Below are positions 1 to 64,000 of a stretch of DNA of 64,000 nt, piece after piece. Both the position numbers and the translations under genes were made by a program. Every line of letters begins with the position of its first letter. The first letter of the stretch is position 1. The DNA comes from Candidatus Vogelbacteria bacterium RIFOXYD1_FULL_46_19 (GTDB lineage: Bacteria > Patescibacteriota > Minisyncoccia > Phycocordibacterales > XYD1-FULL-46-19): positions 70,020-134,019 of the forward strand of contig MHTK01000002.1 in assembly GCA_001824825.1 (NCBI GenBank), in the 5' to 3' direction. Below the pieces are notes generated by a model. The model was given only the letters and a program-made list of their open reading frames with translations, did no database searches and was not told the origin of the DNA.

Positions 1-5
1 GGTCA

Positions 6-395
6 TCATTTTGTTGATTGTTTAGGTTGATGGGGTTTTACTCTGGGAACTAATTTTGCCAATTTTTCCTCGGCTTTAACTGTCATCGAAGTGACCACCA
101 CCATCGCTGTCCAACCCGGTAAATTATTTAAATAGGGTATAAATTCCAGGACCGGCATCCCAAAAAAAGAAATCGTGCGCCATTTGTTACCTAAAAATTT
201 TACTCCTTTCATTGTAAACCATAACCAAAAGGTAAGCCAAGCAAAAGGCCACACAATATAGCCCGCTACCACGCCCCCGATCCCCCCAAGTGGTAAAGTC
301 ACAAAAGTAAAAAAAGCCGGAATGCCATCAAAAAACAAAGCGGTAGCTATCATAAAAAAATTATCTATAAAGTTTAGTTTCGGCTGATCAGACAT
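6..395 (-). CDS. small polytopic membrane protein, last gene of T4SS-like operon
   Basis: 129-aa ORF with three hydrophobic segments; its start overlaps the end of the VirB4-like ORF (388..2208) by 8 nt, consistent with translational coupling. Confidence 0.5.
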   Translation of the reverse strand: MSDQPKLNFIDNFFMIATALFFDGIPAFFTFVTLPLGGIGGVVAGYIVWPFAWLTFWLWFTMKGVKFLGNKWRTISFFGMPVLEFIPYLNNLPGWTAMVVVTSMTVKAEEKLAKLVPRVKPHQPKQSTK

Positions 396-2208
396 TACCG
401 GGCGAGGATTGCATTTTTAACTCATCTTTGGCTTTTTTGATAGAGAGTAGTTGGGATGGGTCGGAAGTAATAATCTGGTCTTCGGTATAAGAGGCAATAA
501 TTTTAATCGCCACCCGCTTCAGGCCGGCAAAAAAGATTCCTTCACCCACATTAGACTCCAACAGTAAGAATTTTTCTTCATCAGTTAGATTGAAAGTTTG
601 TTGGATTAGGTCGATTGAAGCTGGCGACTGTTTGAGGAGGAGTTGGAGGGAGGAGTTGGTGATAATTGGTGTTCCATAAGGGCTACGGAGGAAGTCCCCT
701 ACGTCTTGGGTGATAGTGGCGACACCCAAGTAGTATTTACGACCTCGCTTGACCAAGGAGAAGAGAAAAGAGGCAGTGTCCTCGGCCTTCATCATCCACC
801 AAGCCTCATCCACCACCATGAGGCGCTTTTTTAAATTACGGCGAATAGTGTTCCAAATGTGGTGCATCACAATGTACATAGCGACCGGCTTCAAATCGTC
901 TTCCATGTCTCGAACGGAAAAGACCACAAATTGTTTATTGATATCCACGTTGGTTGGCTTATTCAAAAAGCCCGACCAGGTGCCCTGGGTGTATTTAGCC
1001 AGACGCTGGGCCAGGGACTCCCCGCCTTCCATCCCCGCCAAAACTAATTCCAGGTCAGACAAAAGTGGGACCGGTTTGTTGGTAAAGTCGGTGCTGGGGG
1101 TAATATCTTTGAGGGCGTAAGTCTCGGAAATGGCATTGTCTATAATCGAGTCCTCTTCCGGGGTTAAGCCCCCAAGCATAATACGCATCAAGCCGACTAG
1201 GTTGATAATATTAGACCGCAAGACGTCGGCCGGAGCCTCGTCTTCTCGCGGAAAAGGTAGATCAAACGGGTTGATATGATGCTCTGATGACAAAGAAATA
1301 TTGAAATAGCGTCCGCCCACAGCTTCGGCTAAAAATTCATACTCTCGCTCCGGGTCGATGACAATAACGTCGATACCGTACATTAAGCTACGTAAGAGCT
1401 CTAACTTGGTGGCATAAGATTTGCCGGAACCAGACTTGGCAAAAGTGACCGAGTTGTAGTTTTCAAGGGAAAAGCGATCAAAGAGAACGAGGGACGAGTT
1501 GTGGCGGTTGACGCCGTAGAGGATCCCCTGATTGGAGGTGAGGTCGAAAGATACAAAAGGGAAAAGGCTAGATAAGGGCGAGGAGTTGAGTTTGGTGTGG
1601 ATAGATAAAACATCATCACCAAGAGGGGCTACACTCTGGAACCCTTCTTGTTGTTGAAAGAGGGCCGGTTTAATGTAAACCAGCTTGGCGTCTAAAATAG
1701 ACTTGATTTCGGACTCAGTCAGGTCCAACTCTTCTTTGTCAGCCCCGTAAATGGTGATATAGACGCCAATATCAAAAATTCTTTCCTGGGCTTGCTGAAG
1801 CTGGTCGCGCAGAGTTTCAATATCGGAGTAGGCTGTATCCAAAATAGGATCCCGGACAAAACCTCGTTCTTCCTTAATACTAATCTGACTTTCTACCTCG
1901 GCTAATTTTTTTTGTAAATCACGCAAGGCGGTCCCAGTATCGATAGGGTGGATAAAAATTGACACATCGAACACCTTATCTAGGTTGATGATCGGTGAAA
2001 ACCATTCTTCGGTTAAAAAACGTGGATAAGAGATAATAAAGAAGGTGCGGGCCATCTTGCTACCCAAGCTCACTTGATTGGGGGTGATACGTAGAGCCGA
2101 CGGCGCAATAATGTCACGGAGCTCCAGTACCCCCATATCGTAGATATCTTGGGGCATCACCGGGTTGATGTTTGGAGTATTTTTTTCTTTTTTATTAAGT
2201 GGCCACAT
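388..2208 (-). CDS. VirB4/TraE/PrgJ-like type IV secretion ATPase, core ATPase part (606 aa)
   Basis: Walker A KSGSGKS, Walker B MVVDEAWW (DEAW signature of VirB4 family), N-terminal YPRFLTEEWFSPII resembles conserved VirB4 linker; directly follows in same frame the N-domain ORF 2212..2856. Confidence 0.8.
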   Translation of the reverse strand: MWPLNKKEKNTPNINPVMPQDIYDMGVLELRDIIAPSALRITPNQVSLGSKMARTFFIISYPRFLTEEWFSPIINLDKVFDVSIFIHPIDTGTALRDLQKKLAEVESQISIKEERGFVRDPILDTAYSDIETLRDQLQQAQERIFDIGVYITIYGADKEELDLTESEIKSILDAKLVYIKPALFQQQEGFQSVAPLGDDVLSIHTKLNSSPLSSLFPFVSFDLTSNQGILYGVNRHNSSLVLFDRFSLENYNSVTFAKSGSGKSYATKLELLRSLMYGIDVIVIDPEREYEFLAEAVGGRYFNISLSSEHHINPFDLPFPREDEAPADVLRSNIINLVGLMRIMLGGLTPEEDSIIDNAISETYALKDITPSTDFTNKPVPLLSDLELVLAGMEGGESLAQRLAKYTQGTWSGFLNKPTNVDINKQFVVFSVRDMEDDLKPVAMYIVMHHIWNTIRRNLKKRLMVVDEAWWMMKAEDTASFLFSLVKRGRKYYLGVATITQDVGDFLRSPYGTPIITNSSLQLLLKQSPASIDLIQQTFNLTDEEKFLLLESNVGEGIFFAGLKRVAIKIIASYTEDQIITSDPSQLLSIKKAKDELKMQSSPGNV

Positions 2209-2211
2209 AAA

Positions 2212-2856
2212 TTAGGTTTTTACTGTTGGTACTCCTCGTTCGCCTGGGTTGAATATTTTAAAGTATAACTCAATCAATTCTTCTGTATTTAAACGAGCGG
2301 TTTTTACCCCTACTCGCCCCAGGCCGTCGGCTACCACTCCCAAGCGCTGTTCCAGTTGAACTTTATTATTTTGGAAATCTTCTTTGGTGGCGATTTTGGT
2401 GGTTTGTTGTTTGGATTTAGATAAGAAAGGTAGTTTAGACATTATAGTATCAGTGGTTTGAATAACTGATGGCTGATACGGGACGACAATAAAAAAGGTT
2501 TTTGTCATCACATTAGTAGCCTCGGTGAAAGTCTTGATAAAGTTCATATACTCGCGGGACTGAATTTTAATCAGTTCATTAACATGCTCCTTGGTGACCG
2601 CTTCTAAACTTGCTAAATAGGGCTGAATATCAAGCTTTTTTGACTGCAGATGAATTTGAATGGAAAAATCAAGCGAGTTTAAAAAATTTTGATACTGCAT
2701 AATAACCGCTTCTCGTTCGTCGGTGGACTTGAGAGCAAAGTTGATCGATGAGCCGATTAGTACTCCGCGATAGCTACCATCTTTTAAAATGACAATCCCG
2801 TCGCGAATTTCACGTAGGGCGACAAAATCTTGCGTTGGCTTTGCTTTAATGGCCAT
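2212..2856 (-). CDS. VirB4-family N-terminal domain encoded as separate 214-aa ORF (split gene or pseudogenised N-part)
   Basis: Sequence IRDGIVILKDGSYRGVLIGSSINFALKSTDEREAVIMQYQNFLNSLDFSIQI matches the characteristic N-terminus of Gram-positive VirB4 (TcpF/PrgJ/TraE type); ends at TAA 2212-2214, 3 nt before and in frame with ATG of 388..2208. Confidence 0.6.
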   Translation of the reverse strand: MAIKAKPTQDFVALREIRDGIVILKDGSYRGVLIGSSINFALKSTDEREAVIMQYQNFLNSLDFSIQIHLQSKKLDIQPYLASLEAVTKEHVNELIKIQSREYMNFIKTFTEATNVMTKTFFIVVPYQPSVIQTTDTIMSKLPFLSKSKQQTTKIATKEDFQNNKVQLEQRLGVVADGLGRVGVKTARLNTEELIELYFKIFNPGERGVPTVKT

Positions 2857-2858
2857 AG

Positions 2859-3257
2859 CTAATTGATATGTTCTTTAACATCTAAACTCCAAGACAACTG
2901 GTCTAACCGGCTCTCTGATATTTTTGGTAAGTCGATAGCGGCTTGGGCAACGACGGGTTTGGAGCGGGGTTGAGCGGTGGAACCTTTTTGCCAGATGTAT
3001 AGTTTGCTACCGAGGTAATATTTGAGCATTGACTGAATCACGTAAATTAACGAGCGGTTATTGAGTTTGTAGAAAGCGAGACCCAAGCCGCCGGCGATAG
3101 CTATGGCCATCGGCACCAAGGCGATATAAAGCGGTAACAAGACATAAAGTAAAAAGGCTACCGCCAGTCCCCCGACCACGAAAATAAACTGCGGAAATGA
3201 CAAGGGGCCAAAAATTTTATTTTCGACTTCGATAAATTGTGGCACTTGGAAGTTCAT
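2859..3257 (-). CDS. PrgI/VirB3-like two-transmembrane T4SS protein
   Basis: 132 aa, two adjacent TM helices, positioned immediately upstream of VirB4 as in Gram-positive T4SS loci. Confidence 0.55.
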   Translation of the reverse strand: MNFQVPQFIEVENKIFGPLSFPQFIFVVGGLAVAFLLYVLLPLYIALVPMAIAIAGGLGLAFYKLNNRSLIYVIQSMLKYYLGSKLYIWQKGSTAQPRSKPVVAQAAIDLPKISESRLDQLSWSLDVKEHIN

Positions 3258-3488
3258 TCTATATATTTTGCTCGGTTGGAGTCATTTAGTCTGACGGTTT
3301 AAAACTTTAGGTATTAAATTAAGGACTTAAGTCTCCCTATTATTTCCATCTTTTATTTTTACCCTACTGGTTCACTAATTATACTACAGATCGTTCTTTA
3401 GTGGTGAATAGGTTGTTGAAAATAGTTAGGTTTTAGAAAATAAGGGTGAGGAAAAAGGCTGCCATCATCCCTGCCGTATGATTACTCT

Positions 3489-3953
3489 TTACTCTACCGA
3501 TTCGCGATAGGGGTCGGCGTCAGCCAAGCGTGACGGAGCCGGAGGTAGGTTTACATCATCCGACTCCCCGGTTTCAAAAATAGATTGCATTTTTTGGTTA
3601 AAAATGTTTTGGCCGGGCTTGGCAACAGGTGTTTCTAGGGGAGGATTTTTTAAGTAATCGCGAACTTGAGCAAATATTTTAAGGTCAATTTCGTGGGCAA
3701 TATCATTGGCTTTGGTTTGATCAAGGTTTAAGGTGCGAGCCAAGCGGGCGGCAAACAAGTGAGGCCGGGTAAAGCCAAAGAGGACTAAACCGGTTTCATC
3801 GGCCACTTTCCCAATCTCGTCAATATGGAGCTGGTGCTGGTCGCCAATCGCTTTAATAATTTTTGCGGTATCAACCGACAAGACAGCGTCTTGGACGATA
3901 GCTGGTAGACTTTTGAAACGTTCTTGAATTTGTTCGTGGGTGTAATCGGACAT
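3489..3953 (-). CDS. hypothetical protein in T4SS-like operon
   Basis: 154-aa ORF, soluble, no recognisable motif; operonic position between VirB6-like and PrgI-like genes. Confidence 0.5.
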   Translation of the reverse strand: MSDYTHEQIQERFKSLPAIVQDAVLSVDTAKIIKAIGDQHQLHIDEIGKVADETGLVLFGFTRPHLFAARLARTLNLDQTKANDIAHEIDLKIFAQVRDYLKNPPLETPVAKPGQNIFNQKMQSIFETGESDDVNLPPAPSRLADADPYRESVE

Positions 3954-3961
3954 TAATTATA

Positions 3962-6562
3962 TTAGTTATAGGTTGTTTTTGGACCAAATCTATCAGGTTT
4001 TTGATAGTCACCCGCTCCAGCCGGGGTTACCACTTCTGGGGTTTTAGGGGCAGCTGGCTTAGGTGTAGCTCGGGTGGCTAGATACTCTTTTGTCTCACTA
4101 TTTCCGTGCGAGTCAATTGCTTTTTCAAGTTGACGCCAGTTATTAGCGCTCATGTTTCCACTTTTCTCTATTTGCTCCAAGTCTTTTGGAGTCACTTCTT
4201 TAACTATTTTTTCATTAGCGAGGATTTCGGGCTTGATAGCCGCTCGGTTCTTGTAGGTTAGTTTACCCATTTCCTCAATGATGGTCGTGGCGGTCTGGTC
4301 GTCTAGTGACTGTAAGTCGGTGGCGTGGTTGTTGATGGCTTCTATAGCAGTGGCCGTGTCGTCTTTAGCCGCTTGCTCCATTAAATCTTTTTGAGCCTTT
4401 TTGATTTTATGGTCTTTGTCGCCAGCTTGGCCTTTACGTAGGGCGCTTATAGCTTGTTTTAGACTCTCGTTTGGTCCCTTGTTAGCTTCGGTTTCAAATA
4501 TGGCTTTATCGGTGTCGGAGAGGGCTTCGTAAGCCAGTTTCTGGTAGTCTGCACTTAAGGCGGCAAAGTTCTTTAATTGTTCTTCATTGTTGGCCTCTTT
4601 TGTTACCGGCTTGCCATCTTTATCTTTTACTACGTTACCCTCGGCATCCTTAACTACCGTCTGTCTCAGTTCTTCCCGCAAGCGCTTGCCGAACTCCTCA
4701 TCAGCTTTTTCTCTCCTTTCTGGATCTTTAATTCCATTGCGCAGGGCTTTCATGTTTTCAGCTAGGGCTGGATTATCTTTAACGTTTTTGATTTCCAGAT
4801 CAGCTTTTTCTCGGTCACTTAGCTTCTCGTAATTCTTCTTGCGGTCTTCTTCATTTAGGTTACTCAAATATTCCGCTTTAAGTTTAGGATTACGCAATTG
4901 CCCTGCTATTTCTTCTTGGCGCTTTTGTCGTCTGTCTACGGTTTGAGTGTAGCCCCGGTCGGTACCGAAGCCATATCCAGCCACACCCGCCATTGCTTTA
5001 TTGGCTGCCCAGCCTATCTTTGGAGTTTTAGCTGTTAATTTTTTCATTCCATCTGAATTCTGAGCCTTCTTAGCAAGTATACCAATAGTGTTGCGTCCAG
5101 CTACACCAACAGCTCCTACAGTAGCGCCCCGTGCTGCCCACTTGGACAAACCAATTGCTTTGTTTGAAAAAGAGCTTCCTAGTTGACAGCCAACTTTCTG
5201 GGCAATTAACATTGAACCTAGCATTAAGCCGTTTAAGGTTAAAAAGGTAAAAATTTGTCCGGTCGGACCACTGGTGGTAATAGAATTAGAAGCTGCAGTA
5301 TTTAAATTTTTCATTATACCCAGTGTCACATACAAAAAAAACATAAATAGTGGGGCAAATAGCAGGTCACAGCGTAATCTGGTTGACCATAGGTTAAAAA
5401 CTTCTTTCAAGGGCGTGAAAGTATAGCCCAAAAAAGCTAAAGGTGAGGTCATGATTAAAAATAGGAGCGATACTCCTCGAATTAAAAACAAAAGAGAGGC
5501 TGCTAGAAGGGTAAATATGGTTATGGTTTGTAATATTAAAATCCCAATGTTTTTTACAAGTACCCCAGCAGTTAGCTTGAAATAGCCACTATTGTAGTCA
5601 TTGGGAGATTTAATTCCTTCAAAAAATGATAATTGATCTCTGAATGGTTGAGCGATACTTGGATCTTTATTGGGGTCATCTCCAATTTGTTGGTAAAAAG
5701 TCATGGCCACAATATTGGAGGCATCAATGGCAACTTTGGTTATAAAACCACTGAAATTAACCAGTAAGGCTATGACTATCACATTGACCAAGGTTTTTTT
5801 GGTGTTGACATTTGGTAGTTGTAAGATGGTTCCAATGGCAAGGTAAAGTAATATAAAAATAAAGAAAATGTTAGACAAGTCTCTGGCAACCGTCCATCCA
5901 ATATCAATTACCGACAAGTCTGTTACGTAATCCCTGAAGTCGGTGATAGTGGTTTTAACTATGTAAGCAAAAAGGGTATCAGCTAAACTAATTACCCAAG
6001 TGTAAAGCCACAGTAAAATACTAGATATGCCGTCTAAAATCCCTGCAAGACAGCCGTCCCAATTTGGATTAGTGCTGATAAGGTTGCAGTTGTAAACTTG
6101 CTGATCTCGTATGTTTTGAACTCTTTCACTGTAGGTGTTACTACTGGTTGTGCTGTCTTGAAGACGTTCCTCTCTAAGAGCAATTTGTTCTCTTAGTCTT
6201 TCAGCTTCCTGGGTGTTGTTATTATCTTCCGCAATTTGGGCGAGCGCATTATCTCTCTGAATAGTTAATCTTTGGATTTCTCTTCCTATTTCACCTATAG
6301 CCAAAATGTTGTCTTCTGCATCTCTATCCCCATCAATTCCAAGCCAATTTGTAAAAAAATCACTCCACCTTGTGGTTCCCCAGTCAGCCTGGCTTGCTGC
6401 TAATTCATCATATTGATTTTGTAGATTTGCTATATCTTCCTCAATTATTCTTACGAATTCCTCTTGGGATATTGGAGTTTGGGCATTTATTAATAGGGGT
6501 GATAGTAAAGTACATATCACTAAAGTAGAAATAATAATTTTTTTTAAGAATGAGATTCTCAT
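3962..6562 (-). CDS. VirB6/TrbL/TcpH-like polytopic membrane protein with long charged C-terminal tail
   Basis: 866 aa; N-terminal signal/TM, block of ~7-8 TM helices in aa ~180-470, then ~400-aa K/E/D-rich low-complexity tail; start overlaps upstream ORF by 4 nt. Confidence 0.65.
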   Translation of the reverse strand: MRISFLKKIIISTLVICTLLSPLLINAQTPISQEEFVRIIEEDIANLQNQYDELAASQADWGTTRWSDFFTNWLGIDGDRDAEDNILAIGEIGREIQRLTIQRDNALAQIAEDNNNTQEAERLREQIALREERLQDSTTSSNTYSERVQNIRDQQVYNCNLISTNPNWDGCLAGILDGISSILLWLYTWVISLADTLFAYIVKTTITDFRDYVTDLSVIDIGWTVARDLSNIFFIFILLYLAIGTILQLPNVNTKKTLVNVIVIALLVNFSGFITKVAIDASNIVAMTFYQQIGDDPNKDPSIAQPFRDQLSFFEGIKSPNDYNSGYFKLTAGVLVKNIGILILQTITIFTLLAASLLFLIRGVSLLFLIMTSPLAFLGYTFTPLKEVFNLWSTRLRCDLLFAPLFMFFLYVTLGIMKNLNTAASNSITTSGPTGQIFTFLTLNGLMLGSMLIAQKVGCQLGSSFSNKAIGLSKWAARGATVGAVGVAGRNTIGILAKKAQNSDGMKKLTAKTPKIGWAANKAMAGVAGYGFGTDRGYTQTVDRRQKRQEEIAGQLRNPKLKAEYLSNLNEEDRKKNYEKLSDREKADLEIKNVKDNPALAENMKALRNGIKDPERREKADEEFGKRLREELRQTVVKDAEGNVVKDKDGKPVTKEANNEEQLKNFAALSADYQKLAYEALSDTDKAIFETEANKGPNESLKQAISALRKGQAGDKDHKIKKAQKDLMEQAAKDDTATAIEAINNHATDLQSLDDQTATTIIEEMGKLTYKNRAAIKPEILANEKIVKEVTPKDLEQIEKSGNMSANNWRQLEKAIDSHGNSETKEYLATRATPKPAAPKTPEVVTPAGAGDYQKPDRFGPKTTYN

Positions 6563-9500
6563 CTTGCTAGGGTGATTGATTTAGTGATGTTCCCACCAGG
6601 GCTGGTGCATTCTAGCGAATAGTTGGGAGACAGGCTCGCGTCTATTGCTAAGCCATTTAAAGCAAAATAATAAGAACTAAAAACTGGATAAGCCGGATTG
6701 GTTGACGAGTTTCTGGCTAAGTTTATTTTTTCTAGTAATTTTTGACCTAGTTGGGATTGGGTTAGATTTTCAGTTACGGTAAATTCAACTAAATTAGTGG
6801 ACCCTACGTAAGGCCAAAAGGATACGGTGTATTTATCTCCAATTTGGATATCAGCCGGTAGCGGTAGTTTGTTAAGAGTAGATGTTTTAGAAGAGTTAAC
6901 CGAAGTGGCTATTTCTATGGAGTTATCAACATTGTTTCGAGTACGAATGAAACGCGGTTTGAAATTTAGGGGCAAAGATATGGTTCTTTCACTCTCACTA
7001 GGTACAACTGACCCTTTGGCATAGATTAAAGTGGGAGCGTCTGTACTATTTCCAGAAAACCAGTTGTTGGTCGCTCGACAGTTTGTGGCGCCAGGTATAG
7101 ACCAAGCTAGTTGGGCGGTGTTTGGTTGCCCGGCATTAACTTGAGAAAGTGGCAAAAGACTGTAATCAAAACTAGGTTCGGTGACAGGATTGTCGCTTTC
7201 TCCACTTCCTCCACCACCAAATAAGCTACCCAAGAGGTTTAAGATTTGGCCAATATCAAAGGAACCGGGGCCGGAACCCCCACCACCTTGGTCTGATGGG
7301 GTGTGCGTCCTAACTTCCTCTAAAGTTGGCCCACCACCAGGTGAAACATCGCCCGGCTCAGCTTCTTTATACAAATCTAAGCGGTAATTAAGGATGTCGG
7401 CAGCAGTTTCTTTGACTTGAATAGCCGGGGTAATAGTCTTCCACCGGCGACAAGCTTGACCGTCTTCGGTAAACTCTTCACACTCGCGGACTGGTAGATA
7501 GCCTTGGGCGGCTACTATTTGATTAATAGCGTCATTTTCTGCATCTGCTTGTCGTTGGACCAAGATTCGTTGATTGATTTTATAAGATGTTTCGGGACTG
7601 TTTGGAATAAAAGGATTTCTAATATTTTGATATAGTTTGGTCCACTCTTCACTGTCTGTTACTTCGCCCGTCACAAATCGTTGATAGTCTTCCAAAGAAA
7701 CTGTTGAAGTATCTGGTTTGATTGGGAGTTCTTTTAAAATTAAACTCTTGGAGACAACTTTGAATGAATCTTCAGATTTATCTAGATCATCCAAAAACAC
7801 ATTGGTTGCTTCAGGAATTACCAACTCATCCAAATGTGTCCTCAGGTTTTCCACATAAAGCGGCGCGTCTGGGCCTTGGCCGGTCGAGTCGTAACCTTTT
7901 TTGGTGTAGTCGATAAGCTCGGTTCGGTATTGTTCGGACTCTTCGTTGGCTTGTCGCCTTAGATCGACATCTTCGATAAATTCTTTTTGTTCGAAGGCGG
8001 TTTGGATGCGTTGAATCGATTTTAAGTAAGTACACATTTCGACGGTCAACTCTTCGATTTTTTTGGTGGTCTTGTCAATTTCACCGGCATAATTGTCGAT
8101 ACTGACGGTGGTCCTCATTAGTTTACCCTCTACCTCTTGAACGGGTACGTACACTCCTAAGCCCGGGATCGGTAAGTTTAGACCGCCTAATATTGGAACG
8201 TTGCCGAGTAAACCCCCAGCTACATTACCCACCGCTCCTTGCACCACGTTTCCTACTGCTCCGGTGATGCCAGTAGCCCCCAGTACATTGCTGGCAAACC
8301 CATCTAGGGCGCCACTAAAGCTATCGGTAATACCTCCCAAGACGCCACCAAAGGCGTCGGTGATCGGGCTGGTGATGTTGCCGATTAGGTTGCTGGTCAT
8401 ATCGGTAATTGGCGACAGGACCGAATCGGTAATACTGTCTAACATTCCGGTGACTGGGCTCATGATGCCGTCCATTAAACCACTTAGCTGATCAGTGATG
8501 GGAGAAATCAGGCCGTCGGTGATACCACTTAAGGCATCATCAAATACACCGGTGAATTGGCCAATAGTGTCGCCAATCACATCATCAAACACGCCAGTTA
8601 GTTCACCAAAAGTTTGGTCGATCACTGAGTCAAATTCGCCTAGTACTCCGTCTAAGACTCCGTCTAACATAGAGTCAAATTCGCCCGTTAAATCGTCTAA
8701 AATACCGCTGAGTTGTTGATCAATAACACCGGTAAATTGGCCCATCGTTTGATTAATAACATCATCTAAACTGCCGAGGGACTGGTCTAAAATTGAATCT
8801 AAGTTACCGGTGACCGAGTCTAAGACACCGTTTGTGATTTGATCGATAGATGCGTTAAGTCCGTCTAGAGCGGTGCCGGTGAATTCGTTTAACATTTCAT
8901 CGGTCAGGCGGTCGATCATGTCACTCGTTACCCCCGCTTCCCCGCTAAGTTCGTCGATTAGACCATCTTGAATCAGGGCACCTAATTCGGCCTCCATAAT
9001 TTGGGGTAGTTGTTCGGCTAGGGCTCCCGGTAACTGAGTGGTGAGGATTTCTTGCATCGCCGCCGGCAGGCCACTTCGGACGCTGTTTTGTAGAGCGTCG
9101 GGTAGTCCCGCTTCAATACTGCCCGTCATCGCTTGGCCAAAGTTGTCTTGAATCGAGCTGGTCATCAAGTCGGACATTATTTGTGACAAATCTTCTCGGA
9201 GGAGGGGTTCGATCCCTCCGTTGGTGGCGGCGTTGATGGCCTCGGGTAAGCGGTCTTGTAAGTCGGCTCGGACTAGATTGCCAAGTTCTTCGGGTAAATG
9301 TTCACGGACTTGGGTGTTTAGTTCAGCCGGTAGGCGGGTGGCAATTTCCTCTTGCAACTCAGCTGGCAAATTATCTTGCAGGACGTCGGAGGTGGCTTGG
9401 TTTAGAGCTTGGTTCATGGCTTGCCCGGCGGGGCTAGCGGCTCCCATTCCCCCTATACCACTTTCTTCCAGACATTTCTTTAAGTCTTCTTTTTGTTGTT

Positions 9501-9768
9501 GCTCTAATTTTTGTGCCTCCTCTTTAGATGCTTCCACATTAGCCTCGGCCCTTGGGTCATTTCCCCCACTATTGTTTATTTCTCGAGTAGAACTGAAGTT
9601 AAACCCACCCATACTGTGAGTAGAGGTGACACCGTTGGGGGTAGTAAATCCACCCTGAGCTTTTAAGCGAGGTAAGCCGATCATAAAAACAAAGATCACT
9701 AGGATTAATCCGATGGCGGCCAAAGTGATAGTTGTTTTAAGAGAAAAACGGTTCATAAATCTAATCAA
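6559..9768 (-). CDS. large secreted/surface protein with hendecad (11-residue) tandem repeats and Cys-containing C-terminal domain
   Basis: 1069 aa; N-terminal TM/signal; LPxxLxxxI-type repeats aa ~130-260, then about 200 aa of FxxVxDxxxGx 11-mer repeats, glycine linker GGGGSGPGS, non-repetitive C-terminus; overlaps VirB6-like gene by 4 nt. Confidence 0.7.
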   Translation of the reverse strand: MIRFMNRFSLKTTITLAAIGLILVIFVFMIGLPRLKAQGGFTTPNGVTSTHSMGGFNFSSTREINNSGGNDPRAEANVEASKEEAQKLEQQQKEDLKKCLEESGIGGMGAASPAGQAMNQALNQATSDVLQDNLPAELQEEIATRLPAELNTQVREHLPEELGNLVRADLQDRLPEAINAATNGGIEPLLREDLSQIMSDLMTSSIQDNFGQAMTGSIEAGLPDALQNSVRSGLPAAMQEILTTQLPGALAEQLPQIMEAELGALIQDGLIDELSGEAGVTSDMIDRLTDEMLNEFTGTALDGLNASIDQITNGVLDSVTGNLDSILDQSLGSLDDVINQTMGQFTGVIDQQLSGILDDLTGEFDSMLDGVLDGVLGEFDSVIDQTFGELTGVFDDVIGDTIGQFTGVFDDALSGITDGLISPITDQLSGLMDGIMSPVTGMLDSITDSVLSPITDMTSNLIGNITSPITDAFGGVLGGITDSFSGALDGFASNVLGATGITGAVGNVVQGAVGNVAGGLLGNVPILGGLNLPIPGLGVYVPVQEVEGKLMRTTVSIDNYAGEIDKTTKKIEELTVEMCTYLKSIQRIQTAFEQKEFIEDVDLRRQANEESEQYRTELIDYTKKGYDSTGQGPDAPLYVENLRTHLDELVIPEATNVFLDDLDKSEDSFKVVSKSLILKELPIKPDTSTVSLEDYQRFVTGEVTDSEEWTKLYQNIRNPFIPNSPETSYKINQRILVQRQADAENDAINQIVAAQGYLPVRECEEFTEDGQACRRWKTITPAIQVKETAADILNYRLDLYKEAEPGDVSPGGGPTLEEVRTHTPSDQGGGGSGPGSFDIGQILNLLGSLFGGGGSGESDNPVTEPSFDYSLLPLSQVNAGQPNTAQLAWSIPGATNCRATNNWFSGNSTDAPTLIYAKGSVVPSESERTISLPLNFKPRFIRTRNNVDNSIEIATSVNSSKTSTLNKLPLPADIQIGDKYTVSFWPYVGSTNLVEFTVTENLTQSQLGQKLLEKINLARNSSTNPAYPVFSSYYFALNGLAIDASLSPNYSLECTSPGGNITKSITLAR
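8270..8900 (-). repeat. degenerate 33-nt periodic coding repeats (hendecad peptide repeats)
   Basis: Recurring motifs such as atcatcaaa[ct]acaccggtgaattggcc and gagtcaaattcgcc at ~33-nt spacing inside ORF 6559..9768. Confidence 0.6.
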
Positions 9769-10456
9769 GATTGAAATAAAGGTTTAAGCTGGCTTCTTTG
9801 GGAAAAATAAGGTTGTGGTTGGCAAAGTAAACGTTAATATTTTCGGTGGCCCAAAAAAAGCTGGAGGCCCTTTTCAAATATTCTTGACCACTTTCTAAGC
9901 CGAGGGTCGGATTATTAAAAATATTGGCCATATTTTCTAAAAGTGGGATAACTTGACTGAGGCTGTTGACCAAGCGTACATGAACTAGCTGGGCATCTTT
10001 AGGAACTGACAGTTTGAGAAGTTCTGTTAGGGCTAATTTGTGCATATTGATCGTTTTTTGAATGGGGGCGAGTTGACTCTGGTTTTGATTGTTGAGCGCG
10101 GCCACCATTACCTCCGCTTCGTTAGGGCGGACAGTTTCGTAAGGCTTGAGAATTCTAAAAATATCGGTGGCGTATTGCCTGATGGTGGCCTCACTCACCT
10201 CCTCGTTTATCTTTAAGTTGCCAACTTGGTAGCGAGTGTAGCTCTTGTCGGAAGCGGTAGCTGTGAGACCTTTTTGGTTTAAGCGAGACGCGACGATGTT
10301 TTCCAGGTCTCGTTCTTTATCGAGCAGGGACTGGTAGTAGGTCAGGTCAGCCTCTTCTTTTTCCGACTCTTGTTGCAAGCCGAGCCAACGTAAAACGCCC
10401 AAAACAGCAACTAGGACTAAAACAATCAGTAAGATTACTGCCAGCTTTTTCTTCAT
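9761..10456 (-). CDS. N-terminally membrane-anchored protein, first gene of T4SS-like operon
   Basis: 231 aa; MKKKLAVILLIVLVLVAVLGVL anchor; overlaps downstream ORF by 8 nt. Confidence 0.55.
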   Translation of the reverse strand: MKKKLAVILLIVLVLVAVLGVLRWLGLQQESEKEEADLTYYQSLLDKERDLENIVASRLNQKGLTATASDKSYTRYQVGNLKINEEVSEATIRQYATDIFRILKPYETVRPNEAEVMVAALNNQNQSQLAPIQKTINMHKLALTELLKLSVPKDAQLVHVRLVNSLSQVIPLLENMANIFNNPTLGLESGQEYLKRASSFFWATENINVYFANHNLIFPKEASLNLYFNLD

Positions 10457-10563
10457 AAATTAATACGCTTATTATACCTTTTTTTATTTAAAATAATGTT
10501 GTTTTTTGCGGTATAAAGGTGGATAACGGTTGACCTAGTGCTGGTACGTGAAATGCTATACTA

Positions 10564-11430
10564 ATGGTGATGAAATTTTATTTGACCACTTTTTTTATAG
10601 CTGCCTTTTTACTGTTGGCATTATTACCAGTACCGCTAGAAGCTGCCCTAAACCGAAATTTATCTTTGGGGTCAAGTGGGTCCGACGTGTGGGAGCTGCA
10701 AAAGTTGCTTAATCGGGATCTGGCGACCATTATTGCCGGGAGTGGCCCGGGGTCCAGTGGTCTGGAAACCGTTTTTTTTGGCCCCCTAACCCAGTTGGCG
10801 GTGAGTCGCTTCCAAGAAAAATATGCCCCCGAAGTCTTGCACCCCCTTGGTTTAAGCCGTGGTACTGGCTATGTGGGGCAATTAACTCGCCAAAAACTAA
10901 ATAGCTTATTAGGGGCGGGAGCTGGGGCTACTTTAGCGATACCCTCAGCGTCGATGCCAGTTTATATCCCTCCCTTACCCCCTCCCATCCCCACGAGTGA
11001 GCTTGGGAGTGATGAAAAAAGTCCGACAAAACCAAGTAGTACGACCAAAAAATCAACAACGGCTAGTGAAATCGACCTATTAAACCAAACCGCTCAGTCT
11101 TTAGCTGGACTGACGGCGCCGGAGCGCTCAAAATTTATGTCTGTAGTGTCTATTTCACCCACTAGTGGTGGTCCAGGGACCACGGTAACCATTAAAGGTC
11201 ATGGTTTTTCCGAGAATAGTAATAAAGTTTATTTAGGTTATGATATCAAAGATAAGGTGCGCTCTACTAAGGACGGCACGGAAATTAAAGTTAAGATTGA
11301 AAACCCCTTTACCGATGGTGATTATAAAACTAGGGCGTCGGGTCAAGGGAGTCTAGAGATTCCCTTGGGTATTATGGTGGAAAATAATACCGGAATAAGT
11401 AATCACTTTATTTTTACCTTAAAATTTTAG
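10564..11430 (+). CDS. secreted protein with peptidoglycan-binding (PG_binding_1-like) domain and IPT/TIG-like C-terminal domain
   Basis: Signal peptide; LSLGSSGSDVWELQKLLNRDL and FGPLTQLAVSRFQ motifs typical of PG-binding domain; SISPTSGGPGTTVTIKGHGF resembles IPT/TIG fold. Confidence 0.6.
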   Translation: MVMKFYLTTFFIAAFLLLALLPVPLEAALNRNLSLGSSGSDVWELQKLLNRDLATIIAGSGPGSSGLETVFFGPLTQLAVSRFQEKYAPEVLHPLGLSRGTGYVGQLTRQKLNSLLGAGAGATLAIPSASMPVYIPPLPPPIPTSELGSDEKSPTKPSSTTKKSTTASEIDLLNQTAQSLAGLTAPERSKFMSVVSISPTSGGPGTTVTIKGHGFSENSNKVYLGYDIKDKVRSTKDGTEIKVKIENPFTDGDYKTRASGQGSLEIPLGIMVENNTGISNHFIFTLKF

Positions 11431-11439
11431 ATCTTTACT

Positions 11440-11805
11440 ATGTGGCGAAACTTTTTTATTAACAAAATTATTATCATTCCGCTAGTACTGGTTATTTTTG
11501 CCCTGTCGATTCCGTTTAAAGCCGAAGCTGGCCCAGGCTTACCCTTTGGGGGTCAAATTCTCTCAGTTATTCCCTGCTTGTGTAGTGCCAATCTTTTGAT
11601 AACCATGAGGCCTATTGGCCCCTTGTCGCCCCCTCAGGTTATATTTGGGCCCTCCAGTATATTATTTCCTTTCTATCAATTGTGGCGCCCCGGGGCTTAT
11701 CTTCTAGGTAACTATGGTCCACCGGTGCCCTGTGTGGTGTTTGCAATAATTTGTGTCCCCATTTCTGTGGCCCCACTTATATTGATGACCGGAACCTCGA
11801 TGTAG
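11440..11805 (+). CDS. hypothetical small hydrophobic protein
   Basis: 121-aa ORF, hydrophobic, Cys/Pro-rich; no homology recognised. Confidence 0.3.
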   Translation: MWRNFFINKIIIIPLVLVIFALSIPFKAEAGPGLPFGGQILSVIPCLCSANLLITMRPIGPLSPPQVIFGPSSILFPFYQLWRPGAYLLGNYGPPVPCVVFAIICVPISVAPLILMTGTSM

Positions 11806-11808
11806 TTT

Positions 11809-12570
11809 TTAGAGTAAATTTTGCCAATCGGTGAGAGTCAGGTCTTCGGCACGACTTTTTTCCGGTAGATCCCAACTGGTAAGGACTCCTTCGGCTAGGT
11901 TTAAGTTCGAGCGGAGCAATTTTCGTTTTTGGGCAAAGCCTTTTTTGATTAGGTCAAAGAAGGCTTTTTCAGTGAAGTCGCCAAAATAATTTTTATTAAT
12001 ATCACTGATGGCGAGAATAGCCGAGTCGACATTGGGTACGGGCCTGAAGGCCCCCCGGGGGACTTTGGCAATTAGTTTAGGTACACCATAAGCTTTAACC
12101 GACAGCGATAAAATACTTTCTTTGTGGTTTAAAGCGACAATTCTGTCCGCCACTTCTTTTTGCACCAAAATAACTGCCTGGGTGGGCTGGTGTTCGGCCT
12201 CTAAAAACTGACGGATAATTTCCCCGGTGATGTAGTAAGGGATATTGGCGACCAGTTTGTAGGGCGCTAAGGCCTGTAATAGGTTGGGCGGTAAATCTAA
12301 AGCGTCACATTCTAGTAGGGTTAGTTGGCCTTTTTCAATCTCCACTTTAAATTTTTCGGCCAAGGGCTCCATTAGGCGCCGGTCTTTTTCGATAGCGGTA
12401 ACTTTGGCGTCAGCGGCGAGTAAGCGCTCGGTTAAAGCTCCGCGCCCGGGGCCGATTTCCAGTACTTGCTCCCCTGGCTTTAGGCTGGCGGCGTCAATTA
12501 TTTTTTGCAGGGCCGACTGCGATACCAGCCAGTTTTGACCCAAAGATTTCTTAGCAAAAATATGATCCAT
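11809..12570 (-). CDS. rsmA: 16S rRNA (adenine1518/1519-N6)-dimethyltransferase
   Basis: N-terminal KKSLGQNWLVSQSALQKII and SAM motif VLEIGPGRGALT typical of KsgA/RsmA. Confidence 0.85.
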   Translation of the reverse strand: MDHIFAKKSLGQNWLVSQSALQKIIDAASLKPGEQVLEIGPGRGALTERLLAADAKVTAIEKDRRLMEPLAEKFKVEIEKGQLTLLECDALDLPPNLLQALAPYKLVANIPYYITGEIIRQFLEAEHQPTQAVILVQKEVADRIVALNHKESILSLSVKAYGVPKLIAKVPRGAFRPVPNVDSAILAISDINKNYFGDFTEKAFFDLIKKGFAQKRKLLRSNLNLAEGVLTSWDLPEKSRAEDLTLTDWQNLL

Positions 12571-12653
12571 GTGAACCCTATCATACCTCTTCGTTAATTT
12601 AAGTAAAACTAAATCCGGCTGGCGGGTTTTAAAGGATAGTCACTCGTTTGAGT

Positions 12654-12689
12654 AAAAAAATAGGCCCCGCACTGTTTGGGTGCGGGGCC
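12654..12689 (-). terminator. intrinsic terminator after 68-aa ORF
   Basis: 10-bp GC stem ggccccgcac/gtgcggggcc with 7-nt loop followed on minus strand by T7. Confidence 0.6.
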
Positions 12690-12704
12690 GTGAGGCTGAC
12701 TGGT

Positions 12705-12911
12705 TCAGGAAAAGGTTTCCCGAACTACCCCATCCACAATTTCTTTGGCGAGCTGGAGTAGCTCGCCCACCGGAACCCCTATCTCCTTTGATAGAGATTC
12801 GATTTCCTCGCGGGAGGCCGCACTAAGACGGATTCCTTCTTTCCGAACTAAAAAATTCAAAATTTGAAGGGCAATCTGACCCTTCCGCTCATCACTCAGA
12901 GGCATAAACAC
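12705..12911 (-). CDS. hypothetical small protein
   Basis: 68-aa ORF followed by strong terminator. Confidence 0.4.
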   Translation of the reverse strand: MFMPLSDERKGQIALQILNFLVRKEGIRLSAASREEIESLSKEIGVPVGELLQLAKEIVDGVVRETFS

Positions 12912-13031
12912 CTCCTTTCTACGAGAATTATAGACTAAAACTAATAATTTGTCAATAGATAGCGGTTAGGCTGGTTAAGATGATTTTCCAAGGTTTAACC
13001 TTGGAGTGGGGAGGGTGTGATGTAATGGGGA

Positions 13032-14957
13032 TTAGAAATCCAGTAGGTATTCGTAAGTAGGGGCGGCCGGGTCGACATCGCTATCTAAAAGCTCGTCCGG
13101 AATATCCATTAAAAATTCCGACGGCGTATTAACTTGCTGGGAGCCAAAAATGGTACGTAGTTGGGCGTAGGATAAAAACAATTTGGTCCGGGCGCGGGTA
13201 ACAGCCACGTAAAACAAGCGCCGCTCTTCCTCCTCATCGCGATCTTTTTCGCCAAAGCCCTGATGCGGAAACAAACCTTGTTCTAGTCCGGCCACAAAAA
13301 CTACATCAAATTCTAAACCTTTGGCGGCGTGAACGGTCATTAGTTTTACGCCATTTTGCTTTTCGTTCAAAGTGTCTTGATCTGACACTAGGGCGGCCTC
13401 TGTTAAGAGGGCCAACACCGCTTCCGCCCCCTCCAAATGGGCATACTTTTGTGACAAGGTGACCAACTCTTTAATGTTTTCCAGTCGTTCCAAGCCCTCC
13501 TCCCCTTCACCTAAGAGTTCCTTTTCCAGTCCGCTTTCCGCTAAAATAAATTTAACGGTGGCCGCCATCGTTTCCGTTTCAATTTTAGTGCGAATGCGTT
13601 CTAACAGTCGGCGAAAAGCCTCAATCTTTTCTTTAGTGGCACGCGGTAAATCACCCTCAGCTCCAGCGGCCATTTTGGTGAGGGTGGCTTTGCCGATACC
13701 ACGTTTAGGCACATTGATGATGCGTTTTAAACTGTCAAAATCAGTGTCATTAAGAGCCGCTTGCATATAGGCCAAGATGTCCTTAATTTCTTTACGTTCA
13801 AAAAAGCGTACCCCTAAGACTTGGTAAGAGACCCCGGCTTTGAGGAAAGCTTCTTCTAGGGCTCGCGACTGAAAGTTGGCCCGGTACAGGACGGCCATTT
13901 CTTCCGCTTTTTGCCCATTTTGGACCAGCTGTTTGGCCCGATCAGCAATGGCTCTAGATTCCGTACCCTCATCTAAAAAGCTATCCAGTCTAATTTTGTC
14001 TCCGGCCCCATTCTGCGTAAAAAGTTTTTTGTCTCGGCGGTTAACATTTTTTTCAATCACCGCATTGGCGGCGGTTAAGATGTTCTGCGTCGAGCGGTAG
14101 TTTTGTTCGAGGAGTACCACTTTGGCTTTGGGGTGATCTTCTTCAAAACGCAGCAGGTTGGTATAGTCGGCTCCTCGCCAGCTGTAGATCGATTGGTCCA
14201 CATCTCCTACTACACAAATATTGTCGGCCGGGCCACATAAAAGGCGGGTCATTTCGTATTGGACCTGATTGGTATCTTGGTACTCATCAATATGTAAATA
14301 GCGGAAGCGGTCTTGGTACATAGCCCTAATCTGATCATGCTCGCTTAAAAGTAAAACAGTTAAAAGCAATAGATCGTCAAAATCCATACTGTTTTCGGCT
14401 CGTAAAATTCGAGCGTAATTTTCCCAGACCTCCCCTACTACCTCTTGCCAGTAACCGGAGACGTTTAAGCGATAGCTTTGGCCGGACTGCCCTTTACTTT
14501 TGGCAGCCGAAATCGAGCTTAAGATTTTTTTAGGTTCAAACTGTTTTCGGTCAATGCCGGCTTTATCCATCGCTTGCTTGATCTTAGATAAGCTACCCTC
14601 GCGGTCTAAAATGGTAAAAAACCGGGTAAAGCCCAGAGTGTGGGCGTGCTGTCTTAAAATATGAACCGCTAAAGAGTGGAAGGTGCTGGTAAAAGGTTGG
14701 GCTTCACCGGCGTAGGCTGAGCGAGGTTCGGTGTTAAGTAGCTTCTGTAGGCGTTCCGACATTTCTTTAGCGGCTTTGTTGGTAAAAGTTACCGCTAAAA
14801 TGTTCCCAGGAGTCACGCCGGATTTTATTAAGTGTAAAATGCGGTGCGTCACCGTTTTGGTTTTGCCGGCTCCGGCGCCAGCCACAATTAAGAGCGGGCC
14901 GTCTTGGTGCAAAACTGCTTCTTTTTGCGCGTCATTTAGTTCATTTAAATATTCCAC
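13032..14957 (-). CDS. ATP-dependent DNA helicase UvrD/PcrA family
   Basis: Walker A AGAGAGKTKT, DEYQDTN Walker B, YRSTQNI and VHAAKGLEFD helicase motifs. Confidence 0.9.
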   Translation of the reverse strand: MEYLNELNDAQKEAVLHQDGPLLIVAGAGAGKTKTVTHRILHLIKSGVTPGNILAVTFTNKAAKEMSERLQKLLNTEPRSAYAGEAQPFTSTFHSLAVHILRQHAHTLGFTRFFTILDREGSLSKIKQAMDKAGIDRKQFEPKKILSSISAAKSKGQSGQSYRLNVSGYWQEVVGEVWENYARILRAENSMDFDDLLLLTVLLLSEHDQIRAMYQDRFRYLHIDEYQDTNQVQYEMTRLLCGPADNICVVGDVDQSIYSWRGADYTNLLRFEEDHPKAKVVLLEQNYRSTQNILTAANAVIEKNVNRRDKKLFTQNGAGDKIRLDSFLDEGTESRAIADRAKQLVQNGQKAEEMAVLYRANFQSRALEEAFLKAGVSYQVLGVRFFERKEIKDILAYMQAALNDTDFDSLKRIINVPKRGIGKATLTKMAAGAEGDLPRATKEKIEAFRRLLERIRTKIETETMAATVKFILAESGLEKELLGEGEEGLERLENIKELVTLSQKYAHLEGAEAVLALLTEAALVSDQDTLNEKQNGVKLMTVHAAKGLEFDVVFVAGLEQGLFPHQGFGEKDRDEEEERRLFYVAVTRARTKLFLSYAQLRTIFGSQQVNTPSEFLMDIPDELLDSDVDPAAPTYEYLLDF

Positions 14958-15019
14958 CCGCCTACTATAGCATAATTTCTTTCGCAGATGACGGTGATTA
15001 AGCTATAATAAATAGTAAT

Positions 15020-15424
15020 ATGTTAGAACAAAAATTATCATCAAATATTGAAGCTGAAATTGCCGACTTGTCGCGCCAAATTGAAGCCAAAAGACGGTTG
15101 TTGGAAACCGAAAGTGGTATGGTGGAGGATAAACAAGTGGTCGCAGCCGTGGTTAAAGTGCCAGCTGAGGACACCTCTGTTCCTATCCTACGGCCCGTTA
15201 GTGGTAATCAGAGCAATCAAGACGGATCGCTTTCGTACTTAGACAGCTTGGATGATCAAACTAAAGAAAGAGTTTTGGAGTTGGTTGATAAAGTTTTTGA
15301 GCGGGGTTTGGGCCGAACCATTAGTGAAGCTAAAAAGCTGGAGGCCCTCGACCTAGACGCTTTTCACGATACGCTGACCGATCGAGTTTACAACGAGTTA
15401 AAAAAGCGCGGATTGGTGAAGTAA
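15020..15424 (+). CDS. hypothetical protein upstream of coupling ATPase
   Basis: 134-aa ORF, coiled-coil-like N-terminus. Confidence 0.45.
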   Translation: MLEQKLSSNIEAEIADLSRQIEAKRRLLETESGMVEDKQVVAAVVKVPAEDTSVPILRPVSGNQSNQDGSLSYLDSLDDQTKERVLELVDKVFERGLGRTISEAKKLEALDLDAFHDTLTDRVYNELKKRGLVK

Positions 15425-15483
15425 CCCAAGACGATAAAAGGTAAGGCTGATTATTCTTTAAAACAAGTTCCCCCGGGGTTTAT

Positions 15484-17841
15484 ATGGACTTTATAATATA
15501 TAGTTTGCTGGGTTTAGGACTCTTGCTGGCCCTCGGGGGCCTATGGTGGTATCAGCGCCGAGGTAATTTTGGCAGTTTAAACTTAAAAGTGCTACTGGTT
15601 AAGATTCCCGAGCGAGAAAGTAAGGACCCGAAAGAATTTTTACATGACATTGCTTTAAGTGAGCAACTTTTTAGCTCACTGTCGGCTATCAAGGAGCCGA
15701 TTGTATTTGAAACCGCTGTTCATAATACCGGCGGAGAAATTTATTTTTATCTAGCTGTTCCGGCTGATCGGGTCGAGTTTGTGTCGCGACAGATCCAAGG
15801 TCTATTCCCGGCGGCCGAGGTGGATTCGGCTTTGGATTACACTATTTTTGCTACCGAACACGGAATCAGGGCCGGTTACTTGGCTCTGGAGGAGTCACCG
15901 GTGGTGCCAATTCGCACTTACTTGGAAAGCGAAGTTGATTCTTTTGCTCCCATTGTGAGCACTTTGTCGCGGTTGCGGGAAGAAGGCGACGGGGCCGCCA
16001 TCCAAATTGTATTGCGGCCGACCAGCTCCAAATTTAAGCAAAAAGTTCAGTCTATTTTAAGCCGGTTAAAAAAAGGTGAATCACTTAATGAAGTACTGAA
16101 AAGTTATAAGGCTTGGGCACCTTTGGTGGATTTGGCTAAAGATTTGTCGGGGAGTAATAAAAGCCCCGATTCTCTGCCTTCGGAACCCAAGTCGATGGAT
16201 GATGAATTGGTAGCTTCACTGGAAACCAAGATCAAAAAGCCTTTGTTTGATGTGAATGTTCGCCTGATTACCGCGGCGGATACGCCCAACGAGGCCAGTG
16301 ATCTTTTGTTATCAATTAGTGGTTCTTTCAGCCAGTTTTCGGCACCTCGACGCAATAGTTTTAAAATTGTCTCCCCTCGTAAAATTACGCGTTTGGTTTA
16401 CGAATATATTTTTAGAGAATTCAATGAGGATCAGGTAATGGTTTTGAATACCGAAGAAATTGCTAGTATTTTTCACTTGCCTACCACCTCGACCGATGTC
16501 CCTCGTATTAAATGGTTGAAAAGTCGTGAAGCGCCACCACCGGAAAATTTACCCACCGCTGGGGCGGTGATTGGTCAGAGTGTGTTCCGAGGTGACATCA
16601 AACCAGTTCGCTTATCTGATCAGGATCGGCGTCGTCATTTCTACGTGATCGGGCAAACTGGTACTGGTAAATCGTTCTTTATGTTGAACCAGGTGGTCCA
16701 GGATATGCAAAACGGTAAAGGCTTATGCGTGATTGATCCCCACGGCGACTTGGTGGATAAAATTTTAGAGCGGGTGCCGGCCAGTCGCTTGGAAGATGTG
16801 ATTGTCTTTAACCCGGGTGATGTGGCGAGACCCTTGGGCCTTAATATGTTGGAGTTTAACCCAGCTCGACCCGAGGAAAAGACTTTTATCGTTAATGAGA
16901 TTCAGTCCATTTTTAACCGCCTCTTCTCGGAGGAAACCATGGGGCCAATGTTTGAGCAGTATATGCGTAATGCCCTGCTCTTACTGATGGAAGATGCTAA
17001 GCATGAACCAGCCACGCTCATGGAAGTGCCGCGAATTTTTACTGATCCGGATTTTCGGTCGCGTAAGCTGGCCCGTATTACCAACCCCACCGTCATCGAC
17101 TTTTGGGAAAAAGAGGCCGCTAAAACCAGCGGCGAGCAAGGTTTGGCCAATATTACCCCGTACATAACGTCTAAGTTTGGCAACTTTATTGCCAATGATT
17201 ATATGCGGCCGATTATTGGTCAACCAAAATCCGCCTTTAATTTTCGGGAGGTAATGGATGACGGTAAAATTCTTTTGGTTAATTTGGCTAAAGGTAAAAT
17301 TGGGGATATTAATGCTGGACTCTTGGGGATGGTGGTGACCGGGCGACTACTCCTTTCGGCTTTGTCTCGCCAGGATATGGCGGAAGACGATCGCCGGGAC
17401 TTTTATTTATACATCGACGAGTTTCAGAATTTCACCACCGACTCGATCTCGGTTATTTTATCGGAAGCCCGCAAGTACAAACTGAATCTGATTTTGGCTC
17501 ACCAATTTATTGCCCAGCTATCGGATGATATTCGGGAGTCGGTGTTTGGTAATGTGGGCTCCTTGGCGGCCTTCCGGGTAGGTATGACCGACGCGGAAGT
17601 GCTGGTCAAACATTTCCACCCCACCTTTAGTGAAAGTGATTTAATTAATATTGAAAATCAAGAGGCTTTTGTCCGGCTCTTAATTAATGGCGAGCCGGCT
17701 CGACCTTTTAATATTAAAACGGAACAAGTAGTTGGCGGTTCCGATGAACTGCGAGAACAACTGAAAGAACTATCGCGACTTACTTATGGTCGGGATATTG
17801 ATGAAGTAGAGCGGGAGATTTTGGCACGACTAAGGCACTAA
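15484..17841 (+). CDS. VirD4/TraG/TraD-like type IV coupling protein (FtsK/HerA-superfamily ATPase)
   Basis: N-terminal TM helix; Walker A GQTGTGKS followed by CVIDPHGD; Walker B YLYIDEFQNF and LILAHQFIAQL (Qs..QL-like T4CP motif). Confidence 0.6.
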   Translation: MDFIIYSLLGLGLLLALGGLWWYQRRGNFGSLNLKVLLVKIPERESKDPKEFLHDIALSEQLFSSLSAIKEPIVFETAVHNTGGEIYFYLAVPADRVEFVSRQIQGLFPAAEVDSALDYTIFATEHGIRAGYLALEESPVVPIRTYLESEVDSFAPIVSTLSRLREEGDGAAIQIVLRPTSSKFKQKVQSILSRLKKGESLNEVLKSYKAWAPLVDLAKDLSGSNKSPDSLPSEPKSMDDELVASLETKIKKPLFDVNVRLITAADTPNEASDLLLSISGSFSQFSAPRRNSFKIVSPRKITRLVYEYIFREFNEDQVMVLNTEEIASIFHLPTTSTDVPRIKWLKSREAPPPENLPTAGAVIGQSVFRGDIKPVRLSDQDRRRHFYVIGQTGTGKSFFMLNQVVQDMQNGKGLCVIDPHGDLVDKILERVPASRLEDVIVFNPGDVARPLGLNMLEFNPARPEEKTFIVNEIQSIFNRLFSEETMGPMFEQYMRNALLLLMEDAKHEPATLMEVPRIFTDPDFRSRKLARITNPTVIDFWEKEAAKTSGEQGLANITPYITSKFGNFIANDYMRPIIGQPKSAFNFREVMDDGKILLVNLAKGKIGDINAGLLGMVVTGRLLLSALSRQDMAEDDRRDFYLYIDEFQNFTTDSISVILSEARKYKLNLILAHQFIAQLSDDIRESVFGNVGSLAAFRVGMTDAEVLVKHFHPTFSESDLINIENQEAFVRLLINGEPARPFNIKTEQVVGGSDELREQLKELSRLTYGRDIDEVEREILARLRH

Positions 17842-18107
17842 GTCCAGCCAAAAAGCTAGAACAAAATCTATTTTTAGGTTATCCACAGGGGCGACGAATT
17901 GGGTTGCCTTTTCTTACTACTGGTGTAAAATTGTTGTGTACCGTTAGTTGGGCTTCCGAGATGACTGTTGGCAAAAATCCTTATTTTTAGCCATTCCTGA
18001 GCGAGAGCTAGCCATTACTATATAAAACAAGGCTTATTTTAGGTAACTTACAAGAGTCTAAGGTTGGCCCCCGCCAGCCAGACAAAACTAGGTTTCGCGA
18101 TCAAACT

Positions 18108-19157
18108 TTGTCCCCAAGGCTTATTTTAGGTTTTTTGGCCGTTATCCTCATTTTTACCACTTACCACACTGCTCATGCTGGGGTGTTTTCAGCTTTAGGT
18201 AGTAAGTTGAGTGGCGAAACTCCTTTTTATGTTCTAAATCAGGCCGTGGGGGCCAACTCTCAGAAGCTAGCTCTACTGGAACCGGAAGCAACTTTGGCCA
18301 GTAGTGCTCGTGGTGGCTTGGATCCGCAAATCGAAGATGGAGTGGCCCTGGCCCCGGTGGAAGGTTTCGAGGGATCGGCTCAAGCTACAGCTATTATTCC
18401 CCCCAACGACCAAATTAGTGTTTATGTAGTCAAAGAGGGAGACAGTTTGTCACAGGTGGCTGAAATGTTTGGGGTGTCCGTCAATACTATTATGTGGGCC
18501 AACAATATTAAGAAGTCCACTAGTATTAGTGAGGGTGATGTGCTGGTGATTTTACCTATTACTGGTGTTCGACATATCGTGAAGGCTGGAGAAACGATTG
18601 CTAAGATCGCTAAACTCTACAGTGCTGATACGACAGAAGTGGCTAATTATAATGCTTTAGCGGAAGGAACGACGCTTAAAGCCGGGGATGAAATAATAGT
18701 TCCACACGGCGTCATCCCGGCGCCGAAGGCTCCAACTAAGAAAGCACTGGTTAAATCCAAGGATGGCTCCTCTCCTTCGACCGCGTCTAAGTACGCTAAC
18801 TTACCCGATTCTTCTGGTTACTTTATCCAGCCTTTGGTGGGGGGACGCAAAACCCAAGGTATTCACGGTAATAATGCCGTTGACTTGGCGGCGAGCTTAG
18901 GAACGGAGCTACGAGCGGCGGCGGCTGGTAAAGTTATTATTGCGCGAACTGGTGGCTGGAACGGAGGTTATGGCAACTACGTGGTCATTAGTCATGATAA
19001 TGGTTCTCAAACTTTGTACGCTCATATGTTAGATGTGGTGGTGTCTCCCGGCCAAGCAGTAGCCCAAGGACAGAGTATTGGTCACCTTGGGTCTTCTGGT
19101 AATTCGACCGGACCTCATGTTCACTTCGAAATTCGGGGGGTCCGCAATCCCTTCTAG
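18108..19157 (+). CDS. secreted LysM-LysM-M23 family peptidase (peptidoglycan hydrolase)
   Basis: Signal peptide; two LysM repeats (YVVKEGDSLSQVAE..., HIVKAGETIAKIAK...); C-terminal M23 motifs HGNNAVD...GYGNYVVISH...GPHVHFE. Confidence 0.85.
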   Translation: MSPRLILGFLAVILIFTTYHTAHAGVFSALGSKLSGETPFYVLNQAVGANSQKLALLEPEATLASSARGGLDPQIEDGVALAPVEGFEGSAQATAIIPPNDQISVYVVKEGDSLSQVAEMFGVSVNTIMWANNIKKSTSISEGDVLVILPITGVRHIVKAGETIAKIAKLYSADTTEVANYNALAEGTTLKAGDEIIVPHGVIPAPKAPTKKALVKSKDGSSPSTASKYANLPDSSGYFIQPLVGGRKTQGIHGNNAVDLAASLGTELRAAAAGKVIIARTGGWNGGYGNYVVISHDNGSQTLYAHMLDVVVSPGQAVAQGQSIGHLGSSGNSTGPHVHFEIRGVRNPF

Positions 19158-19221
19158 GCTGGCCGTGGGCCACTAAATTTTTGGATCTAGATAAAATATC
19201 CCATTGGTCGATTCATAAAAA

Positions 19222-19242
19222 CCTCACACAAGTGGGGTTTTT
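19222..19242 (+). terminator. putative intrinsic terminator after M23 peptidase gene
   Basis: cctcac-acaa-gtgggg hairpin followed by T5. Confidence 0.45.
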
Positions 19243-19285
19243 ATGATAAAGTAGAGTCACTACTCACTTTTTAAAGATTATTTTA

Positions 19286-20017
19286 ATGTTTAAATTTAAA
19301 TCGCTATTTAAAAACCAACCATCGGCTGTTCATTTAAATGTTCCGGCTAAAGACTTGCCCCTAGAAACTTTGACGGCCGAAGACGTGGATCAAGCCATCA
19401 AGCGCCGGATTGGCAGTATTCAGCGAGAGTTTACTCATGGTTTTAATTTCATTAAGGCTCACGGTAAATCTGTTACTTTTTTTGGTTCGGCCAGACTGTC
19501 GGCCACCGACCCCTATTATGCTAAGGCTAGAGAGTTAGGGCGGAAGTTGGCGCAAGCTGGCTATGCTGTTATTACTGGTGGTGGGCCTGGGATTATGGAG
19601 GCCGGGAATCGTGGGGCGTTTGAAGCGGGGGGAGATTCCTTGGGGTTAACTATTAAGCTACCGATGGAGCAAAGTACCAACCCTTATGTAACAGCTCACG
19701 CCGATTTCTATTACTTTTTTACCCGCAAGGTTTGTATGAGTTTTTCAGCCGAGGCCTACGTTTATTTTCCTGGCGGGTTTGGAACTTTAGATGAATTTTT
19801 TGAAATATTAACTTTGGTTCAGACAAAAAAAATTGAACGAGTACCAATAATTTTAGTTGGCACCGATTTTTGGCGACCACTCGTTACTTGGATTGATACT
19901 GAGCTTCGAAATCGTTTTAAGACTATCGATCAAGAAGATACTAATTTATATCACTTGCTTGATGATGAGCAAATGATAGTTGATCTTATAGAGGAGGTGC
20001 CGGTTAAAATTGGTTAG
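19286..20017 (+). CDS. LOG family protein (TIGR00730 Rossmann-fold nucleotide-binding, cytokinin riboside 5'-monophosphate phosphoribohydrolase-like)
   Basis: GGGPGIMEAGNRGA and PGGFGTLDEFFE motifs. Confidence 0.85.
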   Translation: MFKFKSLFKNQPSAVHLNVPAKDLPLETLTAEDVDQAIKRRIGSIQREFTHGFNFIKAHGKSVTFFGSARLSATDPYYAKARELGRKLAQAGYAVITGGGPGIMEAGNRGAFEAGGDSLGLTIKLPMEQSTNPYVTAHADFYYFFTRKVCMSFSAEAYVYFPGGFGTLDEFFEILTLVQTKKIERVPIILVGTDFWRPLVTWIDTELRNRFKTIDQEDTNLYHLLDDEQMIVDLIEEVPVKIG

Positions 20018-20025
20018 ACTGTTGG

Positions 20026-21762
20026 CTAGACACTGATTTGTTCGCGCCAAAGGGCGGAGTACAAGCCCCCGGCGATGACGAGTTCGTGATGACGTCCGGA
20101 CTCAATGATTTTACCCTTTTCAAAAACGTAGATTCGATTAGCGTGGGCAATGGTCGAGAGTCGGTGGGCAATGAGAATTGTGATCAACTTTGGTTGAGCT
20201 TGCTCTATATTTCTGATGGTATCAGTAATGGCTTTTTCAGTAATGGAGTCTAAACTAGAAGTTGCCTCGTCAAAAACAATTAAGTCTGGTTGGCGCAAGA
20301 GGGCGCGGGCGATGGCCAGACGCTGGCGCTCCCCGCCTGATAGTTTGATGCCACCCTCACCTATTTTGGTGTCTAGTTTATCACCGCGGGCTAAGATTGT
20401 TTCAGCTTGGGCTAGTTTAAGGGCCTGCATACAGTCTTCATCGTCGGCTTCGGGTTTAACGAAGAGGAGGTTGTCTCGAATGGTCCCAGCAAATAGTTGA
20501 GTTTCCTGAGCCACTAGTCCGATTCGTTGACGTAGTTTTTCAATATCCAGTTGGGGGGTGGGTATACTGTTGAAAGTAATTTGTCCCGCCGTCGGCAGAT
20601 AAAGGCCGGTTAAGAGTTTCACCATCGTGCTTTTACCTGACCCCGATGGCCCAACCAGGGCGATAGTTTCTCCGGCCGATACCTGTAGGCTGACGTTTTG
20701 GAGAACATCTTGGCCAGTAGAGCTGTAAGCCAAACTTACATTGTCATAATTAATGGTGTTTATTTGGTGTAAAGGGGTAGCTTGGTCTGGTTTGGGGGTA
20801 GGCGGTAGAGATAACAAATTATCAAGTTGAGCCAAGCTGGCCCGGGCCTCCTGATAACTTGAAGCTACCGTTCCTAATTGGGAGAGGGGCATAAAGATGG
20901 CAAACGAGTAAAAAAGTAAACTAAAAAATTCTCCCAAAGTAATACTGCCACGGAAGATGAGCCAAAGCATTAGGAGCATTAAACCGGAGCGGAGAGCGTT
21001 AATTAAAGTTCCTTGGATAAAGTCTAGCGACCGCACCAGTTTCACTTTTTTTAGTTCAAGCTCTAAAATGGCATCATTGGTGCTATTAAGGCGCTTAATT
21101 TCCTGATTTTCTAGGCCGAGACTTTTAACTAGTTCCACATTACGTAGAGTTTCGGTGGTGGCTCCGGATAGCATGGCAGTTTCCTGAACAATTCTTTGCT
21201 GAGCCTCTTTGATTTTGCGGCTTAAAATAAAAGTGGCCATACCCAAGCTGGGCACAATCAGAAAGTAAACTAAACCGATTAAGGGATGAACATAAGTCGC
21301 GTAAATTAAAACGAAAATCATTCCAACTAAAGACAGAAATAAAATATTGATGGCATTGGTGATCAGTAACTGAGAGTCGGCCCTAGCTTTTTGTAGTTTG
21401 TTTAATAGCTCACCTGATCTTTCGTCTTCAAAGACAGCATAAGGCAAAGAGAAGGCATGGGCTACGCTTTTGGCATACAAGCGGTTGCCGGAGCGCTGGG
21501 TGATAACATTGACATAATAATCTTGAAAGGCCTTGGCGACACGGGAGATAAAAGCTACCGCGACTACACCTAAGAGTAGTAAGCCCACTCCCCTGATGAA
21601 ATCGGCTGGGGCTAATTCACCCGGTCTGGTGGCGTAGTTGTCCACTATTAAGCGAAAAAGTTGAGGGTCCAAAAGGGAAAAAACCTGATTGATAGTAGCC
21701 AGGATTAAGGCTCCAATCAACAAAGGTTTATGATTAATTAGTTCTGCCCACAAAAGTTTCAT
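20026..21762 (-). CDS. ABC transporter ATP-binding/permease fusion (MsbA-like exporter)
   Basis: 6-TM N-terminal domain, Walker A GPSGSGKST, signature LSGGERQRLAIARAL, Walker B LIVFDEATS. Confidence 0.9.
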   Translation of the reverse strand: MKLLWAELINHKPLLIGALILATINQVFSLLDPQLFRLIVDNYATRPGELAPADFIRGVGLLLLGVVAVAFISRVAKAFQDYYVNVITQRSGNRLYAKSVAHAFSLPYAVFEDERSGELLNKLQKARADSQLLITNAINILFLSLVGMIFVLIYATYVHPLIGLVYFLIVPSLGMATFILSRKIKEAQQRIVQETAMLSGATTETLRNVELVKSLGLENQEIKRLNSTNDAILELELKKVKLVRSLDFIQGTLINALRSGLMLLMLWLIFRGSITLGEFFSLLFYSFAIFMPLSQLGTVASSYQEARASLAQLDNLLSLPPTPKPDQATPLHQINTINYDNVSLAYSSTGQDVLQNVSLQVSAGETIALVGPSGSGKSTMVKLLTGLYLPTAGQITFNSIPTPQLDIEKLRQRIGLVAQETQLFAGTIRDNLLFVKPEADDEDCMQALKLAQAETILARGDKLDTKIGEGGIKLSGGERQRLAIARALLRQPDLIVFDEATSSLDSITEKAITDTIRNIEQAQPKLITILIAHRLSTIAHANRIYVFEKGKIIESGRHHELVIAGGLYSALWREQISV

Positions 21763-21892
21763 AATTTGAAAGTAAAGTTAATCCAATTACTAGTTAGACA
21801 ATACTAACATAAAGACCTCGAGCCGGGCGAGAGCGATGGTTATGATTTGTAGTTTAGTAGTAAAAAATTAATTAAAAGAGTGAAATTACAGA

Positions 21893-23431
21893 TTAGTTTT
21901 GAATTTTCGGGCGATATGATAGCGCTTCCAAGAGATGTGGTTCTTTAATGTTCTTCTCTTGATCTAAGTCGGCAATGGTCCGGGCCAGCTTGATGACCCG
22001 ATGATAAGCTCTGGCCGATAAGCCCAAGCGGCCCGCTGACCGATTTAGTAGATTTTCTAAGTCAGCTGACAGTGGGGCTAAAGCTTTGATATGACGATTA
22101 GACATTTCGGCATTAGTGGTGAGACCGCTGTCTTTAAGACGGGCCGCTTGAAGCTGGCGGGCGGCCATTACTTGATGTTGAAGGGTTGTGGAACTTTCTG
22201 TTTCGTTACTTCTTAACAAATCCTCGTGCTTTACTTCTGCCACGTGCAACCAAACATCGATGCGGTCGATAATCGGGCCGGATAATTTTCGCTCATAACG
22301 GTTTAGCGCTTGAGGGCCACAAACACACTCGCGTTGTCGGGAACCGCGCCAGCCACAAGGGCAAGGATTCATAGCGGCCACTAAAATAAACCTAGCCGGA
22401 AACTCCAAGCTGTGTTTGGCCCGGGCCACGGTAATTTTACGATCCTCCAAGGGTTGCCGGAGGGACTCAATCACCCGCTTATCAAATTCGGCAAACTCAT
22501 CGAGAAATAAAACACCGTGATGGGCCAAGGTGATTTCTCCGGGTTTAGGCGTGGCACCTCCACCGACTAAAGCCACATAACTGCTGGTGTGATGAGGGGC
22601 ACGAAAGGGTGGGGTGGTCACCAAGCCGCGACTGGTCCCAGCTGCTGAGTGAATACCGGTTGTCTCTAGTATTTCCGCTAAAGATAATGGAGGTAAAATG
22701 CCAGTAAAAGCTCGAGCCAACATGGTTTTGCCGGTGCCCGGTGGCCCAAACATCGCCACATTGTGGCCACCGGCGGCCGCAATCACGAGACCTCGCTTAG
22801 CGGCGGTCTGACTTTTAACTTCGGAAAAATCTATTTCGGCTTTGGGGGCAACGGTTTTAAGTCTGGTCGGTCTGGTGGGTTTAAGGTCAAAATTAAGTTC
22901 AGTGTTTTGGTCGGGTTTGGACGATAAGTGGGCGGTAACCTCTTTTAAGGTGGAACAAGGTCTGACAATAATACCACTAATCAAGGCTGCTTCTCGGGCA
23001 TTGGCGGCCGGTACAAATATTTCACTAAAGCCGGCAGCTTGCGCTTTCTGGGTTAAAAACAAGATTCCCCGTACCGGTCGAATCTGTCCGTCTAGAGCCA
23101 GTTCCCCAATAAATATTTTGTCCTCGGAATTAAAATCTATTTCTTTGGTGGCTTTCAAATAAGCGAGGGCCATGCCTAGGTCAAAGTGGGTGCCACTTTT
23201 TTTCAAGTCAGCTGGCGACAAAGAAATAATGACCTTGCGGTTTCCGCGGGCGGGCGCTTTAAAGCCGGAGTTTTTAATGGCGGCGTTCAAGCGGTCTTTA
23301 GCCTCTTCTACGGCTTTATCCGGCAGGCCGACTAGAGAAAACGAGTGTAGGCCTTTGCCGATATCCACTTCAATACCAATAACATCGGCCACGAGGCCGA
23401 TGAGTTGAACTGAATTAGTTGTCGCAAACAT
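21893..23431 (-). CDS. comM: YifB/ComM family Mg-chelatase-like AAA+ ATPase
   Basis: N-terminal Lon-like domain, Walker A GPPGTGKT, VLFLDEF, C-terminal ChlI-like region. Confidence 0.85.
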   Translation of the reverse strand: MFATTNSVQLIGLVADVIGIEVDIGKGLHSFSLVGLPDKAVEEAKDRLNAAIKNSGFKAPARGNRKVIISLSPADLKKSGTHFDLGMALAYLKATKEIDFNSEDKIFIGELALDGQIRPVRGILFLTQKAQAAGFSEIFVPAANAREAALISGIIVRPCSTLKEVTAHLSSKPDQNTELNFDLKPTRPTRLKTVAPKAEIDFSEVKSQTAAKRGLVIAAAGGHNVAMFGPPGTGKTMLARAFTGILPPLSLAEILETTGIHSAAGTSRGLVTTPPFRAPHHTSSYVALVGGGATPKPGEITLAHHGVLFLDEFAEFDKRVIESLRQPLEDRKITVARAKHSLEFPARFILVAAMNPCPCGWRGSRQRECVCGPQALNRYERKLSGPIIDRIDVWLHVAEVKHEDLLRSNETESSTTLQHQVMAARQLQAARLKDSGLTTNAEMSNRHIKALAPLSADLENLLNRSAGRLGLSARAYHRVIKLARTIADLDQEKNIKEPHLLEALSYRPKIQN

Positions 23432-23440
23432 AGAGAGGGT

Positions 23441-23809
23441 TTAGGCTCCGACGTGAGCCAGACAAGTGGTGGCGGCCGGGTTGGCCTCGAGGCGGGCCGG
23501 TTCGATCTCACCGCCACAGACCTCACATAGGCCGAACTGATCTTGGGCGAGGCGGTCCAGAGCTTTTTCTACTTCAGCCAAACTGCCCCCCAGGGCTGCT
23601 TCCTGACTTTGGCGTTCCTCCATATCTTCTAGTCGGTCGGCTACCTCGTCTCTGGTTTCAACAGGTTGGTCTTTTTCGGAAGCCATCGTACTCCACTCTT
23701 CTGGCTCGACATGAGTCTCATTAGTGGCGATACTTTTTAAGTCTGCCTCTAGTCGCTCTTTTTCGGCTAATAATTTTTGTTGATAGTGGTTTAAGTCAGT
23801 CATGGTCAA
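23441..23809 (-). CDS. DksA/TraR-family C4 zinc-finger protein
   Basis: C-terminal CEVCGGEIEPARLEANPAATTC four-Cys motif preceded by acidic coiled-coil. Confidence 0.75.
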   Translation of the reverse strand: MTMTDLNHYQQKLLAEKERLEADLKSIATNETHVEPEEWSTMASEKDQPVETRDEVADRLEDMEERQSQEAALGGSLAEVEKALDRLAQDQFGLCEVCGGEIEPARLEANPAATTCLAHVGA

Positions 23810-23842
23810 TTAATGGTAGCACTATGTTTAAGGCTAATCAAG

Positions 23843-25138
23843 CTACTGGGTAGCCGTGGCTTTACCTCTTTCATAGGCACTTTGGACCTTAAAAAAGGCC
23901 TCCGGGCTTTCCGTAAACACTAAGGTTTTACGGTCTAAAAAGGCGTATAAGGCGATTACTTCCCCAGCGCTGTTTTTAATCACTCGAGTATCAAGGTTGT
24001 TGATTATTTGGTCCTCAAAAGGTTGGAAACGGATAGCGAAAGTATTTTCTGGTGGGGCCAACTTGCCAAACAGGGCGTGAGTGATCAGGCTGCCTTCGCG
24101 CAGCAAAATATCAAAGGTGTGTTCAAAACTGCGGGTCGTGAAAATAAAAATATGGGATTGATTTTGGCCCGGGGCATCATAAACAGCTGTCATAAATTTC
24201 GGTTCTAAAAAGTGAACAAAGTCAGCTGGTAGTCCGAGATTGGCCTGGGCCAGGAAATCTATGACCGGTAGCACCTCGGTTATTTTTCGGCCATCTTCGG
24301 TTGAGGTGGTGGTAGTAAAATAAATATCAATGAGAGATTCGCGGCTAGGGACCCCACGCCAGGCGGTCGCGAGGGCTGACATTATTTCATCTGGGGTTAG
24401 GCCGTCGATAGCAATAACCCGTTGGTCCTCGGCAAACACTAGCGGTACGACCATTTCAGCCTTAACACCGGCCAGACGCTTGGAGTAGACATGATAGGCC
24501 CCATAGGCGACAACCAAGCTACCAGCTAAAAAAGCTAGACCCAACAACCAAACCGCCAGAGATAAGCGAGTTTTTTTACGGGTTGCCGCCGTAGCCCGAG
24601 ACGACTTACTCAATTCTTGTTCTTTAGCCTGCAGGGCAAGCTTGGCTTCACTGGTGCCGGTAGCTCCTAAGTTAGAAAAAATATCAGTTGAAAAAGTACG
24701 CCCTTTGGCCAGTTCAGGGGGCGCGGAAGCTATCGCTGTCATTTCTTTTTTAGCCTCATTGATTTGTTCGCGGTATTTATCCCACTGGCCTGGTGGTGGG
24801 GCGGTAATGGGAATTTCCGGGTGGCCCTTTTGGGCGGCTAAAATTTCCCGCTTTTTTTTAACTATCTCAATTTGTTGCTGACGCAGAAGTTCTTCTCGTT
24901 CTTTTTTCTGGACTAGTTCCCTTTCTCGCCGCCGCTCGGCCCCCTCCATAGCGTGACGGGCTTCACTCCTTTTTTCGTTAAGTTCACCCCCGGCGTTAGT
25001 GGGTCCGCTAGCGTCCCCTACCTCGGTAGAATCAACTGAAAAAAACTGATCAGGTTCAGTTTTTTTTGGTTTCGCCCGACCGGCACTCATGGCTTGCCTG
25101 GCGGCTTGTCTTTTTTGTTCTAAATCGGCGTCGGACAT
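23843..25138 (-). CDS. hypothetical single-pass membrane protein with charged coiled-coil N-terminus
   Basis: 431 aa; K/E/R-rich N-terminal 180 aa, TM LSLAVWLLGLAFLAGSLVVAYGAY, 215-aa C-terminal domain. Confidence 0.5.
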   Translation of the reverse strand: MSDADLEQKRQAARQAMSAGRAKPKKTEPDQFFSVDSTEVGDASGPTNAGGELNEKRSEARHAMEGAERRRERELVQKKEREELLRQQQIEIVKKKREILAAQKGHPEIPITAPPPGQWDKYREQINEAKKEMTAIASAPPELAKGRTFSTDIFSNLGATGTSEAKLALQAKEQELSKSSRATAATRKKTRLSLAVWLLGLAFLAGSLVVAYGAYHVYSKRLAGVKAEMVVPLVFAEDQRVIAIDGLTPDEIMSALATAWRGVPSRESLIDIYFTTTTSTEDGRKITEVLPVIDFLAQANLGLPADFVHFLEPKFMTAVYDAPGQNQSHIFIFTTRSFEHTFDILLREGSLITHALFGKLAPPENTFAIRFQPFEDQIINNLDTRVIKNSAGEVIALYAFLDRKTLVFTESPEAFFKVQSAYERGKATATQ

Positions 25139-25176
25139 AATTTAAATTACTTGACCGTGGGTCGCCTAACTTCGTT

Positions 25177-26436
25177 CTACTTTAACCAAGGAAAAGTTTT
25201 TTTGGCTTCCTTGATTTGTTCTGGCGAGAGTGAACTGCCTTGGCCAGCCACATCTTCTTTAAAAGTGCGAAGTTTAGGTAAGTCGCTGGTTTCGTTTGGC
25301 AAGAAAGGTGGTACGTCTATTTCGTCTTGATTGGTTTTAGAATTTACCCCAGAGATATTTCCCTCAATCTTGACGGCGGAAGCCTCCGGGTCGGGAGTGT
25401 TGCCCGCTTTATTTTCAGTGCCAGTGTTGGGGATACTTATTGTTTCAGCTTTTGGATTGGGATTTGGTTCGGAAGGAGTCGTTGTCTGAGTTGGGGTGGC
25501 CGCGGCTTTAGCTTTTTGTATAGCCTCCTGGCGTTTCATTTCTAGGTCGGCACGTATTTTTTGTTCGAGCGCATTTTTTTGGGCTTGGGCTAAAGCTTGT
25601 TTTTGAACTTCGGCCTGACGCTGTTTTTCGGCGGTAGCCTGCTCGGCCGCCTTCGCTTCATCCTCAGCTTTTTTACGAGCTAAGAGTTCGGCCCGTGCCC
25701 GTTCCCGTTTGTCGGCTTCCAACGCTTCAGCTTCTTGGCGCCGTTTTTGTTCCGCTTCTATTTGTTTAGTTTGTTCGTCTGCCTGTTGACGTTCTTCTTC
25801 CAGTCGTACTTTTTCTTTAGCGGCTTGAACTTCATACTCTAAATTTTCAATTTGTTTATTAATGACATCTTCTTCATCCAAAAGTTTCTGATAGGCATCG
25901 GTATTTTTTTTGAGGTCAGCTTCAATGACCAGAACTTTATTTTCTAGTTCCCATTTACGTTTTTCTAAATCTTTTCTTTTATCTTGAACAGCCCAACGTT
26001 TTTTTTCAAATTGCTGTCGTTCGGTTACATCGCTGGTGGTGTGTTCCTCACCTTCTAAAACGTCTTCTTCTAATTCGATTTTTTCTTCTTCCTGTTTGAT
26101 TGGTGTCAATAGAGTTTCGAGTTCACTTTGTTTGCCGCTCAACACCACCCAGTTGATCTCCAATTTTTCTTTTTGCTTGCCGATGAAACTGAGTTGTTTT
26201 TCCAGTTTTGAATTCTCATCCCTAACTTTTTTTTCAGTTTCTTCTTCCTCACGTTTAACCGTTCGCTCCGGGCCTTCCATGGCGAGTCGGGCGGCTTCTA
26301 GTTTGTCTTTAAAATTTTCCGGTTCGATCGGGTTAGCTGCCGGCTCGTTCGTCGTCGGTGTAGTTGGTTCTGTTGTAACTGGATCGTTCATACTTTGTTC
26401 CCCGTCATTTTTTGGTAAAGTGTTTTCGTCTGACAT
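25177..26436 (-). CDS. hypothetical E/K/Q-rich coiled-coil protein
   Basis: 419 aa, low-complexity charged repeats, T/P-rich N-terminus. Confidence 0.5.
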   Translation of the reverse strand: MSDENTLPKNDGEQSMNDPVTTEPTTPTTNEPAANPIEPENFKDKLEAARLAMEGPERTVKREEEETEKKVRDENSKLEKQLSFIGKQKEKLEINWVVLSGKQSELETLLTPIKQEEEKIELEEDVLEGEEHTTSDVTERQQFEKKRWAVQDKRKDLEKRKWELENKVLVIEADLKKNTDAYQKLLDEEDVINKQIENLEYEVQAAKEKVRLEEERQQADEQTKQIEAEQKRRQEAEALEADKRERARAELLARKKAEDEAKAAEQATAEKQRQAEVQKQALAQAQKNALEQKIRADLEMKRQEAIQKAKAAATPTQTTTPSEPNPNPKAETISIPNTGTENKAGNTPDPEASAVKIEGNISGVNSKTNQDEIDVPPFLPNETSDLPKLRTFKEDVAGQGSSLSPEQIKEAKKTFPWLK

Positions 26437-26535
26437 TGTTTACATTATAAAGATAACGCCGCTCTTATACTAGCGGCGTTATCAATTCTTTTGTGAATTA
26501 CTAGTGAAACAGCTCATCTGTTAAAATTGTGCTTT

Positions 26536-28653
26536 TTAAGCAGTAGTTGATGATGGCTTGATAAAGTCTGGATCTGCTTTTTTAATCGAGAGATTGATGC
26601 GGTTTTGATTATCGATTTCTTTGATGACGACTGGCACTGCTTGCCCGACAGCTAAGTGGTCGCCCACTTTGTCGACGCGGAAGGTGGCAATTTCGGAAAC
26701 ATGCACCAGACCTTCAGTGTCGGGACCAATTTTTACAAAGGCCCCAAAGTCCATTAAGCGTGTAACTGTACCGGTGAAACGTTCACCAGCTTGGTATTCG
26801 TGCGTTAAATCGCTGATGATTTTTTTAGCTTGTTCAGGTCCGTCGCCACGACCGGTAATGAAGACCGTGCCGTCTTCCTCAATATTTATTTCAGCCCCCG
26901 TCTCGTCGCTGATTTTATGAATCATTTTGCCGCCGGGGCCAATTACTAAACCAATTTTCGATACCGGAATAGTAAGGGTGGTAATGCGCGGGGCTGATTC
27001 TTTTAGGGCGGTGCGAGGGGTGGCAATAGCCGCGGTGATTTTGTCTAAAATATGCAGGCGCGCGGCTTTCGCTCCGGCGAGGGCTTCCACTAAAATAGGT
27101 ATCGGTATACCGTCGACTTTAATATCGAGTTGAATTCCGGTGACCCCTTCGGAGGTACCGGCCACTTTAAAGTCCATATCACCATGATGGTCTTCTGGTC
27201 CTTGAATGTCGGTTAACACTTTGTAATTTTTCTCGGTGTCAAAAAACAAACCCATGGCAATCCCGGCGACCGGCCGCGTGATGGGTACCCCACCATCCAT
27301 CAAAGCTAGAGTGGAAGCACAAACTGAACCCATGGACGTGGAACCGTTCGACGCGAGGGCCTCGGATACTAAGCGAATGGTGTAAGGAAAAGTTTCACGG
27401 TTGGGCAACACGGCGACGAGTGATTTTTCGGCGAGTGCCCCGTGGCCAATGGCCCGGCGATTCATCCCACCCAAGCGCCCGGTTTCGCCCACGGAAAATG
27501 GTGGGAAGTTGTAGTGGTGCATGAAGTATTTTTTACCTTGCGTTTCAATGTCTTCAATCAGTTGTGAATCTTGTGGACCGGATAAAGTTAAAACCGACAA
27601 GATGTGGGTGCCGCCACGATAAAAAATTCCGGTGCCGTGGACCACTTCGGTTAGCCCGCCGGCTTGCGCAAAAATCGGCCGCACTTCATCTAAGACGCGA
27701 CCGTCAGCGCGCCGACTGTTAGACAAAGCTTCGGTGTGCAAGACTTCATTAATTTTTTCATCCAAGAATCTAAGACCCTCTCCAACTTGGTCGGGGGCTT
27801 CAGTTTTTAAAATTTCTTTCCAGGTGGCAGCTAGTTCCCCCATTAAACCTTTACCTGGTGTACCGGAAAAAACATGATCGATTAATTTAGGAGCGATATA
27901 CTGGTCAAACAATTTACTAACGATGGCGCTAGTTTCCGGCCAGGTGACCGGGACTTTAGTTTTGCCGACGGCGGCAATAATTTCCGTTTGCCATGATTGT
28001 AGTTTTTCAATTTCTGTTACCGCCTGCTCGAAAGCGCGCGCTAAAATATCTTCTGTCACTTCGCGCGCTTCGGCTTCGATCATGTTAATATTTTTATTTT
28101 TTCCGCAGACCAGTAAGTCGAGTGCCAAGTCACCATTTTCGGTGTTGGCGGGATTGACGGTGAAGTTGGCAAGCTCGCCCGACTTTAGGCCGAGACGGAC
28201 CGCGGACACCGGACCGTTCCACGGAATGTCGGAAGTAGCGAGTGCTAGTGACGCTCCTAAAATGGCCGGCACCGACGGATCGTTTTTGTCATCAATCGAT
28301 AACACGGTGGCAATGACTTGTATCTCTTGGCGCAAGCGGTCGTCGAACAACGGGCGGATAGTGCGGTCGATCATCCGACCAGTGAGCACTGCTTCTTCAC
28401 TTGGTCGGCCTTCTCTTTTTATAAAACGACTGCCTAAAATTTTACCGACGGCGTAAAACTTTTCTTCGTAGTCGACAGTTAGGGGGAAGTAGTCGATATC
28501 GTCGCGACTCTTCACGCCCATCACGGCTGTCACTAAAACGACAGTGTCCCCCAACCGCACCATCACCGAGCCGTTGGCTTGGTCGGCCAAGTCGGAAAAA
28601 GTAGCGGTGAGTTTACTACCTCCCAACTCCGTGGCAAATTCTTTGGTTTGCAT
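26536..28653 (-). CDS. pnp: polyribonucleotide nucleotidyltransferase (PNPase)
   Basis: Two RNase PH domains, KH (GPGGKMIHKI) and S1 domains; start assigned to MQTKEF (internal Met of ORF 26536..28686). Confidence 0.9.
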   Translation of the reverse strand: MQTKEFATELGGSKLTATFSDLADQANGSVMVRLGDTVVLVTAVMGVKSRDDIDYFPLTVDYEEKFYAVGKILGSRFIKREGRPSEEAVLTGRMIDRTIRPLFDDRLRQEIQVIATVLSIDDKNDPSVPAILGASLALATSDIPWNGPVSAVRLGLKSGELANFTVNPANTENGDLALDLLVCGKNKNINMIEAEAREVTEDILARAFEQAVTEIEKLQSWQTEIIAAVGKTKVPVTWPETSAIVSKLFDQYIAPKLIDHVFSGTPGKGLMGELAATWKEILKTEAPDQVGEGLRFLDEKINEVLHTEALSNSRRADGRVLDEVRPIFAQAGGLTEVVHGTGIFYRGGTHILSVLTLSGPQDSQLIEDIETQGKKYFMHHYNFPPFSVGETGRLGGMNRRAIGHGALAEKSLVAVLPNRETFPYTIRLVSEALASNGSTSMGSVCASTLALMDGGVPITRPVAGIAMGLFFDTEKNYKVLTDIQGPEDHHGDMDFKVAGTSEGVTGIQLDIKVDGIPIPILVEALAGAKAARLHILDKITAAIATPRTALKESAPRITTLTIPVSKIGLVIGPGGKMIHKISDETGAEINIEEDGTVFITGRGDGPEQAKKIISDLTHEYQAGERFTGTVTRLMDFGAFVKIGPDTEGLVHVSEIATFRVDKVGDHLAVGQAVPVVIKEIDNQNRINLSIKKADPDFIKPSSTTA

Positions 28654-28859
28654 ATTTAAAATTGGCGCTCGCGGACAGATCGCCAAGTCGAACGGTTGCC
28701 CGTTAGAGTCTGGTTATCTGACCACCAGCAGATTAGGAATAATTGACCATAAATTACCACACCTCCCCCAAAAGAAAAAGCCACATGAAGGACAAAGAAC
28801 TTTTTGGTTCAAGTGCCTAACACCCGGCGGCGGTCTTTGGCATGTGGGGTATGGTTTAG

Positions 28860-30395
28860 TTAAAGATCTTGATTATTTCCGTAGTTAACATTAACTAAGC
28901 CGGGTGAGATTTTCCCATTTATAATATCTAGGACTTTTTCAGTCACCGCTTTAGGTGGGGTGGATAGTTTTTTCAGTTCTTGGCCGTAGGTATTGATGTA
29001 AGCATCTCCGAGGGTAGAAGGGCTGATCAACGGGGTGTTGAGGTAGTAAGCTTCAAATATGTCTTGGTAGTGTCTGTTTATCTCGCTTACTAGTGAAAGC
29101 AGGGCTGAGTTGCTAACACTGTAGTTTATTAAGTGTTTGTGTTTGGCGGTTGGTTTGCCGGCTAGCCAAATTAATTTAATTTTGTGGGTCGGGCGGTTTT
29201 TAAGTAGAGCATTTAGTAATAATAAACTGCCACTAAGTTTGGTCGATATTAAATCTTTAATACCGTTTACGGTTAAATTTTCCAGATCTCCTTTACCGTT
29301 GCCGGGGTCCGCTGAAAAGATTATTACATGGGTATCCGAGGTCTCTTTTAAAAGTGTTTTTACTGAACTTGCGGAATTAATATTACACACTCTTTCATGC
29401 CAAAGTTTTTTACTGACTATTTTGGCTGATCTACTATAAAGCCATACGTCCCACCCTGCATTTTTTAGCTGGTTACCAATAGTTCTCCCTAAAGAATATT
29501 TTTTGGTTCCAGCTACTAATACTTTTGGGGTGTATCCTTTATGGGCGGTTATAAATGCCCAACCAATTTTTTTGCTTTTAACTGCACTTACTATACTTAA
29601 GTACCGGTTTTTTAGATCCCGCTCTGCTCGGCTTGGGTTGGCTACAATTTCATCCATTTGGTGAGCAAGTTTTTTGTAGGTATTTACCATATCTTCATTT
29701 TTTTGTTCAATTTTTATGTTTGAAAAAGATAGTCGTTTTAAGATTCTTTTGTAGGTAGCTGAAGATAACCCGTTGTCCCAATTAACCAGTTCTTTTATAA
29801 GTTGGGCTTCATTATTGTTTAAACTTTTGGTGGTCTCGTTTGATAAAAAGTCGGCTATAACCATAACTCCACCCGGGGCCATTAGTTCATACAAATTAGA
29901 AAATAGTTTTGATTTATTGGGTATCAAAAAAATTGCGTCTTGGCTAATAATGTGAGTAATAGTATTTTTTTGTTTAGCGAGTTTTTTGTCTATGTTGGAG
30001 GCTCTACTTCTGATAAAGCTTATATCTAGAATTCCAGCTGTTAAATTTGACGGTTTACTGTTAATTAATTTTATTTTTTTGTTGGCTTCTTTAATCATCT
30101 CATCACTAATATCTACTCCAATACCTTTGCAGTGATATTTTAAACAAATATCAATTAATGTTTGACCAGTGCCACAACCAATATCTAAAACGACAGAGCG
30201 CGAGTCTAGTGTTCTGGATGTGTTAACTTTGTTTATTAAGTGTTCTGTTGCGTTTAAGAATGACTTACTTAATGAATCATTTTTCGACGAAAACAAACCA
30301 ACGTGCAGGGTGTGATGTTTGGGATCCCACGTTTTGTCGTAATGTTTTTTTAGGGAGTTAAATTTTTTTCTAGTTTTTTCCTCGGTGGTTATCAT
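28860..30395 (-). CDS. fusion protein: class I SAM-dependent methyltransferase (CFA-synthase-like) + Rossmann NAD(P)-binding domain
   Basis: N-term HYDKTWDP...VLDIGCGTGQTLIDI motif I; C-term KVLVAGTKKYSLGRTIGNQL dinucleotide-binding-like; AT-rich codon usage distinct from flanks. Confidence 0.65.
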   Translation of the reverse strand: MITTEEKTRKKFNSLKKHYDKTWDPKHHTLHVGLFSSKNDSLSKSFLNATEHLINKVNTSRTLDSRSVVLDIGCGTGQTLIDICLKYHCKGIGVDISDEMIKEANKKIKLINSKPSNLTAGILDISFIRSRASNIDKKLAKQKNTITHIISQDAIFLIPNKSKLFSNLYELMAPGGVMVIADFLSNETTKSLNNNEAQLIKELVNWDNGLSSATYKRILKRLSFSNIKIEQKNEDMVNTYKKLAHQMDEIVANPSRAERDLKNRYLSIVSAVKSKKIGWAFITAHKGYTPKVLVAGTKKYSLGRTIGNQLKNAGWDVWLYSRSAKIVSKKLWHERVCNINSASSVKTLLKETSDTHVIIFSADPGNGKGDLENLTVNGIKDLISTKLSGSLLLLNALLKNRPTHKIKLIWLAGKPTAKHKHLINYSVSNSALLSLVSEINRHYQDIFEAYYLNTPLISPSTLGDAYINTYGQELKKLSTPPKAVTEKVLDIINGKISPGLVNVNYGNNQDL

Positions 30396-30407
30396 AATAG
30401 TCTAAAA

Positions 30408-31877
30408 TTAGATGTTATTTTTAAGTAGGTAGTCGACCATATTTCCTAATAATTTATAGGTTTTTACTCTAATTGATTCTTGGGTTTTCCACCCCGCTCT
30501 GTAAGTTAAGATGTGATTACTTAATTCGTGGCTAATTTTCCAATCAGTTTTATCTCTTATTGGTAAACCAAGTATATCTTTTCGTGGTAAACCTGGATAA
30601 ACGTCTAGAAAGGCTAATATATTGTTATTTATCATTTGGCTGGTCAGGGCTTGTTGATCAATAGCGTTTCCGTCTGCTGTATTTATAACAATTACTCCAG
30701 GTTTCATTTTTAGAATAAGTTTCTCGTTTAATGTGTTTTCAGCGTGGTGTGCCGGAAGATTGATTGAAATAATGTCCGCAATCTCAGACATTTTTTCAAG
30801 GGTTGAATACTTTATGCCAAGAGTCTTCTCCAGGTCGACTTTTCTTGTTTTAGAATAATAAATGACCTTAAAACCCATTCCGGTGGCTATTTTCGCCACT
30901 AAAAATCCAATTCTTCCCAACCCTACTATTCCGAACGTTTTACCGTTGAATGAATAAGTACTGGAAACAAGATTGCTAACATCTACGAGTTTATCTCCAA
31001 AGAGTATTTGAGATTTATTAAGATCAAATAAGTTAATATTTTTTGCCTCATAAAATATTATTTCGTTATCGGTTAAAAACTTAAAGTAACTCGCCAGTGT
31101 AGATTCGGTAAGTTGATATTGCTCGCAAATAACTCCAAGGGCCGTTAATCTTTCTATGGTAACGTTTAAGCCTTGCATATTAAGGAATCCAACTTTCCTA
31201 TTTTGGAGGAGTTTTTCTGGAATTAGGTCTTCCATATTTCTTTCGCTGAAGTCGAATTTTACTTGTCCTATTTTGTGAAAATGATGGACAAATTTACCGC
31301 GCCTAGTATTTTTTTCGTTACTTGAAAGTTTTCGGAAAAATCCAAATAAGTGATTAATAATAGTGTGCGATACCTCTTCTTGGTTTTTGGTCGAAGTGAA
31401 AGTGGTGGGGAAGTTTCTGGTGATTAATGAGAACAAACCAGCAAATACCACTTCTGAAACTGACTCCGTACCGTAGTCCGGGATATTAGTCACTTCTATA
31501 CCTAGTTTTTTAGCTAAAAGGGTGTTGATTCGATGCTCCTTTTCGTGGGTCCAAAAGATAACTAGTTTTAATTGGGGGTTCAATTTTAATATTTCATCCG
31601 GTATGTTGGTCCAACAACTAATAATAACGTCTGCACCCTCGACCCTACTCATTAGTAATTGAAGAGGAATGTTGTCGGTGGCAATTTCGGTGTAACACTT
31701 TTTACCTGTAAATACCCCCGGGTTATTCTCGTAGTCTTTTTCTAGACTTGCTGGGAGACTGGAGGGGTATTCTATTACCTCACGCGAAATACTGTTCAGA
31801 AGTTTTCGATGCTCGGGATAAAAGATTACCGTGTCTAGAATTACCACTTTATTAAATTTTTTGGCTAGGTTGATCAT
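30408..31877 (-). CDS. D-isomer-specific 2-hydroxyacid dehydrogenase family protein with ~150-aa insertion between catalytic and NAD-binding domains
   Basis: N-terminal catalytic-domain pattern (ADVIISCW...LKLVIFWT...GIEVTNIPDY...SVSEVVF) and NAD-binding GIVGLGRIGFLVAK separated by unmatched segment. Confidence 0.65.
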   Translation of the reverse strand: MINLAKKFNKVVILDTVIFYPEHRKLLNSISREVIEYPSSLPASLEKDYENNPGVFTGKKCYTEIATDNIPLQLLMSRVEGADVIISCWTNIPDEILKLNPQLKLVIFWTHEKEHRINTLLAKKLGIEVTNIPDYGTESVSEVVFAGLFSLITRNFPTTFTSTKNQEEVSHTIINHLFGFFRKLSSNEKNTRRGKFVHHFHKIGQVKFDFSERNMEDLIPEKLLQNRKVGFLNMQGLNVTIERLTALGVICEQYQLTESTLASYFKFLTDNEIIFYEAKNINLFDLNKSQILFGDKLVDVSNLVSSTYSFNGKTFGIVGLGRIGFLVAKIATGMGFKVIYYSKTRKVDLEKTLGIKYSTLEKMSEIADIISINLPAHHAENTLNEKLILKMKPGVIVINTADGNAIDQQALTSQMINNNILAFLDVYPGLPRKDILGLPIRDKTDWKISHELSNHILTYRAGWKTQESIRVKTYKLLGNMVDYLLKNNI

Positions 31878-32007
31878 AGGATATATATAACATAAACATA
31901 CACTATAGTCAAGTAAATAGTCTTAAGATTGTTGTAAATTATAAAAGATGTATAATATTTATATACACTTTTGATTAAAATAAGCTAGATATATCTATAT
32001 TTTTCGT

Positions 32008-32790
32008 ATGAATGATAAAAATTCCTTTTCTCCAGATTTTTACACTTCGTTAAGTGAATTAGGGTTATCTCAGTTGGAAATTAACTTGTATACAATATCT
32101 CTACAGCTTGGCCCAAGCCCCATTTCTCTACTTGCAAAGTATATGGGTATCTCTCGACCGAATGTTTATAAGGTTATAGAGGGGTTACGAGACAAAGGTC
32201 TTGCTTCATTTTACGGTCAGGAAAAGTATGCTAGAAAATTTATGGTTGAATCACCTTCAATTGTTCTTGAAAAGTTGAGAAAAAAAGGAGAGTTGTTGAA
32301 GGGCTTGGACGGTAGTTTAACGGCTTCCCTGCCTGATTTGTTGGCCTTTTATCAGCAAGGAGGTAAAGACACTAAGATAAAAGTAATTAAAAATCAGGAC
32401 CAGTTTTTAAAAATTTTCCATCAGTCTTTGGAAGAGACCCGAGTTGGTGGAATGATGGAATTTTTTGGTTCGGCTAGTGATTTTATTAGTTTTGTCGGTT
32501 GGCAAACCGAACGGGAATGGATTAAAGGTCGTTTAAAGAAGAAAATATCTATCCGGACTTTAGTTTCTCCCGATAAAGATGCGGCCACCTTAAGAGTGGG
32601 GCAGGAGAAGGAGTTAAGAGAAGTGAGACTTTATAACGGAGAAGCCAACTTCCCTACTTCCTTTTTGATTTACGGTAATAAGCTGGTAATTTGGCAACCC
32701 AAAGCTCCACTAGCGGTATCTATTGAGGATGAGTATATGGCAGTTATGTTTAAGAGTATATTTTATACTTTGTGGGAAAAGTCGAAGTAG
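32008..32790 (+). CDS. TrmB-family HTH transcriptional regulator
   Basis: N-terminal LGLSQLEINLYTISLQLGPSPISLLAKYMGISRPNVYKVIEGLRDKGLAS typical TrmB wHTH. Confidence 0.65.
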   Translation: MNDKNSFSPDFYTSLSELGLSQLEINLYTISLQLGPSPISLLAKYMGISRPNVYKVIEGLRDKGLASFYGQEKYARKFMVESPSIVLEKLRKKGELLKGLDGSLTASLPDLLAFYQQGGKDTKIKVIKNQDQFLKIFHQSLEETRVGGMMEFFGSASDFISFVGWQTEREWIKGRLKKKISIRTLVSPDKDAATLRVGQEKELREVRLYNGEANFPTSFLIYGNKLVIWQPKAPLAVSIEDEYMAVMFKSIFYTLWEKSK

Positions 32791-32871
32791 ATAATTACCA
32801 CACCTCCCCCAAAAGAAAAAGGTTCTTCTTGAGTTTGATTAAATAATCAATAGCACTTAATATTAAGAAAT

Positions 32872-33246
32872 ATGAAACCTAAATTTGAAAAAGGTTTTCC
32901 TTTATCTAATAAAAGTGAAACATTGCCTGAGTCGGACATTGCTCGCTATTGGAAGAGAATGGGTTTTTCTTTTAGCTCACCCAAGCCAGGTAGTCCGGCG
33001 GAGGCGAGATTGAGGGAGGCTTGTGAAAGTTATAGTCGTTTTATTGTGAACCCAAGTTTAAGAGGGGCTACTGGAAGTGAGGGCCGTCGCCGCCAGCTTC
33101 ACAATGAAATTTCCATAATGACTGTCGGTGAACCAAGAAGTGGGATGGAAAGTGAGAAGGCAGAAAAAATAGCGGATTTTGCCTGCTTGGTGGCCACCGG
33201 CTTAACCGCCGCTGAGCTTCTTAAAGATGAGATGAGTCGTAATTAA
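32872..33246 (+). CDS. hypothetical protein
   Basis: 124-aa ORF, no motif recognised. Confidence 0.35.
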   Translation: MKPKFEKGFPLSNKSETLPESDIARYWKRMGFSFSSPKPGSPAEARLREACESYSRFIVNPSLRGATGSEGRRRQLHNEISIMTVGEPRSGMESEKAEKIADFACLVATGLTAAELLKDEMSRN

Positions 33247-33284
33247 AGAAAAAATTAAGGCCAGCACTGGAGAGTGCTGGCCAA

Positions 33285-33500
33285 CTAGAGCAGGCTGGTG
33301 GTAATACAGTGAAACTTTTTACCCAGAGCTAGTGCTTCGTGGTGGTAAACATCGTCACCCCCGCGAATTTGATTTTTGCAAACTAATTGCCCTCCGGCTT
33401 TGATTAAGTCTTGAATCTCTTGTCTGCTAGCAGTATAGACTGGGCGATTTTCTTCCCAACCCTCGGTGATTTTTTTCACCAATACTTCGAGTTTTTCCAC
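33285..33500 (-). CDS. hypothetical small protein
   Basis: 71-aa ORF. Confidence 0.3.
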   Translation of the reverse strand: MEKLEVLVKKITEGWEENRPVYTASRQEIQDLIKAGGQLVCKNQIRGGDDVYHHEALALGKKFHCITTSLL

Positions 33501-33579
33501 GGAGCCTCCTTTTTACTATTAGCCAAATTCAAGAATAGCACGTTACTAAACTATTGTCAAATATTAGCAGAGTGAGCTT

Positions 33580-34137
33580 TTAGATAGCTTTGAGGGCTTT
33601 CTTTCCCGCGCGGCGGCCGTTACCATTGCGACCATAAATGAGGAATTTTTTTGGCTCCTTATCGAGATCGATAAAATCGTCCACTGACTCCTTCAAGCGC
33701 GAGGAAGAACTGCGACCAAAAGACACAGCTTCCACCTGGCAACCCATATTGGTTTGGAGGTATTCGACCAGGGGTACAAAGTCGCCATCGCCAGAGGCGA
33801 TGATCACTGCGTCTAACTTAGGCGCCATAGAAATGGCGTCGACCGCGAGACCTACGTCCCAGTCGGCTTTTTTGGCACCACCTAGAAATATTTGCAAATC
33901 TTTAGTTTTAACCTCAATCCCGATTTTATGCAAAGCCTCAAAAAAAGGCTGTTCTTCCCCGCTTTCCGTGGTCACGACGTAGGCGCGGGCTCTAATTAGG
34001 TTGCGATCCCCGACGGCTGCTTCCAAAATGGCGCCAAAGTTAACTCGAGCGTTGTATAGATTTTTGGCGGAGTGATAAAGATTTTGGGTATCAATAAATA
34101 CCCCAACTCGTTGGTTTTTATGCTTAATTACGGGCAT
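33580..34137 (-). CDS. NYN-domain (LabA-like) protein
   Basis: VGVFIDTQNLYHSAKNLYNARVNFGAIL and IIASGDGDFVPLVEYLQ characteristic of NYN/PIN-like fold. Confidence 0.7.
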   Translation of the reverse strand: MPVIKHKNQRVGVFIDTQNLYHSAKNLYNARVNFGAILEAAVGDRNLIRARAYVVTTESGEEQPFFEALHKIGIEVKTKDLQIFLGGAKKADWDVGLAVDAISMAPKLDAVIIASGDGDFVPLVEYLQTNMGCQVEAVSFGRSSSSRLKESVDDFIDLDKEPKKFLIYGRNGNGRRAGKKALKAI

Positions 34138-34227
34138 ATAACTTATATAAAATTAAAGAAACTAGTATTAAATAAAATTCTACCTCAGTTCTCGCACTTC
34201 TAACTTAAGAAAAAGTTGATCAGGGGA

Positions 34228-34250
34228 AGAAAAAAGGCCTAGGCGGCCTC
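34228..34250 (-). terminator. putative terminator overlapping rpsO stop
   Basis: aggcc-taggc-ggcct hairpin followed on minus strand by T6. Confidence 0.35.
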
Positions 34251-34490
34251 TTTCTTGCTCTCTGCCTTCTTGGCTTTGGTGTCCAAATATTTTTGATGGG
34301 CTCGGCGTTTGGCTACCAATTTAAGCAAACCACGGCGAGAGTGATGATCTTTGTTATGGGTCTTTAGATGGTCCGACAGTTCGGTGATGCGTTCATTTAA
34401 CAGGGCAATTTGCACTTCCGAAGAGCCAGTATCGGTCTCGTGTTTGGCCGTCTTTTTGATCACACTAACTTTTTTCTTAGTCGTAAGCAT
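34239..34490 (-). CDS. rpsO: 30S ribosomal protein S15
   Basis: [42 protein letters not shown] is the S15 signature; start at internal Met MLTTKKK. Confidence 0.9.
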
Positions 34491-34906
34491 AGGGCTATAG
34501 TAGCATAAAAGAGTTATTTTTGCAAGTAAACCGTACATAATTAGCTTAGGTAAAATAAAGGCCGATCCAGTTTGGGTATAGGGGAGGCTGGAGCGGCCTT
34601 ACTCATTGCTGTGCTGTGTAGACCTTTTTTGTCCGGTGTTAGGTGACTGGAAGGTATACGCTTTGAGTATTCCTATTTTACCTTTATTGGTTAGGCTTGT
34701 CAATCCCCCTCATATGGAATGATTCCGCTGACTGGTACCCCCAGGTTTCTCTGCGCTCAAAAGAGCAAAGCCATTCCATGTTTTTTTTGGGGGGGGTGTA
34801 CACCCCCCTGTAAATGTGCTCTAGGAGGGTCCTTAGAGTGGTAGTTTGTCTTGAAGTTGTAATATTGTGCGACTCTTTCTATACTGAATCAACAAAACTA
34901 CTAAAT

Positions 34907-35818
34907 ATGAAACTCATTGAACAACAGAAGCAAGAATTTCTCGACTACTTAGAGATTGAAAAGGGGCGGAGCTTGAAGACTCGCAGTAGTTATGATCGCT
35001 ATTTAAGCCTTTTTTTTAAGCAAACGAAAATCTCGTCCCCGACTGATATTGATGAGAATCTACTTAGAGAGTTTCGTTTGTGGTTGAATCGCCAGCCCGG
35101 TACGACCGGCACCTTGAAAAAAAATACCCAAAATTATTATTTAATTGCTCTTAGAACTTTTTTGAAGTACTTGGCGAGGCGGGGTGTTCCTTCCCTCTCG
35201 CCAGAGCGGATTGAACTGGCTAAAACGCCTGGTCGGGAGATTGATCTCTTAAATGAGGTGGAACTCGGCCGGCTACTTACTATGCCGGCCGACCAAGACG
35301 AAAAAAGTTTGAGAGATAAGGCTATTTTGGAGCTATTGTTTTCGACCGGCCTTCGGGTGTCCGAGTTAACCGGCTTAAACCGTGATTCCATTGACTTGTC
35401 TCGCGACGAGTTTAGTGTGCGAGGGAAGGGTGAAAAAGTGCGGCTGGTATTTTTGTCGCTCGACGCCAAAGAAGCTATTAAGACTTATTTAAAAAAACGA
35501 GTTGATATTGAAGAGGCTCTATTTGTGAGTTTAAAAAATAAAGTCGGTGATGCTCCGACTCGCCTCACTTCTCGTAGTGTGGAAAGAATAGTGAAGTTTT
35601 ACGCTACGAAGGCGGGTATTGGCAGTAAGGTTACCCCGCACACCATTAGGCATAGTTTTGCGACTGACCTCTTACAAAATGGGGCTGATATCCGCTCGGT
35701 GCAAGCTATGTTGGGCCACTCGAGCGTGGCCACTACCCAAATATATACTCACGTGACCGACAAGCACTTACGAGAGATTCATCAGAAATTTCACAATCGT
35801 AAAAATACTGGCTCTTAA
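34907..35818 (+). CDS. tyrosine site-specific recombinase, XerC/XerD family
   Basis: N-terminal FLDYLEIEKGRSLKTRSSYDRYL core-binding domain and C-terminal HTIRHSFATDLLQNGADIRSVQAMLGHSSVATTQIYTHV (R..H..R...Y); start at MKLIEQQKQ. Confidence 0.85.
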   Translation: MKLIEQQKQEFLDYLEIEKGRSLKTRSSYDRYLSLFFKQTKISSPTDIDENLLREFRLWLNRQPGTTGTLKKNTQNYYLIALRTFLKYLARRGVPSLSPERIELAKTPGREIDLLNEVELGRLLTMPADQDEKSLRDKAILELLFSTGLRVSELTGLNRDSIDLSRDEFSVRGKGEKVRLVFLSLDAKEAIKTYLKKRVDIEEALFVSLKNKVGDAPTRLTSRSVERIVKFYATKAGIGSKVTPHTIRHSFATDLLQNGADIRSVQAMLGHSSVATTQIYTHVTDKHLREIHQKFHNRKNTGS

Positions 35819-36072
35819 TTTTTGAAAAAGTGGATAACTTTTAGGGAGGAAAAAGGTTTGGTGGTTGTGTCCGATAAGGGCCTAGCACTTATCCACAACC
35901 AATTCCTTGTCCTATACTCTGTCTGATAGTAAGATAAGCCTAGGTCTGATTTGGTCTTATCGAAATGTCCTATAGGTCGGTTTCCCCTTGATATTTTTTC
36001 TCCTCATTCAAGGCGAGCTCCTCATTTTTTCACTTGGATCTCTATGGATCCCAACCTGTTTGACACTTTCAA

Positions 36073-36107
36073 CCCCGCCATAACCAGTGCGGGGTTTAGT
36101 TTTTTTG
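36073..36107 (+). terminator. intrinsic terminator between xer and cca (convergent)
   Basis: ccccgc-cataaccagt-gcgggg hairpin then tttagttttttt. Confidence 0.45.
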
Positions 36108-36139
36108 TTTTCCGCTTTTTCCTATTTTTACTACACCCC

Positions 36140-37612
36140 CTACTTGACACCGTGACGCTGACGAATTTTTTTTAGCTCCTTATTCTCGGTCTCACTCTTT
36201 TTTTCTTTACCTTGGGCGGCTAGTTTGGCTAATTCTTTATCCCCCAATTCATTAAGATCTTTAGCTCGGTTTAATAAGTATTCCTTGGTATTTTGGGTGG
36301 GCTCGTCGAGTACCTCTTCCAATAGAGCATGCAAAATTTGCCCGATTTGGGGACCAGGTTTCACGTGCAACTCGTTCATTAAGTCATTCCCGTCAATTTT
36401 TAGCATAGTGACCGAGGTGGGGCTACGCAAGGCCTCTTCAATCATCGATTCGTATTTTCTCAAGCGATAAGGGTGTTCCTTGGGCCGGCCCATACCGATT
36501 CGGTCGCTGGTGCGTAGCTTCATCAAGTCCCAGACATTGTTCTCCCCCACTTTGGCTATAATTCGGCGGACGGCTGACAAGGTAATTTGATCAACATCCA
36601 CAAAAAACATATGGTTTCTAACCAGTTTTTCCACCACCTCGGCAGTTTTAGACGGGTATTTTAGGTCGGCCATAATTTTCTGTACCAGTCGCGCTCCCAC
36701 TACCTCATGACCGTAAAAGGTCCAGTCATTTTTCTCTTTAATCCAGCGCCTGGTGGCTGGTTTACCAATGTCATGAAACAGAGCCGCTAGACGTAGGTGA
36801 AGGGGGAAGTCTCTCTCAGCGGCGTGTTGCAAAGCTCGGAGCGAGTGTTCCCAGACATCAAAGATATGATCCCCGTTTTGCTCAGTGCCGATTGCTGGTA
36901 CTAAGTCGGGTAAAACGTGCGGTAAAAGTTCAAGCTTGGAGATAAGCTGTAGACCCATCATTGGTCTTTTAGACATAATAATCTTGTTAAATTCTTCACG
37001 CAGTCTTTCTTTAGAAATCCGTCCGAGTAAGCCCGCCTCTGCCTCGATGGCTTGCTCAGTCACCGGGTCAATACTAAAGCCTAGCTCGGTAGCCAAGCGG
37101 ACAGCCCTAAGCAGGCGCAAGGCATCTTCGCGGAAGCGCTCGGTGGGTGAGCCGACGGTTTTGATGATCTTGTCCTTTATATCAGCTACTCCCCCAAACA
37201 GATCAATAAGTTGTCCTTTATCAAGATTATAGGCTAGGGCATTAATGGTGAAGTCGCGACGAGCTAAATCATCTTCTATCGATTCGGCAAAGTGGACTTG
37301 ATCTGGGTGGCGGTGGTCAGTGTACTCAGATTCAGTGCGGTATGGAGTAACCTCGACATTTTTTAAAGTTGGGTCATCGGTGTCCTCATTCACGATTGTG
37401 ACTGTGCCGAAGCGGTTTTCGTAAAAAGTCTTAGTAAATAAGGCCTCAATCTCAGAGGGAGTGGCTTTGGTAGTAATATCCCAGTCTTTAGGTTCGCGGT
37501 TCATTAGGCTGTCACGAACACAGCCTCCCACAATAAAAGCCTCAAAACCAGCATTTTCCAGGGTTTTGGTTATACGTGAAACTTCTTTTGGGACTGGTAA
37601 CGATATTTTCAT
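36140..37612 (-). CDS. cca: CCA-adding tRNA nucleotidyltransferase with HD domain
   Basis: GGCVRDSLM...DWDITT polymerase-beta motif, RRDFTINA, HD motif FHDIGK; start at MKISLP (ORF 5' extension overlaps tRNA-Arg). Confidence 0.85.
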   Translation of the reverse strand: MKISLPVPKEVSRITKTLENAGFEAFIVGGCVRDSLMNREPKDWDITTKATPSEIEALFTKTFYENRFGTVTIVNEDTDDPTLKNVEVTPYRTESEYTDHRHPDQVHFAESIEDDLARRDFTINALAYNLDKGQLIDLFGGVADIKDKIIKTVGSPTERFREDALRLLRAVRLATELGFSIDPVTEQAIEAEAGLLGRISKERLREEFNKIIMSKRPMMGLQLISKLELLPHVLPDLVPAIGTEQNGDHIFDVWEHSLRALQHAAERDFPLHLRLAALFHDIGKPATRRWIKEKNDWTFYGHEVVGARLVQKIMADLKYPSKTAEVVEKLVRNHMFFVDVDQITLSAVRRIIAKVGENNVWDLMKLRTSDRIGMGRPKEHPYRLRKYESMIEEALRSPTSVTMLKIDGNDLMNELHVKPGPQIGQILHALLEEVLDEPTQNTKEYLLNRAKDLNELGDKELAKLAAQGKEKKSETENKELKKIRQRHGVK

Positions 37613-37637
37613 AAAGAAACTAGTACTCCACTTGTGT

Positions 37638-37708
37638 GCTCTCGGAGGGACTCGAACCCCCAACGACGGTTCCGAAGACCGTTGTGATATCCATTTCACC
37701 ACGAGAGC
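37638..37708 (-). tRNA. tRNA-Arg (anticodon TCG)
   Basis: Manual fold: acceptor GCTCTCG/CGAGAGC, D stem GTGA/TCAC, anticodon stem ACGGT/ACCGT loop CTTCGGA, T arm GGGGG-TTCGAGT-CCCTC, discriminator A; no encoded CCA. Confidence 0.8.
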
Positions 37709-37790
37709 CTAATGGCCATAGAATAGCGTGGAATTGAAAAAAAAGCGAATTTTTTAGGTTGTTTACTCTCGAGGAATAGTAAGTATTATA

Positions 37791-37989
37791 TGTGCGGGTA
37801 GGGAGAATCGGTCAGGAATATCTTGCCCTCCGTCGAGGACAAGATTTCACGACCCTGGCTCACCTGTTTTTCTTGCTAGAAAAACATAGTTCCGCCTTTC
37901 GATTCTCCACGCAAGTAAAGCAGTTTACTTGCTCATTCCGTCACTAAAACCACAAAAAACCAGGTTAAAACCTGGTTTTTTGTGGTTAG
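37791..37989 (-). repeat. tRNA-Gly trailer module copy A: terminator + ~150-nt structured core + 18-19-nt direct repeat of tRNA-Gly(GCC) 3' end
   Basis: Reverse complement of 43354..43555 is near-identical (150-nt core 100% identical); 37793-37810 tgcgggtagggagaatcg repeats tRNA 3' end at 37990-38007. Confidence 0.8.
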
Positions 37990-38060
37990 TGCGGGTAGGG
38001 AGAATCGAACTCCCGACTCGTCCTTGGCAAGGACGTGTTCTACCACTAAACCATACCCGC
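37990..38060 (-). tRNA. tRNA-Gly (anticodon GCC)
   Basis: Manual fold: acceptor GCGGGTA/TACCCGC, anticodon stem CGTCC/GGACG loop TTGCCAA, T arm GGGAG-TTCGATT-CTCCC, discriminator A. Confidence 0.8.
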
Positions 38061-38205
38061 TACTTTTTACTTCCCTAGTATAGCTAATTTATGGCGATAG
38101 TAAAGAAGTTTAAGCAAAATATGTTAACCTGTAAGTGTAAGGAAGCTTTAGCCCAGCAGTCTAATAATTATAAGGAAGGTATAAAATATATAATTCTTTT
38201 TATTT

Positions 38206-38742
38206 ATGAATAAATCCGTTGGTATAGTGGTAGCAGTGATTGTTTTACTCATATTGTTGGGTCTATGGGCGGCATTTAAAGAAAATGAGGAGCAAATCAT
38301 CCCAATAGACGACGATGACTCACCGGCTACCCAAGAGATAAGTCTGTTTTTTCTCAATGAAGACCGTTTTGCTGTGGGAACAGAGCCTTATGAGGATGGA
38401 GTCACTCGCTCTATTCCCGCCTCTAGCGAGGCTAAACAGGCGGTAATTAGCGCCCTTTACGCTGGACCAACAGCGGATGAAACCGACCAATCACTACGTA
38501 TGGTTTATAGCGAGTCGACGGGCGCCAGGGTAGACTTTGACGAAGCCACAGGCACTGCCTCGGTTTATTTAGAGAGTGGCTGTAATAGTGCTGGGGCGAC
38601 TTATACGGTGGCTAATTTAATAATCAGGAATCTAGAGCAGTTTTCAGACGTAAATCGGGTTATTATCTATGATCCGGAGGGTGAAACCTTAGGCTCTGAG
38701 ACAGATATTGGTAATTTGGTCCCCGCTTGTTTACAACCGTAG
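38206..38742 (+). CDS. secreted GerMN-like domain protein
   Basis: Signal/TM anchor, acidic linker, then pattern ISALYAGPT...ASVYLESGC...NRVIIYD reminiscent of GerMN (germination/sporulation lipoprotein-like) domain. Confidence 0.5.
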   Translation: MNKSVGIVVAVIVLLILLGLWAAFKENEEQIIPIDDDDSPATQEISLFFLNEDRFAVGTEPYEDGVTRSIPASSEAKQAVISALYAGPTADETDQSLRMVYSESTGARVDFDEATGTASVYLESGCNSAGATYTVANLIIRNLEQFSDVNRVIIYDPEGETLGSETDIGNLVPACLQP

Positions 38743-38797
38743 TTGGGCTGGCTTTTAGACTCAAGTGTCCCCTAGCTACCCCAACCGTGGCTTATAA

Positions 38798-38826
38798 ATA
38801 TCGCTTAGTTGAGCGATATTTTGTTA
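38798..38826 (+). terminator. putative terminator after GerMN-like gene
   Basis: atatcgct-tagttg-agcgatat hairpin followed by tttgtt. Confidence 0.45.
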
Positions 38827-39059
38827 AAAAAGTGGATAACCTTGGGGACAATGTGTATAACGGACAGTCTTTTTAAAGTAGAGTTTGTCTTTTTACAATG
38901 AGAGAATATTGAAATTATGTTGATAGATAAGGCTTTTACTGGAAAATAAAGGAAAATGGTTAATTCTCAAGAGAAAATCCTAATTTGGTTACATATGTAA
39001 CACTTTCTATAAAAGTTATACATGAAACTTTAACTTAAGGATGTGCTAAACTTTAGTTA

Positions 39060-39455
39060 ATGACGGCGAAAGCTCGATTGGGAGCCCTGGGGGAACAGGT
39101 AGCGGCTAAATATCTAAAGCAAGCCGGCTTTAAAGTGGTGGCACAAAATTACCGGAAACCCTGGGGAGAAATTGACCTAGTGGCTACTAAAGGAGGAAAT
39201 CTTCACTTTGTGGAAGTGAAAACAGTCACTAAAGCCGAGAATGTTTTACATGAAACAGGGGAGCAGGGTGATGATTATGAGCCGGCCGACAATATTCACC
39301 CCTGGAAGTTGAAGCGCCTGGCTCGGGCGATGGAAAGCTTTATGCTTGATCAGAACATTCCCGAAGAGGTGGACTATCAGTTGGATGCCATTTTGGTCTA
39401 CTTAAGCCCTAAGGAGCAGGTGCTTAAAATAGAGTATTTACCGGATATTTTTTAG
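39060..39455 (+). CDS. YraN/UPF0102 family endonuclease-like protein
   Basis: GALGEQVAAKYLKQAGFKVVAQNYRKPWGEIDLVA and FVEVKT motifs typical of UPF0102. Confidence 0.75.
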   Translation: MTAKARLGALGEQVAAKYLKQAGFKVVAQNYRKPWGEIDLVATKGGNLHFVEVKTVTKAENVLHETGEQGDDYEPADNIHPWKLKRLARAMESFMLDQNIPEEVDYQLDAILVYLSPKEQVLKIEYLPDIF

Positions 39456-39520
39456 TAAATTGGTCATAAAAGTGTTGGTTTTTTAAGAAGTTTCGTGTTA
39501 CGATGGGGGAGTTAAAAAAT

Positions 39521-39546
39521 GGGACGTGGTGTAACGGCTAACATTT
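39521..39546 (+). repeat. partial copy of tRNA-Pro 5' half (acceptor-5'/D-arm, 26 nt)
   Basis: gggacgtggtgtaacggctaacatt identical to positions 2-27 of tRNA-Pro at 39576..39648 but followed by sequence that cannot complete a cloverleaf. Confidence 0.7.
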
Positions 39547-39575
39547 TTGGTTTGCCTGTCCGCCAAAGCCAGAGC

Positions 39576-39648
39576 CGGGACGTGGTGTAACGGCTAACAT
39601 TCTCGGTTTGGGACCGAGCGATTCCGGGTTCGAATCCCGGCGTCCCGA
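39576..39648 (+). tRNA. tRNA-Pro (anticodon TGG)
   Basis: Manual fold: acceptor CGGGACG/CGTCCCG, D stem GTGT/ACAT, anticodon stem CTCGG/CCGAG loop TTTGGGA (G37), T arm CCGGG-TTCGAAT-CCCGG, discriminator A. Confidence 0.8.
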
Positions 39649-39669
39649 AAGGGGGCGATGGCAGGTGGG

Positions 39670-39707
39670 GGACCGAGCGATTCCGAGTTCGAATCTCGGC
39701 GTCCCGA
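39670..39707 (+). repeat. partial copy of tRNA-Pro 3' half (anticodon-stem 3' strand through discriminator, 38 nt) with compensatory T-stem substitutions
   Basis: ggaccgagcgattccgAgttcgaatcTcggcgtcccga vs tRNA ggaccgagcgattccgGgttcgaatcCcggcgtcccga; the two differences keep the T stem paired. Confidence 0.75.
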
Positions 39708-39757
39708 CAAAAAAACCACCAAAGACTCCGCTTAAGCGGGGTCTTTGGTGGTTTTAT
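39708..39757. terminator. strong bidirectional intrinsic terminator after tRNA-Pro cluster
   Basis: A7 - accaccaaagactccgc ttaa gcggggtctttggtggt - T4; 17-bp stem. Confidence 0.7.
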
Positions 39758-39925
39758 AAAACTAGTTCGATCAAATCCAACGAAGCTAAATACACTTTTC
39801 GTGTTCATAAAATAAGTACCCGCATTATTTATTGATTGACAAACTGGCTTTTATTGAGCAGGCTAATCAATAGTATTGTTGTGTTCTAGTGTTATTGTAA
39901 TATAGTCAACGAAGGAGGATTTCTG

Positions 39926-40342
39926 ATGAAACGTGAATTTAGCCTCTTGTTGCTAGTGGTGGTGGTTACGTTGGTGGTCGGCTGTCCCACGACAGTGCCG
40001 GGGGAGCGAGAATACTGGATCACGATCGAAAACCACACTGACATGGAGCTGACAGAGTTGTATATTAGCCCCTGCGGTGAAAGTTACTGGGGCGACAACT
40101 GGCTAGTAGGATCCATCGATCCCTGGACGTCCCACTACGAGGTTCTATTTGCCAACCAGTGTTGGGATATCCGGATTGTGTCGGAGTATGGAAACACAAT
40201 GACGACTCAGTTGTTTTTAGACTCCGACTACCTGATTCCTGTCTACCAAAGCAAGTCGGGTCAGTTGCTCGGAGAGAGCGAGGAAGCCTACTGGGAAGAT
40301 GGTGATTTTCTCTTAAAAGAATATCCACCACCCACCGAGTAA
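39926..40342 (+). CDS. small secreted lipoprotein-like protein
   Basis: Signal peptide with LVVGC lipobox-like motif; W/Y/E-rich mature part, 4 Cys. Confidence 0.5.
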   Translation: MKREFSLLLLVVVVTLVVGCPTTVPGEREYWITIENHTDMELTELYISPCGESYWGDNWLVGSIDPWTSHYEVLFANQCWDIRIVSEYGNTMTTQLFLDSDYLIPVYQSKSGQLLGESEEAYWEDGDFLLKEYPPPTE

Positions 40343-40531
40343 CCAGTGCTCGAATCGTTTGCCGTCCCTATCAACAGTAGGGGCGGCACTTCATTTCCGG
40401 AGTTTTTTGATTTCATAGTCAACTTAATATCTCGAGTAAAATTTTTAACTTTTTATCTTGACAGGTTTTTATTAATAATGGACAATGCCCAGCAGATTTA
40501 GTAGTGGTTACACAACTGGGAGGAGACTATA

Positions 40532-41284
40532 ATGCCAAAGCCCAAGTGGAGCGACTTCTGTTTTTTGTTCGTGTTTGGGGCGTCAATGGCTAGCTTGTGT
40601 TTGGTGGAGGCTTACTTAGACGGGTCAGCTTTAAAGCTCGATGTGATTCTCGGCGTCGTTATCGGAGTGCTTGTTACGGTGGTCTACACCGGATTCCGTT
40701 GGTTTGATTGGGACAGGCGAAACGAGGCCATGGTCGAGATCTTACGTTATCATCCGAATGATATCGAAGTCTTTCTCGGGCGGTGGGGTGTGCGGGTGAC
40801 GGCGCAAACCTTCGTCTGTGATATGGCGTTGTTTCGTCAGCATTCGGCCAAATATCTCGGCGCGGTGTTAGCTAAGCTCCTGGAGTATAAGCTTGACCGT
40901 AATGGCTGTCGGCCCGACTACCGCTATAGTGGTCAGTCAGCCTACACCGACTTGGTGCGGATGGCGGTGGTAGCTTACGATCAAGCTAGTCTGCCTAAAG
41001 GCTTTGTCACAGGTTTGAAAAATTACTCGGCTTGCGCGGAATATGAGTTGAGACGAGCGGTAGCGGCGGTGGATTACTATGACCGCCTCACAAGTTGGAC
41101 GACAGAATTGCACGAAATGGAGGAGCGGTTTGCGGGTGAACGCGAGGAGGCAGTGCAAGCTTCTTTAACACCGGTTGCCACTGTTCGGTTGTGGAACTGG
41201 ACCTGGTGCAAGTTGAGCCGGTTGCGACCCACGATTTGGGCGCCCACTTGGACCGCCCCGGCGGTCAAAGAGGCAAAACTCTAA
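40532..41284 (+). CDS. hypothetical membrane-anchored protein in GC-rich patch
   Basis: 250 aa, two N-terminal hydrophobic segments; local GC clearly higher than flanks. Confidence 0.5.
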   Translation: MPKPKWSDFCFLFVFGASMASLCLVEAYLDGSALKLDVILGVVIGVLVTVVYTGFRWFDWDRRNEAMVEILRYHPNDIEVFLGRWGVRVTAQTFVCDMALFRQHSAKYLGAVLAKLLEYKLDRNGCRPDYRYSGQSAYTDLVRMAVVAYDQASLPKGFVTGLKNYSACAEYELRRAVAAVDYYDRLTSWTTELHEMEERFAGEREEAVQASLTPVATVRLWNWTWCKLSRLRPTIWAPTWTAPAVKEAKL

Positions 41285-41405
41285 ACAGATATCCGGTGCC
41301 TCCTTTGAAATTTCTCAAGGGAAGCACCGGTTTTTTGATGCGGGTAATAATATTGACAAAACGCTTAAATTTGTTATAATATAAGAAGATTAAAAAAGGG
41401 GAGGA

Positions 41406-41699
41406 ATGAATATGACTTGGGAGCGCGTTTTTAATTTTTTGGCGGCGGCAGTGACTTTTGTCTGGCGCGAGCTCTTGGGTCCCGTTGTCACCGGCTTGGT
41501 TCGGGGCGCTGGCGAGGGCTTACGAGCGGTGGCCCGGCGACTCGTCCCGCCAGTGGCCGTGGTCGGCCTCTTGGTCCTCTGGTACCGGACCAACCCGGAG
41601 AGTCTGGCCGACTCAATCGGTCTCGTGGTTTTCTTGGGCCTCTTGGCCTGGGTTGGTCGCGAGTGGTTCCGGGCGGCCTTCTCCGGGCGAAGGCGATGA
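41406..41699 (+). CDS. hypothetical small membrane protein in GC-rich patch
   Basis: 97 aa, two TM segments, Arg-rich C-terminus; very GC-rich codons. Confidence 0.4.
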   Translation: MNMTWERVFNFLAAAVTFVWRELLGPVVTGLVRGAGEGLRAVARRLVPPVAVVGLLVLWYRTNPESLADSIGLVVFLGLLAWVGREWFRAAFSGRRR

Positions 41700-41924
41700 G
41701 GGTGTTTCGAGCCGAGGGAAATCTCCTTCGGCTCTTATTTTATACACTTTTATATACAGACAAGTTCTAGCTGATTGACTTTTTTACTGTTTCTGTTATA
41801 CTAGACAGCGTGCGTGTAAATATCTCAAAAAGTTTTCTCTCCAGGTGTATACAAACGCGAGGGAGCAGAGATCAGTATGAGGGGTCGTTACTTCGCATAT
41901 GTTAATAAGTTAAATTGTATACAC

Positions 41925-42191
41925 ATGGCTAAGAAGTTATACGTTGGTGGTTTGCCTTACTCTACCACTGACAGTGAACTCCAGGAGGCTTTTGCTCAGG
42001 CCGGTGCAGTTTCTTCGGCAACCATCATCATGGACCGAATGACTGGCCGTTCCAAGGGCTTTGGTTTCGTTGAGTTTGAAAACGATGGCGACGCTGACAA
42101 AGCGATCGACATGTGGAATGGCAAAGACTTTGGTGGACGGAATCTAACCGTCAACGAAGCTCGCCCGCTCGAAGAGCGACCTCGCCGCTAA
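41925..42191 (+). CDS. RRM-domain RNA-binding protein
   Basis: RNP2 KLYVGGLPY and RNP1 KGFGFVEF motifs; start at MAKKLYV. Confidence 0.85.
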   Translation: MAKKLYVGGLPYSTTDSELQEAFAQAGAVSSATIIMDRMTGRSKGFGFVEFENDGDADKAIDMWNGKDFGGRNLTVNEARPLEERPRR

Positions 42192-42217
42192 CCGTAAGGT
42201 TACGACTGGTTTCTACC

Positions 42218-42246
42218 AAAAAAACCGCCCCAAGGGCGGTTTTTTG
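42218..42246 (+). terminator. intrinsic terminator after RRM gene
   Basis: A7 - ccgcccc aag gggcgg - T7. Confidence 0.7.
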
Positions 42247-42346
42247 TTTTAGGTTGATTTAGATGTTTTTATAAAAATATTAAAGCCGAAGTTACAGTGG
42301 TGTGTGCAACTTCGGCTTTACGAACAGAAACCTCCCCCGCGATATG

Positions 42347-42664
42347 TCATTTTTCCGACCTTCCATGGTGTTGGTGTATCTCCCACGTGTGCGTGATGGC
42401 CGCCTTGGCCCCGCTCCAAATCATGGTGGCCACGATAATTTGAGGCGGATTTTTAGGATTAGTTGGAACAAGTATCCGAAGTTCCTCACTTTGCAGTTTG
42501 GGATACACATCGGAGTTAAATCTGAGAGTGATGCTGGCGCCGTCTGGATTGTGGGAAATCTCAGAGACAACACCTCTATGTCTCGGGGCCACAGTTCCTC
42601 TGGCCGCGTTTATTATTTTGTCATCTAGCGACAAGTTGCGCACTTCAAGCAACACTAGGATCAC
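42347..42664 (-). CDS. hypothetical protein
   Basis: 105-aa ORF more protein-like than overlapping + strand ORF; no motif recognised. Confidence 0.3.
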   Translation of the reverse strand: MILVLLEVRNLSLDDKIINAARGTVAPRHRGVVSEISHNPDGASITLRFNSDVYPKLQSEELRILVPTNPKNPPQIIVATMIWSGAKAAITHTWEIHQHHGRSEK

Positions 42665-42806
42665 CTCCTTTCTGGTGCGGTGGAAATGGGTTTAGTTTCG
42701 ATCACAAAGAACAGATACCCTCATTTTAATAGGGTCGGAATTTATGTCAATGTCAACAATTCCCGTAAGGATGGCTCTCTTCTTTTGGTCGTGATAAAAT
42801 TTATCA

Positions 42807-43220
42807 ATGCCAATTATATTTTTGCTGGTAATTTTAGTGGTCGCGGTGGTGGGTGGGGTGACCAGTGGGTATATAAAGTATCACCGCCGACACGGAAAAA
42901 AATTAGAATGCGCTATTACTACCGATTGTGAGCAGTTATTTTCCAGTTCTTACGAGGCTTGGCGGGGGATAGATAATGAAAAGCTTGGTTTATGGTTTTT
43001 TGGCTTAGTGATTGCTTTTGCGGTCCTTGGGGCGGTGGTAGGGGTTTATTGGTGGCTTAAGGTAGGTTTGCTCTTGGTGACCATGGCTGGAGCCGGGTAT
43101 GGAATTTATTTAATCCACGCCCAAATTAGAGTGATTAAGCACTGGTGCACTTGGTGTTTGGTGCCGACCGTTTCGGCGGTAATCATTCTCTTGGCGGTGT
43201 TGGGGTTACTGGCAGCTTAA
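42807..43220 (+). CDS. VKOR-like (vitamin K epoxide reductase family) membrane thiol oxidoreductase
   Basis: 4 TM helices; loop CAITTDC...SSSYEAW and in-membrane CTWC redox motif. Confidence 0.5.
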   Translation: MPIIFLLVILVVAVVGGVTSGYIKYHRRHGKKLECAITTDCEQLFSSSYEAWRGIDNEKLGLWFFGLVIAFAVLGAVVGVYWWLKVGLLLVTMAGAGYGIYLIHAQIRVIKHWCTWCLVPTVSAVIILLAVLGLLAA

Positions 43221-43282
43221 ATTTTCAGATTGAAACGGCCGAGCAATTTTGCTAGTATGCCTGGTGTTACTCTGTAACATAT

Positions 43283-43353
43283 GCGGGATTAGTTAAATGG
43301 TATAATATCAGTTTTCCAAACTGAGGTTGGGAGTTCGATTCTCCCATCCCGCA
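43283..43353 (+). tRNA. tRNA-Gly (anticodon TCC)
   Basis: Manual fold: acceptor GCGGGAT/ATCCCGC, D stem GTTA/TAAT, anticodon stem TCAGT/ACTGA loop TTTCCAA, T arm GGGAG-TTCGATT-CTCCC, discriminator A. Confidence 0.75.
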
Positions 43354-43555
43354 CAAACCACAAAAGACCGGATTTTAACCTGGTCTTTTTTTGGTTTTAG
43401 TGACGGAATGAGCAAGTAAACTGCTTTACTTGCGTGGAGAATCGAAAGGCGGAACTATGTTTTTCTAGCAAGAAAAACAGGTGAGCCAGGGTCGTGAAAT
43501 CTTGTCCTCGACGGAGGGCAAGATATTCCTGACCGATTCTCCCATCCCGCACAAA
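43354..43555 (+). repeat. tRNA-Gly trailer module copy B: terminator + ~150-nt structured core + 22-nt direct repeat of tRNA-Gly(TCC) 3' end
   Basis: 43534-43555 cgattctcccatcccgcacaaa = 43336-43357; core identical to reverse complement of 37811-37960. Confidence 0.8.
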
Positions 43556-43584
43556 AATTTACCCACCAGACGTGATCTGGTGGG

Positions 43585-44088
43585 TTAGTCGGCAAAACTG
43601 GAAACGATGTCGTAGTGGCAATCAAGGACTATGCCTTGATTGGACCCAGGTTGATACTTGCACCACCCACGTATTTTTTGGTCAGACAAGATGAGTGGTA
43701 GAAAGGTGTAGTCGCCAGCCATCATCTCCACTTGGCGGGGGTTGGCGATCAAGTCAGAAATGTTAAACCACTGACCTTTGACCATTTCCTCACTGTCCTG
43801 GGGCTCACCCTGGTACTTGGTGGTGGTGAAAATATGGACCAAGAACTCTGAATCCGGCCCGTTGTGGAAGGTGATTTCCGCCACTTTAATCAGGTCGGAG
43901 GCTACGAGCTTGACCTCGGTTTCTTCCCGGGTTTCGCGCACGGCCGTTTCTGGTGGGGTTTCGCCCACTTCACATTTACCACCCGGCCCGGTGTACTTAC
44001 CGATACCGATTTTTCCGGTTTTACGGCCCATAAATACTTGGCCATTCCTGTTGGATATAAAAACCAGTGCGCCCACTTTTTTACTCAT
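43585..44088 (-). CDS. NUDIX hydrolase
   Basis: Nudix box GGKCEVGETPPETAVRETREETEV. Confidence 0.85.
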   Translation of the reverse strand: MSKKVGALVFISNRNGQVFMGRKTGKIGIGKYTGPGGKCEVGETPPETAVRETREETEVKLVASDLIKVAEITFHNGPDSEFLVHIFTTTKYQGEPQDSEEMVKGQWFNISDLIANPRQVEMMAGDYTFLPLILSDQKIRGWCKYQPGSNQGIVLDCHYDIVSSFAD

Positions 44089-44205
44089 AGTATTTCTCCG
44101 GTTAGGGTTTCTGACTCAACTCTACCATCATTATTATTTAGCACAAGTCTACTCTTTTGAAAAAGTTTGCTACAATCGGAGGCGTAATAACTAACTTAAT
44201 TTACC

Positions 44206-45039
44206 ATGCTGACATACTGTTATGCTAAGGGAAAAATTGTCCGTTTAAGCCAAGCGACTGTTCCGGCCAATGATCTGGCGATTTTGCGCGGTTACGCCGT
44301 GTTTGATTTTACCCGCATTTATAACGGCCGGCCGTTTCACCTTAAAGATCATTGGGCTCGTTTCAATCGCTCGGCTCGGGAGCTGGATCTTAAGGTACCG
44401 GTTAAGCTAACAGAAGTTGAACAGGCAATTAGTGATCTCTTAAAAAAGAACAAGGTTAAAGATGCTTCCGTCCGCCTGGTGTTGACCGGTGGGGCTAGTG
44501 TGGACTCTATAGCTAAAGGCCCGGCCGAATTTTTTATCTTAATGGATTATCATTATAACTTACCCCCGGCAGTTTTTACGGAGGGAGCTCGGTTGATAAC
44601 CTATGAGTTACAACGGGTACTACCGACGGCTAAAAATACCAATTATGCAGCGGCGGTAAAACTACAGAAGGATCTAAAAAAGGCTAAAGCGGTCGAGGTG
44701 CTCTATGTTAACAATGGTGCCATTTTAGAGTGTTCGACCAGTAATTTTTTTATCGTTAAAAACAAAGTGATAATAACGCCGAAAGATAAAATTTTGACCG
44801 GGGTGACTCGTCAGATCGTGCTTAGACTGGCACGGAAAAAATATAAAATAGAGGAGCGGTCGCTTAAGTTTGTCGAGCTTAAAACCGCCGACGAGGCTTT
44901 CTTAACCGCGAGCAATAAATACGTGACCCCGGTAGTGAAAGTGGATGAGATGGTGATCGGATCTGGTCGGGTTGGCGAGGTGACTAAAGAGTTACTCGCG
45001 ACCTATCACGAAGAAATAAAGAAAGAGTGTTATAGCTAA
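44206..45039 (+). CDS. class IV aminotransferase (branched-chain/D-amino-acid aminotransferase or aminodeoxychorismate-lyase-like)
   Basis: Fold-type IV pattern (FDFTRIY..., VLTGGAS, E..FLTAS..V.PV..VD). Confidence 0.7.
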   Translation: MLTYCYAKGKIVRLSQATVPANDLAILRGYAVFDFTRIYNGRPFHLKDHWARFNRSARELDLKVPVKLTEVEQAISDLLKKNKVKDASVRLVLTGGASVDSIAKGPAEFFILMDYHYNLPPAVFTEGARLITYELQRVLPTAKNTNYAAAVKLQKDLKKAKAVEVLYVNNGAILECSTSNFFIVKNKVIITPKDKILTGVTRQIVLRLARKKYKIEERSLKFVELKTADEAFLTASNKYVTPVVKVDEMVIGSGRVGEVTKELLATYHEEIKKECYS

Positions 45040-45053
45040 AGTATTCGGGACAC

Positions 45054-45081
45054 AAAAAAACCGCTTCTGAGCGGTTTTTTT
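45054..45081. terminator. bidirectional intrinsic terminator between aminotransferase and HU genes
   Basis: A7 - ccgcttctgagcgg - T7. Confidence 0.7.
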
Positions 45082-45106
45082 GTGTAGTGAGAAACGACTT
45101 AGCTGT

Positions 45107-45379
45107 TTACTTGACAGCGTCCTTAAGAGCCTTAGCGGCTCGAAACTTGGGCACACGCATAGCCGGTACTTGAACGGTTTCGCCGGTGCGCGGATTGCGG
45201 GCTGTTCGGGCGGCGCGATCCTTGGTGGAGAAAATACCCAGTCCGGCGATTGATACTTCCTCGCCTTTCTTTAAGGTGTTGACGATGGAGTCAACTACCA
45301 CATCGACTGCTTTCTCAGCGCCGGCCTTGGTTCCGCCGATGGCGACGTGCACTTCCTCGATGATTGCTTGTTTGTTCAT
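45107..45379 (-). CDS. hup: HU family DNA-binding protein
   Basis: MNKQAIIEEV...GLGIFSTKDRAARTARNPRTGETVQVPAMRVPKFRAAKALKDAV. Confidence 0.9.
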   Translation of the reverse strand: MNKQAIIEEVHVAIGGTKAGAEKAVDVVVDSIVNTLKKGEEVSIAGLGIFSTKDRAARTARNPRTGETVQVPAMRVPKFRAAKALKDAVK

Positions 45380-45575
45380 ACCATAGATGGTTAATTTGCT
45401 AATGGCACGACCTTAATACCTTGATTAATAGTATATATTTTAGGGCTAGATGGTGCAATAGCTAGGTATTTTGGTGATCCGGGGTTTTTATGATTAAACA
45501 ATAAGCACCCAGACCGGTTTATCTTACCGATACGGGTGCTGATTAGTAAAAAGTGAAGTTAAAATCGATTCAAAA

Positions 45576-47105
45576 CTAGCGAGCGTACTCTACCACACGG
45601 GAATCACGGATGACCGTGACCTTAATTTCTCCTGGATACTTAAGTTCGCGCTCGATGCGCAAGGTAATGTCATGAGCTAATTTTTTAGCTTCCAAGTCAC
45701 CGAGTTCTTCTGGTCGGACAAAGACTCGAATTTCCCGGCCAGCTTGAATAGCATAGGTTTTTTCAATACCACCAAAGGAATTGGCAATATCCTCTAAATC
45801 TTTTAGGCGTTTAAGATAATTTTCCAAACTGTCGCGTCTAGCGCCTGGCCGCCCGCCCGAGATAGCATCGGCGGTTTGGACGATAATGGATTCAATCGTT
45901 TCGTATGGGTACTCCTCGTGGTGCGATTGCATGGCTTTGATAATCGCTTGGTCCGCCCCAAATTTTTCCAGAATGCGCCGGCCAATTTCTACGTGAGTAC
46001 CGGAAACTTCATGATCCACCGCTTTACCGATATCGTGCAGGAGAGCTCCGGCCTTAGCGACTTGGACGTCAGCTCCCAGTTCTTCGGCGAGCATGCCGGC
46101 AAAGTGGGCCATTTCGATCGAGTGATGCAAAACATTTTGGCCGTAGCTGGTGCGGAAGTGTAGGCGACCTAAGATGAGCAGGATGCGCGGATCCAAATTT
46201 AATACCCCCACTTCATAAGCGGCCTGTTCACCTCGCTCTTTAATGATTTTAGAAATTTCTTCTTTGGCTTTAGCTACAAATTCTTCAATTTTAGCCGGTT
46301 GAATGCGGCCGTCTAAAATCAAGTTTTCCATGGCCGCTTTAGCAATTTGGCGACGGATCGGGTCAAAGGACGAGAGGACAATGGAGCCGGGGGTGTCGTC
46401 GATAATCACTTCCACTCCGGTTTCTTTTTCGAAAGTTCGAATATTGCGACCCTCTTTACCGATAATTTTGCCTTTAACATCGTCGGATGGAATATCGACA
46501 TTGGTCGACATAATGTCAGGAACGCTAGAGTTGGCTAACCTTTGAATGGTGGTAGCTAATATATCGCGCGATTTTTGTTCCAACTTGTCTTCAGCATTCA
46601 TCTCCAATTTATGCATCCGAATGAGCAAATCTTCCTCGTAGTCTTTTTCAACTCGGCTAATCATTTCTTGGTAGGCCTCTTCCTTGGTTAAGCCAGCAAT
46701 GCGAGTTAGCTCTTTCTCTTGTTCATCTTGTTTGGCTTCTGTTTCCTCTTCGGCACGTTTAATGTTTTCGGCTTTGGTGCGTAAGTTTTCGGCTTCTTGG
46801 TCAATATCCGATTGCCGTTTGTCTAAAAGCTCGTCTTTTTTGATCAAGCGATCCTCTAATTTTTTGAGCCCGGCCTCTTTACTTTTTTCTTGTTCCTTGG
46901 CCTCCAATAAGATGTGGGCCGATTCTTTTTCCGCATCTTGCACAATTTGCTGAGCTTTATCCTTGGCCTCCAGCAAAGTTTGCTTGATGGTTAGTTCAAT
47001 TGAACCTTTTTGTCCCAAGGTAACCAGCCAGCGCAGAAAGTAGCCAATGACTACGCCACCGAGACTGGTGGTCCCGGCAATAATTATTACAGTTACTAAG
47101 TTCAT
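45576..47105 (-). CDS. rny: ribonuclease Y
   Basis: N-terminal TM, coiled coil, KH domain (GKIIGKEGRNIR), HD domain (LLHDIGKAVDHE); start at MNLVTVII. Confidence 0.9.
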   Translation of the reverse strand: MNLVTVIIIAGTTSLGGVVIGYFLRWLVTLGQKGSIELTIKQTLLEAKDKAQQIVQDAEKESAHILLEAKEQEKSKEAGLKKLEDRLIKKDELLDKRQSDIDQEAENLRTKAENIKRAEEETEAKQDEQEKELTRIAGLTKEEAYQEMISRVEKDYEEDLLIRMHKLEMNAEDKLEQKSRDILATTIQRLANSSVPDIMSTNVDIPSDDVKGKIIGKEGRNIRTFEKETGVEVIIDDTPGSIVLSSFDPIRRQIAKAAMENLILDGRIQPAKIEEFVAKAKEEISKIIKERGEQAAYEVGVLNLDPRILLILGRLHFRTSYGQNVLHHSIEMAHFAGMLAEELGADVQVAKAGALLHDIGKAVDHEVSGTHVEIGRRILEKFGADQAIIKAMQSHHEEYPYETIESIIVQTADAISGGRPGARRDSLENYLKRLKDLEDIANSFGGIEKTYAIQAGREIRVFVRPEELGDLEAKKLAHDITLRIERELKYPGEIKVTVIRDSRVVEYAR

Positions 47106-47331
47106 AAGCGCGTGGCCTCGTCCGCTTGGCAAGGCTAGCTAAACAGTTTGGCGGTAAGCTACATCCCAAAATTAGCTGGTCGGGGGTCCGGCCAGGTCAT
47201 TAACAATGGGTTTAGAAATAGCAAATGGTCCAGAGTTCGGTCGGTCATAGCAGTCGCAAGCAGAGTAAGCCTTTTACAATTAATAATAAGGTAACCGAAT
47301 CATATCAGGACTTTTCCACTTTGTCGAATCA

Positions 47332-47374
47332 GTTTAAAACCCCCGCCAGAGCCTAGGCTCTGGCGGGGGTTTTG
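47332..47374. terminator. bidirectional terminator downstream of clpP
   Basis: 13-bp stem ccccgccagagcc tagg gctctggcggggg flanked by A-run/T-run. Confidence 0.6.
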
Positions 47375-47386
47375 ATGGAACGGTCT

Positions 47387-47974
47387 CTACTTTTTAGTTT
47401 TAGGCTTAATCACGTTATCAATCAGGCCGTACTTTTTGGCTTCCTCGGCTGACATATAGAAGTCGCGATCAGAATCTTTTTCCACTTGTTGCAGGGGCTG
47501 GCCGGTAAACTTGGCCAACATGCGGTTTAATTGATCTTTGGTTTTTAAGATGTGGCGGGCGGTAATTTCTAAATCAGAGGCTTGACCCTCGGCACCGCCT
47601 AAAGGTTGGTGAATCATTACTTCCGAGTTGGGTAGGGCCAGACGCTTGCCTTTGGTACCAGCGGCGAGCACCAAGGCTCCGCCGGAGGCGGCAATACCGA
47701 CAACAATCGTAGAAACATCCGGTGCTACATGCTCCATGGTGTCGATAATAGCTAGGGTGGAGGTGACGGATCCGCCAGGGGAATTAACATACAACTTAAT
47801 ATCTTTTTTGGGATCTTCTGATTCTAGGAACAATAGCTGAGCAATAACAGTATTGGCCACATTGTCATTAATGGGGCCACCTAAAAAAACGATTCGCTCT
47901 CGCAAGAGGCGCGAGTAAATGTCGTAAGCTCTTTCACCAAATTGAGATTTTTCGATGACGGTTGGGATAAGCAT
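47387..47974 (-). CDS. clpP: ATP-dependent Clp protease proteolytic subunit
   Basis: [51 protein letters not shown]. Confidence 0.9.
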
Positions 47975-48004
47975 AGGTTTATGATGATTATGAAAAATTA
48001 TAAG

Positions 48005-49066
48005 TTATTTAGTCACTGTCGACAATTGGTCACCTGGTTGATCCGGGTCGATAAAGTTCATTACCAAGTTATTTGTTAAAACGTTTTCGACATACGCCCG
48101 GAGACGATCAGGGGAAGTTTGGCCGGCAGTTTCTGGTAGGCGCACCATTAGCTGGTCCATTTCTTTGGCTACTTGTTCAGGCGCCGGCTTTAGTTCATAT
48201 TTCTCGGCCAAGTGGCTCGCGACCAAGCCAAACATGACGCGTTTCTTGGCCTCGTTTTCCCAATCTGACTTTAGATCCGCTTCGGTTTTCTTAAGGTGAC
48301 TTAAGTAGTCGGTGAAAGTGAGACCCATGTGCTCGATTTGTCCGCGCATTTCCGCCAACATTTTTTCCTGTTCTTTTTTAACCAAAACTGGTGGCAGGGG
48401 GACAGCGGCTTGTTCACCCAAGGTTTGAATGATTAGGAGGCGACGCTTGTCTCTAGCTTCGGAAATTTTCTCGGCTAACATATTAGTTTTAAGCTGGCTT
48501 TTAAAATCGTCAACGGACTTGAAATCACCAAGAGTTTTGACAAAGTCATCAGACAGCTCCGGTAAGTCAGGCTTGAGCTCGTCGGCCGAGGCTGGCTTTA
48601 CTCGGCTGCGACGGATATTATCAATCGTTTGGTTTAATTCTTCCTCAGTCACCTCAGTGGGTAGTGGCTGGTCTTTAGCCACTTGCTCGGCTAGAGGTTT
48701 GTGATCGGGCAGATTAAATTCCGGCCGGACGGCGACTTTTAAGGTAAAACCCAAAGGATTGTCTTTAGCGAGTTTGGTGAGGGCAACTTCGGGTGGACCG
48801 ATCGGTTCTAGCTGGTGATTTTTAATGAGTTCCGGGTACAAATCGCTAATAGCTCTTTCGGCCATTTCCGTTAAAATGGCCGGTTCCCCAAGGCGTTCCA
48901 GAGCGATTTTGTCCGGAGTATGGCCGGGACGGAAACCAGCCACGTTCAACTGACTTTTAAAGTCGGCTAACACAGTTGGCCAGTGAGCCATAAAATCAGC
49001 GGTGGCAATTTCCCCGCTTAGTTCCACTTCGGAAGTGTCCAATTTTTTTAACTCAACTTTACCCAT
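48005..49066 (-). CDS. tig: trigger factor (short form)
   Basis: N-terminal ribosome-binding domain with GFRPGHTP signature; 353 aa lacks part of canonical length. Confidence 0.75.
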   Translation of the reverse strand: MGKVELKKLDTSEVELSGEIATADFMAHWPTVLADFKSQLNVAGFRPGHTPDKIALERLGEPAILTEMAERAISDLYPELIKNHQLEPIGPPEVALTKLAKDNPLGFTLKVAVRPEFNLPDHKPLAEQVAKDQPLPTEVTEEELNQTIDNIRRSRVKPASADELKPDLPELSDDFVKTLGDFKSVDDFKSQLKTNMLAEKISEARDKRRLLIIQTLGEQAAVPLPPVLVKKEQEKMLAEMRGQIEHMGLTFTDYLSHLKKTEADLKSDWENEAKKRVMFGLVASHLAEKYELKPAPEQVAKEMDQLMVRLPETAGQTSPDRLRAYVENVLTNNLVMNFIDPDQPGDQLSTVTK

Positions 49067-49153
49067 ATGAAGAGGTTAGTTTAGCTTAATTATAATTTTT
49101 TGCAATCAGCCTAAATTAACCGGTGGATGACCCGAGATAGGTAAAATAACTAG

Positions 49154-49507
49154 TTACTCCAAGTTTGTCTCGAGTAAGTCTAGTTCACCTTCCAGAGAGG
49201 AAAAGTTGGCGGCTTCCAGATCTTCTTCAATATCATCTAAGTTGGTTGAGGTGCCGGTAGTCATCCAGGTTGGTTCAGTAACCATCGTGGCGGCTGATTC
49301 TGAATTATCAGCTTCAAGTGGAAGAGGGACGGTGATATCTGTGTTTTCGTTTTGCCAGCTCCGGCTCTTTTGATACTGCTGGTAAAAAACGGCGATGGCT
49401 CCTAGGACTAGTACTATTATTATTATTACAGTTCCAATGAGAGGGCCGGTGGAACCACCAGCAGGGGTTGGATTAGTGAGGGTATCTTCCGGGTTATTAT
49501 AATCCAT
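49154..49507 (-). CDS. hypothetical single-pass membrane protein
   Basis: 117 aa, TM GTVIIIIVLVLGAIAVFY, acidic C-terminus. Confidence 0.45.
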   Translation of the reverse strand: MDYNNPEDTLTNPTPAGGSTGPLIGTVIIIIVLVLGAIAVFYQQYQKSRSWQNENTDITVPLPLEADNSESAATMVTEPTWMTTGTSTNLDDIEEDLEAANFSSLEGELDLLETNLE

Positions 49508-49512
49508 AACCT

Positions 49513-50100
49513 TTACTCGTTACTTAGAGTTTTGGCGGTCTCAATCGCCTCGGCCAAGAGGTCGCGGACTTGGCCTAATTTAACCACCGCTTCTTCGATC
49601 ATCATTTTAATGTCACGAATAGTTTGACCGGGATCAGTGGAGGTGAAAACGGCAGTGGTGCTGGCTCTAGCAACAGCGATAGTAGTACTGGCTTGATCCA
49701 GGAGTAGACCAGCTTCGTTGGCTTGATTTTGAACTTTGGTAGTATCTTTACCATTAGTCGAGAGTTCGGCTAAGCTCGAATCTAAGCGATTTAAAATACC
49801 GCTTAAGTATTCTGAGTAACGTTCGGTATTGGTGAGGACTCGGTCGTACGAAGCTAAAATGGTTTTCTGACGGAGACTCAAGATTCTTTCTTCTAAACTT
49901 TTAATTTTGTCTTGAATCGAATCAGAAGAAGCAGAATCGACAACGGTCGATCCAGTGGTTTGTTGTTTTAGAAACGATTCACGGTGAGCTCGAGCTCGGT
50001 CTTGGATGGTGGCATAGTCGGTACTTTGGGCTAAAGTGGTGGCTGGAAGTATCAAACTCAAAGATCCTAGTGTTAAGCTGATAACGGCTAAAAATTTCAT
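49513..50100 (-). CDS. hypothetical secreted protein
   Basis: 195 aa with signal peptide, coiled-coil-like. Confidence 0.45.
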   Translation of the reverse strand: MKFLAVISLTLGSLSLILPATTLAQSTDYATIQDRARAHRESFLKQQTTGSTVVDSASSDSIQDKIKSLEERILSLRQKTILASYDRVLTNTERYSEYLSGILNRLDSSLAELSTNGKDTTKVQNQANEAGLLLDQASTTIAVARASTTAVFTSTDPGQTIRDIKMMIEEAVVKLGQVRDLLAEAIETAKTLSNE

Positions 50101-50235
50101 GTTTTTGATTATTTAAGGACTAAAGTCGGCTTAAACCCGCCAAAAAAGCGAGGTTGCCAATAGGATCACTATAGCATTTTAAATAGGCAAATTCCACCAC
50201 TTTATCCAGCCTCAGGCTAGAGCTTAAAGTGAGGC

Positions 50236-50769
50236 TTACTCAGCTTTGACTTGGAACTTATCGTGGTAGAGCACAAAAGATCGTTCGATATCCCGCTTAG
50301 CTTCACTGGCATTGCGCCAGTCGGCCACTATTACTTCCTTTTTTTGCAGATCTTTGTAGACTTTGAAGAAGTGTTTAATTTCTTCTAGAGTGTGGGTGTC
50401 GAGATCGGTAATATCTTTAACGTAATTGTAACGGGGGTCTTTGATGGGTACTGATAGAACTTTAGCGTCGGAGTCGCCATCATCAGTCATTTCCATCACA
50501 CCGATGGGTCGGGCTTTGACGAGGCAGCCCGGCACAAAAGGTTCGTGCGACATCACGAGGACATCCAAGGGATCACCATCAGGCCATAAGGTTTGAGGGA
50601 CGAAACCGTAGTTGGTCGGGTAGTGCATTGGCGAGTACAGGACGCGGTCGACGTGAATCAGGCCGGTGTCTTTATCCAGTTCATATTTAATGCGAGATAG
50701 CTTAGGAATTTCGATGATTACGTTTAACTCGTCTGGGGTACCGGCGGGAACATCATGCCAAAGGTTCAT
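50236..50769 (-). CDS. ppa: inorganic pyrophosphatase
   Basis: IEIPKLSRIKYELDKDTG, DGDPLDVLV family-I PPase motifs; start at MNLWHDVPAG. Confidence 0.9.
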   Translation of the reverse strand: MNLWHDVPAGTPDELNVIIEIPKLSRIKYELDKDTGLIHVDRVLYSPMHYPTNYGFVPQTLWPDGDPLDVLVMSHEPFVPGCLVKARPIGVMEMTDDGDSDAKVLSVPIKDPRYNYVKDITDLDTHTLEEIKHFFKVYKDLQKKEVIVADWRNASEAKRDIERSFVLYHDKFQVKAE

Positions 50770-50806
50770 AAATAATATAAGAGTTAAGTTTAATAAAGGT
50801 TGGTGT

Positions 50807-51985
50807 TTAACTGGTTTCGGTTTCAGGTGGGGCATCAGCTATCTCTGACTCAGCACTGGCTTCTGGTTCTAGTTTGACTGCTAAGTCTTCCGGAATCTCG
50901 GGGGTGGTAATATTTATTTTCCAGCCGGTAAGCTTGGCGGCTAAGCGGACGTTTTGACCGCCTTTGCCGACCGCGAGAGAAAATTGATCAGCACTCACAT
51001 CCACAGTCGCTTGATGCTCGTCTTCATTTAGGGTCACATCATTAACTTTGGCCGGTGATAGGGAGTTGGTAATAAACATAGACATATTATCCGACCACTC
51101 GATAATATCGATTTTTTCTCCGCCCAGTTCGGCGATCACGGTGTTCACCCGAGAACCGCGCTGGCCCACCATCGAGCCAACCGGATCAATACTATTATCA
51201 TGAGAGGTGACGGCAATTTTGGTGCGAGAGCCGGCTTCACGGGCGACCGCTTTTATTTCCACGGCGCCACTGCCGATTTCCGGTGCTTCCATGGCAAACA
51301 ATTGCTCGACAAATTTAGGGTGCGAGCGGGAGAGTTTCAGAGCAATCCCCCGTGGGGTGTCTTCTACCAAGTAAAGATAAGCCCGAATACGCTCGCCTTG
51401 ACGGTAAAATTCCCCGGGGATTTGTTCCTCGTAGGGGAGGATAGCGGTGGTGCGGCCCAGGTCCACAAACACATTACCACGTTCGATTTTTTGTACTTTA
51501 CCACTGGCAATCTCGCCTTCCTTTTCGGCGTATTCATCCAAAATAGAAACCTTTTCGGCTTCACGGATGCGCTGGATAATCACTTGCTTGGCCGTTTGGG
51601 CGGCGATGCGGCCGTAGTCGTCTTTGGTTTCCAAGGGGAAAATCAGTTCTTCACTCACTTGGATATCTTTTTTAATTTTTTTGGCATCATCAATCAAAAT
51701 GTGATGTTCCTCATTAAAGAGAGGACGTTCGTCTGCATCGTCACGAGGCTCCTCTTCATCGAAGCGAACGGTGGTGCCGTCGACGGCAATTTTAACCTGG
51801 TTAAATTCAATGGCGCCGGTGTTTAGATCAAAGTTGGCCCGCACAATTTGCCCTTTCTTACCATAGTCTTTTTTATAAGCGGCCACTAAAGCATCGTTAA
51901 TAGCTTCGGTGATTTTTTCCCGGGGAATGTGACGCTCTTCTTCCAGTTCGCTCAGGGCCGCGTTTAAAGCTTTTAAGTCAATCAT
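50807..51985 (-). CDS. nusA: transcription termination/antitermination factor NusA
   Basis: N-terminal domain, S1 and tandem KH domains; acidic C-terminal tail. Confidence 0.9.
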   Translation of the reverse strand: MIDLKALNAALSELEEERHIPREKITEAINDALVAAYKKDYGKKGQIVRANFDLNTGAIEFNQVKIAVDGTTVRFDEEEPRDDADERPLFNEEHHILIDDAKKIKKDIQVSEELIFPLETKDDYGRIAAQTAKQVIIQRIREAEKVSILDEYAEKEGEIASGKVQKIERGNVFVDLGRTTAILPYEEQIPGEFYRQGERIRAYLYLVEDTPRGIALKLSRSHPKFVEQLFAMEAPEIGSGAVEIKAVAREAGSRTKIAVTSHDNSIDPVGSMVGQRGSRVNTVIAELGGEKIDIIEWSDNMSMFITNSLSPAKVNDVTLNEDEHQATVDVSADQFSLAVGKGGQNVRLAAKLTGWKINITTPEIPEDLAVKLEPEASAESEIADAPPETETS

Positions 51986-52332
51986 AAGGATTAAGTATTT
52001 AGTGTATTGTATTTTGTATGGAGACTATGAAGTCAAGATACAAAATCACTGATAATTTTAATAAAAAACCCGCTCTTCCTGGTCAGAATAGCGGACTAAC
52101 ATTCGTATATTAATGATACCAAACCATGAGTAGGGTGTCAATTTATTTTTAGAAAAACCTAATTTTAGGGTACGGATTTTTTGAAGCTTAAAAAATCCTG
52201 AAACGTTCGGTTCGACAACCTCACGACCCCCTAAAATAGGTTTTTCTATGATTTTAGTATCAATCCCCCACGAGGCTTAGCCTCGTGGGGGATTGTGGTT
52301 CTAGATAAGGATATTTTTGATAGGTAAAAATC

Positions 52333-52361
52333 TTGACGAAAATTAGATAAAAGTGTATAAT
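52333..52361 (+). promoter_or_regulatory. consensus sigma70-type promoter for ORF 52424..53023
   Basis: -35 ttgacg (52333-52338), 17-nt spacer, -10 tataat (52356-52361); purine-rich RBS aagaaggag before ATG 52424. Confidence 0.55.
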
Positions 52362-52423
52362 TAAATAAGATAAGGTGGTGGCTTTGCATAAGGCAAGGTC
52401 AAAAAAAAGAAGGAGAAGTTGTC

Positions 52424-53023
52424 ATGGCTAACGTCGTTGGCGACGAAGTGTTGGGCAAGATTGCTCGGCAGCAGCATGATTGGTTTCGACGGGTGAAAGA
52501 AGGATCATTGGATCCTGCCGAGGTTTTGCTGGTCCATCAGATTATCCAAGACTTTGGGGACGGTAAAATACCGAACTTACTGGGACTAAGGAGAGGAACT
52601 CATGAACTTCGGCCAGTCAAATATGTTATCGACTGCGACGCCGACCCCTTCCTGCCTGACGGCTGGAAAGTGGAAGATCACCAGCAGGGCGGTATCCTTA
52701 AATGGACGGAGTCGCTCATCGCTCTCTATCTCGACCAGAGACAGCAGAGCGGCCGGTGCATCGGTCACGACCTGCGCCGGGCGCTCAGGAATCAGAAGGT
52801 TCTGAACGCCAACGTGTTAGACTTCCTCTTACAGCACCCCGAGCTCATCCCTGAAGAGTGGAAGGGCAAAGAAGTTTTCTTCTGGGGCACCATCTACCTC
52901 ATTTCTGACGACAATCTCTGCGTCCGTTCTTTGTCCTGGCACGGCGATGAGTGGCGCTGGAGCCACTTCTGGCCCGACTTCATCTGGCCCAACAACTACC
53001 TTGCCGCGGTGCGCGCAAGTTAG
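52424..53023 (+). CDS. hypothetical protein, GC-rich orphan gene
   Basis: 199-aa ORF, Trp-rich C-terminus, no motif recognised; GC visibly higher than neighbours. Confidence 0.5.
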   Translation: MANVVGDEVLGKIARQQHDWFRRVKEGSLDPAEVLLVHQIIQDFGDGKIPNLLGLRRGTHELRPVKYVIDCDADPFLPDGWKVEDHQQGGILKWTESLIALYLDQRQQSGRCIGHDLRRALRNQKVLNANVLDFLLQHPELIPEEWKGKEVFFWGTIYLISDDNLCVRSLSWHGDEWRWSHFWPDFIWPNNYLAAVRAS

Positions 53024-53198
53024 CCCTTTGGGATTGGTTTCTGTGTTCTAAACTTAACTTAGGTACCCTGACCTTAGTTCTTGAGCCCCGTGCTTTTCTG
53101 TGTAAACACAGATTAGCGGCGGGGCTCTTTTTGTTTGGTTAAGATACCAACAGTTGGGGGGCGGTAAAAAATTGATCTGATGGTATAATTTTAAAAAC

Positions 53199-54842
53199 AT
53201 GAGTTCTTCTATCTTGCTTAATTTTTTAGTGACCAGTCGTTTGTTGTCACCAGCGGAAGCCGACAGTGTGGCCGCGGAAGCGGAGGAGCACGGCTTGTCG
53301 GCTTCGGAGCTACTCCTGGCTCGGGGACTTTTTACCGGTGATGAGTTGCGCCGCTTGGAAGCGCGGCTCTCGGGGGTACCTTTTATTTCCGCTTGGGATG
53401 AGCCGGTACCGTTTGAAGTGTTGGCCCGGATTCCGGAGCCGGTGGCCCGCAATCACAATGTGATTGCGGTGCGGGAAAATGACGGTGCCTTGGAAGTAAT
53501 TGGGCTAGATATGAGTGCTTTTCCGGCGGTAGAAAAGTTGGTAGGTGAACACAAGTTGCGACTCTTACCACGCTTGGGGAGCGAGCCGGTGGTACGCAAG
53601 CTTTTGAAGACTTATCAGAAAGATTTGTTTGACCGCTACGGCCAGACCCTACGACACTTGACGGAGACTGGGCCGGAGGATGGTTTGACCGAGCAGCACT
53701 TAAACAATGTTTTGGAAGTTTTATTTAACCAAGCCGCCACCGCCAGAGCCAGACGCATTCATTTTGATATTACCCCACAGGAAACTTTGGTCCGTTATCG
53801 GATCGGTTCGCGACTGTATAATGCCCTCGCTTTAAACAGTAGTGCCGGCGAACTTTTAACGACTTTGAAAGCAGAATCGGTGCCGGCGACTGCTGCTTAC
53901 TCTTTGGCCGGGTTACACACGGCAGATTTGGGTACTAAAATGATTTTCACGGCTAAAAATCAAATGACTGATTTGTCCCTGCCGGCGCTCGGTTTATGGG
54001 GGCAAGGTCTGGATGATTTGGAGGCGGCCCTAGAGCGGCGCGGTATAATTTTTATTGGTTCGGAAGCCCTTAGCAGTCGGAAAAATTTGTTTTACGCTAT
54101 CGCTGCTACTTTATCCAAAGCTGGCCGGGCGGTGGCGATGGTGGAAGCTGACAGGGAGCGTTACCTACCTCATGTTCATCAAGTGATAACAACCAATCTC
54201 TCGACTACGGCCACGACTGACTTGATGCGCCAAGTTTTAAAACAAGATGTGGATGTTTTAATAATTGACCGGTTGCTCGCGGTAGAGACAGCCGCTTTGG
54301 CTACTGCCGCGGCGGCGCGCGGAGTGACGGTGGTGGTTGGACTGGAAGCCAAAACCACGGTGGATGTTATCACGACGGCTCGCATCTTGGTGGGTGATGA
54401 TTATATTTTAGCGATTAATGCCTCACTGTTTGGCTTGGTGGAGCCGGTACGAGCCCTGGGTTCCGATAGCCGGCCGGCCAATTTAAGTGAGGACGAGCTG
54501 AAAGATTTGAAAGGTTTTGTAAATTTACCGAACATAGCTCAAGCCCTAGCCGATGGAGCTCCGCTAGTGGGGGCGGTTGCGAGCCTTGCCAACTCAAATT
54601 GGCGTACGAGGAGCCAAGGAGCCTCTGAGCCACTTTTAAATAAAAAAAGGTTGCTGACGGAAATTTTACCGGTGACGGCGGTGATGGAGCATCAGCTTAA
54701 AGATGGTAAAACCACCGCTGAAATTTATAAGGAAGCGCGCCAGACAGGGGTTTTATCCCTCGGGGAAGACGCGCTGACCCAAGCGGCTCAAGGGTTGGTG
54801 GATTTAAATGAGGCGATAGCGGTGGTGAGACGAGCGGTGTAA
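53199..54842 (+). CDS. PilB/GspE-like protein with GspE-N domain and degenerate ATPase motifs (probable pseudo-ATPase)
   Basis: N-terminal GspE_N-like domain; N2-like ARRIHFDITPQETLVRYRIGSRL; Walker A position reads GSEALSSRKN instead of GPTGSGKST, Asp box VEADRE, His box absent; PilB-like C-terminus GVLSLGEDALTQAAQGLVDLNEAIAV. Confidence 0.6.
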   Translation: MSSSILLNFLVTSRLLSPAEADSVAAEAEEHGLSASELLLARGLFTGDELRRLEARLSGVPFISAWDEPVPFEVLARIPEPVARNHNVIAVRENDGALEVIGLDMSAFPAVEKLVGEHKLRLLPRLGSEPVVRKLLKTYQKDLFDRYGQTLRHLTETGPEDGLTEQHLNNVLEVLFNQAATARARRIHFDITPQETLVRYRIGSRLYNALALNSSAGELLTTLKAESVPATAAYSLAGLHTADLGTKMIFTAKNQMTDLSLPALGLWGQGLDDLEAALERRGIIFIGSEALSSRKNLFYAIAATLSKAGRAVAMVEADRERYLPHVHQVITTNLSTTATTDLMRQVLKQDVDVLIIDRLLAVETAALATAAAARGVTVVVGLEAKTTVDVITTARILVGDDYILAINASLFGLVEPVRALGSDSRPANLSEDELKDLKGFVNLPNIAQALADGAPLVGAVASLANSNWRTRSQGASEPLLNKKRLLTEILPVTAVMEHQLKDGKTTAEIYKEARQTGVLSLGEDALTQAAQGLVDLNEAIAVVRRAV

Positions 54843-54856
54843 AGCCTTATGCTATA

Positions 54857-55657
54857 ATGACGGGTATGAAAGATAAACTGATTGTTTTTAACTGGAAAAT
54901 GAACCCGGCGGAAGCTAAGGAGGCTCGCTGGTTGGGGGCCAAGGTTAAAACTATCAGTAGCCGACTAAAAAAGGTGCAGACGGTGATGGTGCCACCGGCG
55001 GTTTTTTTACCTCTCCTCACATCGACCAAGCCGAGCCGGCGGTGGTCCCTCTCGGCTCAAGATATCTCGCTCGAAAAAGAGACGGGGGCTTTTACTGGTG
55101 AAATTTCGGCGACCCAGGTGGCTTCGGTGGGAGCCAAGTATGTAATAGTCGGCCACTCGGAACGTCGAGGGAGGGGAGACACTGACGATGTGGTGCGCGG
55201 GAAGCTCATGGCCGGCCTCATGGCCGGCCTTAGTGTTATTCTATGTGTGGGCGAAAAAGCCAGGGACGCGCACGGTGCTTATTTAGATTTTTTGCGAGCT
55301 CAACTGATTTCCGCAACCAAAGCTTGTCGCCGGGCTGATTTTAAAAATCTAATCATTGCCTATGAGCCGGTCTGGGCGGTGGGTGACCAAGCAGCCGGGG
55401 CGGATACACCGGATAATTTTTTCCATAACGCTCTGTTTATCCGGAAGGTCATTAGTGGGCTGGCCGGACAAGAGACAGCCCTTTCTATCCCGATTTTATA
55501 CGGTGGGTCGGTTAATTCAGCTAATGCGGTCGAGTTTTTAGCCGCTGGTCGGGCCGATGGTTTACTGATCGGACGAGCCTCGCTCGTGCCGGAGGAGGTG
55601 AAGGCGATATTGCTCTTGGCCGATCAGGTGAAGGTAAAAGTAAAAGTTAAAAAATAA
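54857..55657 (+). CDS. tpiA: triosephosphate isomerase
   Basis: LIVFNWKMN, VIVGHSERR, AYEPVWAVG, GGSV motifs; ends with VKVKVKVKK tail; alternative start 54866. Confidence 0.85.
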   Translation: MTGMKDKLIVFNWKMNPAEAKEARWLGAKVKTISSRLKKVQTVMVPPAVFLPLLTSTKPSRRWSLSAQDISLEKETGAFTGEISATQVASVGAKYVIVGHSERRGRGDTDDVVRGKLMAGLMAGLSVILCVGEKARDAHGAYLDFLRAQLISATKACRRADFKNLIIAYEPVWAVGDQAAGADTPDNFFHNALFIRKVISGLAGQETALSIPILYGGSVNSANAVEFLAAGRADGLLIGRASLVPEEVKAILLLADQVKVKVKVKK

Positions 55658-55660
55658 GTT

Positions 55661-56779
55661 ATGGCCAAAATTCCTTTTAAAAGTATTAAAGAATTAAAAC
55701 CGGTCGCTTTGAAAGGTAAGTATGTCTTGGTGCGGACCGATTTTAACGTGCCGGTCGACCAAGGTCGGGTGACCAACAATTTTCGCCTTAAGCAAGCTTT
55801 ACCAACTTTGGAGTATCTAAGGCGAGCCGGGGCCCGGGTATTGGTGATTAGTCACACGACCGGACCAACCCTAAAGCCTATGGCTTTGGAATTGGAGACT
55901 TTTATTAAAGCTGGTTTTTCCCAGCTTATTTTTGATGATGGTCGTTTCCAAGCGATGCCTGATGGCTCGGTGATGGTGTTGGAAAATTTGCGCGGCCAAG
56001 TGGAAGAAGAAAAAAACAGCGAGTCTTTAGCCAAACGGCTGGCCTCTTTGGCTGATGTTTATGTCAACGACGCCTTTTCGGCCTCTCATCGCCGGCACGC
56101 CTCTATTGTAAGCTTGCCTAAACACTTACCGAGCTACGCCGGTTTAAATTTTGGGCGTGAGTATACAGAGTTATCTAAAATTTTTAAAGCGCCAAAACCA
56201 TTTACGATAATTTTAGGGGGAGCTAAATTTTCCACTAAGTTGCCCTTGGTAGAGTCGCTCCTGCCTAAGGCCGACCACATTTTTGTCGGTGGGGCCCTGG
56301 CTCACACTTTTTTTCGTAAGCTAGGTTATGAAATCGGCAAATCGCTAGTAGAAGAAGATATGAGAGGTCTGACAGAGTTGCTAAAAAATAAAAAAATAAT
56401 TTTACCGACCGATGTAGTGGTAAAAACCGCTGAGGGTTCAGAAGTTAAACAACTAGAAAGCATCCGCCGGCAAGATATAATCGTAGACGTTGGACCGGCC
56501 ACTTTGAAACAATTAAGTAAACTTGTGCGTGAGTCCAAATTTATTTTATGGAATGGGCCGTTGGGAAATTTTGAAAAGGGTTTTGCCGGGGGTACCGAGA
56601 AACTGGCGCGTATCGTGGCGCGGGCCGATGCTTATTCCGTGGTGGGCGGTGGGGATACGGTGGCAGCTATTGAAAATTTAAAGTTGGCGGAAAAATTTAA
56701 CCACCTATCAACGGCCGGCGGAGCGATGATGGAATTTTTGGCCACCGGTACTTTACCGGGGATTGAAGCCTTAAAATAA
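55661..56779 (+). CDS. pgk: phosphoglycerate kinase
   Basis: VLVRTDFNVP N-terminal signature, GGAKFSTKL, GGGDT. Confidence 0.9.
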   Translation: MAKIPFKSIKELKPVALKGKYVLVRTDFNVPVDQGRVTNNFRLKQALPTLEYLRRAGARVLVISHTTGPTLKPMALELETFIKAGFSQLIFDDGRFQAMPDGSVMVLENLRGQVEEEKNSESLAKRLASLADVYVNDAFSASHRRHASIVSLPKHLPSYAGLNFGREYTELSKIFKAPKPFTIILGGAKFSTKLPLVESLLPKADHIFVGGALAHTFFRKLGYEIGKSLVEEDMRGLTELLKNKKIILPTDVVVKTAEGSEVKQLESIRRQDIIVDVGPATLKQLSKLVRESKFILWNGPLGNFEKGFAGGTEKLARIVARADAYSVVGGGDTVAAIENLKLAEKFNHLSTAGGAMMEFLATGTLPGIEALK

Positions 56780-56853
56780 TAAATTTGACATCCATCTCTA
56801 GTAGCGTATTCTCTGTTTCAGATATCTAGGAACTTTGACTAAAGGAGTGATAG

Positions 56854-58428
56854 ATGAAAAGAGTGGTGACACAAAGGGTGTCGGCTGAGCAACTCTATAA
56901 TTCGGATGATACTTTGCGTCTTCGTGACGTAGTGTATTTTCCTGGGAGTTGGGGTAAGCCGATTGAAGATGAAGATTTAGTTCAGGTGCTTAAGCTACTG
57001 TGGTTTCAGGAGCGAGCCGGTCGAGAGAGTTTGCGGTGGTTCGGTGAGCACCCCGGTTTTGTGATGGACACTCTCCAATCTTTTTATGAGGTGGATATTG
57101 GTTGCTATTGTGGACTCGAGCCTGCTTGGATTCACGATCTACCGAGAAGTCTCAGAAGACATCTTCGGGTACTGGGAGATATAGCCGCCCAGCGGGCCCC
57201 TCAAGACGTCTTCCAACTAATCCCGCAGCTACCGTTTACCGGCTTTGGACTGTCGGTGGAAGAAGGAGGGATGGTTGAGGCGGTGTATCGACACTGGCCT
57301 TTGCCAAGACTCGCTCGGGTGCGTCAGTTAGGGATGTTATCTCTTCCAGTTGTTGGACCAGAGCGACCCCACTTTTATGGTATCGGCTTTCAGCATACGC
57401 GTTATGTGCATAGTCTGATTGCGTATGCTTTTGCCACTTTGTGGGCGACCACTTGTGGCTTGACGGAGGACGAAAGTACAGTGATTAGACTAGCGGCTTT
57501 AACTCATGATCTCTTGACGCCGGCTGGTAGCGACACTACTAAACAGGTGGATCCGGTTCGTTTTGATGAAGACGCCAACTACTTCCGTTTGTTCGAACAC
57601 CCCGGTTGGCCCGCTTTAGCGGACAAATTCCAGGTTAACCAGTCGTTACTTTTAGAGACGATTGCCGGCCAAGGCCCTTTGGGCAAGCTTCTAGATTTGG
57701 CCGACAAGCTGTCCTACACCTTGGTGGACGCTGATAGTTTGCGTCGCCAACTACCGCGTGGCGTAATAGACTCGCCCGAGCTTGACTTGTTCCACCGGTT
57801 ACTGGAGAGCTATCCCTTTATTTTAAGCTGGTGGGATAGGGTGATGATGATGGAAGGACAAATGGTGGTAGCGTCGCCTCGGCGACTGGCGAATTTTCTC
57901 TTGTTGAGGGCGCTTATGTTCAAGATTCTTTACTTGAATCCGGCGGCCCGTTTGGTAGAGGAGGTTTACGGTTTAGCTCTTCGTTTTCTCTATGAACGAG
58001 GCGAGGTGACCACTTGCGACTTGCTCGATGGTGGGGACGAGGTAGTTAAAACCAAAGTGTTGGCGCTATTAGGGGAAAGCGACCTCCTTTCTGGTGATGA
58101 TGATATGTGGCGGCCTCGTCTCCAAATGTTTGAAACAGAAAAGGAGGCAGTAGACTACGAACAAACTATTCATCCACCGTGGATCGCTATTCGGACGGTC
58201 CGGCGCCCCATTAAATCGGCCCTGGATTCTTTCCCTGTTCTCTATTGCGGGCGGGTGGAATCACTACGCTTAGTCAGACCGGCAGAGGCGACCGAGATTG
58301 AGCGACTAATTGCTATTGATCGGCCATATTGCGTTTACTCTTGGTCTATTGAAGAAATTCGTCGCAACGGATCAAGAGAATTTGCTGGTTGGCTTGAAGG
58401 TGGAGGTGGAAGTATCGTTTCTCATTAG
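56854..58428 (+). CDS. HD-domain-containing protein
   Basis: HTRYVHSLIAYAFATL...AALTHDLLTPAGSD consistent with HD phosphohydrolase fold; rest unassigned. Confidence 0.5.
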   Translation: MKRVVTQRVSAEQLYNSDDTLRLRDVVYFPGSWGKPIEDEDLVQVLKLLWFQERAGRESLRWFGEHPGFVMDTLQSFYEVDIGCYCGLEPAWIHDLPRSLRRHLRVLGDIAAQRAPQDVFQLIPQLPFTGFGLSVEEGGMVEAVYRHWPLPRLARVRQLGMLSLPVVGPERPHFYGIGFQHTRYVHSLIAYAFATLWATTCGLTEDESTVIRLAALTHDLLTPAGSDTTKQVDPVRFDEDANYFRLFEHPGWPALADKFQVNQSLLLETIAGQGPLGKLLDLADKLSYTLVDADSLRRQLPRGVIDSPELDLFHRLLESYPFILSWWDRVMMMEGQMVVASPRRLANFLLLRALMFKILYLNPAARLVEEVYGLALRFLYERGEVTTCDLLDGGDEVVKTKVLALLGESDLLSGDDDMWRPRLQMFETEKEAVDYEQTIHPPWIAIRTVRRPIKSALDSFPVLYCGRVESLRLVRPAEATEIERLIAIDRPYCVYSWSIEEIRRNGSREFAGWLEGGGGSIVSH

Positions 58429-58451
58429 TTGTACTCTGTGGCAACAAATCA

Positions 58452-58492
58452 GGGCCACGAGCGTCTTTGCGTTCGTGGCCCCTTTTATATTT
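58452..58492 (+). terminator. putative terminator after HD-domain gene
   Basis: gggccacgagcg tctttgc gttcgtggccc hairpin then cttttatatttt. Confidence 0.45.
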
Positions 58493-58514
58493 TATACTAT
58501 GTATTTAAAGTCTC

Positions 58515-58919
58515 TTACTCTTTTTGCTCAGAAGTTAGAGTGTCTTTAATAAGTTGAGCATTGGTGGTGAAATCTTTTTTGTCCCCTCGAGCTTTAGAGC
58601 TGGGATAGACCCAGATGTGGGCGTGGGGCACTTCGTCACCCACAATTTTAGATAAAATCCACTCGGTATTAAAGGCTTGTCTTTGGGCTAAGGCTACTTT
58701 ATGAGCGACGGCAAAATATTTTTCGATGGTGGGCCCCTCCTTCGCCAAGGCTTCGGCGGGCAGGTCCCAAACCCAGCGGTAATGTTTTTTGGGTATCACT
58801 TGGACGTGGCCAACGGACTGTGGGTTGATATCGAGGAAGGCTAAAAAATTTTCATCCTCGTACACAGTATAAGACGGAATCTCACCAGCGACTATTTTAC
58901 AAAAAAGGCAATCGTTCAT
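58515..58919 (-). CDS. HIT (histidine triad) family protein
   Basis: CLFCKIVAGEIP N-terminus and HxHxHxx-type HAHIWVY motif. Confidence 0.85.
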   Translation of the reverse strand: MNDCLFCKIVAGEIPSYTVYEDENFLAFLDINPQSVGHVQVIPKKHYRWVWDLPAEALAKEGPTIEKYFAVAHKVALAQRQAFNTEWILSKIVGDEVPHAHIWVYPSSKARGDKKDFTTNAQLIKDTLTSEQKE

Positions 58920-59003
58920 TAGTTTACTATAGCAAAATTAATTAATAGTCGTCCAAGTTAACCATTTTAGGTGAGGTCTGTAACTTGAGTTATAATAGCC
59001 AAG

Positions 59004-60740
59004 ATGCAAAAACGCTGGCTATTAAAACAAACGACCAGCCATTCGGACCTGGCGGGCTTGACTGAACTTTCAGCCACGATTTTAGCTAATCGCGGAGTTA
59101 CCTCAGGGCTTGAGGTTGCGGCTACCATTAGTCCCGACTATGCCGAGCACTTGCATGACCCTTTTTTAATGAAGGATATGGCGGGTGGAGTAAAACGCAT
59201 TCTCCAAGCGATAAAAAAGCAGGAAAAAATATTAATTTTTGGTGATTATGACGCCGACGGAGTACCAGCCTCCGCGGTTCTCGCTTGTTTTTTCAAACAA
59301 ATCGGTTACGAGCATTTTGATGTTTATATACCCGATCGCCACAATGAACAGTACGGCTTGTCGGTCGCCTCGATAGAAAAGTTTGCTGGGGAAGGGGTGA
59401 AGCTCATTATCACTGTCGATTGTGGGGTTTCCAATATCAAGGAGATTAAACGAGCCGGGGAGTTGGATCTCGAGGTGGTGGTGACCGATCATCACTTGCC
59501 ACCAGCCGAGTTGCCCCCGGCGGTGGCGGTGATTAATCCGAAGCGCTTGGATGATACCTATCCTTACAAATTTTTAGCGGGTACCGGGGTGGCTTTTAAG
59601 CTGGTGCAAGCTCTGATGGCTAAAGGTAAATTTACTGCGATTAAACCGGGTTGGGAAAAATGGCTCCTGGATCTGGTGGCGATTGCGACCGTGGCTGATA
59701 TGGTGCCGATGACGGGCGAAAACAAAGTGTTAACGCGCTTTGGACTGTTGGTACTTAAAAAAACCAGACGGGTTGGTCTGCTTGCCCTATTTAAAGCTTT
59801 GAAGTTGAAGCAACAATTTCTAGTGGAAGAAGATATTGGTTTTATGATCGGACCAAGGCTAAACTCGGCCGGTCGGATGTCGCATGCTTCGCAAGCTTAT
59901 TTTTTGTTAATGACGGATAATGACACGGAGGCCAGAACTATTACCACTCACTTGGAAGAAAAAAACCAAGAGCGGCGTAGTCAAGTGACTGACATTTTGG
60001 CGGAAGCGGATTTAAAGTATCAAGCGGCTGAAATTCCAGCGGTCGTGGTCTTAGGGCGGACGGAGTGGGGACTGGGAGTTTTGGGTCTCGCGGCGGCGCG
60101 GATTTCGGAAAAGTATAAGCGGACCACTTTTATTTGGGCCAAAAACGGCAATGGCGAAATCAAGGGTTCTTGTCGTTCGGGCGGTGAAGTAAATGTGGTG
60201 GATTTAATGGCGGCGGCCGGCGGGCGAGAATTCTTTTCCGACTTTGGGGGGCATGCTTTTGCGGGCGGATTTTCTTTGCCAGAGTCGCGCTTGGAACAGT
60301 TGGAGGAGACTCTCCTTAAGGCTTATGAAGATTTGCCTAAAACCGAAGTTATTGAGGAAGAGGAGGCCGATGCCAAGATTGGTCTTGATGATATTACTTG
60401 GGCTACTTTCAGCGAGGTAGAAAAGCTGGCACCGTATGGTTTGGAATTTCCGAAACCGGTGTTTTGGTTAGAGGGGGTGGAAATTGTGGCCGCTAAAAGT
60501 TTTGGTAAAACCGGTGGTCACGTGGAGCTGGTGTTTAAAAATTCTAAAGGGGAGTCGATACCAGCCATCGCCTTTTTTTCATGCGAGGGAGAACTGGCCT
60601 ATGACCAAGGCCACATTTGGCTCGGAGTAAATTTAGCCCCTGGTCGGCGAGTAGACGTACTTGCTAATATTGAGAAATCAACTTTTAAATACAAGCCGGA
60701 ACTCCGCTTGCGTATAGTTGACTTAAAGCAAAGTATTTGA
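59004..60740 (+). CDS. recJ: single-stranded-DNA-specific exonuclease RecJ
   Basis: DHH motifs ILIFGDYDADGV, ITVDCG, VVTDHH; DHHA1 GGGHAFAGG. Confidence 0.9.
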   Translation: MQKRWLLKQTTSHSDLAGLTELSATILANRGVTSGLEVAATISPDYAEHLHDPFLMKDMAGGVKRILQAIKKQEKILIFGDYDADGVPASAVLACFFKQIGYEHFDVYIPDRHNEQYGLSVASIEKFAGEGVKLIITVDCGVSNIKEIKRAGELDLEVVVTDHHLPPAELPPAVAVINPKRLDDTYPYKFLAGTGVAFKLVQALMAKGKFTAIKPGWEKWLLDLVAIATVADMVPMTGENKVLTRFGLLVLKKTRRVGLLALFKALKLKQQFLVEEDIGFMIGPRLNSAGRMSHASQAYFLLMTDNDTEARTITTHLEEKNQERRSQVTDILAEADLKYQAAEIPAVVVLGRTEWGLGVLGLAAARISEKYKRTTFIWAKNGNGEIKGSCRSGGEVNVVDLMAAAGGREFFSDFGGHAFAGGFSLPESRLEQLEETLLKAYEDLPKTEVIEEEEADAKIGLDDITWATFSEVEKLAPYGLEFPKPVFWLEGVEIVAAKSFGKTGGHVELVFKNSKGESIPAIAFFSCEGELAYDQGHIWLGVNLAPGRRVDVLANIEKSTFKYKPELRLRIVDLKQSI

Positions 60741-60792
60741 TATAATATAAAGAGATAAGTCTTAGTCAAAAACCCACCAAAGGAGGTGTGCG

Positions 60793-61422
60793 ATGAGTTT
60801 CTTTAAGGTTTTGCTGATAGTGGCCTGGGTCAGTCTTGTAACAGTGGCCGGAGGTGAAGACGAAACCCCAACCGGGGTGTTGTCGGGAGTGGTAATTGAG
60901 GGTCAAGTGGAGATTAGGGAAAATCCCCACGCCGTTCCGACCGAAGAGTTTGTGGAGGCCTGCCGGAAGGAGATGCCCGTTGGGTCTCGGTTTTGGCAGG
61001 GTAAAACTTACCTGCGCTACTCGGGTCGCCAGATCGACTTTGAAATTGATCATCCACCCTTTGAGGGGTTACCCGCTGGTAAAGCGGACCGACGGCCGGT
61101 GGTGAAGCTGGTCGAAGCTATGGATTTGCCGACCCCGGCCAACTTTCGGCGGCCAGCTGACTGGTTTGGCTGGCAAACGGCAGCCGGCGAGGTGATCTTA
61201 AAGTTCGGTGGGTGCCTCGAAACCTTCGAGCTGAACCTTTTGCGGGTAGTGAGGGAGGAGGGCGAGGACTGGCAGTCAGAGTCGGTATACACAATGGGTT
61301 TCAATCGAGATCAGTTGATGGGTACCACGATCCGGGTGGGGAAGCTTCCACACCAAGAGGATTTAACTCCTTTAATGGCCAAGTTGGAGGAGCTCGGTGT
61401 TGTCGAGCCGCTGGCCCAGTAA
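60793..61422 (+). CDS. hypothetical secreted protein
   Basis: 209 aa with signal peptide. Confidence 0.5.
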   Translation: MSFFKVLLIVAWVSLVTVAGGEDETPTGVLSGVVIEGQVEIRENPHAVPTEEFVEACRKEMPVGSRFWQGKTYLRYSGRQIDFEIDHPPFEGLPAGKADRRPVVKLVEAMDLPTPANFRRPADWFGWQTAAGEVILKFGGCLETFELNLLRVVREEGEDWQSESVYTMGFNRDQLMGTTIRVGKLPHQEDLTPLMAKLEELGVVEPLAQ

Positions 61423-61532
61423 ATAAATAAGATAAAGTTTTTTCCACCGGTGAGCCATAGCTTTGGCCCGCCGGTTATTTTTATCCCCATTTTTAGTTGA
61501 GTTAAATAATCTACGGTATATTATAAACTTAA

Positions 61533-63020
61533 ATGAAGCTAAAACTTATTGTAATCATAGTTGTAAGTCTGATGACACTGGGGTTTGGAGTTGGTTCGAC
61601 CTTAGCTCAGACCGTACCGCCTATTTGTAACCGTAATTTTCCCAATGAGTTAACGAAAAATTTGTTTGAAAATCCAGTGGGGTGTGCTTGTAGTAACAGT
61701 GCAACAAATCCATCTTTTTATCCTGGTTATAATCATCGAATTTTTACTTATTATGAATGGCCAGCGGGAACAGTCTGGGGGCCTTCTATGTATTGTCGAT
61801 ACCCCGGGGACCCGTTTAATCCACCTAGTACTGCCGTGGGCAAGGTTGAATATTGTGCGGATTTAGACGAGGGCCGATTTTGGTGGAGGAGTTCTTTGCA
61901 ACAGTATTATACTGGGCACTTACAAGGGAGGTACGCTTCCTTGCTTGATTTTGCTGCCATTAAACAAAGAAACGGCCCAAATGTCCCCGAAAATCAACGT
62001 CAAGAATTTTTATTTTGTGAAGGGAACGATTGGCATGAGTGTAGCACTAATCAAAACTGTGCCTATCAGCCCAAAGGGTATGGTCATAGTGAAGCTACTA
62101 GTAAATGTTTGGTAAATAAATACTCTCCGCCCGGCCGAAAAACTTGCCACTTTTTAAAAGATATTAAATTAGACGGTATTACTGTTTCTTCCCCTAAAGC
62201 CAGGGTTATATTTTTAGTGGACGCCACAGGCCGGCGGGACACTTTTGATGCAGCCGCGGTGGCTAAAACATTGGCGACAGCCGTGGCTAATACTGAACCA
62301 TTTAAGACTGTGCAACAAGAAAAGGGCTCAATTCAATTTTTATATATTGCGGGGGACATTGGCTCACAAATACCACCTCGGGAATTTGTTAAAAGTCATG
62401 ATGAAAGATGGACAATCAGTGATGGAGCACGGGACGATATTGAAAAATATATGAAGAAAATTGCTGGACAGGTAACTAATCAAAAGACTGTAATGGTTTT
62501 TATCGATGCTTCAATGAATAAACCTAGTCAGAACCCGGATGATATCATTGCTTTTGGGGGCGTACAGTTTGTTTATATGCCTTACTCGGCAAATTCTTTT
62601 GACAATAAAACGACAATAGTTCATGAGTTGGGCCATTCGCTATTTGATTTAAGTGACGAATATTCTTATCTAGAGGGTGGATTAGATCGATCTCATTATA
62701 GTTTAGGTCTAAATGTTATATCACAAATTTCTGTGTATGGCGTTAGGGGGTTTATATGTCATAAATTTGATGATTACAGTCTTAAATGGCCTAATTGCTA
62801 CGGTATAGGCTCTAATCAAGAAACCCATGAAGGCTTGACTGTGTGGAAATCGACCCAAAACAGTGTAATGAACGATCCGTGGGAGGAGGATAGATATAAT
62901 GTTATTAGTTGTGCCAGCATTCTGCGAGAACTGGGTTATGAAAGTGATTTAAATAAGGCAGTTAGAAAGTGTCAAACACCGCCTATATCCTTAGGAATAA
63001 TTCAAAATGAAAATCAATAA
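61533..63020 (+). CDS. secreted Cys-rich zinc metallopeptidase-like protein (HEXXH)
   Basis: Signal peptide, many Cys in N-terminal half, TTIVHELGHSLFDLSDEY zinc-binding motif; AT-rich codon usage. Confidence 0.6.
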   Translation: MKLKLIVIIVVSLMTLGFGVGSTLAQTVPPICNRNFPNELTKNLFENPVGCACSNSATNPSFYPGYNHRIFTYYEWPAGTVWGPSMYCRYPGDPFNPPSTAVGKVEYCADLDEGRFWWRSSLQQYYTGHLQGRYASLLDFAAIKQRNGPNVPENQRQEFLFCEGNDWHECSTNQNCAYQPKGYGHSEATSKCLVNKYSPPGRKTCHFLKDIKLDGITVSSPKARVIFLVDATGRRDTFDAAAVAKTLATAVANTEPFKTVQQEKGSIQFLYIAGDIGSQIPPREFVKSHDERWTISDGARDDIEKYMKKIAGQVTNQKTVMVFIDASMNKPSQNPDDIIAFGGVQFVYMPYSANSFDNKTTIVHELGHSLFDLSDEYSYLEGGLDRSHYSLGLNVISQISVYGVRGFICHKFDDYSLKWPNCYGIGSNQETHEGLTVWKSTQNSVMNDPWEEDRYNVISCASILRELGYESDLNKAVRKCQTPPISLGIIQNENQ

Positions 63021-64000
63021 ATCGATTTTAAAATATTTGGGTCTCACTTTAATACTCGTAGTGGGGGTATTGTCTTTGGGGTGGCACGGGGATGAGTACT
63101 TAAGTTTTACCGTTTACGCCGGTAACTCGCTGGCGCGGACGGCCAAAAGTTTGCTGGCCCAAGTGTCCTCTAGTGTTTCTTCGCCTATTGTTTCCAGTGT
63201 AGATTTAATGGGATCGGGAGTGGTGGGCAACAGCTGGCAAGTGGGGACCACCAACACTGTAACTTGGTCTTACGGCAATTTTAGTCCCACAGTAAAAACC
63301 GTATCCTTAAGCTTGTGTAACCCGATTACCTCAGGATCGTTTGAGTATTGCATTTTGATGAGTCATGGGCCTGATCAGCCGCAAAATAAAGTTGTATCAG
63401 GCGATGGTCAGATAGCGGGCACCGCCACCTCTCTCCAACCTCTCGGCCAAGCGGTAGTATCAAAACATATCAATCCTTACTACCACCTCTCAGTGGAAGA
63501 AAAGAAAGCTAAAGGGGCGCTCCTGGCCGCAGCCTTTAGTGGATATCGTACTAGAATTAAAGTTTGTCCGACTGATGATTTAGGCCAAACACCGGGTGGG
63601 GCGAGATGTGCTTACAGCCAAATCTATTACGTTAGTGACCCAGCTAATCCGCCACCATCTAGTGAACCATCAGTGACCACTTTCCCGCCAACGGTGTTCA
63701 CGGTTAATATTAGCGGTAGTGGTATGGTTTCTAATACTCGCTGGCAAGTGGGCACCTCTAATACCTTAAGTTGGACTTATAAAGATTTTAGTAGCACTGC
63801 TAAAACTGTATCTCTAAGCCTATGTAATCCAGCCCTCTCCGGGACTAATGAATACTGTATTTTGATGAGCCGGGGACCCAATCAACCACAAAATAAAGTT
63901 GTATCAGGCGATGGTCAGGTAGCGGGCACCGCCACCTCCCTCCAGCCCCTCGGCCAAGCAGTGGTATCAAATTACATCAACCCTTACTATTATCTGTCGA
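63007..64000 (+). CDS. secreted tandem-domain repeat protein (5' partial in window, continues past end)
   Basis: ATG 63007 overlaps upstream stop by 14 nt; signal-anchor MKINKSILKYLGLTLILVVGVL; two ~180-aa homologous domains visible (…CNPITSGSFEYCILMSHGPDQPQNKVVSGDGQIAGTATSLQPLGQAVV… repeated). Confidence 0.6.
   Translation, partial: MKINKSILKYLGLTLILVVGVLSLGWHGDEYLSFTVYAGNSLARTAKSLLAQVSSSVSSPIVSSVDLMGSGVVGNSWQVGTTNTVTWSYGNFSPTVKTVSLSLCNPITSGSFEYCILMSHGPDQPQNKVVSGDGQIAGTATSLQPLGQAVVSKHINPYYHLSVEEKKAKGALLAAAFSGYRTRIKVCPTDDLGQTPGGARCAYSQIYYVSDPANPPPSSEPSVTTFPPTVFTVNISGSGMVSNTRWQVGTSNTLSWTYKDFSSTAKTVSLSLCNPALSGTNEYCILMSRGPNQPQNKVVSGDGQVAGTATSLQPLGQAVVSNYINPYYYLS
63130..64000 (+). repeat. tandem ~540-nt coding repeat (about 85% identical units, second unit truncated by window end)
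   Basis: 63380-63480 region (aaagttgtatcaggcgatggtcagatagcgggcaccgccacctc...) recurs at 63895-63990 with few substitutions. Confidence 0.65.

Follow-up and report, generated by a model that had tools for sequence, protein, structure and literature searches.

A covarying structured module behind tRNA and tmRNA genes of Patescibacteria and Elusimicrobia, with arms antisense to the 3' end of the adjoining tRNA

The gene for tRNA-Gly(TCC) (43283..43354, plus strand) in the window, that is, the whole 64,000-nucleotide stretch of a Candidatus Vogelbacteria contig that was analysed, is followed by a second copy of its own 3' end. A 22-nt direct repeat, CGATTCTCCCATCCCGCACAAA, which comprises tRNA nt 56-74 and AAA, has its proximal copy at 43336..43357 and its distal copy, an exact 22-nt match, at 43534..43555, both on the plus strand, and the 18-mer of this tRNA-end repeat has four matches against 0.02 expected. 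The insert is 198 nt long and non-coding. A direct repeat of a tRNA 3' end that starts in the T loop is the classic mark of integration into a tRNA gene, and an earlier sequence-only reading of this locus had proposed either an attP-like arm with integrase/IHF-type sites or a small RNA. The locus thus raises the question of what the inserted segment is, and how it relates to the tRNA in front of it.

Parts of the unit behind tRNA-Gly(TCC) and its inverted copy

The sole promoter candidate of the unit is a promoter-like site (TTGAAA-17-TAGTAT, with TG; 43230..43258, plus strand) located 5' of tRNA-Gly(TCC), and no sigma-70-like promoter was found in the window in front of the module itself. The tRNA is separated from the module by an intrinsic-terminator-like spacer hairpin (43362..43392, plus strand; the hairpin itself spans 43362-43389), which consists of a 10-bp stem and a T run, and whose A/T flanks lengthen the palindrome toward the tRNA end and toward the first arm of the module. 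Between this hairpin and the 22-nt repeat lies a stretch of 141 nt.

The module, which is encoded on the plus strand, is built from two arms, a hairpin between them and a branched 3' part. Arm 1 (gtgacggaatga, 43400..43411), the 5' strand of helix P1, forms a bulged antisense match both to tRNA nt 65-74 and to the distal copy. Arm 2 (GU followed by GGAGAAUCG, 43434..43444), the 5' strand of helix P3, is antisense to tRNA nt 56-64, which form the 3' half of the T loop and the 3' strand of the T stem, and the last 19 nt of the tRNA (C56-C74, 43336-43354) are the target of both arms. Hairpin 1 (gcaagtaaa-ctgc-tttacttgc, 43412..43433) branches between the arms and is the best-conserved hairpin of the family (99.4% paired). 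The segment that follows (43445..43489) contains a junction AAA, the covarying helix P4 (GGC/GCC), a GGA/GA internal loop, and the variable hairpin 2, and is succeeded by helix P5 (GGUCG/CUGAC region) with the variable hairpin 3 (43490..43533). P5 holds a conserved G-U, with the alignment pair 233-385 occurring as GC in 37, GU in 21, and AU in 16 sequences. The distal copy (43534..43555) is the partner of arms 1 and 2 in a self-closed fold, and completes the tRNA body in a swapped fold. The three tetraloop hairpins described in the sequence-only reading are all present where it placed them: caagtaaa-ctgc-tttacttg at 43413-43432, which becomes a 9-bp stem when g43412/c43433 is counted, gtttttct-agca-agaaaaac at 43459-43478, and atcttgtcctc-gacg-gagggcaagat at 43499-43524, the last with one t-g wobble. 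A 51-aa open reading frame on the antisense strand (43397-43552) was rejected, as its start falls within the repeat and it is without support.

The second of the two copies of the unit in this genome (37789-37958, minus strand) is inverted and lies 5.4 kb from the first; it is referred to here as copy A, and the one behind tRNA-Gly(TCC) as module B. Its partner is tRNA-Gly(GCC) (37989..38060, minus strand), followed on the same strand by a spacer hairpin (37945..37988, with arms at 37948-37966 and 37969-37987), by the module (37811..37944, with arm 1 at 37933-37944, hairpin 1 at 37911-37932, arm 2 at 37900-37910, and the core at 37811-37899), and by a distal copy of the tRNA-Gly(GCC) 3' end (CGATTCTCCCTACCCGCAC..., 37789..37810), which reads TA where the other copy reads AT. 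The two copies are 100% identical from GGTTTTAGTGACGG, which starts just past the terminator T run, to CGATTCTCCC, and the sole difference between the modules is this AT/TA within the repeat, each version fitting its own tRNA. The spacer hairpins lie outside the identical block and are only 87% identical. It had been claimed that these terminators differ by compensatory changes only; one A-T to G-C exchange agrees with this claim, but one G-T wobble and an indel do not, and the terminators fall outside the conserved module. Gene conversion between the paralogous tRNA-Gly units is the best explanation for the identity of the two copies; it left the spacer and the tRNA-specific dinucleotide un-homogenised.

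The genes in the neighbourhood are housekeeping genes, encoding a CCA-adding enzyme, VKOR, NUDIX, RNase Y, and an RRM protein. Module B contains the break points of several independent assemblies, as a repeat would predict.

Fold, strand and distribution of the module family

The first module folds with a free energy of -70.9 kcal/mol (z = -7.8), which was matched by 0/200 shuffles, and its opposite strand folds with -65.0 kcal/mol (z = -6.9). Comparison across loci provided evidence that this fold is maintained. From 13 sequences aligned with MAFFT, without fitting to a model, RNAalifold predicted 44 pairs, 28 of which show compensatory changes. In 98 model-aligned sequences, an alignment that was fitted to the covariance model and hence favours the structure, 92.8% of the cells are paired, a share that falls to 65% when columns are shuffled and to 41-43% when pairing partners are slid, and double changes occur at 43/44 pairs. 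In 87/92 modules the tRNA-sense strand has the more stable fold (mean difference -7.1 kcal/mol, p = 7e-16), and across modules G-U/U-G combinations outnumber A-C/C-A combinations by 115 to 43. The conserved structure, read on the tRNA strand, is supported by these results, and the claim of a structured RNA on the tRNA-sense strand is borne out by the covariation, the energy bias, and the G-U excess alike. Downstream terminators were uninformative as a test of strand, because the spacer hairpins are bidirectional.

The 5' part of the consensus consists of arm 1, AG, hairpin 1 (GCAAGCAAA CUGC UUUGCUUGC), GU, arm 2, and GAAAG, and the 3' part of P4 with the GGA/GA loop and hairpin 2, P5 with hairpin 3, GUGAC, and tRNA nt 56-74. 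The conserved core is made up of hairpin 1 and a three-way junction bearing two variable hairpins. A kissing or pseudoknot interaction between the hairpin-1 loop CUGC and a GCAG/GGAG junction motif showed no covariation by eye. A fold of single-stranded DNA would covary in the same way and would produce a large part of the strand bias as well.

The family was delineated by pattern and covariance searches. A metagenome scan, with a pattern in which arm 2 and the first part of the repeat are separated by a gap, returned 14 loci, in all of which the module lies directly 3' of a tRNA-Gly (GCC, TCC or CCC) on the same strand, and in which the repeat equals the acceptor sequence of the adjoining tRNA-Gly. 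A covariance model trained on 13 of these 14 loci located further modules in these loci, behind tRNA-Arg and tRNA-Pro, with arms and repeats that fit tRNA-Arg or tRNA-Pro instead. Among GTDB species genomes, a hairpin-1 pattern gave at least 120 loci, almost all in Patescibacteria and Elusimicrobia, and the Patescibacteria among the matches listed include Paceibacterota classes, Saccharibacteria, and Woesebacteria. The covariance model found about 150 modules in the GTDB loci. They occur behind 105/199 tRNAs with enough downstream sequence, a share that is inflated because the loci had been chosen for holding a module, and cover all 20 amino-acid types; three further modules lie behind tmRNA genes. 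Across the family the unit measures about 130-180 nt, is located directly 3' of tRNA or tmRNA genes, and is encoded on the strand of the preceding tRNA. About a fifth of the modules, termed type 2, abut the tRNA and have no repeat; their arm positions pair mutually or with the trailer just past the tRNA, and some sit between two tRNAs of an operon. A terminator-like hairpin separates tRNA and module in about half of the units, as it does behind tRNA-Gly(TCC), and many units have no terminator at this place or are located between two tRNAs. The association of an intact distal copy with an absent spacer terminator (13/28 versus 15/50, p = 0.13) is a trend only.

Searches against known families were negative. 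At the gathering score, Rfam 15 identified only the four tRNAs in the whole window and nothing over the module, and a permissive scan (E <= 10) of 43260-43620 gave only spurious sub-threshold matches over it. On 18 further module loci, Rfam reported tRNA, tmRNA, one LOOT, and one group I intron, none of which overlaps a module; the LOOT RNA, which adjoins one module, is unrelated. The earlier statement that this is not a recognised RNA family accordingly holds for Rfam 15, and literature text searches, whose coverage excluded subscription journals, did not find a description of the family. The element family appears to be undescribed and far from known kinds. One tandem module pair lies behind a tRNA-Asp that carries a group I intron, and group I introns have been reported in tRNA anticodon loops of Patescibacteria (Nakagawa et al. 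2026, PMC13011429), which are different from this module. A group I intron or tRNA intron was rejected as an identity for the module itself: the core is about 110 nt long (versus at least 200), there is no Rfam match, and the splice-site bases are wrong, the last base before the distal copy being C in most Patescibacteria units, whereas a group I intron has a terminal G.

Arms matched to the neighbouring tRNA

The two arms jointly cover, in antisense, an uninterrupted stretch of ~21 nt at the end of the preceding tRNA, from C56 in the T loop to the discriminator and a few trailer bases. At the family level, arm 1 is antisense to nt 65-74, and often also to the trailer CAA, and arm 2 to nt 56-64, and the point at which hairpin 1 branches off is exactly the boundary between acceptor stem and T stem. 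Since the discriminator is included in the arm 1 pairing, the base helix is not a free-ended tRNA mimic, and a "processing handle" of that kind is weakened as a candidate by the pairing of arm 1 with discriminator and trailer.

The complementarity is specific to the adjacent tRNA. The median of the summed duplex energies of the arms with the last 24 nt of this tRNA is -30.4 kcal/mol, compared with -17.3 kcal/mol for the tRNAs of other amino acids, and in 69/100 modules the cognate energy lies beyond the 5th percentile of the non-cognate values. Arm 2 covaries with the T-arm sequence in modules of Gly, Arg, Pro, Leu, Lys, His, and tmRNA. In the sequence-only reading, the segment cgtggagaatcg at 43433-43444, which was found at this position and is complementary to cgattctcc, had been proposed to form a closing stem or to pair with the tRNA itself. 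The closing stem proved to be real and to covary with the T arm of each tRNA, and the pairing with the tRNA turned out to be the best-conserved property of the module, as judged from the cognate duplex energies and from the modules with decayed distal copies described below.

Most units carry, at their end, a sense copy of the targeted tRNA segment. The repeat starts at T-loop C56 in 26/53 modules with a detected repeat, and its 3' end usually lies 0-6 nt past the tRNA; 13 repeats extend at least 10 nt beyond the tRNA, into the terminator or the next (tandem) unit. An exact 18-nt copy of the tRNA end is kept in only 26/96 modules, internal deletions of the tail are frequent, and the copy is essentially gone in 14. 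In 52 type-1 modules an exact copy is lacking; here the arms favour the tRNA in 49 and the tail in 0, with a median difference of -8.3 kcal/mol (p = 4e-10), in a comparison in which the tail was given a three-fold longer search window. The arms match the tRNA where the tail has decayed, so that the feature kept by selection or homogenisation is complementarity to the tRNA 3' end, and the distal copy is dispensable.

Together, the arms and the distal copy constitute a split inverted repeat of about 20 nt, the sequence of which is set by the neighbouring tRNA. A swapped fold would place the arms on the 3' strand of the tRNA, lengthen the spacer hairpin, and use the distal copy to complete the tRNA body. 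For both window copies, nearest-neighbour energies of the whole unit, which ignore tRNA tertiary structure, favour the swapped fold by 11-16 kcal/mol.

Possible action of the module and rival explanations

The explanation to which we tentatively lean, at a probability somewhat below even, is that the module is an RNA made on tRNA read-through or co-transcripts, the arms of which capture either the 3' strand of the tRNA or its spare copy. Three strands, namely the arms, the tRNA 3' strand, and the distal copy, would then compete with one another. When the arms close on the distal copy, the module would be self-contained and the tRNA left free; when they close on the tRNA's own 3' strand, the distal copy would complete the tRNA body. 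We infer that the module acts as RNA, in cis on the 3' end of the precursor, with the distal copy serving as a decoy, and it may thereby work as a cis-acting clamp, or as a processing or quality-control switch.

In a rather unlikely variant, the module would be a bacterial guide RNA for tRNA 3' ends. Its arms would direct the conserved core, which would be a ribozyme on its own or work together with an unlinked protein, to the terminal 21 nt of one particular tRNA, of the precursor of that tRNA, or of the gene encoding it. The 3' segment might then be exchanged at U55|C56 for the spare copy, in a splice- or repair-like manner, or the arms might guide the homing of the element into tRNA genes, and the distal copy would be the substrate or the product of the reaction.

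The 319 open reading frames near about 100 modules were clustered and comprise housekeeping families only, with no recurrent integrase or transposase, and a module match was absent from 2.9 million viral contigs, from phages, and from plasmids. A single recombinase gene is present in the window, at a distance of 2 kb from copy A; it is Xer-like (XerC/D-type) and probably serves a housekeeping function. A flank search among 140 loci found no empty site, only same-genome duplicates, syntenic filled sites, and a single copy-number polymorphism, in which locus L012 carries 2 units and locus L020 carries 1, with otherwise identical flanks; in a search for sister loci, homologues of the neighbouring NUDIX and VKOR proteins were only self or near-self. 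Tandem arrays of units do occur, and the second unit of the L083 array is truncated. A module follows the tRNA-Arg(TCG) gene in L007, whereas this gene lacks one in L013 and in the window, and such patchy presence among the tRNAs of related genomes is odd for a core function in tRNA maturation. Modules at different tRNAs of one genome have cores that are 37-88% identical and unrelated spacers, and are mostly old, and mosaic or converted copies are found within a genome, as in the Gly and Arg units of L007 and in window copies A and B. At the tRNA-Gly(TCC) locus, the module is found in synteny even in genomes whose flanking HU gene is only 70% identical, with hairpins that differ yet still pair, which indicates that the core is under structural selection in orthologous loci. 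This selection, together with the missing integrase and the missing viral, phage or plasmid match, speaks against the reading of the segment as an attP arm with integrase/IHF sites, which was therefore dropped.

The main rival, which we regard as possible rather than probable, is that the module is a selfish element, non-autonomous, which inserts specifically at the 3' ends of genes for tRNA and tmRNA. What moves would be a replacement for tRNA nt 56-76 together with the spacer/terminator, the arms, and the core. This unit would insert at U55|C56 after recognising its target by arm pairing, as RNA or single-stranded DNA, and its movement would depend on a recombinase, either of the host or unlinked, or on RNA chemistry of the unit itself; the distal repeat would be the displaced original 3' end, free to decay. 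Such an element would account for a repeat that begins at a fixed T-loop position (C56, in the 26/53 given above) and varies in its 3' extent, and for a distal copy that decays as the arms stay matched to the tRNA, as well as for the tandem arrays, the L012/L020 difference, and the truncated L083 unit. Integrating elements typically target tRNA and tmRNA genes, and the patchy occurrence across tRNAs and phyla, a hairpin 1 that is near-identical in Patescibacteria and Elusimicrobia, and the mosaic or converted copies point the same way. However, neither a linked recombinase nor a viral, phage or plasmid carrier nor an empty site was encountered in the searches described above, and old, diverged modules that keep their fold imply selection in place. 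The window copies, in which spacers and proximal tRNA ends differ and arms and core are identical, do not fit recent movement of such a unit, and a copy landing at a different tRNA would break that tRNA. A conventional origin of the repeat, as the remnant attL/attR of an integrase-borne island or prophage deleted to about 200 bp, can draw on the integration signature of a tRNA 3' end repeated from the T loop, but is considered refuted, given that the same covarying 150-nt fold recurs in more than 100 species behind 20 tRNA types, that the architecture is constant where random deletion end-points would be expected, that integrase and phage match are lacking, and that the arms are antisense to the tRNA.

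A structure acting at the level of DNA, with no role as RNA, is improbable, and could take two forms: a folded single-strand recombination or replication site, like integron attC or the CTX-phage attP hairpins, or a palindrome whose uniformity is maintained by conversion between its arms, one of which is the selected tRNA arm. It is suggested by the long palindrome, centred on the terminator, that tRNA nt 56-76 form with the spacer hairpin and arm 1, by a fold that persists while the sequence changes and that favours one strand, both features shared with attC sites, and by the XerC/D-type gene near copy A. The conserved unpaired junction nucleotides and the conserved G-U are, by contrast, more typical of RNA, the type-2 units stand within tRNA operons without a repeat, and a cassette or array context and a linked recombinase are missing, the Xer gene probably being a housekeeping one.

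Comparison with known systems likewise places the module apart. With integrase att sites in tRNA and tmRNA genes it shares the repeat of the tRNA 3' end from the T loop to or past the end, the tRNA and tmRNA hosts, and the tandem units; in contrast to them, it is a unit of only ~150-200 nt without cargo or integrase, is missing from phage and plasmid collections, and has a covarying, strand-biased fold with two arms antisense to the tRNA. A MITE or REP likewise has terminal inverted repeats, which in the module are split, but the module does not occur as many near-identical copies per genome, and its duplication, which measures 17-45+ nt and does not adjoin the left end, is unlike the short, fixed target-site duplication of these elements. 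Spacers of the 3'ETS-leuZ type and REP/BIME/ERIC sequences are similarly non-coding, located in trailers or between genes, multi-copy, and folded into hairpins; the module differs in its multi-helix fold with conserved junctions, in arms specific for the neighbouring tRNA, in the duplicated tRNA end, and in its conservation across phyla. The primer-binding sites of retroviruses and LTR retrotransposons likewise pair with the ~18-21 nt at the 3' end of one particular tRNA, from the T loop onward, but the complement in the module is split by a hairpin, fits the genomic trailer (CAA) and not the mature CCA, has no reverse transcriptase nearby, and is encoded right behind the tRNA gene.

Two further resemblances concern RNAs that work with tRNA or imitate it. 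In topology alone, the succession of guide, hairpin, and guide on one contiguous target strand is that of an H/ACA guide pocket, and the archaeal pre-tRNA-Trp intron, a cis modification guide, has its target RNA encoded next to the guide; both resemblances concern the working principle only. The module is not a member of the H/ACA or C/D guides, being bacterial, with a consensus without H/ACA or C/D boxes or a K-turn, and, unlike H/ACA, it has no unpaired target nucleotide at the junction and no known partner enzyme, and its 21-nt pairing would unfold the tRNA; the likeness would thus be a functional analogy. The tRNA mimics (the tRNA-like domain of tmRNA, YrlA/Y RNA, mascRNA, and viral TLS) are similar in that the base helix of the module is made from the 3' strand sequence of the acceptor and T stem of a tRNA, with hairpin 1 occupying the place of the D and anticodon arms. 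The module, however, has no T loop, since nt 56-60 are paired to arm 2 and the core stands at the loop position; arm 1 pairs through A73-C74, often into the trailer CAA, and leaves no free NCCA end; the sequence is copied from whichever tRNA adjoins; and the Rfam models of these mimics fail to match.

Should the family prove to be what the evidence suggests, a substantial share of the tRNA genes of Patescibacteria and Elusimicrobia (the 105/199 above, from ascertainment-biased loci) would have an unannotated structured companion of about 150 nt, whose base pairing would direct it to the 3' third of the tRNA that it follows. This would add a new tRNA-linked RNA class in genomes that are otherwise known for extreme reduction. 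The family could also account for recurrent assembly breaks beside tRNA genes. The module would provide a three-strand switch that occurs in nature, and possibly a principle by which guide RNAs address tRNA ends, and it would become testable how its carriers process or police their tRNA precursors, or how an element without genes homes to tRNA genes.

Terminator-like hairpins, arms and neighbouring genes of the two module copies

Three hairpins trail tRNAs in the window (positions 37947-37987, 39712-39756 and 43355-43397), and they have the flanks AAACCAC...GTGGTTT in common, while the stems that these flanks enclose differ. Common flanks around differing stems suggest a bidirectional terminator style that is specific to this genome.

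The first antisense strand of the module (arm 1, ..GGAAUG, 37933-37944 in copy A), inspected by eye, seems to be complementary to the CAU of the 3′ strand of tRNA-Gly(TCC) (43283-43354), and not to the CUA of tRNA-Gly(GCC) (37989-38060), which would suggest that copy B was the donor in a conversion of the arms and core of copy A. This direction is not upheld by the calculated duplex energies: arm 1 pairs at -10.5 kcal/mol with the TCC tRNA versus -10.7 kcal/mol with the GCC tRNA, which is no difference. A XerC/D-type tyrosine recombinase gene with Phage_integrase and SAM_1 domains (34814-35818, plus strand) lies 2 kb from copy A and is probably a housekeeping gene.

The antisense strand of the module carries a 51-amino-acid open reading frame that spans the whole element (43397-43552 on the minus strand and 37792-37947 on the plus strand) and starts inside the 22-nt repeat of the tRNA end. 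This frame is purely mechanical and has no support of any kind as a real gene, yet automated gene prediction may list it among hypothetical proteins.

A tRNA-Pro between partial copies, and RNA elements at other loci

The tRNA-Pro(TGG) gene at 39576-39648 is flanked by two partial copies of tRNA-Pro: 39521-39554 repeats its own 5′ half at 94% identity, and 39664-39707 repeats its 3′ half at 91%, with GGG at the anticodon position. Judged by these matches, one tRNA-Pro seems to lie within another, at the anticodon region. Taken as a whole, 39521-39707 has an ordinary fold (z = -1.6).

Upstream of tRNA-Arg(TCG) in locus L013, three tandem repeats of ~58 nt (about 1950-2130, minus strand) each comprise the first 12 nt of the tRNA and a leader with the motif ACGAAGTGAG, which is also found in tRNA-module spacers that have no terminator. 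In locus L024 (1959-2630, minus strand), a group I intron splits a tRNA-Asp at position 35/36; behind this tRNA come a terminator and then, in tandem, two modules of type 2, the type that lacks the repeat. In locus L071, a tmRNA gene with its module is followed, after ~100 nt, by a LOOT RNA (RF03000, 71 bits; 2057-2175, minus strand), which is unrelated to the module in sequence or structure.

Contig ends within module B

Three contigs from other assemblies of the same organism (L002, L003 and L004) stop ~180-190 nt beyond the NUDIX gene, that is, within module B, a repeat that is a break point for assemblers. Contig ends that adjoin tRNAs in such genomes may thus often mark modules.

Follow-up and report, generated by a model that had tools for sequence, protein, structure and literature searches.

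In PilT-like ATPases, the Walker A and Walker B motifs, the catalytic Glu, two arginine fingers, and one Glu of the Asp box are completely conserved, the His-box His is highly conserved, and in PilB an Asp-box Glu also forms inter-subunit salt bridges (PMC5424180). One of the two His-box histidines touches the gamma-phosphate, a Glu of the Asp box (ExDPxE) coordinates Mg, and the Walker B motif is atypical, with the catalytic Glu following it (hhhhGE). Type IV pilus components, PilM, PilN, PilO, and PilT included, are widespread in CPR and are colocalized in numerous CPR genomes; CPR lack an outer membrane secretin (PMC6744442). The type IV pilus extension ATPase PilB (Geobacter metallireducens, 5tsh; Thermus thermophilus PilF, 5oiu) consists of an N1 domain of the MshEN/GSPII type, an N2 domain, and a C-terminal RecA-like domain. 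In its relative GspE, the N1 domain binds a platform protein of the GspL/PilM type (Vibrio vulnificus GspE-GspL, 4pht). Additional PilB/PilT-family proteins can act on a machine that has another motor; TfpB of Acinetobacter baylyi and the PilT-dependent ATPase PilU are described in this way and show by precedent how a pilus may be modulated by a further member of the family (PMC8213720, PMC6762196). MshE, representative of the MshEN c-di-GMP receptors, joins an MshEN-type N-terminal domain (PF05157) to an active ATPase. Two examples of degenerate or nonhydrolyzing P-loop modules with structural or regulatory roles in filament and secretion motors are the archaellum protein FlaH and, in the T7SS, the degenerate ATPase domains in EccC; these belong to KaiC/RecA-like and FtsK-like families, respectively, and FlaH still binds ATP.

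The gene described here lies in a 64-kb stretch of Ca. Vogelbacteria DNA (the window), and its product is GenBank OHA60176.1, “hypothetical protein A2589_00680” (100% match). The gene, its N-terminal domains, and its neighbors are as follows.

50807..51985, minus strand: nusA, the divergent upstream synteny anchor.
53181..53189, plus strand: extended −10-like element TGgTATAAT, 9 nt ahead of the ATG, read by eye only.
53199..54842, plus strand: PilB-like pseudo-ATPase ORF, 547 amino acids with an ATG start (Pfam, NCBIfam, AlphaFold, Foldseek).
53373..53621, plus strand: N1 domain (MshEN/GSPII fold), residues 59 to 141 (Pfam, model, Foldseek).
53691..53954, plus strand: N2 domain, residues ∼165 to 252, fold retained (model).
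54857..55657, plus strand: tpiA, starting 15 nt past the stop codon of the PilB-like ORF.
55661..56779, plus strand: pgk, the synteny partner that follows tpiA.
58515..58919, minus strand: HIT-family gene, a synteny anchor.
59004..60740, plus strand: recJ, a synteny anchor.

Genes for RNase H and ComEC come after recJ on the same contig, beyond the window. The TGgTATAAT element was missed by the promoter scan because a −35 element is absent. No Shine-Dalgarno sequence is visible upstream of the ATG; therefore, a pilB-like/tpiA/pgk transcript may have a near-leaderless start, which, judged by its sequence, the element may mark. An antisense ORF within the gene (53054..53452, opposite strand, 132 amino acids) had no support and was taken as spurious.

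The sequence-only reading had identified a PilB/GspE homologue with intact fold landmarks, and profile searches and structure prediction agree with it. The T2SSE family (PF00437) matches residues 253 to 539 with 61.1 bits against a gathering threshold of 24.9, and MshEN (PF05157) matches residues 59 to 141 with 30.5 bits against 23.1. The AlphaFold2 model has a mean pLDDT of 91.4 with no segment below 50, and Foldseek matches to PilB, GspE, and PilF structures range from E values of 1e−22 to 1e−24. GspE-GspL (4pht) is the best full-length match (E = 2.7e−24, 489 columns, N1 included), followed by PilB (5tsh and 5zfr, E of ∼1e−22) and PilF (5oiu). The product is a PilB/GspE-family protein, and the model predicts that the N2 and RecA-like C-terminal folds are retained. 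The query scores 59.5 bits with the PilB equivalog TIGR02538 and 56 bits with the GspE equivalog TIGR02533, far under the curated cutoffs of 675.65 and 630.25, and it reaches 32.1 bits against 300 for ComGA (NF041000) and 36.2 against 850 for TfpB (NF053534). It is the most eroded of the proteins scored with the PilB model (∼59 bits versus 275 to 523): a canonical PilB, P0185, scores 522.6, and the degenerate homologs P0159 and P0044 score 317 and 275. Unlike GspE, the query has suffered catalytic losses, and T2SS genes are absent nearby.

The nucleotide-handling motifs were placed by alignment to the solved PilF, GspE, and PilB structures and to the canonical PilB P0006, which yielded the following relics.

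54057..54086, plus strand: Walker A relic G287-SEALSSRKN-296, aligned with GPTGSGKTT (alignments, model).
54138..54164, plus strand: Asp-box relic M314-VEADRERY-322, with E316 and E320 retained and the Asp-Pro gone.
54246..54281, plus strand: Walker B relic D350-VDVLIIDRLLA-361, with IIDRLLA aligned to MVGEIRD.
54318..54356, plus strand: His-box relic R374-GVTVVVGLEAKT-386, with the histidines replaced by Val376 and Glu383.

The earlier proposal that the Walker A motif and the His box are destroyed was borne out, since alignments and model uphold the motif placement and a cryptic P-loop is absent. In the model, a strand (residues 282 to 288) is followed by a 2-residue loop and a helix from residue 291, which leaves no phosphate-binding loop because the helix begins so soon after the strand. 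Orthologs read SASSTNLKD, GSNIETIKE, or AEKLDSLKE at this position; neither they nor the query carry GxxGxGK[ST], and in place of the Walker Lys the orthologs have Arg, Leu, or Ile. The catalytic Glu has become Arg358, because IIDRLLA occupies the place of MVGEIRD; conservation of this Glu is 1.00 in canonical PilBs and 0.27 in the degenerate clade described below. Both His-box histidines are gone, because R374-GVTVVVGLEAKT-386 aligns where the canonical TGHLILSSLHTND stands, and both are likewise absent in 126 of the 150 top representatives. Of the two N2 arginine fingers (R271 and R286 in G. metallireducens PilB), neither remains: the hairpin with the equivalents of R257 and R271 is deleted in the query subfamily, and the equivalent of R286 is Thr251. 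No Cys occurs at the query positions aligned with the tetra-Cys zinc site. Two syntenic canonical CPR PilBs, P0179 and P0185, also lack this motif; therefore, loss of the zinc site is older than the catalytic decay. The Asp box had been called destroyed as well, which was right for the Asp-Pro (the query reads VEADRER) and wrong for the glutamates, both of which remain. E316 and E320 are the sole surviving nucleotide-handling element of the query; E316 is invariant across the family, and the Asp-box Glu that bridges subunits in PilB is thereby kept.

G503-K-T, the sole GK[ST] in the query, is not a hidden P-loop: it lies between two model helices, the glycines typical of Walker A do not precede it, and orthologs do not conserve it. 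The query has no alternative P-loop. It is hardly conceivable that the protein is still an NTPase working through a noncanonical or shifted active site. The persistence of the Asp-box glutamates and of D350, D352, and D357 in the Walker B region, where orthologs read hhhhDE, would fit such an enzyme, but it would have to do without a glycine-rich loop, a fixed residue at the Walker Lys position, either histidine, the arginine-finger hairpin, the catalytic Glu, and any help from residues 503 to 505. TfpB and PilU are active enzymes with their ATPase motifs preserved, which the query cannot be. Its likeness to FlaH and EccC is one of analogy; these belong to different families, and the query, unlike FlaH, has no P-loop.

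The genomic position of the query is that of bona fide CPR PilBs. Canonical loci have the order nusA / pilB-pilC-pilins-X-tpiA-pgk-HIT-recJ, in which pilC lies directly 3' of pilB and is followed by small genes with class III signal peptides, and tpiA starts a median of 5,103 nt (∼5.1 kb) downstream, past pilC and the pilins. The order PilB-like gene, tpiA, pgk, HIT, recJ, followed by the RNase H and comEC genes, is shared by relatives (L001, L002-5, L006, L010, L095, L096, and L097) and the window, and the stop-to-start gap to tpiA is only 15 to 61 nt in most members of the degenerate form (15 nt in the query). A pilC gene lies within 4 kb downstream of 61 of 63 motif-intact PilBs versus 0 of 10 degenerate ones, a contrast whose independence is overstated by Fisher's test, as the canonical loci are interrelated and the degenerate ones may share a single event. 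The sequence-only reading had placed the gene in a tight housekeeping cluster with tpiA-pgk. The proximity is real, with tpiA 15 nt downstream and pgk next, but the gene is the orphan of a type IV pilus operon.

The active PilB paralog that had been suggested as a check was not found, nor was any other pilus gene; the search covered the 64-kb window and 10 kb past its right edge, the latter read from L094, which extends the contig and matches the window at 100% identity over 12.5 kb. Decayed pilC or pilin remnants were also sought in the window, in the 5.2-kb spacer of L011, and downstream of L084, with only chance matches at E ≤ 1; with no such remnant in its spacer, L011 gives no ground for speaking of ongoing decay. 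The ancestral operon comprises the ATPase, the platform protein, and small pilin-like genes, without PilM, PilN, PilO, or PilT. Its genes give weak ComGB, ComGC, ComGD, and ComGE matches, and its PilC and pilin proteins favor GspF, PilC, GspH, and PilV models over ComG models, all below cutoff. A specifically comG-type operon was therefore not adopted, the curated models being indecisive. It was also rejected that the protein serves the T4SS genes at 388-17841 in the manner of VirB11, since conservation of the PilB-like locus does not depend on any T4SS and these genes are 35 kb away.

Degenerate homologs are numerous. At least 140 diverse, nonredundant sequences share the degenerate state (141 were found), most of them in one clade. 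A neighbor-joining (NJ) tree, which is rough and prone to long-branch attraction, places 142 of the 157 noncanonical sequences, including the query, in one clade, with mostly syntenic canonical PilBs as the sister group. The set was widened by a search from a central clade member; a 61-sequence alignment searched against the protein database gave nothing beyond the original matches, and a pattern scan of genome contigs, for which the patterns were too narrow, returned one true relative. Degenerate genes carry the annotations “PilB,” “GspE/PulE family,” or “ATPase, T2SS/T4P/T4SS family.” Three states of loss are found at the one locus: active PilB with pilC and pilins, an orphan without the His box and catalytic Glu, and an orphan that also lacks the P-loop and arginine fingers.

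It is very probable that the gene is a PilB ortholog whose operon was deleted and whose ATP site was lost. It is the positional ortholog of PilB, which in many Patescibacteria is the head gene of a small operon that has nusA on one side and tpiA-pgk-HIT-recJ-rnhA-comEC on the other and consists of pilB, pilC, three small pilin-like genes, and a gene for one large protein. Deletion removed pilC and the pilin genes in the ancestry of the present genome. The orphan PilB lost its ATP-binding and hydrolysis residues, those of the His box and the catalytic Glu first, and the query subfamily is also without the P-loop, arginine fingers, and zinc site. Its three domains were kept folded under purifying selection, with cotranscription with tpiA-pgk probable.

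The claim that the gene is retained and not decaying was substantiated by its orthologs, which at 27 to 54% identity are full-length ORFs without frameshifts. In the ortholog comparison, pN was 0.33 to 0.42, far below a saturated pS of 0.72 to 0.77, which gives an omega of ∼0.25 or less, an upper bound only because dS is saturated. ORFs of 480 to 590 amino acids are intact at 10 of 10 degenerate loci and in ∼140 nonredundant clusters, at divergence down to 25 to 30% identity, and four sequences of 42 to 54% identity agree with one another at 107 of 547 columns. These observations and the confident structure model make it very unlikely that the gene is a functionless, slowly decaying relic, open by chance or through promoter or translational-coupling signals for tpiA-pgk, as such constraints would not conserve amino acids. 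A relic would account for the loss of operon partners and catalytic residues, for the lowest PilB-model score of the proteins compared, and for faster evolution than that of the neighbors: the PilB-like protein is 43% identical to its orthologs, compared with 51 to 52% in TpiA and 50% in trigger factor, and constraint on it is therefore relaxed. Taken together, catalytic residues have been lost, the fold has been kept, and purifying selection acts across lineages, which is the pattern of a pseudoenzyme. The fold, the selection, and clade-wide retention without the ATP residues make a noncatalytic job probable.

Constraint has shifted within the protein. Conservation of the C-terminal domain core falls from 0.72 to 0.83 in canonical PilBs to 0.41 to 0.54 in the degenerate clade, with constraint lost at catalytic positions, while that of N1 equals or exceeds the canonical level; P79, E80, R84, L136, Y139, and L143 of N1 are at least 95% conserved in the clade. 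Near the former active site, K295, E316, E320, R321, Y322, H325, Q328, D350, D352, and D357 are invariant in the query subfamily. This new set of residues and the MshEN domain could also be those of a small-molecule receptor or sensor that binds c-di-GMP or another ligand at its N terminus or in the remodeled ATP pocket, and the degenerate homolog P0159 barely reaches the MshE-type c-di-GMP-motif model (38.9 versus 38 bits, with 2 mismatches). We regard this as highly improbable. Unlike in MshE, the 24-residue motif, RLGxx(L/V/I)(L/V/I)xxG(L/V/I)(L/V/I)xxxxLxxxLxxQ, is unrecognizable in the query, in which the closest stretch misses 5 of 12 fixed positions and is out of register at residue 125. 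The NCBIfam motif model NF053729 has no match in the query, and only 9 of 168 degenerate sequences have two or fewer mismatches.

Overall, we lean modestly toward the reading that an orphaned pilus motor has been kept as a noncatalytic scaffold or regulator, an exact role that we infer only. A specific docking or regulatory mechanism is doubtful, and we offer one in outline. N1 and the PilB body might dock onto the partners of an ordinary PilB, possibly the platform (PilM/GspL type or PilC type) in a separate pilus machine or a hexamer of active PilB or PilT, and the docked protein would occupy, stabilize, or gate that machine and not power it. As neither the window nor the adjoining 10 kb on the right yielded pilus genes, a machine on which to dock may be absent here.

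The sole conserved neighbors are housekeeping genes, with which a role unrelated to pili is equally compatible. In its specific form, repurposing as a cytoplasmic scaffold for the DNA uptake and processing genes (recJ, rnhA, and comEC) or a role connected with the glycolytic genes, this alternative is unlikely. The invariant neighbors of the degenerate form (nusA, tpiA-pgk, HIT, recJ, RNase H, and comEC only), the short gap to tpiA in most members, and the resemblance of the ancestral operon to comG-type pseudopilus operons in its weak ComG matches speak for it. Nonmotor roles have been ascribed to ComGA, which is not known to have an N1 (MshEN) domain. Weighing on the other side, the PilC and pilin matches prefer GspF, PilC, GspH, and PilV models, none at cutoff; gene order in reduced genomes may persist without functional coupling; and N1, the most conserved part of the protein, binds platform proteins in known homologs.

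Going beyond the retained scaffold or regulator, we suggest tentatively that the clade could be a previously unrecognized, ancient, Patescibacteria-wide pseudo-ATPase family, exapted after the operon deletion for a function that would be new, independent of ATP, and possibly critical for fitness. Conservation of N1 and the renewed conservation of the former nucleotide pocket in the query subfamily (K295/E316/E320/R321/Y322/H325) hint at this. In the genetically tractable Southlakia epibionticum, the orphan GspE/PulE gene SEML1_0527 scores as growth-defective/essential by Tn-seq (GD/ES/ES). The exapted pseudo-ATPase reading may extend to that gene.

PilT-like ATPases are regarded as obligate motors, and the residues lost here are described as universal or highly conserved among them. 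No earlier case of a catalytically dead PilB or of a pseudoenzyme in the superfamily was found in the searchable literature. Folded but dead PilB orthologs that make up a large and long-lived clade would give the superfamily a clear example of a pseudoenzyme, and the unusually complete loss series at one conserved locus is a natural experiment on nonhydrolytic PilB functions. In metabolic reconstructions of CPR, the degenerate genes should not be counted as a functional pilus or secretion system.

The PilB-like gene analyzed here is as follows.

53199..54842, + strand, PilB-like ORF, 547 aa

Its product is identical to OHA60176.1, annotated as a "hypothetical protein" in a Candidatus Vogelbacteria MAG, and is named "GspE N-terminal domain-containing protein" in UniRef. 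In Pfam, residues 253-539 score 61.1 bits for T2SSE and residues 59-141 score 30.5 bits for MshEN, both above threshold. Scores against the NCBI equivalogs PilB (59.5 bits), GspE (56), TfpB (36), and ComGA (32) were all below the cutoffs of 300 to 850 bits. The closest solved structures by sequence were T. thermophilus PilF, V. cholerae GspE, and Geobacter PilB (E ~ 1e-8). A 78-sequence alignment was used for an AlphaFold2 model, which had a mean pLDDT of 91.4 with no segments below 50. The top PDB match of the model was full-length GspE in complex with GspL (4pht, 489 columns, E = 2.7e-24), and hexamer subunits of PilB and PilF ranked next. The confident model and these matches demonstrate that the intact fold landmarks claimed in the sequence-only reading are real. 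Sequence and fold both place the protein in the PilT-like superfamily.

The ATP-handling motifs were compared with those of P0006, a canonical PilB found in our searches, and residue roles follow the published structures of G. metallireducens PilB (PMC5424180).

ATP-handling motifs in canonical PilB and in the query protein
Walker A: canonical GPTGSGKTT, query G287-SEALSSRKN
ASP box: canonical IEDPIEY, query VEADRER
Walker B and catalytic Glu: canonical MVGEIRD, query IIDRLLA
HIS box: canonical GHLILSSLHTND, query GVTVVVGLEAKT

The Walker A and HIS boxes are destroyed, as had been claimed from sequence. The same claim for the ASP box holds for only half of it: glutamates E316 and E320 are kept, and Asp-Pro is lost. 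E316 is an invariant, family-wide Glu whose equivalent also forms intersubunit salt bridges in PilB (PMC5424180). At the Walker A position, the model has a strand ending at 288 and a helix starting at 291, and therefore no phosphate-binding loop. Alignment to canonical PilB found no tetra-Cys site in the query; in its subfamily, the N2 domain has lost the hairpin that bears the R257 and R271 equivalents, and the R286 equivalent is Thr251. Apart from one ASP-box Glu, none of the enzymatic features that define the superfamily is present. A search of the query for an alternative P-loop found none, and we consider a cryptic NTPase very improbable. The tripeptide G503-K-T was rejected as a P-loop; it is unconserved and lies between two helices in the model.

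Four close relatives from the first search (42 to 43% identity) have motifs as degenerate as those of the query, and P0005, a 27%-identical intermediate, has an intact Walker A but neither the catalytic Glu nor the HIS box. When 1.84 billion representatives were searched exhaustively with a profile, 151 matches fell below 1e-30, with the four close family members at 668 to 980 bits and about 150 matches, mostly full length, at 125 to 244 bits. No HIS-box histidine is present in 126 of 150 scorable sequences; 55 keep GK[ST] but have lost the catalytic Glu and both His, 34 have lost all of these, and only 9 are fully canonical. By source name, members come from Paceibacterota, Kaiserbacteria, the "Patescibacteria group," and one MAG labeled Saccharibacteria. 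Scores against the PilB model drop stepwise from a canonical-locus PilB (523 bits) through typical degenerate members (317 and 275) to the query (59.5), whose subfamily is the extreme end of the degenerate series.

The degenerate sequences are already public, labeled PilB, GspE, ATPase, or hypothetical. A full-text literature search found no account of catalytically dead PilB/GspE orthologs; published work on Saccharibacteria (PMC11623550) and the CPR (PMC6744442) either describes PilB1, PilB2, and PilT whose Walker boxes are intact or treats PilB and PilT as one family. One lead is SEML1_0527 of S. epibionticum ML1, a candidate relative of the degenerate clade. The supplementary tables of PMC10633639 list it as a 540-aa "GspE/PulE family protein"; it is an orphan that lacks both a neighboring pilC and a KEGG PilB assignment, and its T2SSE match (3e-71) is weaker than those of the two pilus PilBs (about 1e-95). 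Tn-seq places it in the classes GD/ES/ES (growth-defective/essential), and the gene is not discussed in the text of that paper.

Conservation was compared between 141 nonredundant degenerate and 33 nonredundant canonical sequences. The two sets show equal conservation across the N1 domain (residues 31-150; 0.44 to 0.56 versus 0.48 to 0.56), and P79, E80, R84, L136, and L143 each reach at least 0.95 in the dead clade, above their canonical conservation. In contrast, the CTD core (301-420) falls from 0.72 to 0.83 in canonical sequences to 0.41 to 0.54 in degenerate ones, so that N1 is preferentially conserved. Positions at ≥80% in active PilBs and <40% in the dead clade are largely nucleotide handling: the Walker A Thr, the ASP-box Asp-Pro-x-x-Tyr, the Walker B Gly-Glu-Ile-Arg, both His, and the next Asn, along with several canonical Arg, Glu, and Gln. 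A ligand sensor is an improbable reading of the query, which fails the c-di-GMP motif, although the degenerate P0159 (L010 8001-9743) scores just above the cutoff of the curated model for the MshE-type c-di-GMP-binding motif (38.9 versus 38 bits). Some dead PilBs may keep a nucleotide second-messenger site.

The ORF is intact in 10 of 10 degenerate loci examined. Between the window and its two sequenced orthologs, the PilB-like gene has a pN of 0.33 to 0.42 and a saturated pS of 0.72 to 0.77, giving an omega of roughly 0.25 or less with dS saturated. These observations agree with the earlier proposal that the gene is retained rather than decaying and indicate long-term purifying selection; we regard a functionless relic as unlikely. 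In the same comparison, pN is 0.19 to 0.36 for TpiA and 0.17 to 0.27 for Pgk and RecJ, and identity is 43% for the PilB-like protein versus 51 to 52% for TpiA, 50% for trigger factor, 60 to 61% for Pgk, and 82% for NusA. A canonical pair shows the opposite order (PilB, 82%; TpiA, 67%). Therefore, constraint on the PilB-like protein is relaxed, yet clearly present.

All degenerate members have a divergent nusA upstream and tpiA-pgk-HIT-recJ downstream, with RNase H and comEC beyond recJ. The same position holds a motif-intact PilB in two relatives (Nomurabacteria and Paceibacterota), in both of which pilC, three small genes, and a 418- to 578-aa gene are interposed before tpiA. The platform gene matches GspF/PilC, and the small and large genes start with class III (prepilin-type) signal sequences and weakly match GspH, PilV, and ComG-type pilins. 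Nearly all of 80 further loci from a metagenome scan have a canonical PilB in this pilC-before-tpiA arrangement, and the median position of tpiA is +5103 nt. Loci were counted after removal of duplicates, with at least 1.5 kb of downstream sequence required.

pilC within 4 kb downstream of PilB
Canonical PilB loci: 61 with pilC, 2 without
Degenerate PilB loci: 0 with pilC, 10 without

The nominal Fisher P value of 1e-10 treats the loci as more independent than their shared phylogeny allows, but qualitatively the loss of pilC with degenerate PilB and its presence with canonical PilB are unambiguous: the gene is orphaned at its locus. Five degenerate loci have 15 to 61 nt between the stop codon and tpiA, a sixth has 355 nt, and a seventh has 5.2 kb. 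The last (L011 9647-14862, the locus of degenerate P0038) contains about ten tiny ORFs (43 to 250 aa) with no Pfam matches and no detected similarity to pilC or pilins.

In a rough distance-based NJ tree, 142 of 157 noncanonical sequences, including the query, form one clade, and 40 of 48 members of its sister group are syntenic canonical PilBs; parsimony requires at least three transitions. The shared locus, the pilC association, and this tree lead us to conclude that the query gene is the positional ortholog of a genuine pilus motor that lost its partner genes in one or a few ancient deletions, and we hold this identity and history with high confidence.

Several other features of these loci were observed. 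The canonical arrangement is a compact type IV filament operon between nusA and tpiA-pgk in many Parcubacteria (L012 4769-11346, L013 8001-15041, and L015-L093), ordered pilB-pilC-three small pilin-like genes-418- to 578-aa protein. The last has a prepilin-like N terminus, and its L013 copy adds a "choice-of-anchor R" domain. The operon lacks pilM/N/O/T, shares the orientation of tpiA-pgk, and lies a few kilobases upstream of recJ-rnhA-comEC; it may be the CPR competence pseudopilus. An IS200/IS605-type Y1 transposase lies directly upstream of the degenerate gene in the P0003 lineage (L002 9177-9854; also L003-L005), adjoining a 934-aa ORF without a Pfam match. P0241 (773 aa, JGI contig of 4146 bp) joins PilB-like (MshEN, T2SSE) and NusA (NusA_N, S1, KH) domains in one predicted protein; the fusion partners are neighbors at the present locus, and the fusion is probably a gene-calling or assembly artifact at the nusA/pilB junction.

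In the window, two ORFs without Pfam matches are missing from the matching positions in relatives' loci and are therefore lineage-specific insertions into an otherwise conserved order.

52424-53023, + strand, 199 aa, between nusA and the PilB-like gene
56854-58428, + strand, 524 aa, between pgk and HIT

Elsewhere, window 388-17841 holds a type IV secretion-like cluster, notable for a genome labeled Ca. Vogelbacteria, with a P-loop ATPase of VirB4/TraG type, a coupling protein resembling VirD4/TrwB (Walker A GQTGTGKS), and a LysM-M23 peptidase; two very long ORFs of 866 and 1069 aa in the cluster have no Pfam match. GC content drops to 0.343 at 30001-32000, against about 0.46 across the window. 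This low-GC island spans a 489-aa D-2-hydroxyacid dehydrogenase-like gene next to a 511-aa methyltransferase and is possibly of horizontal origin. The tyrosine recombinase near a four-tRNA cluster could be XerC/D or part of an integrated element.

388-2208, - strand, type IV secretion-like cluster ORF
3962-6562, - strand, type IV secretion-like cluster ORF
6559-9768, - strand, type IV secretion-like cluster ORF
15484-17841, + strand, type IV secretion-like cluster ORF
18108-19157, + strand, type IV secretion-like cluster ORF
34814-35818, + strand, tyrosine recombinase (phage-integrase family)
37636-37708, tRNA-Arg (tcg)
37989-38060, tRNA-Gly (gcc)
39576-39648, tRNA-Pro (tgg)
43283-43354, tRNA-Gly (tcc)

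An extended -10-like TGgTATAAT lies 9 nt upstream of the query ATG, and tpiA starts 15 nt past the stop codon, which, as read from the sequence, suggests that the gene may be coexpressed with tpiA-pgk. A pilus-independent role tied to the recJ-comEC DNA uptake block or to the glycolytic genes is possible, though somewhat less likely than the docking role proposed below. T4P genes including PilM/N/O/T are reported to be widespread in the CPR and to colocalize in numerous CPR genomes (PMC6744442), and Saccharibacteria operate two pilus systems whose PilB1 and PilB2 are active (PMC11623550). We tentatively propose a noncatalytic action in which N1 and the PilB body would dock onto a normal PilB contact. 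Candidate contacts are an active PilB/PilT ring and, in another pilus system, a platform of the PilM/GspL or PilC type. The docked protein would then serve as a scaffold, placeholder, or regulator.
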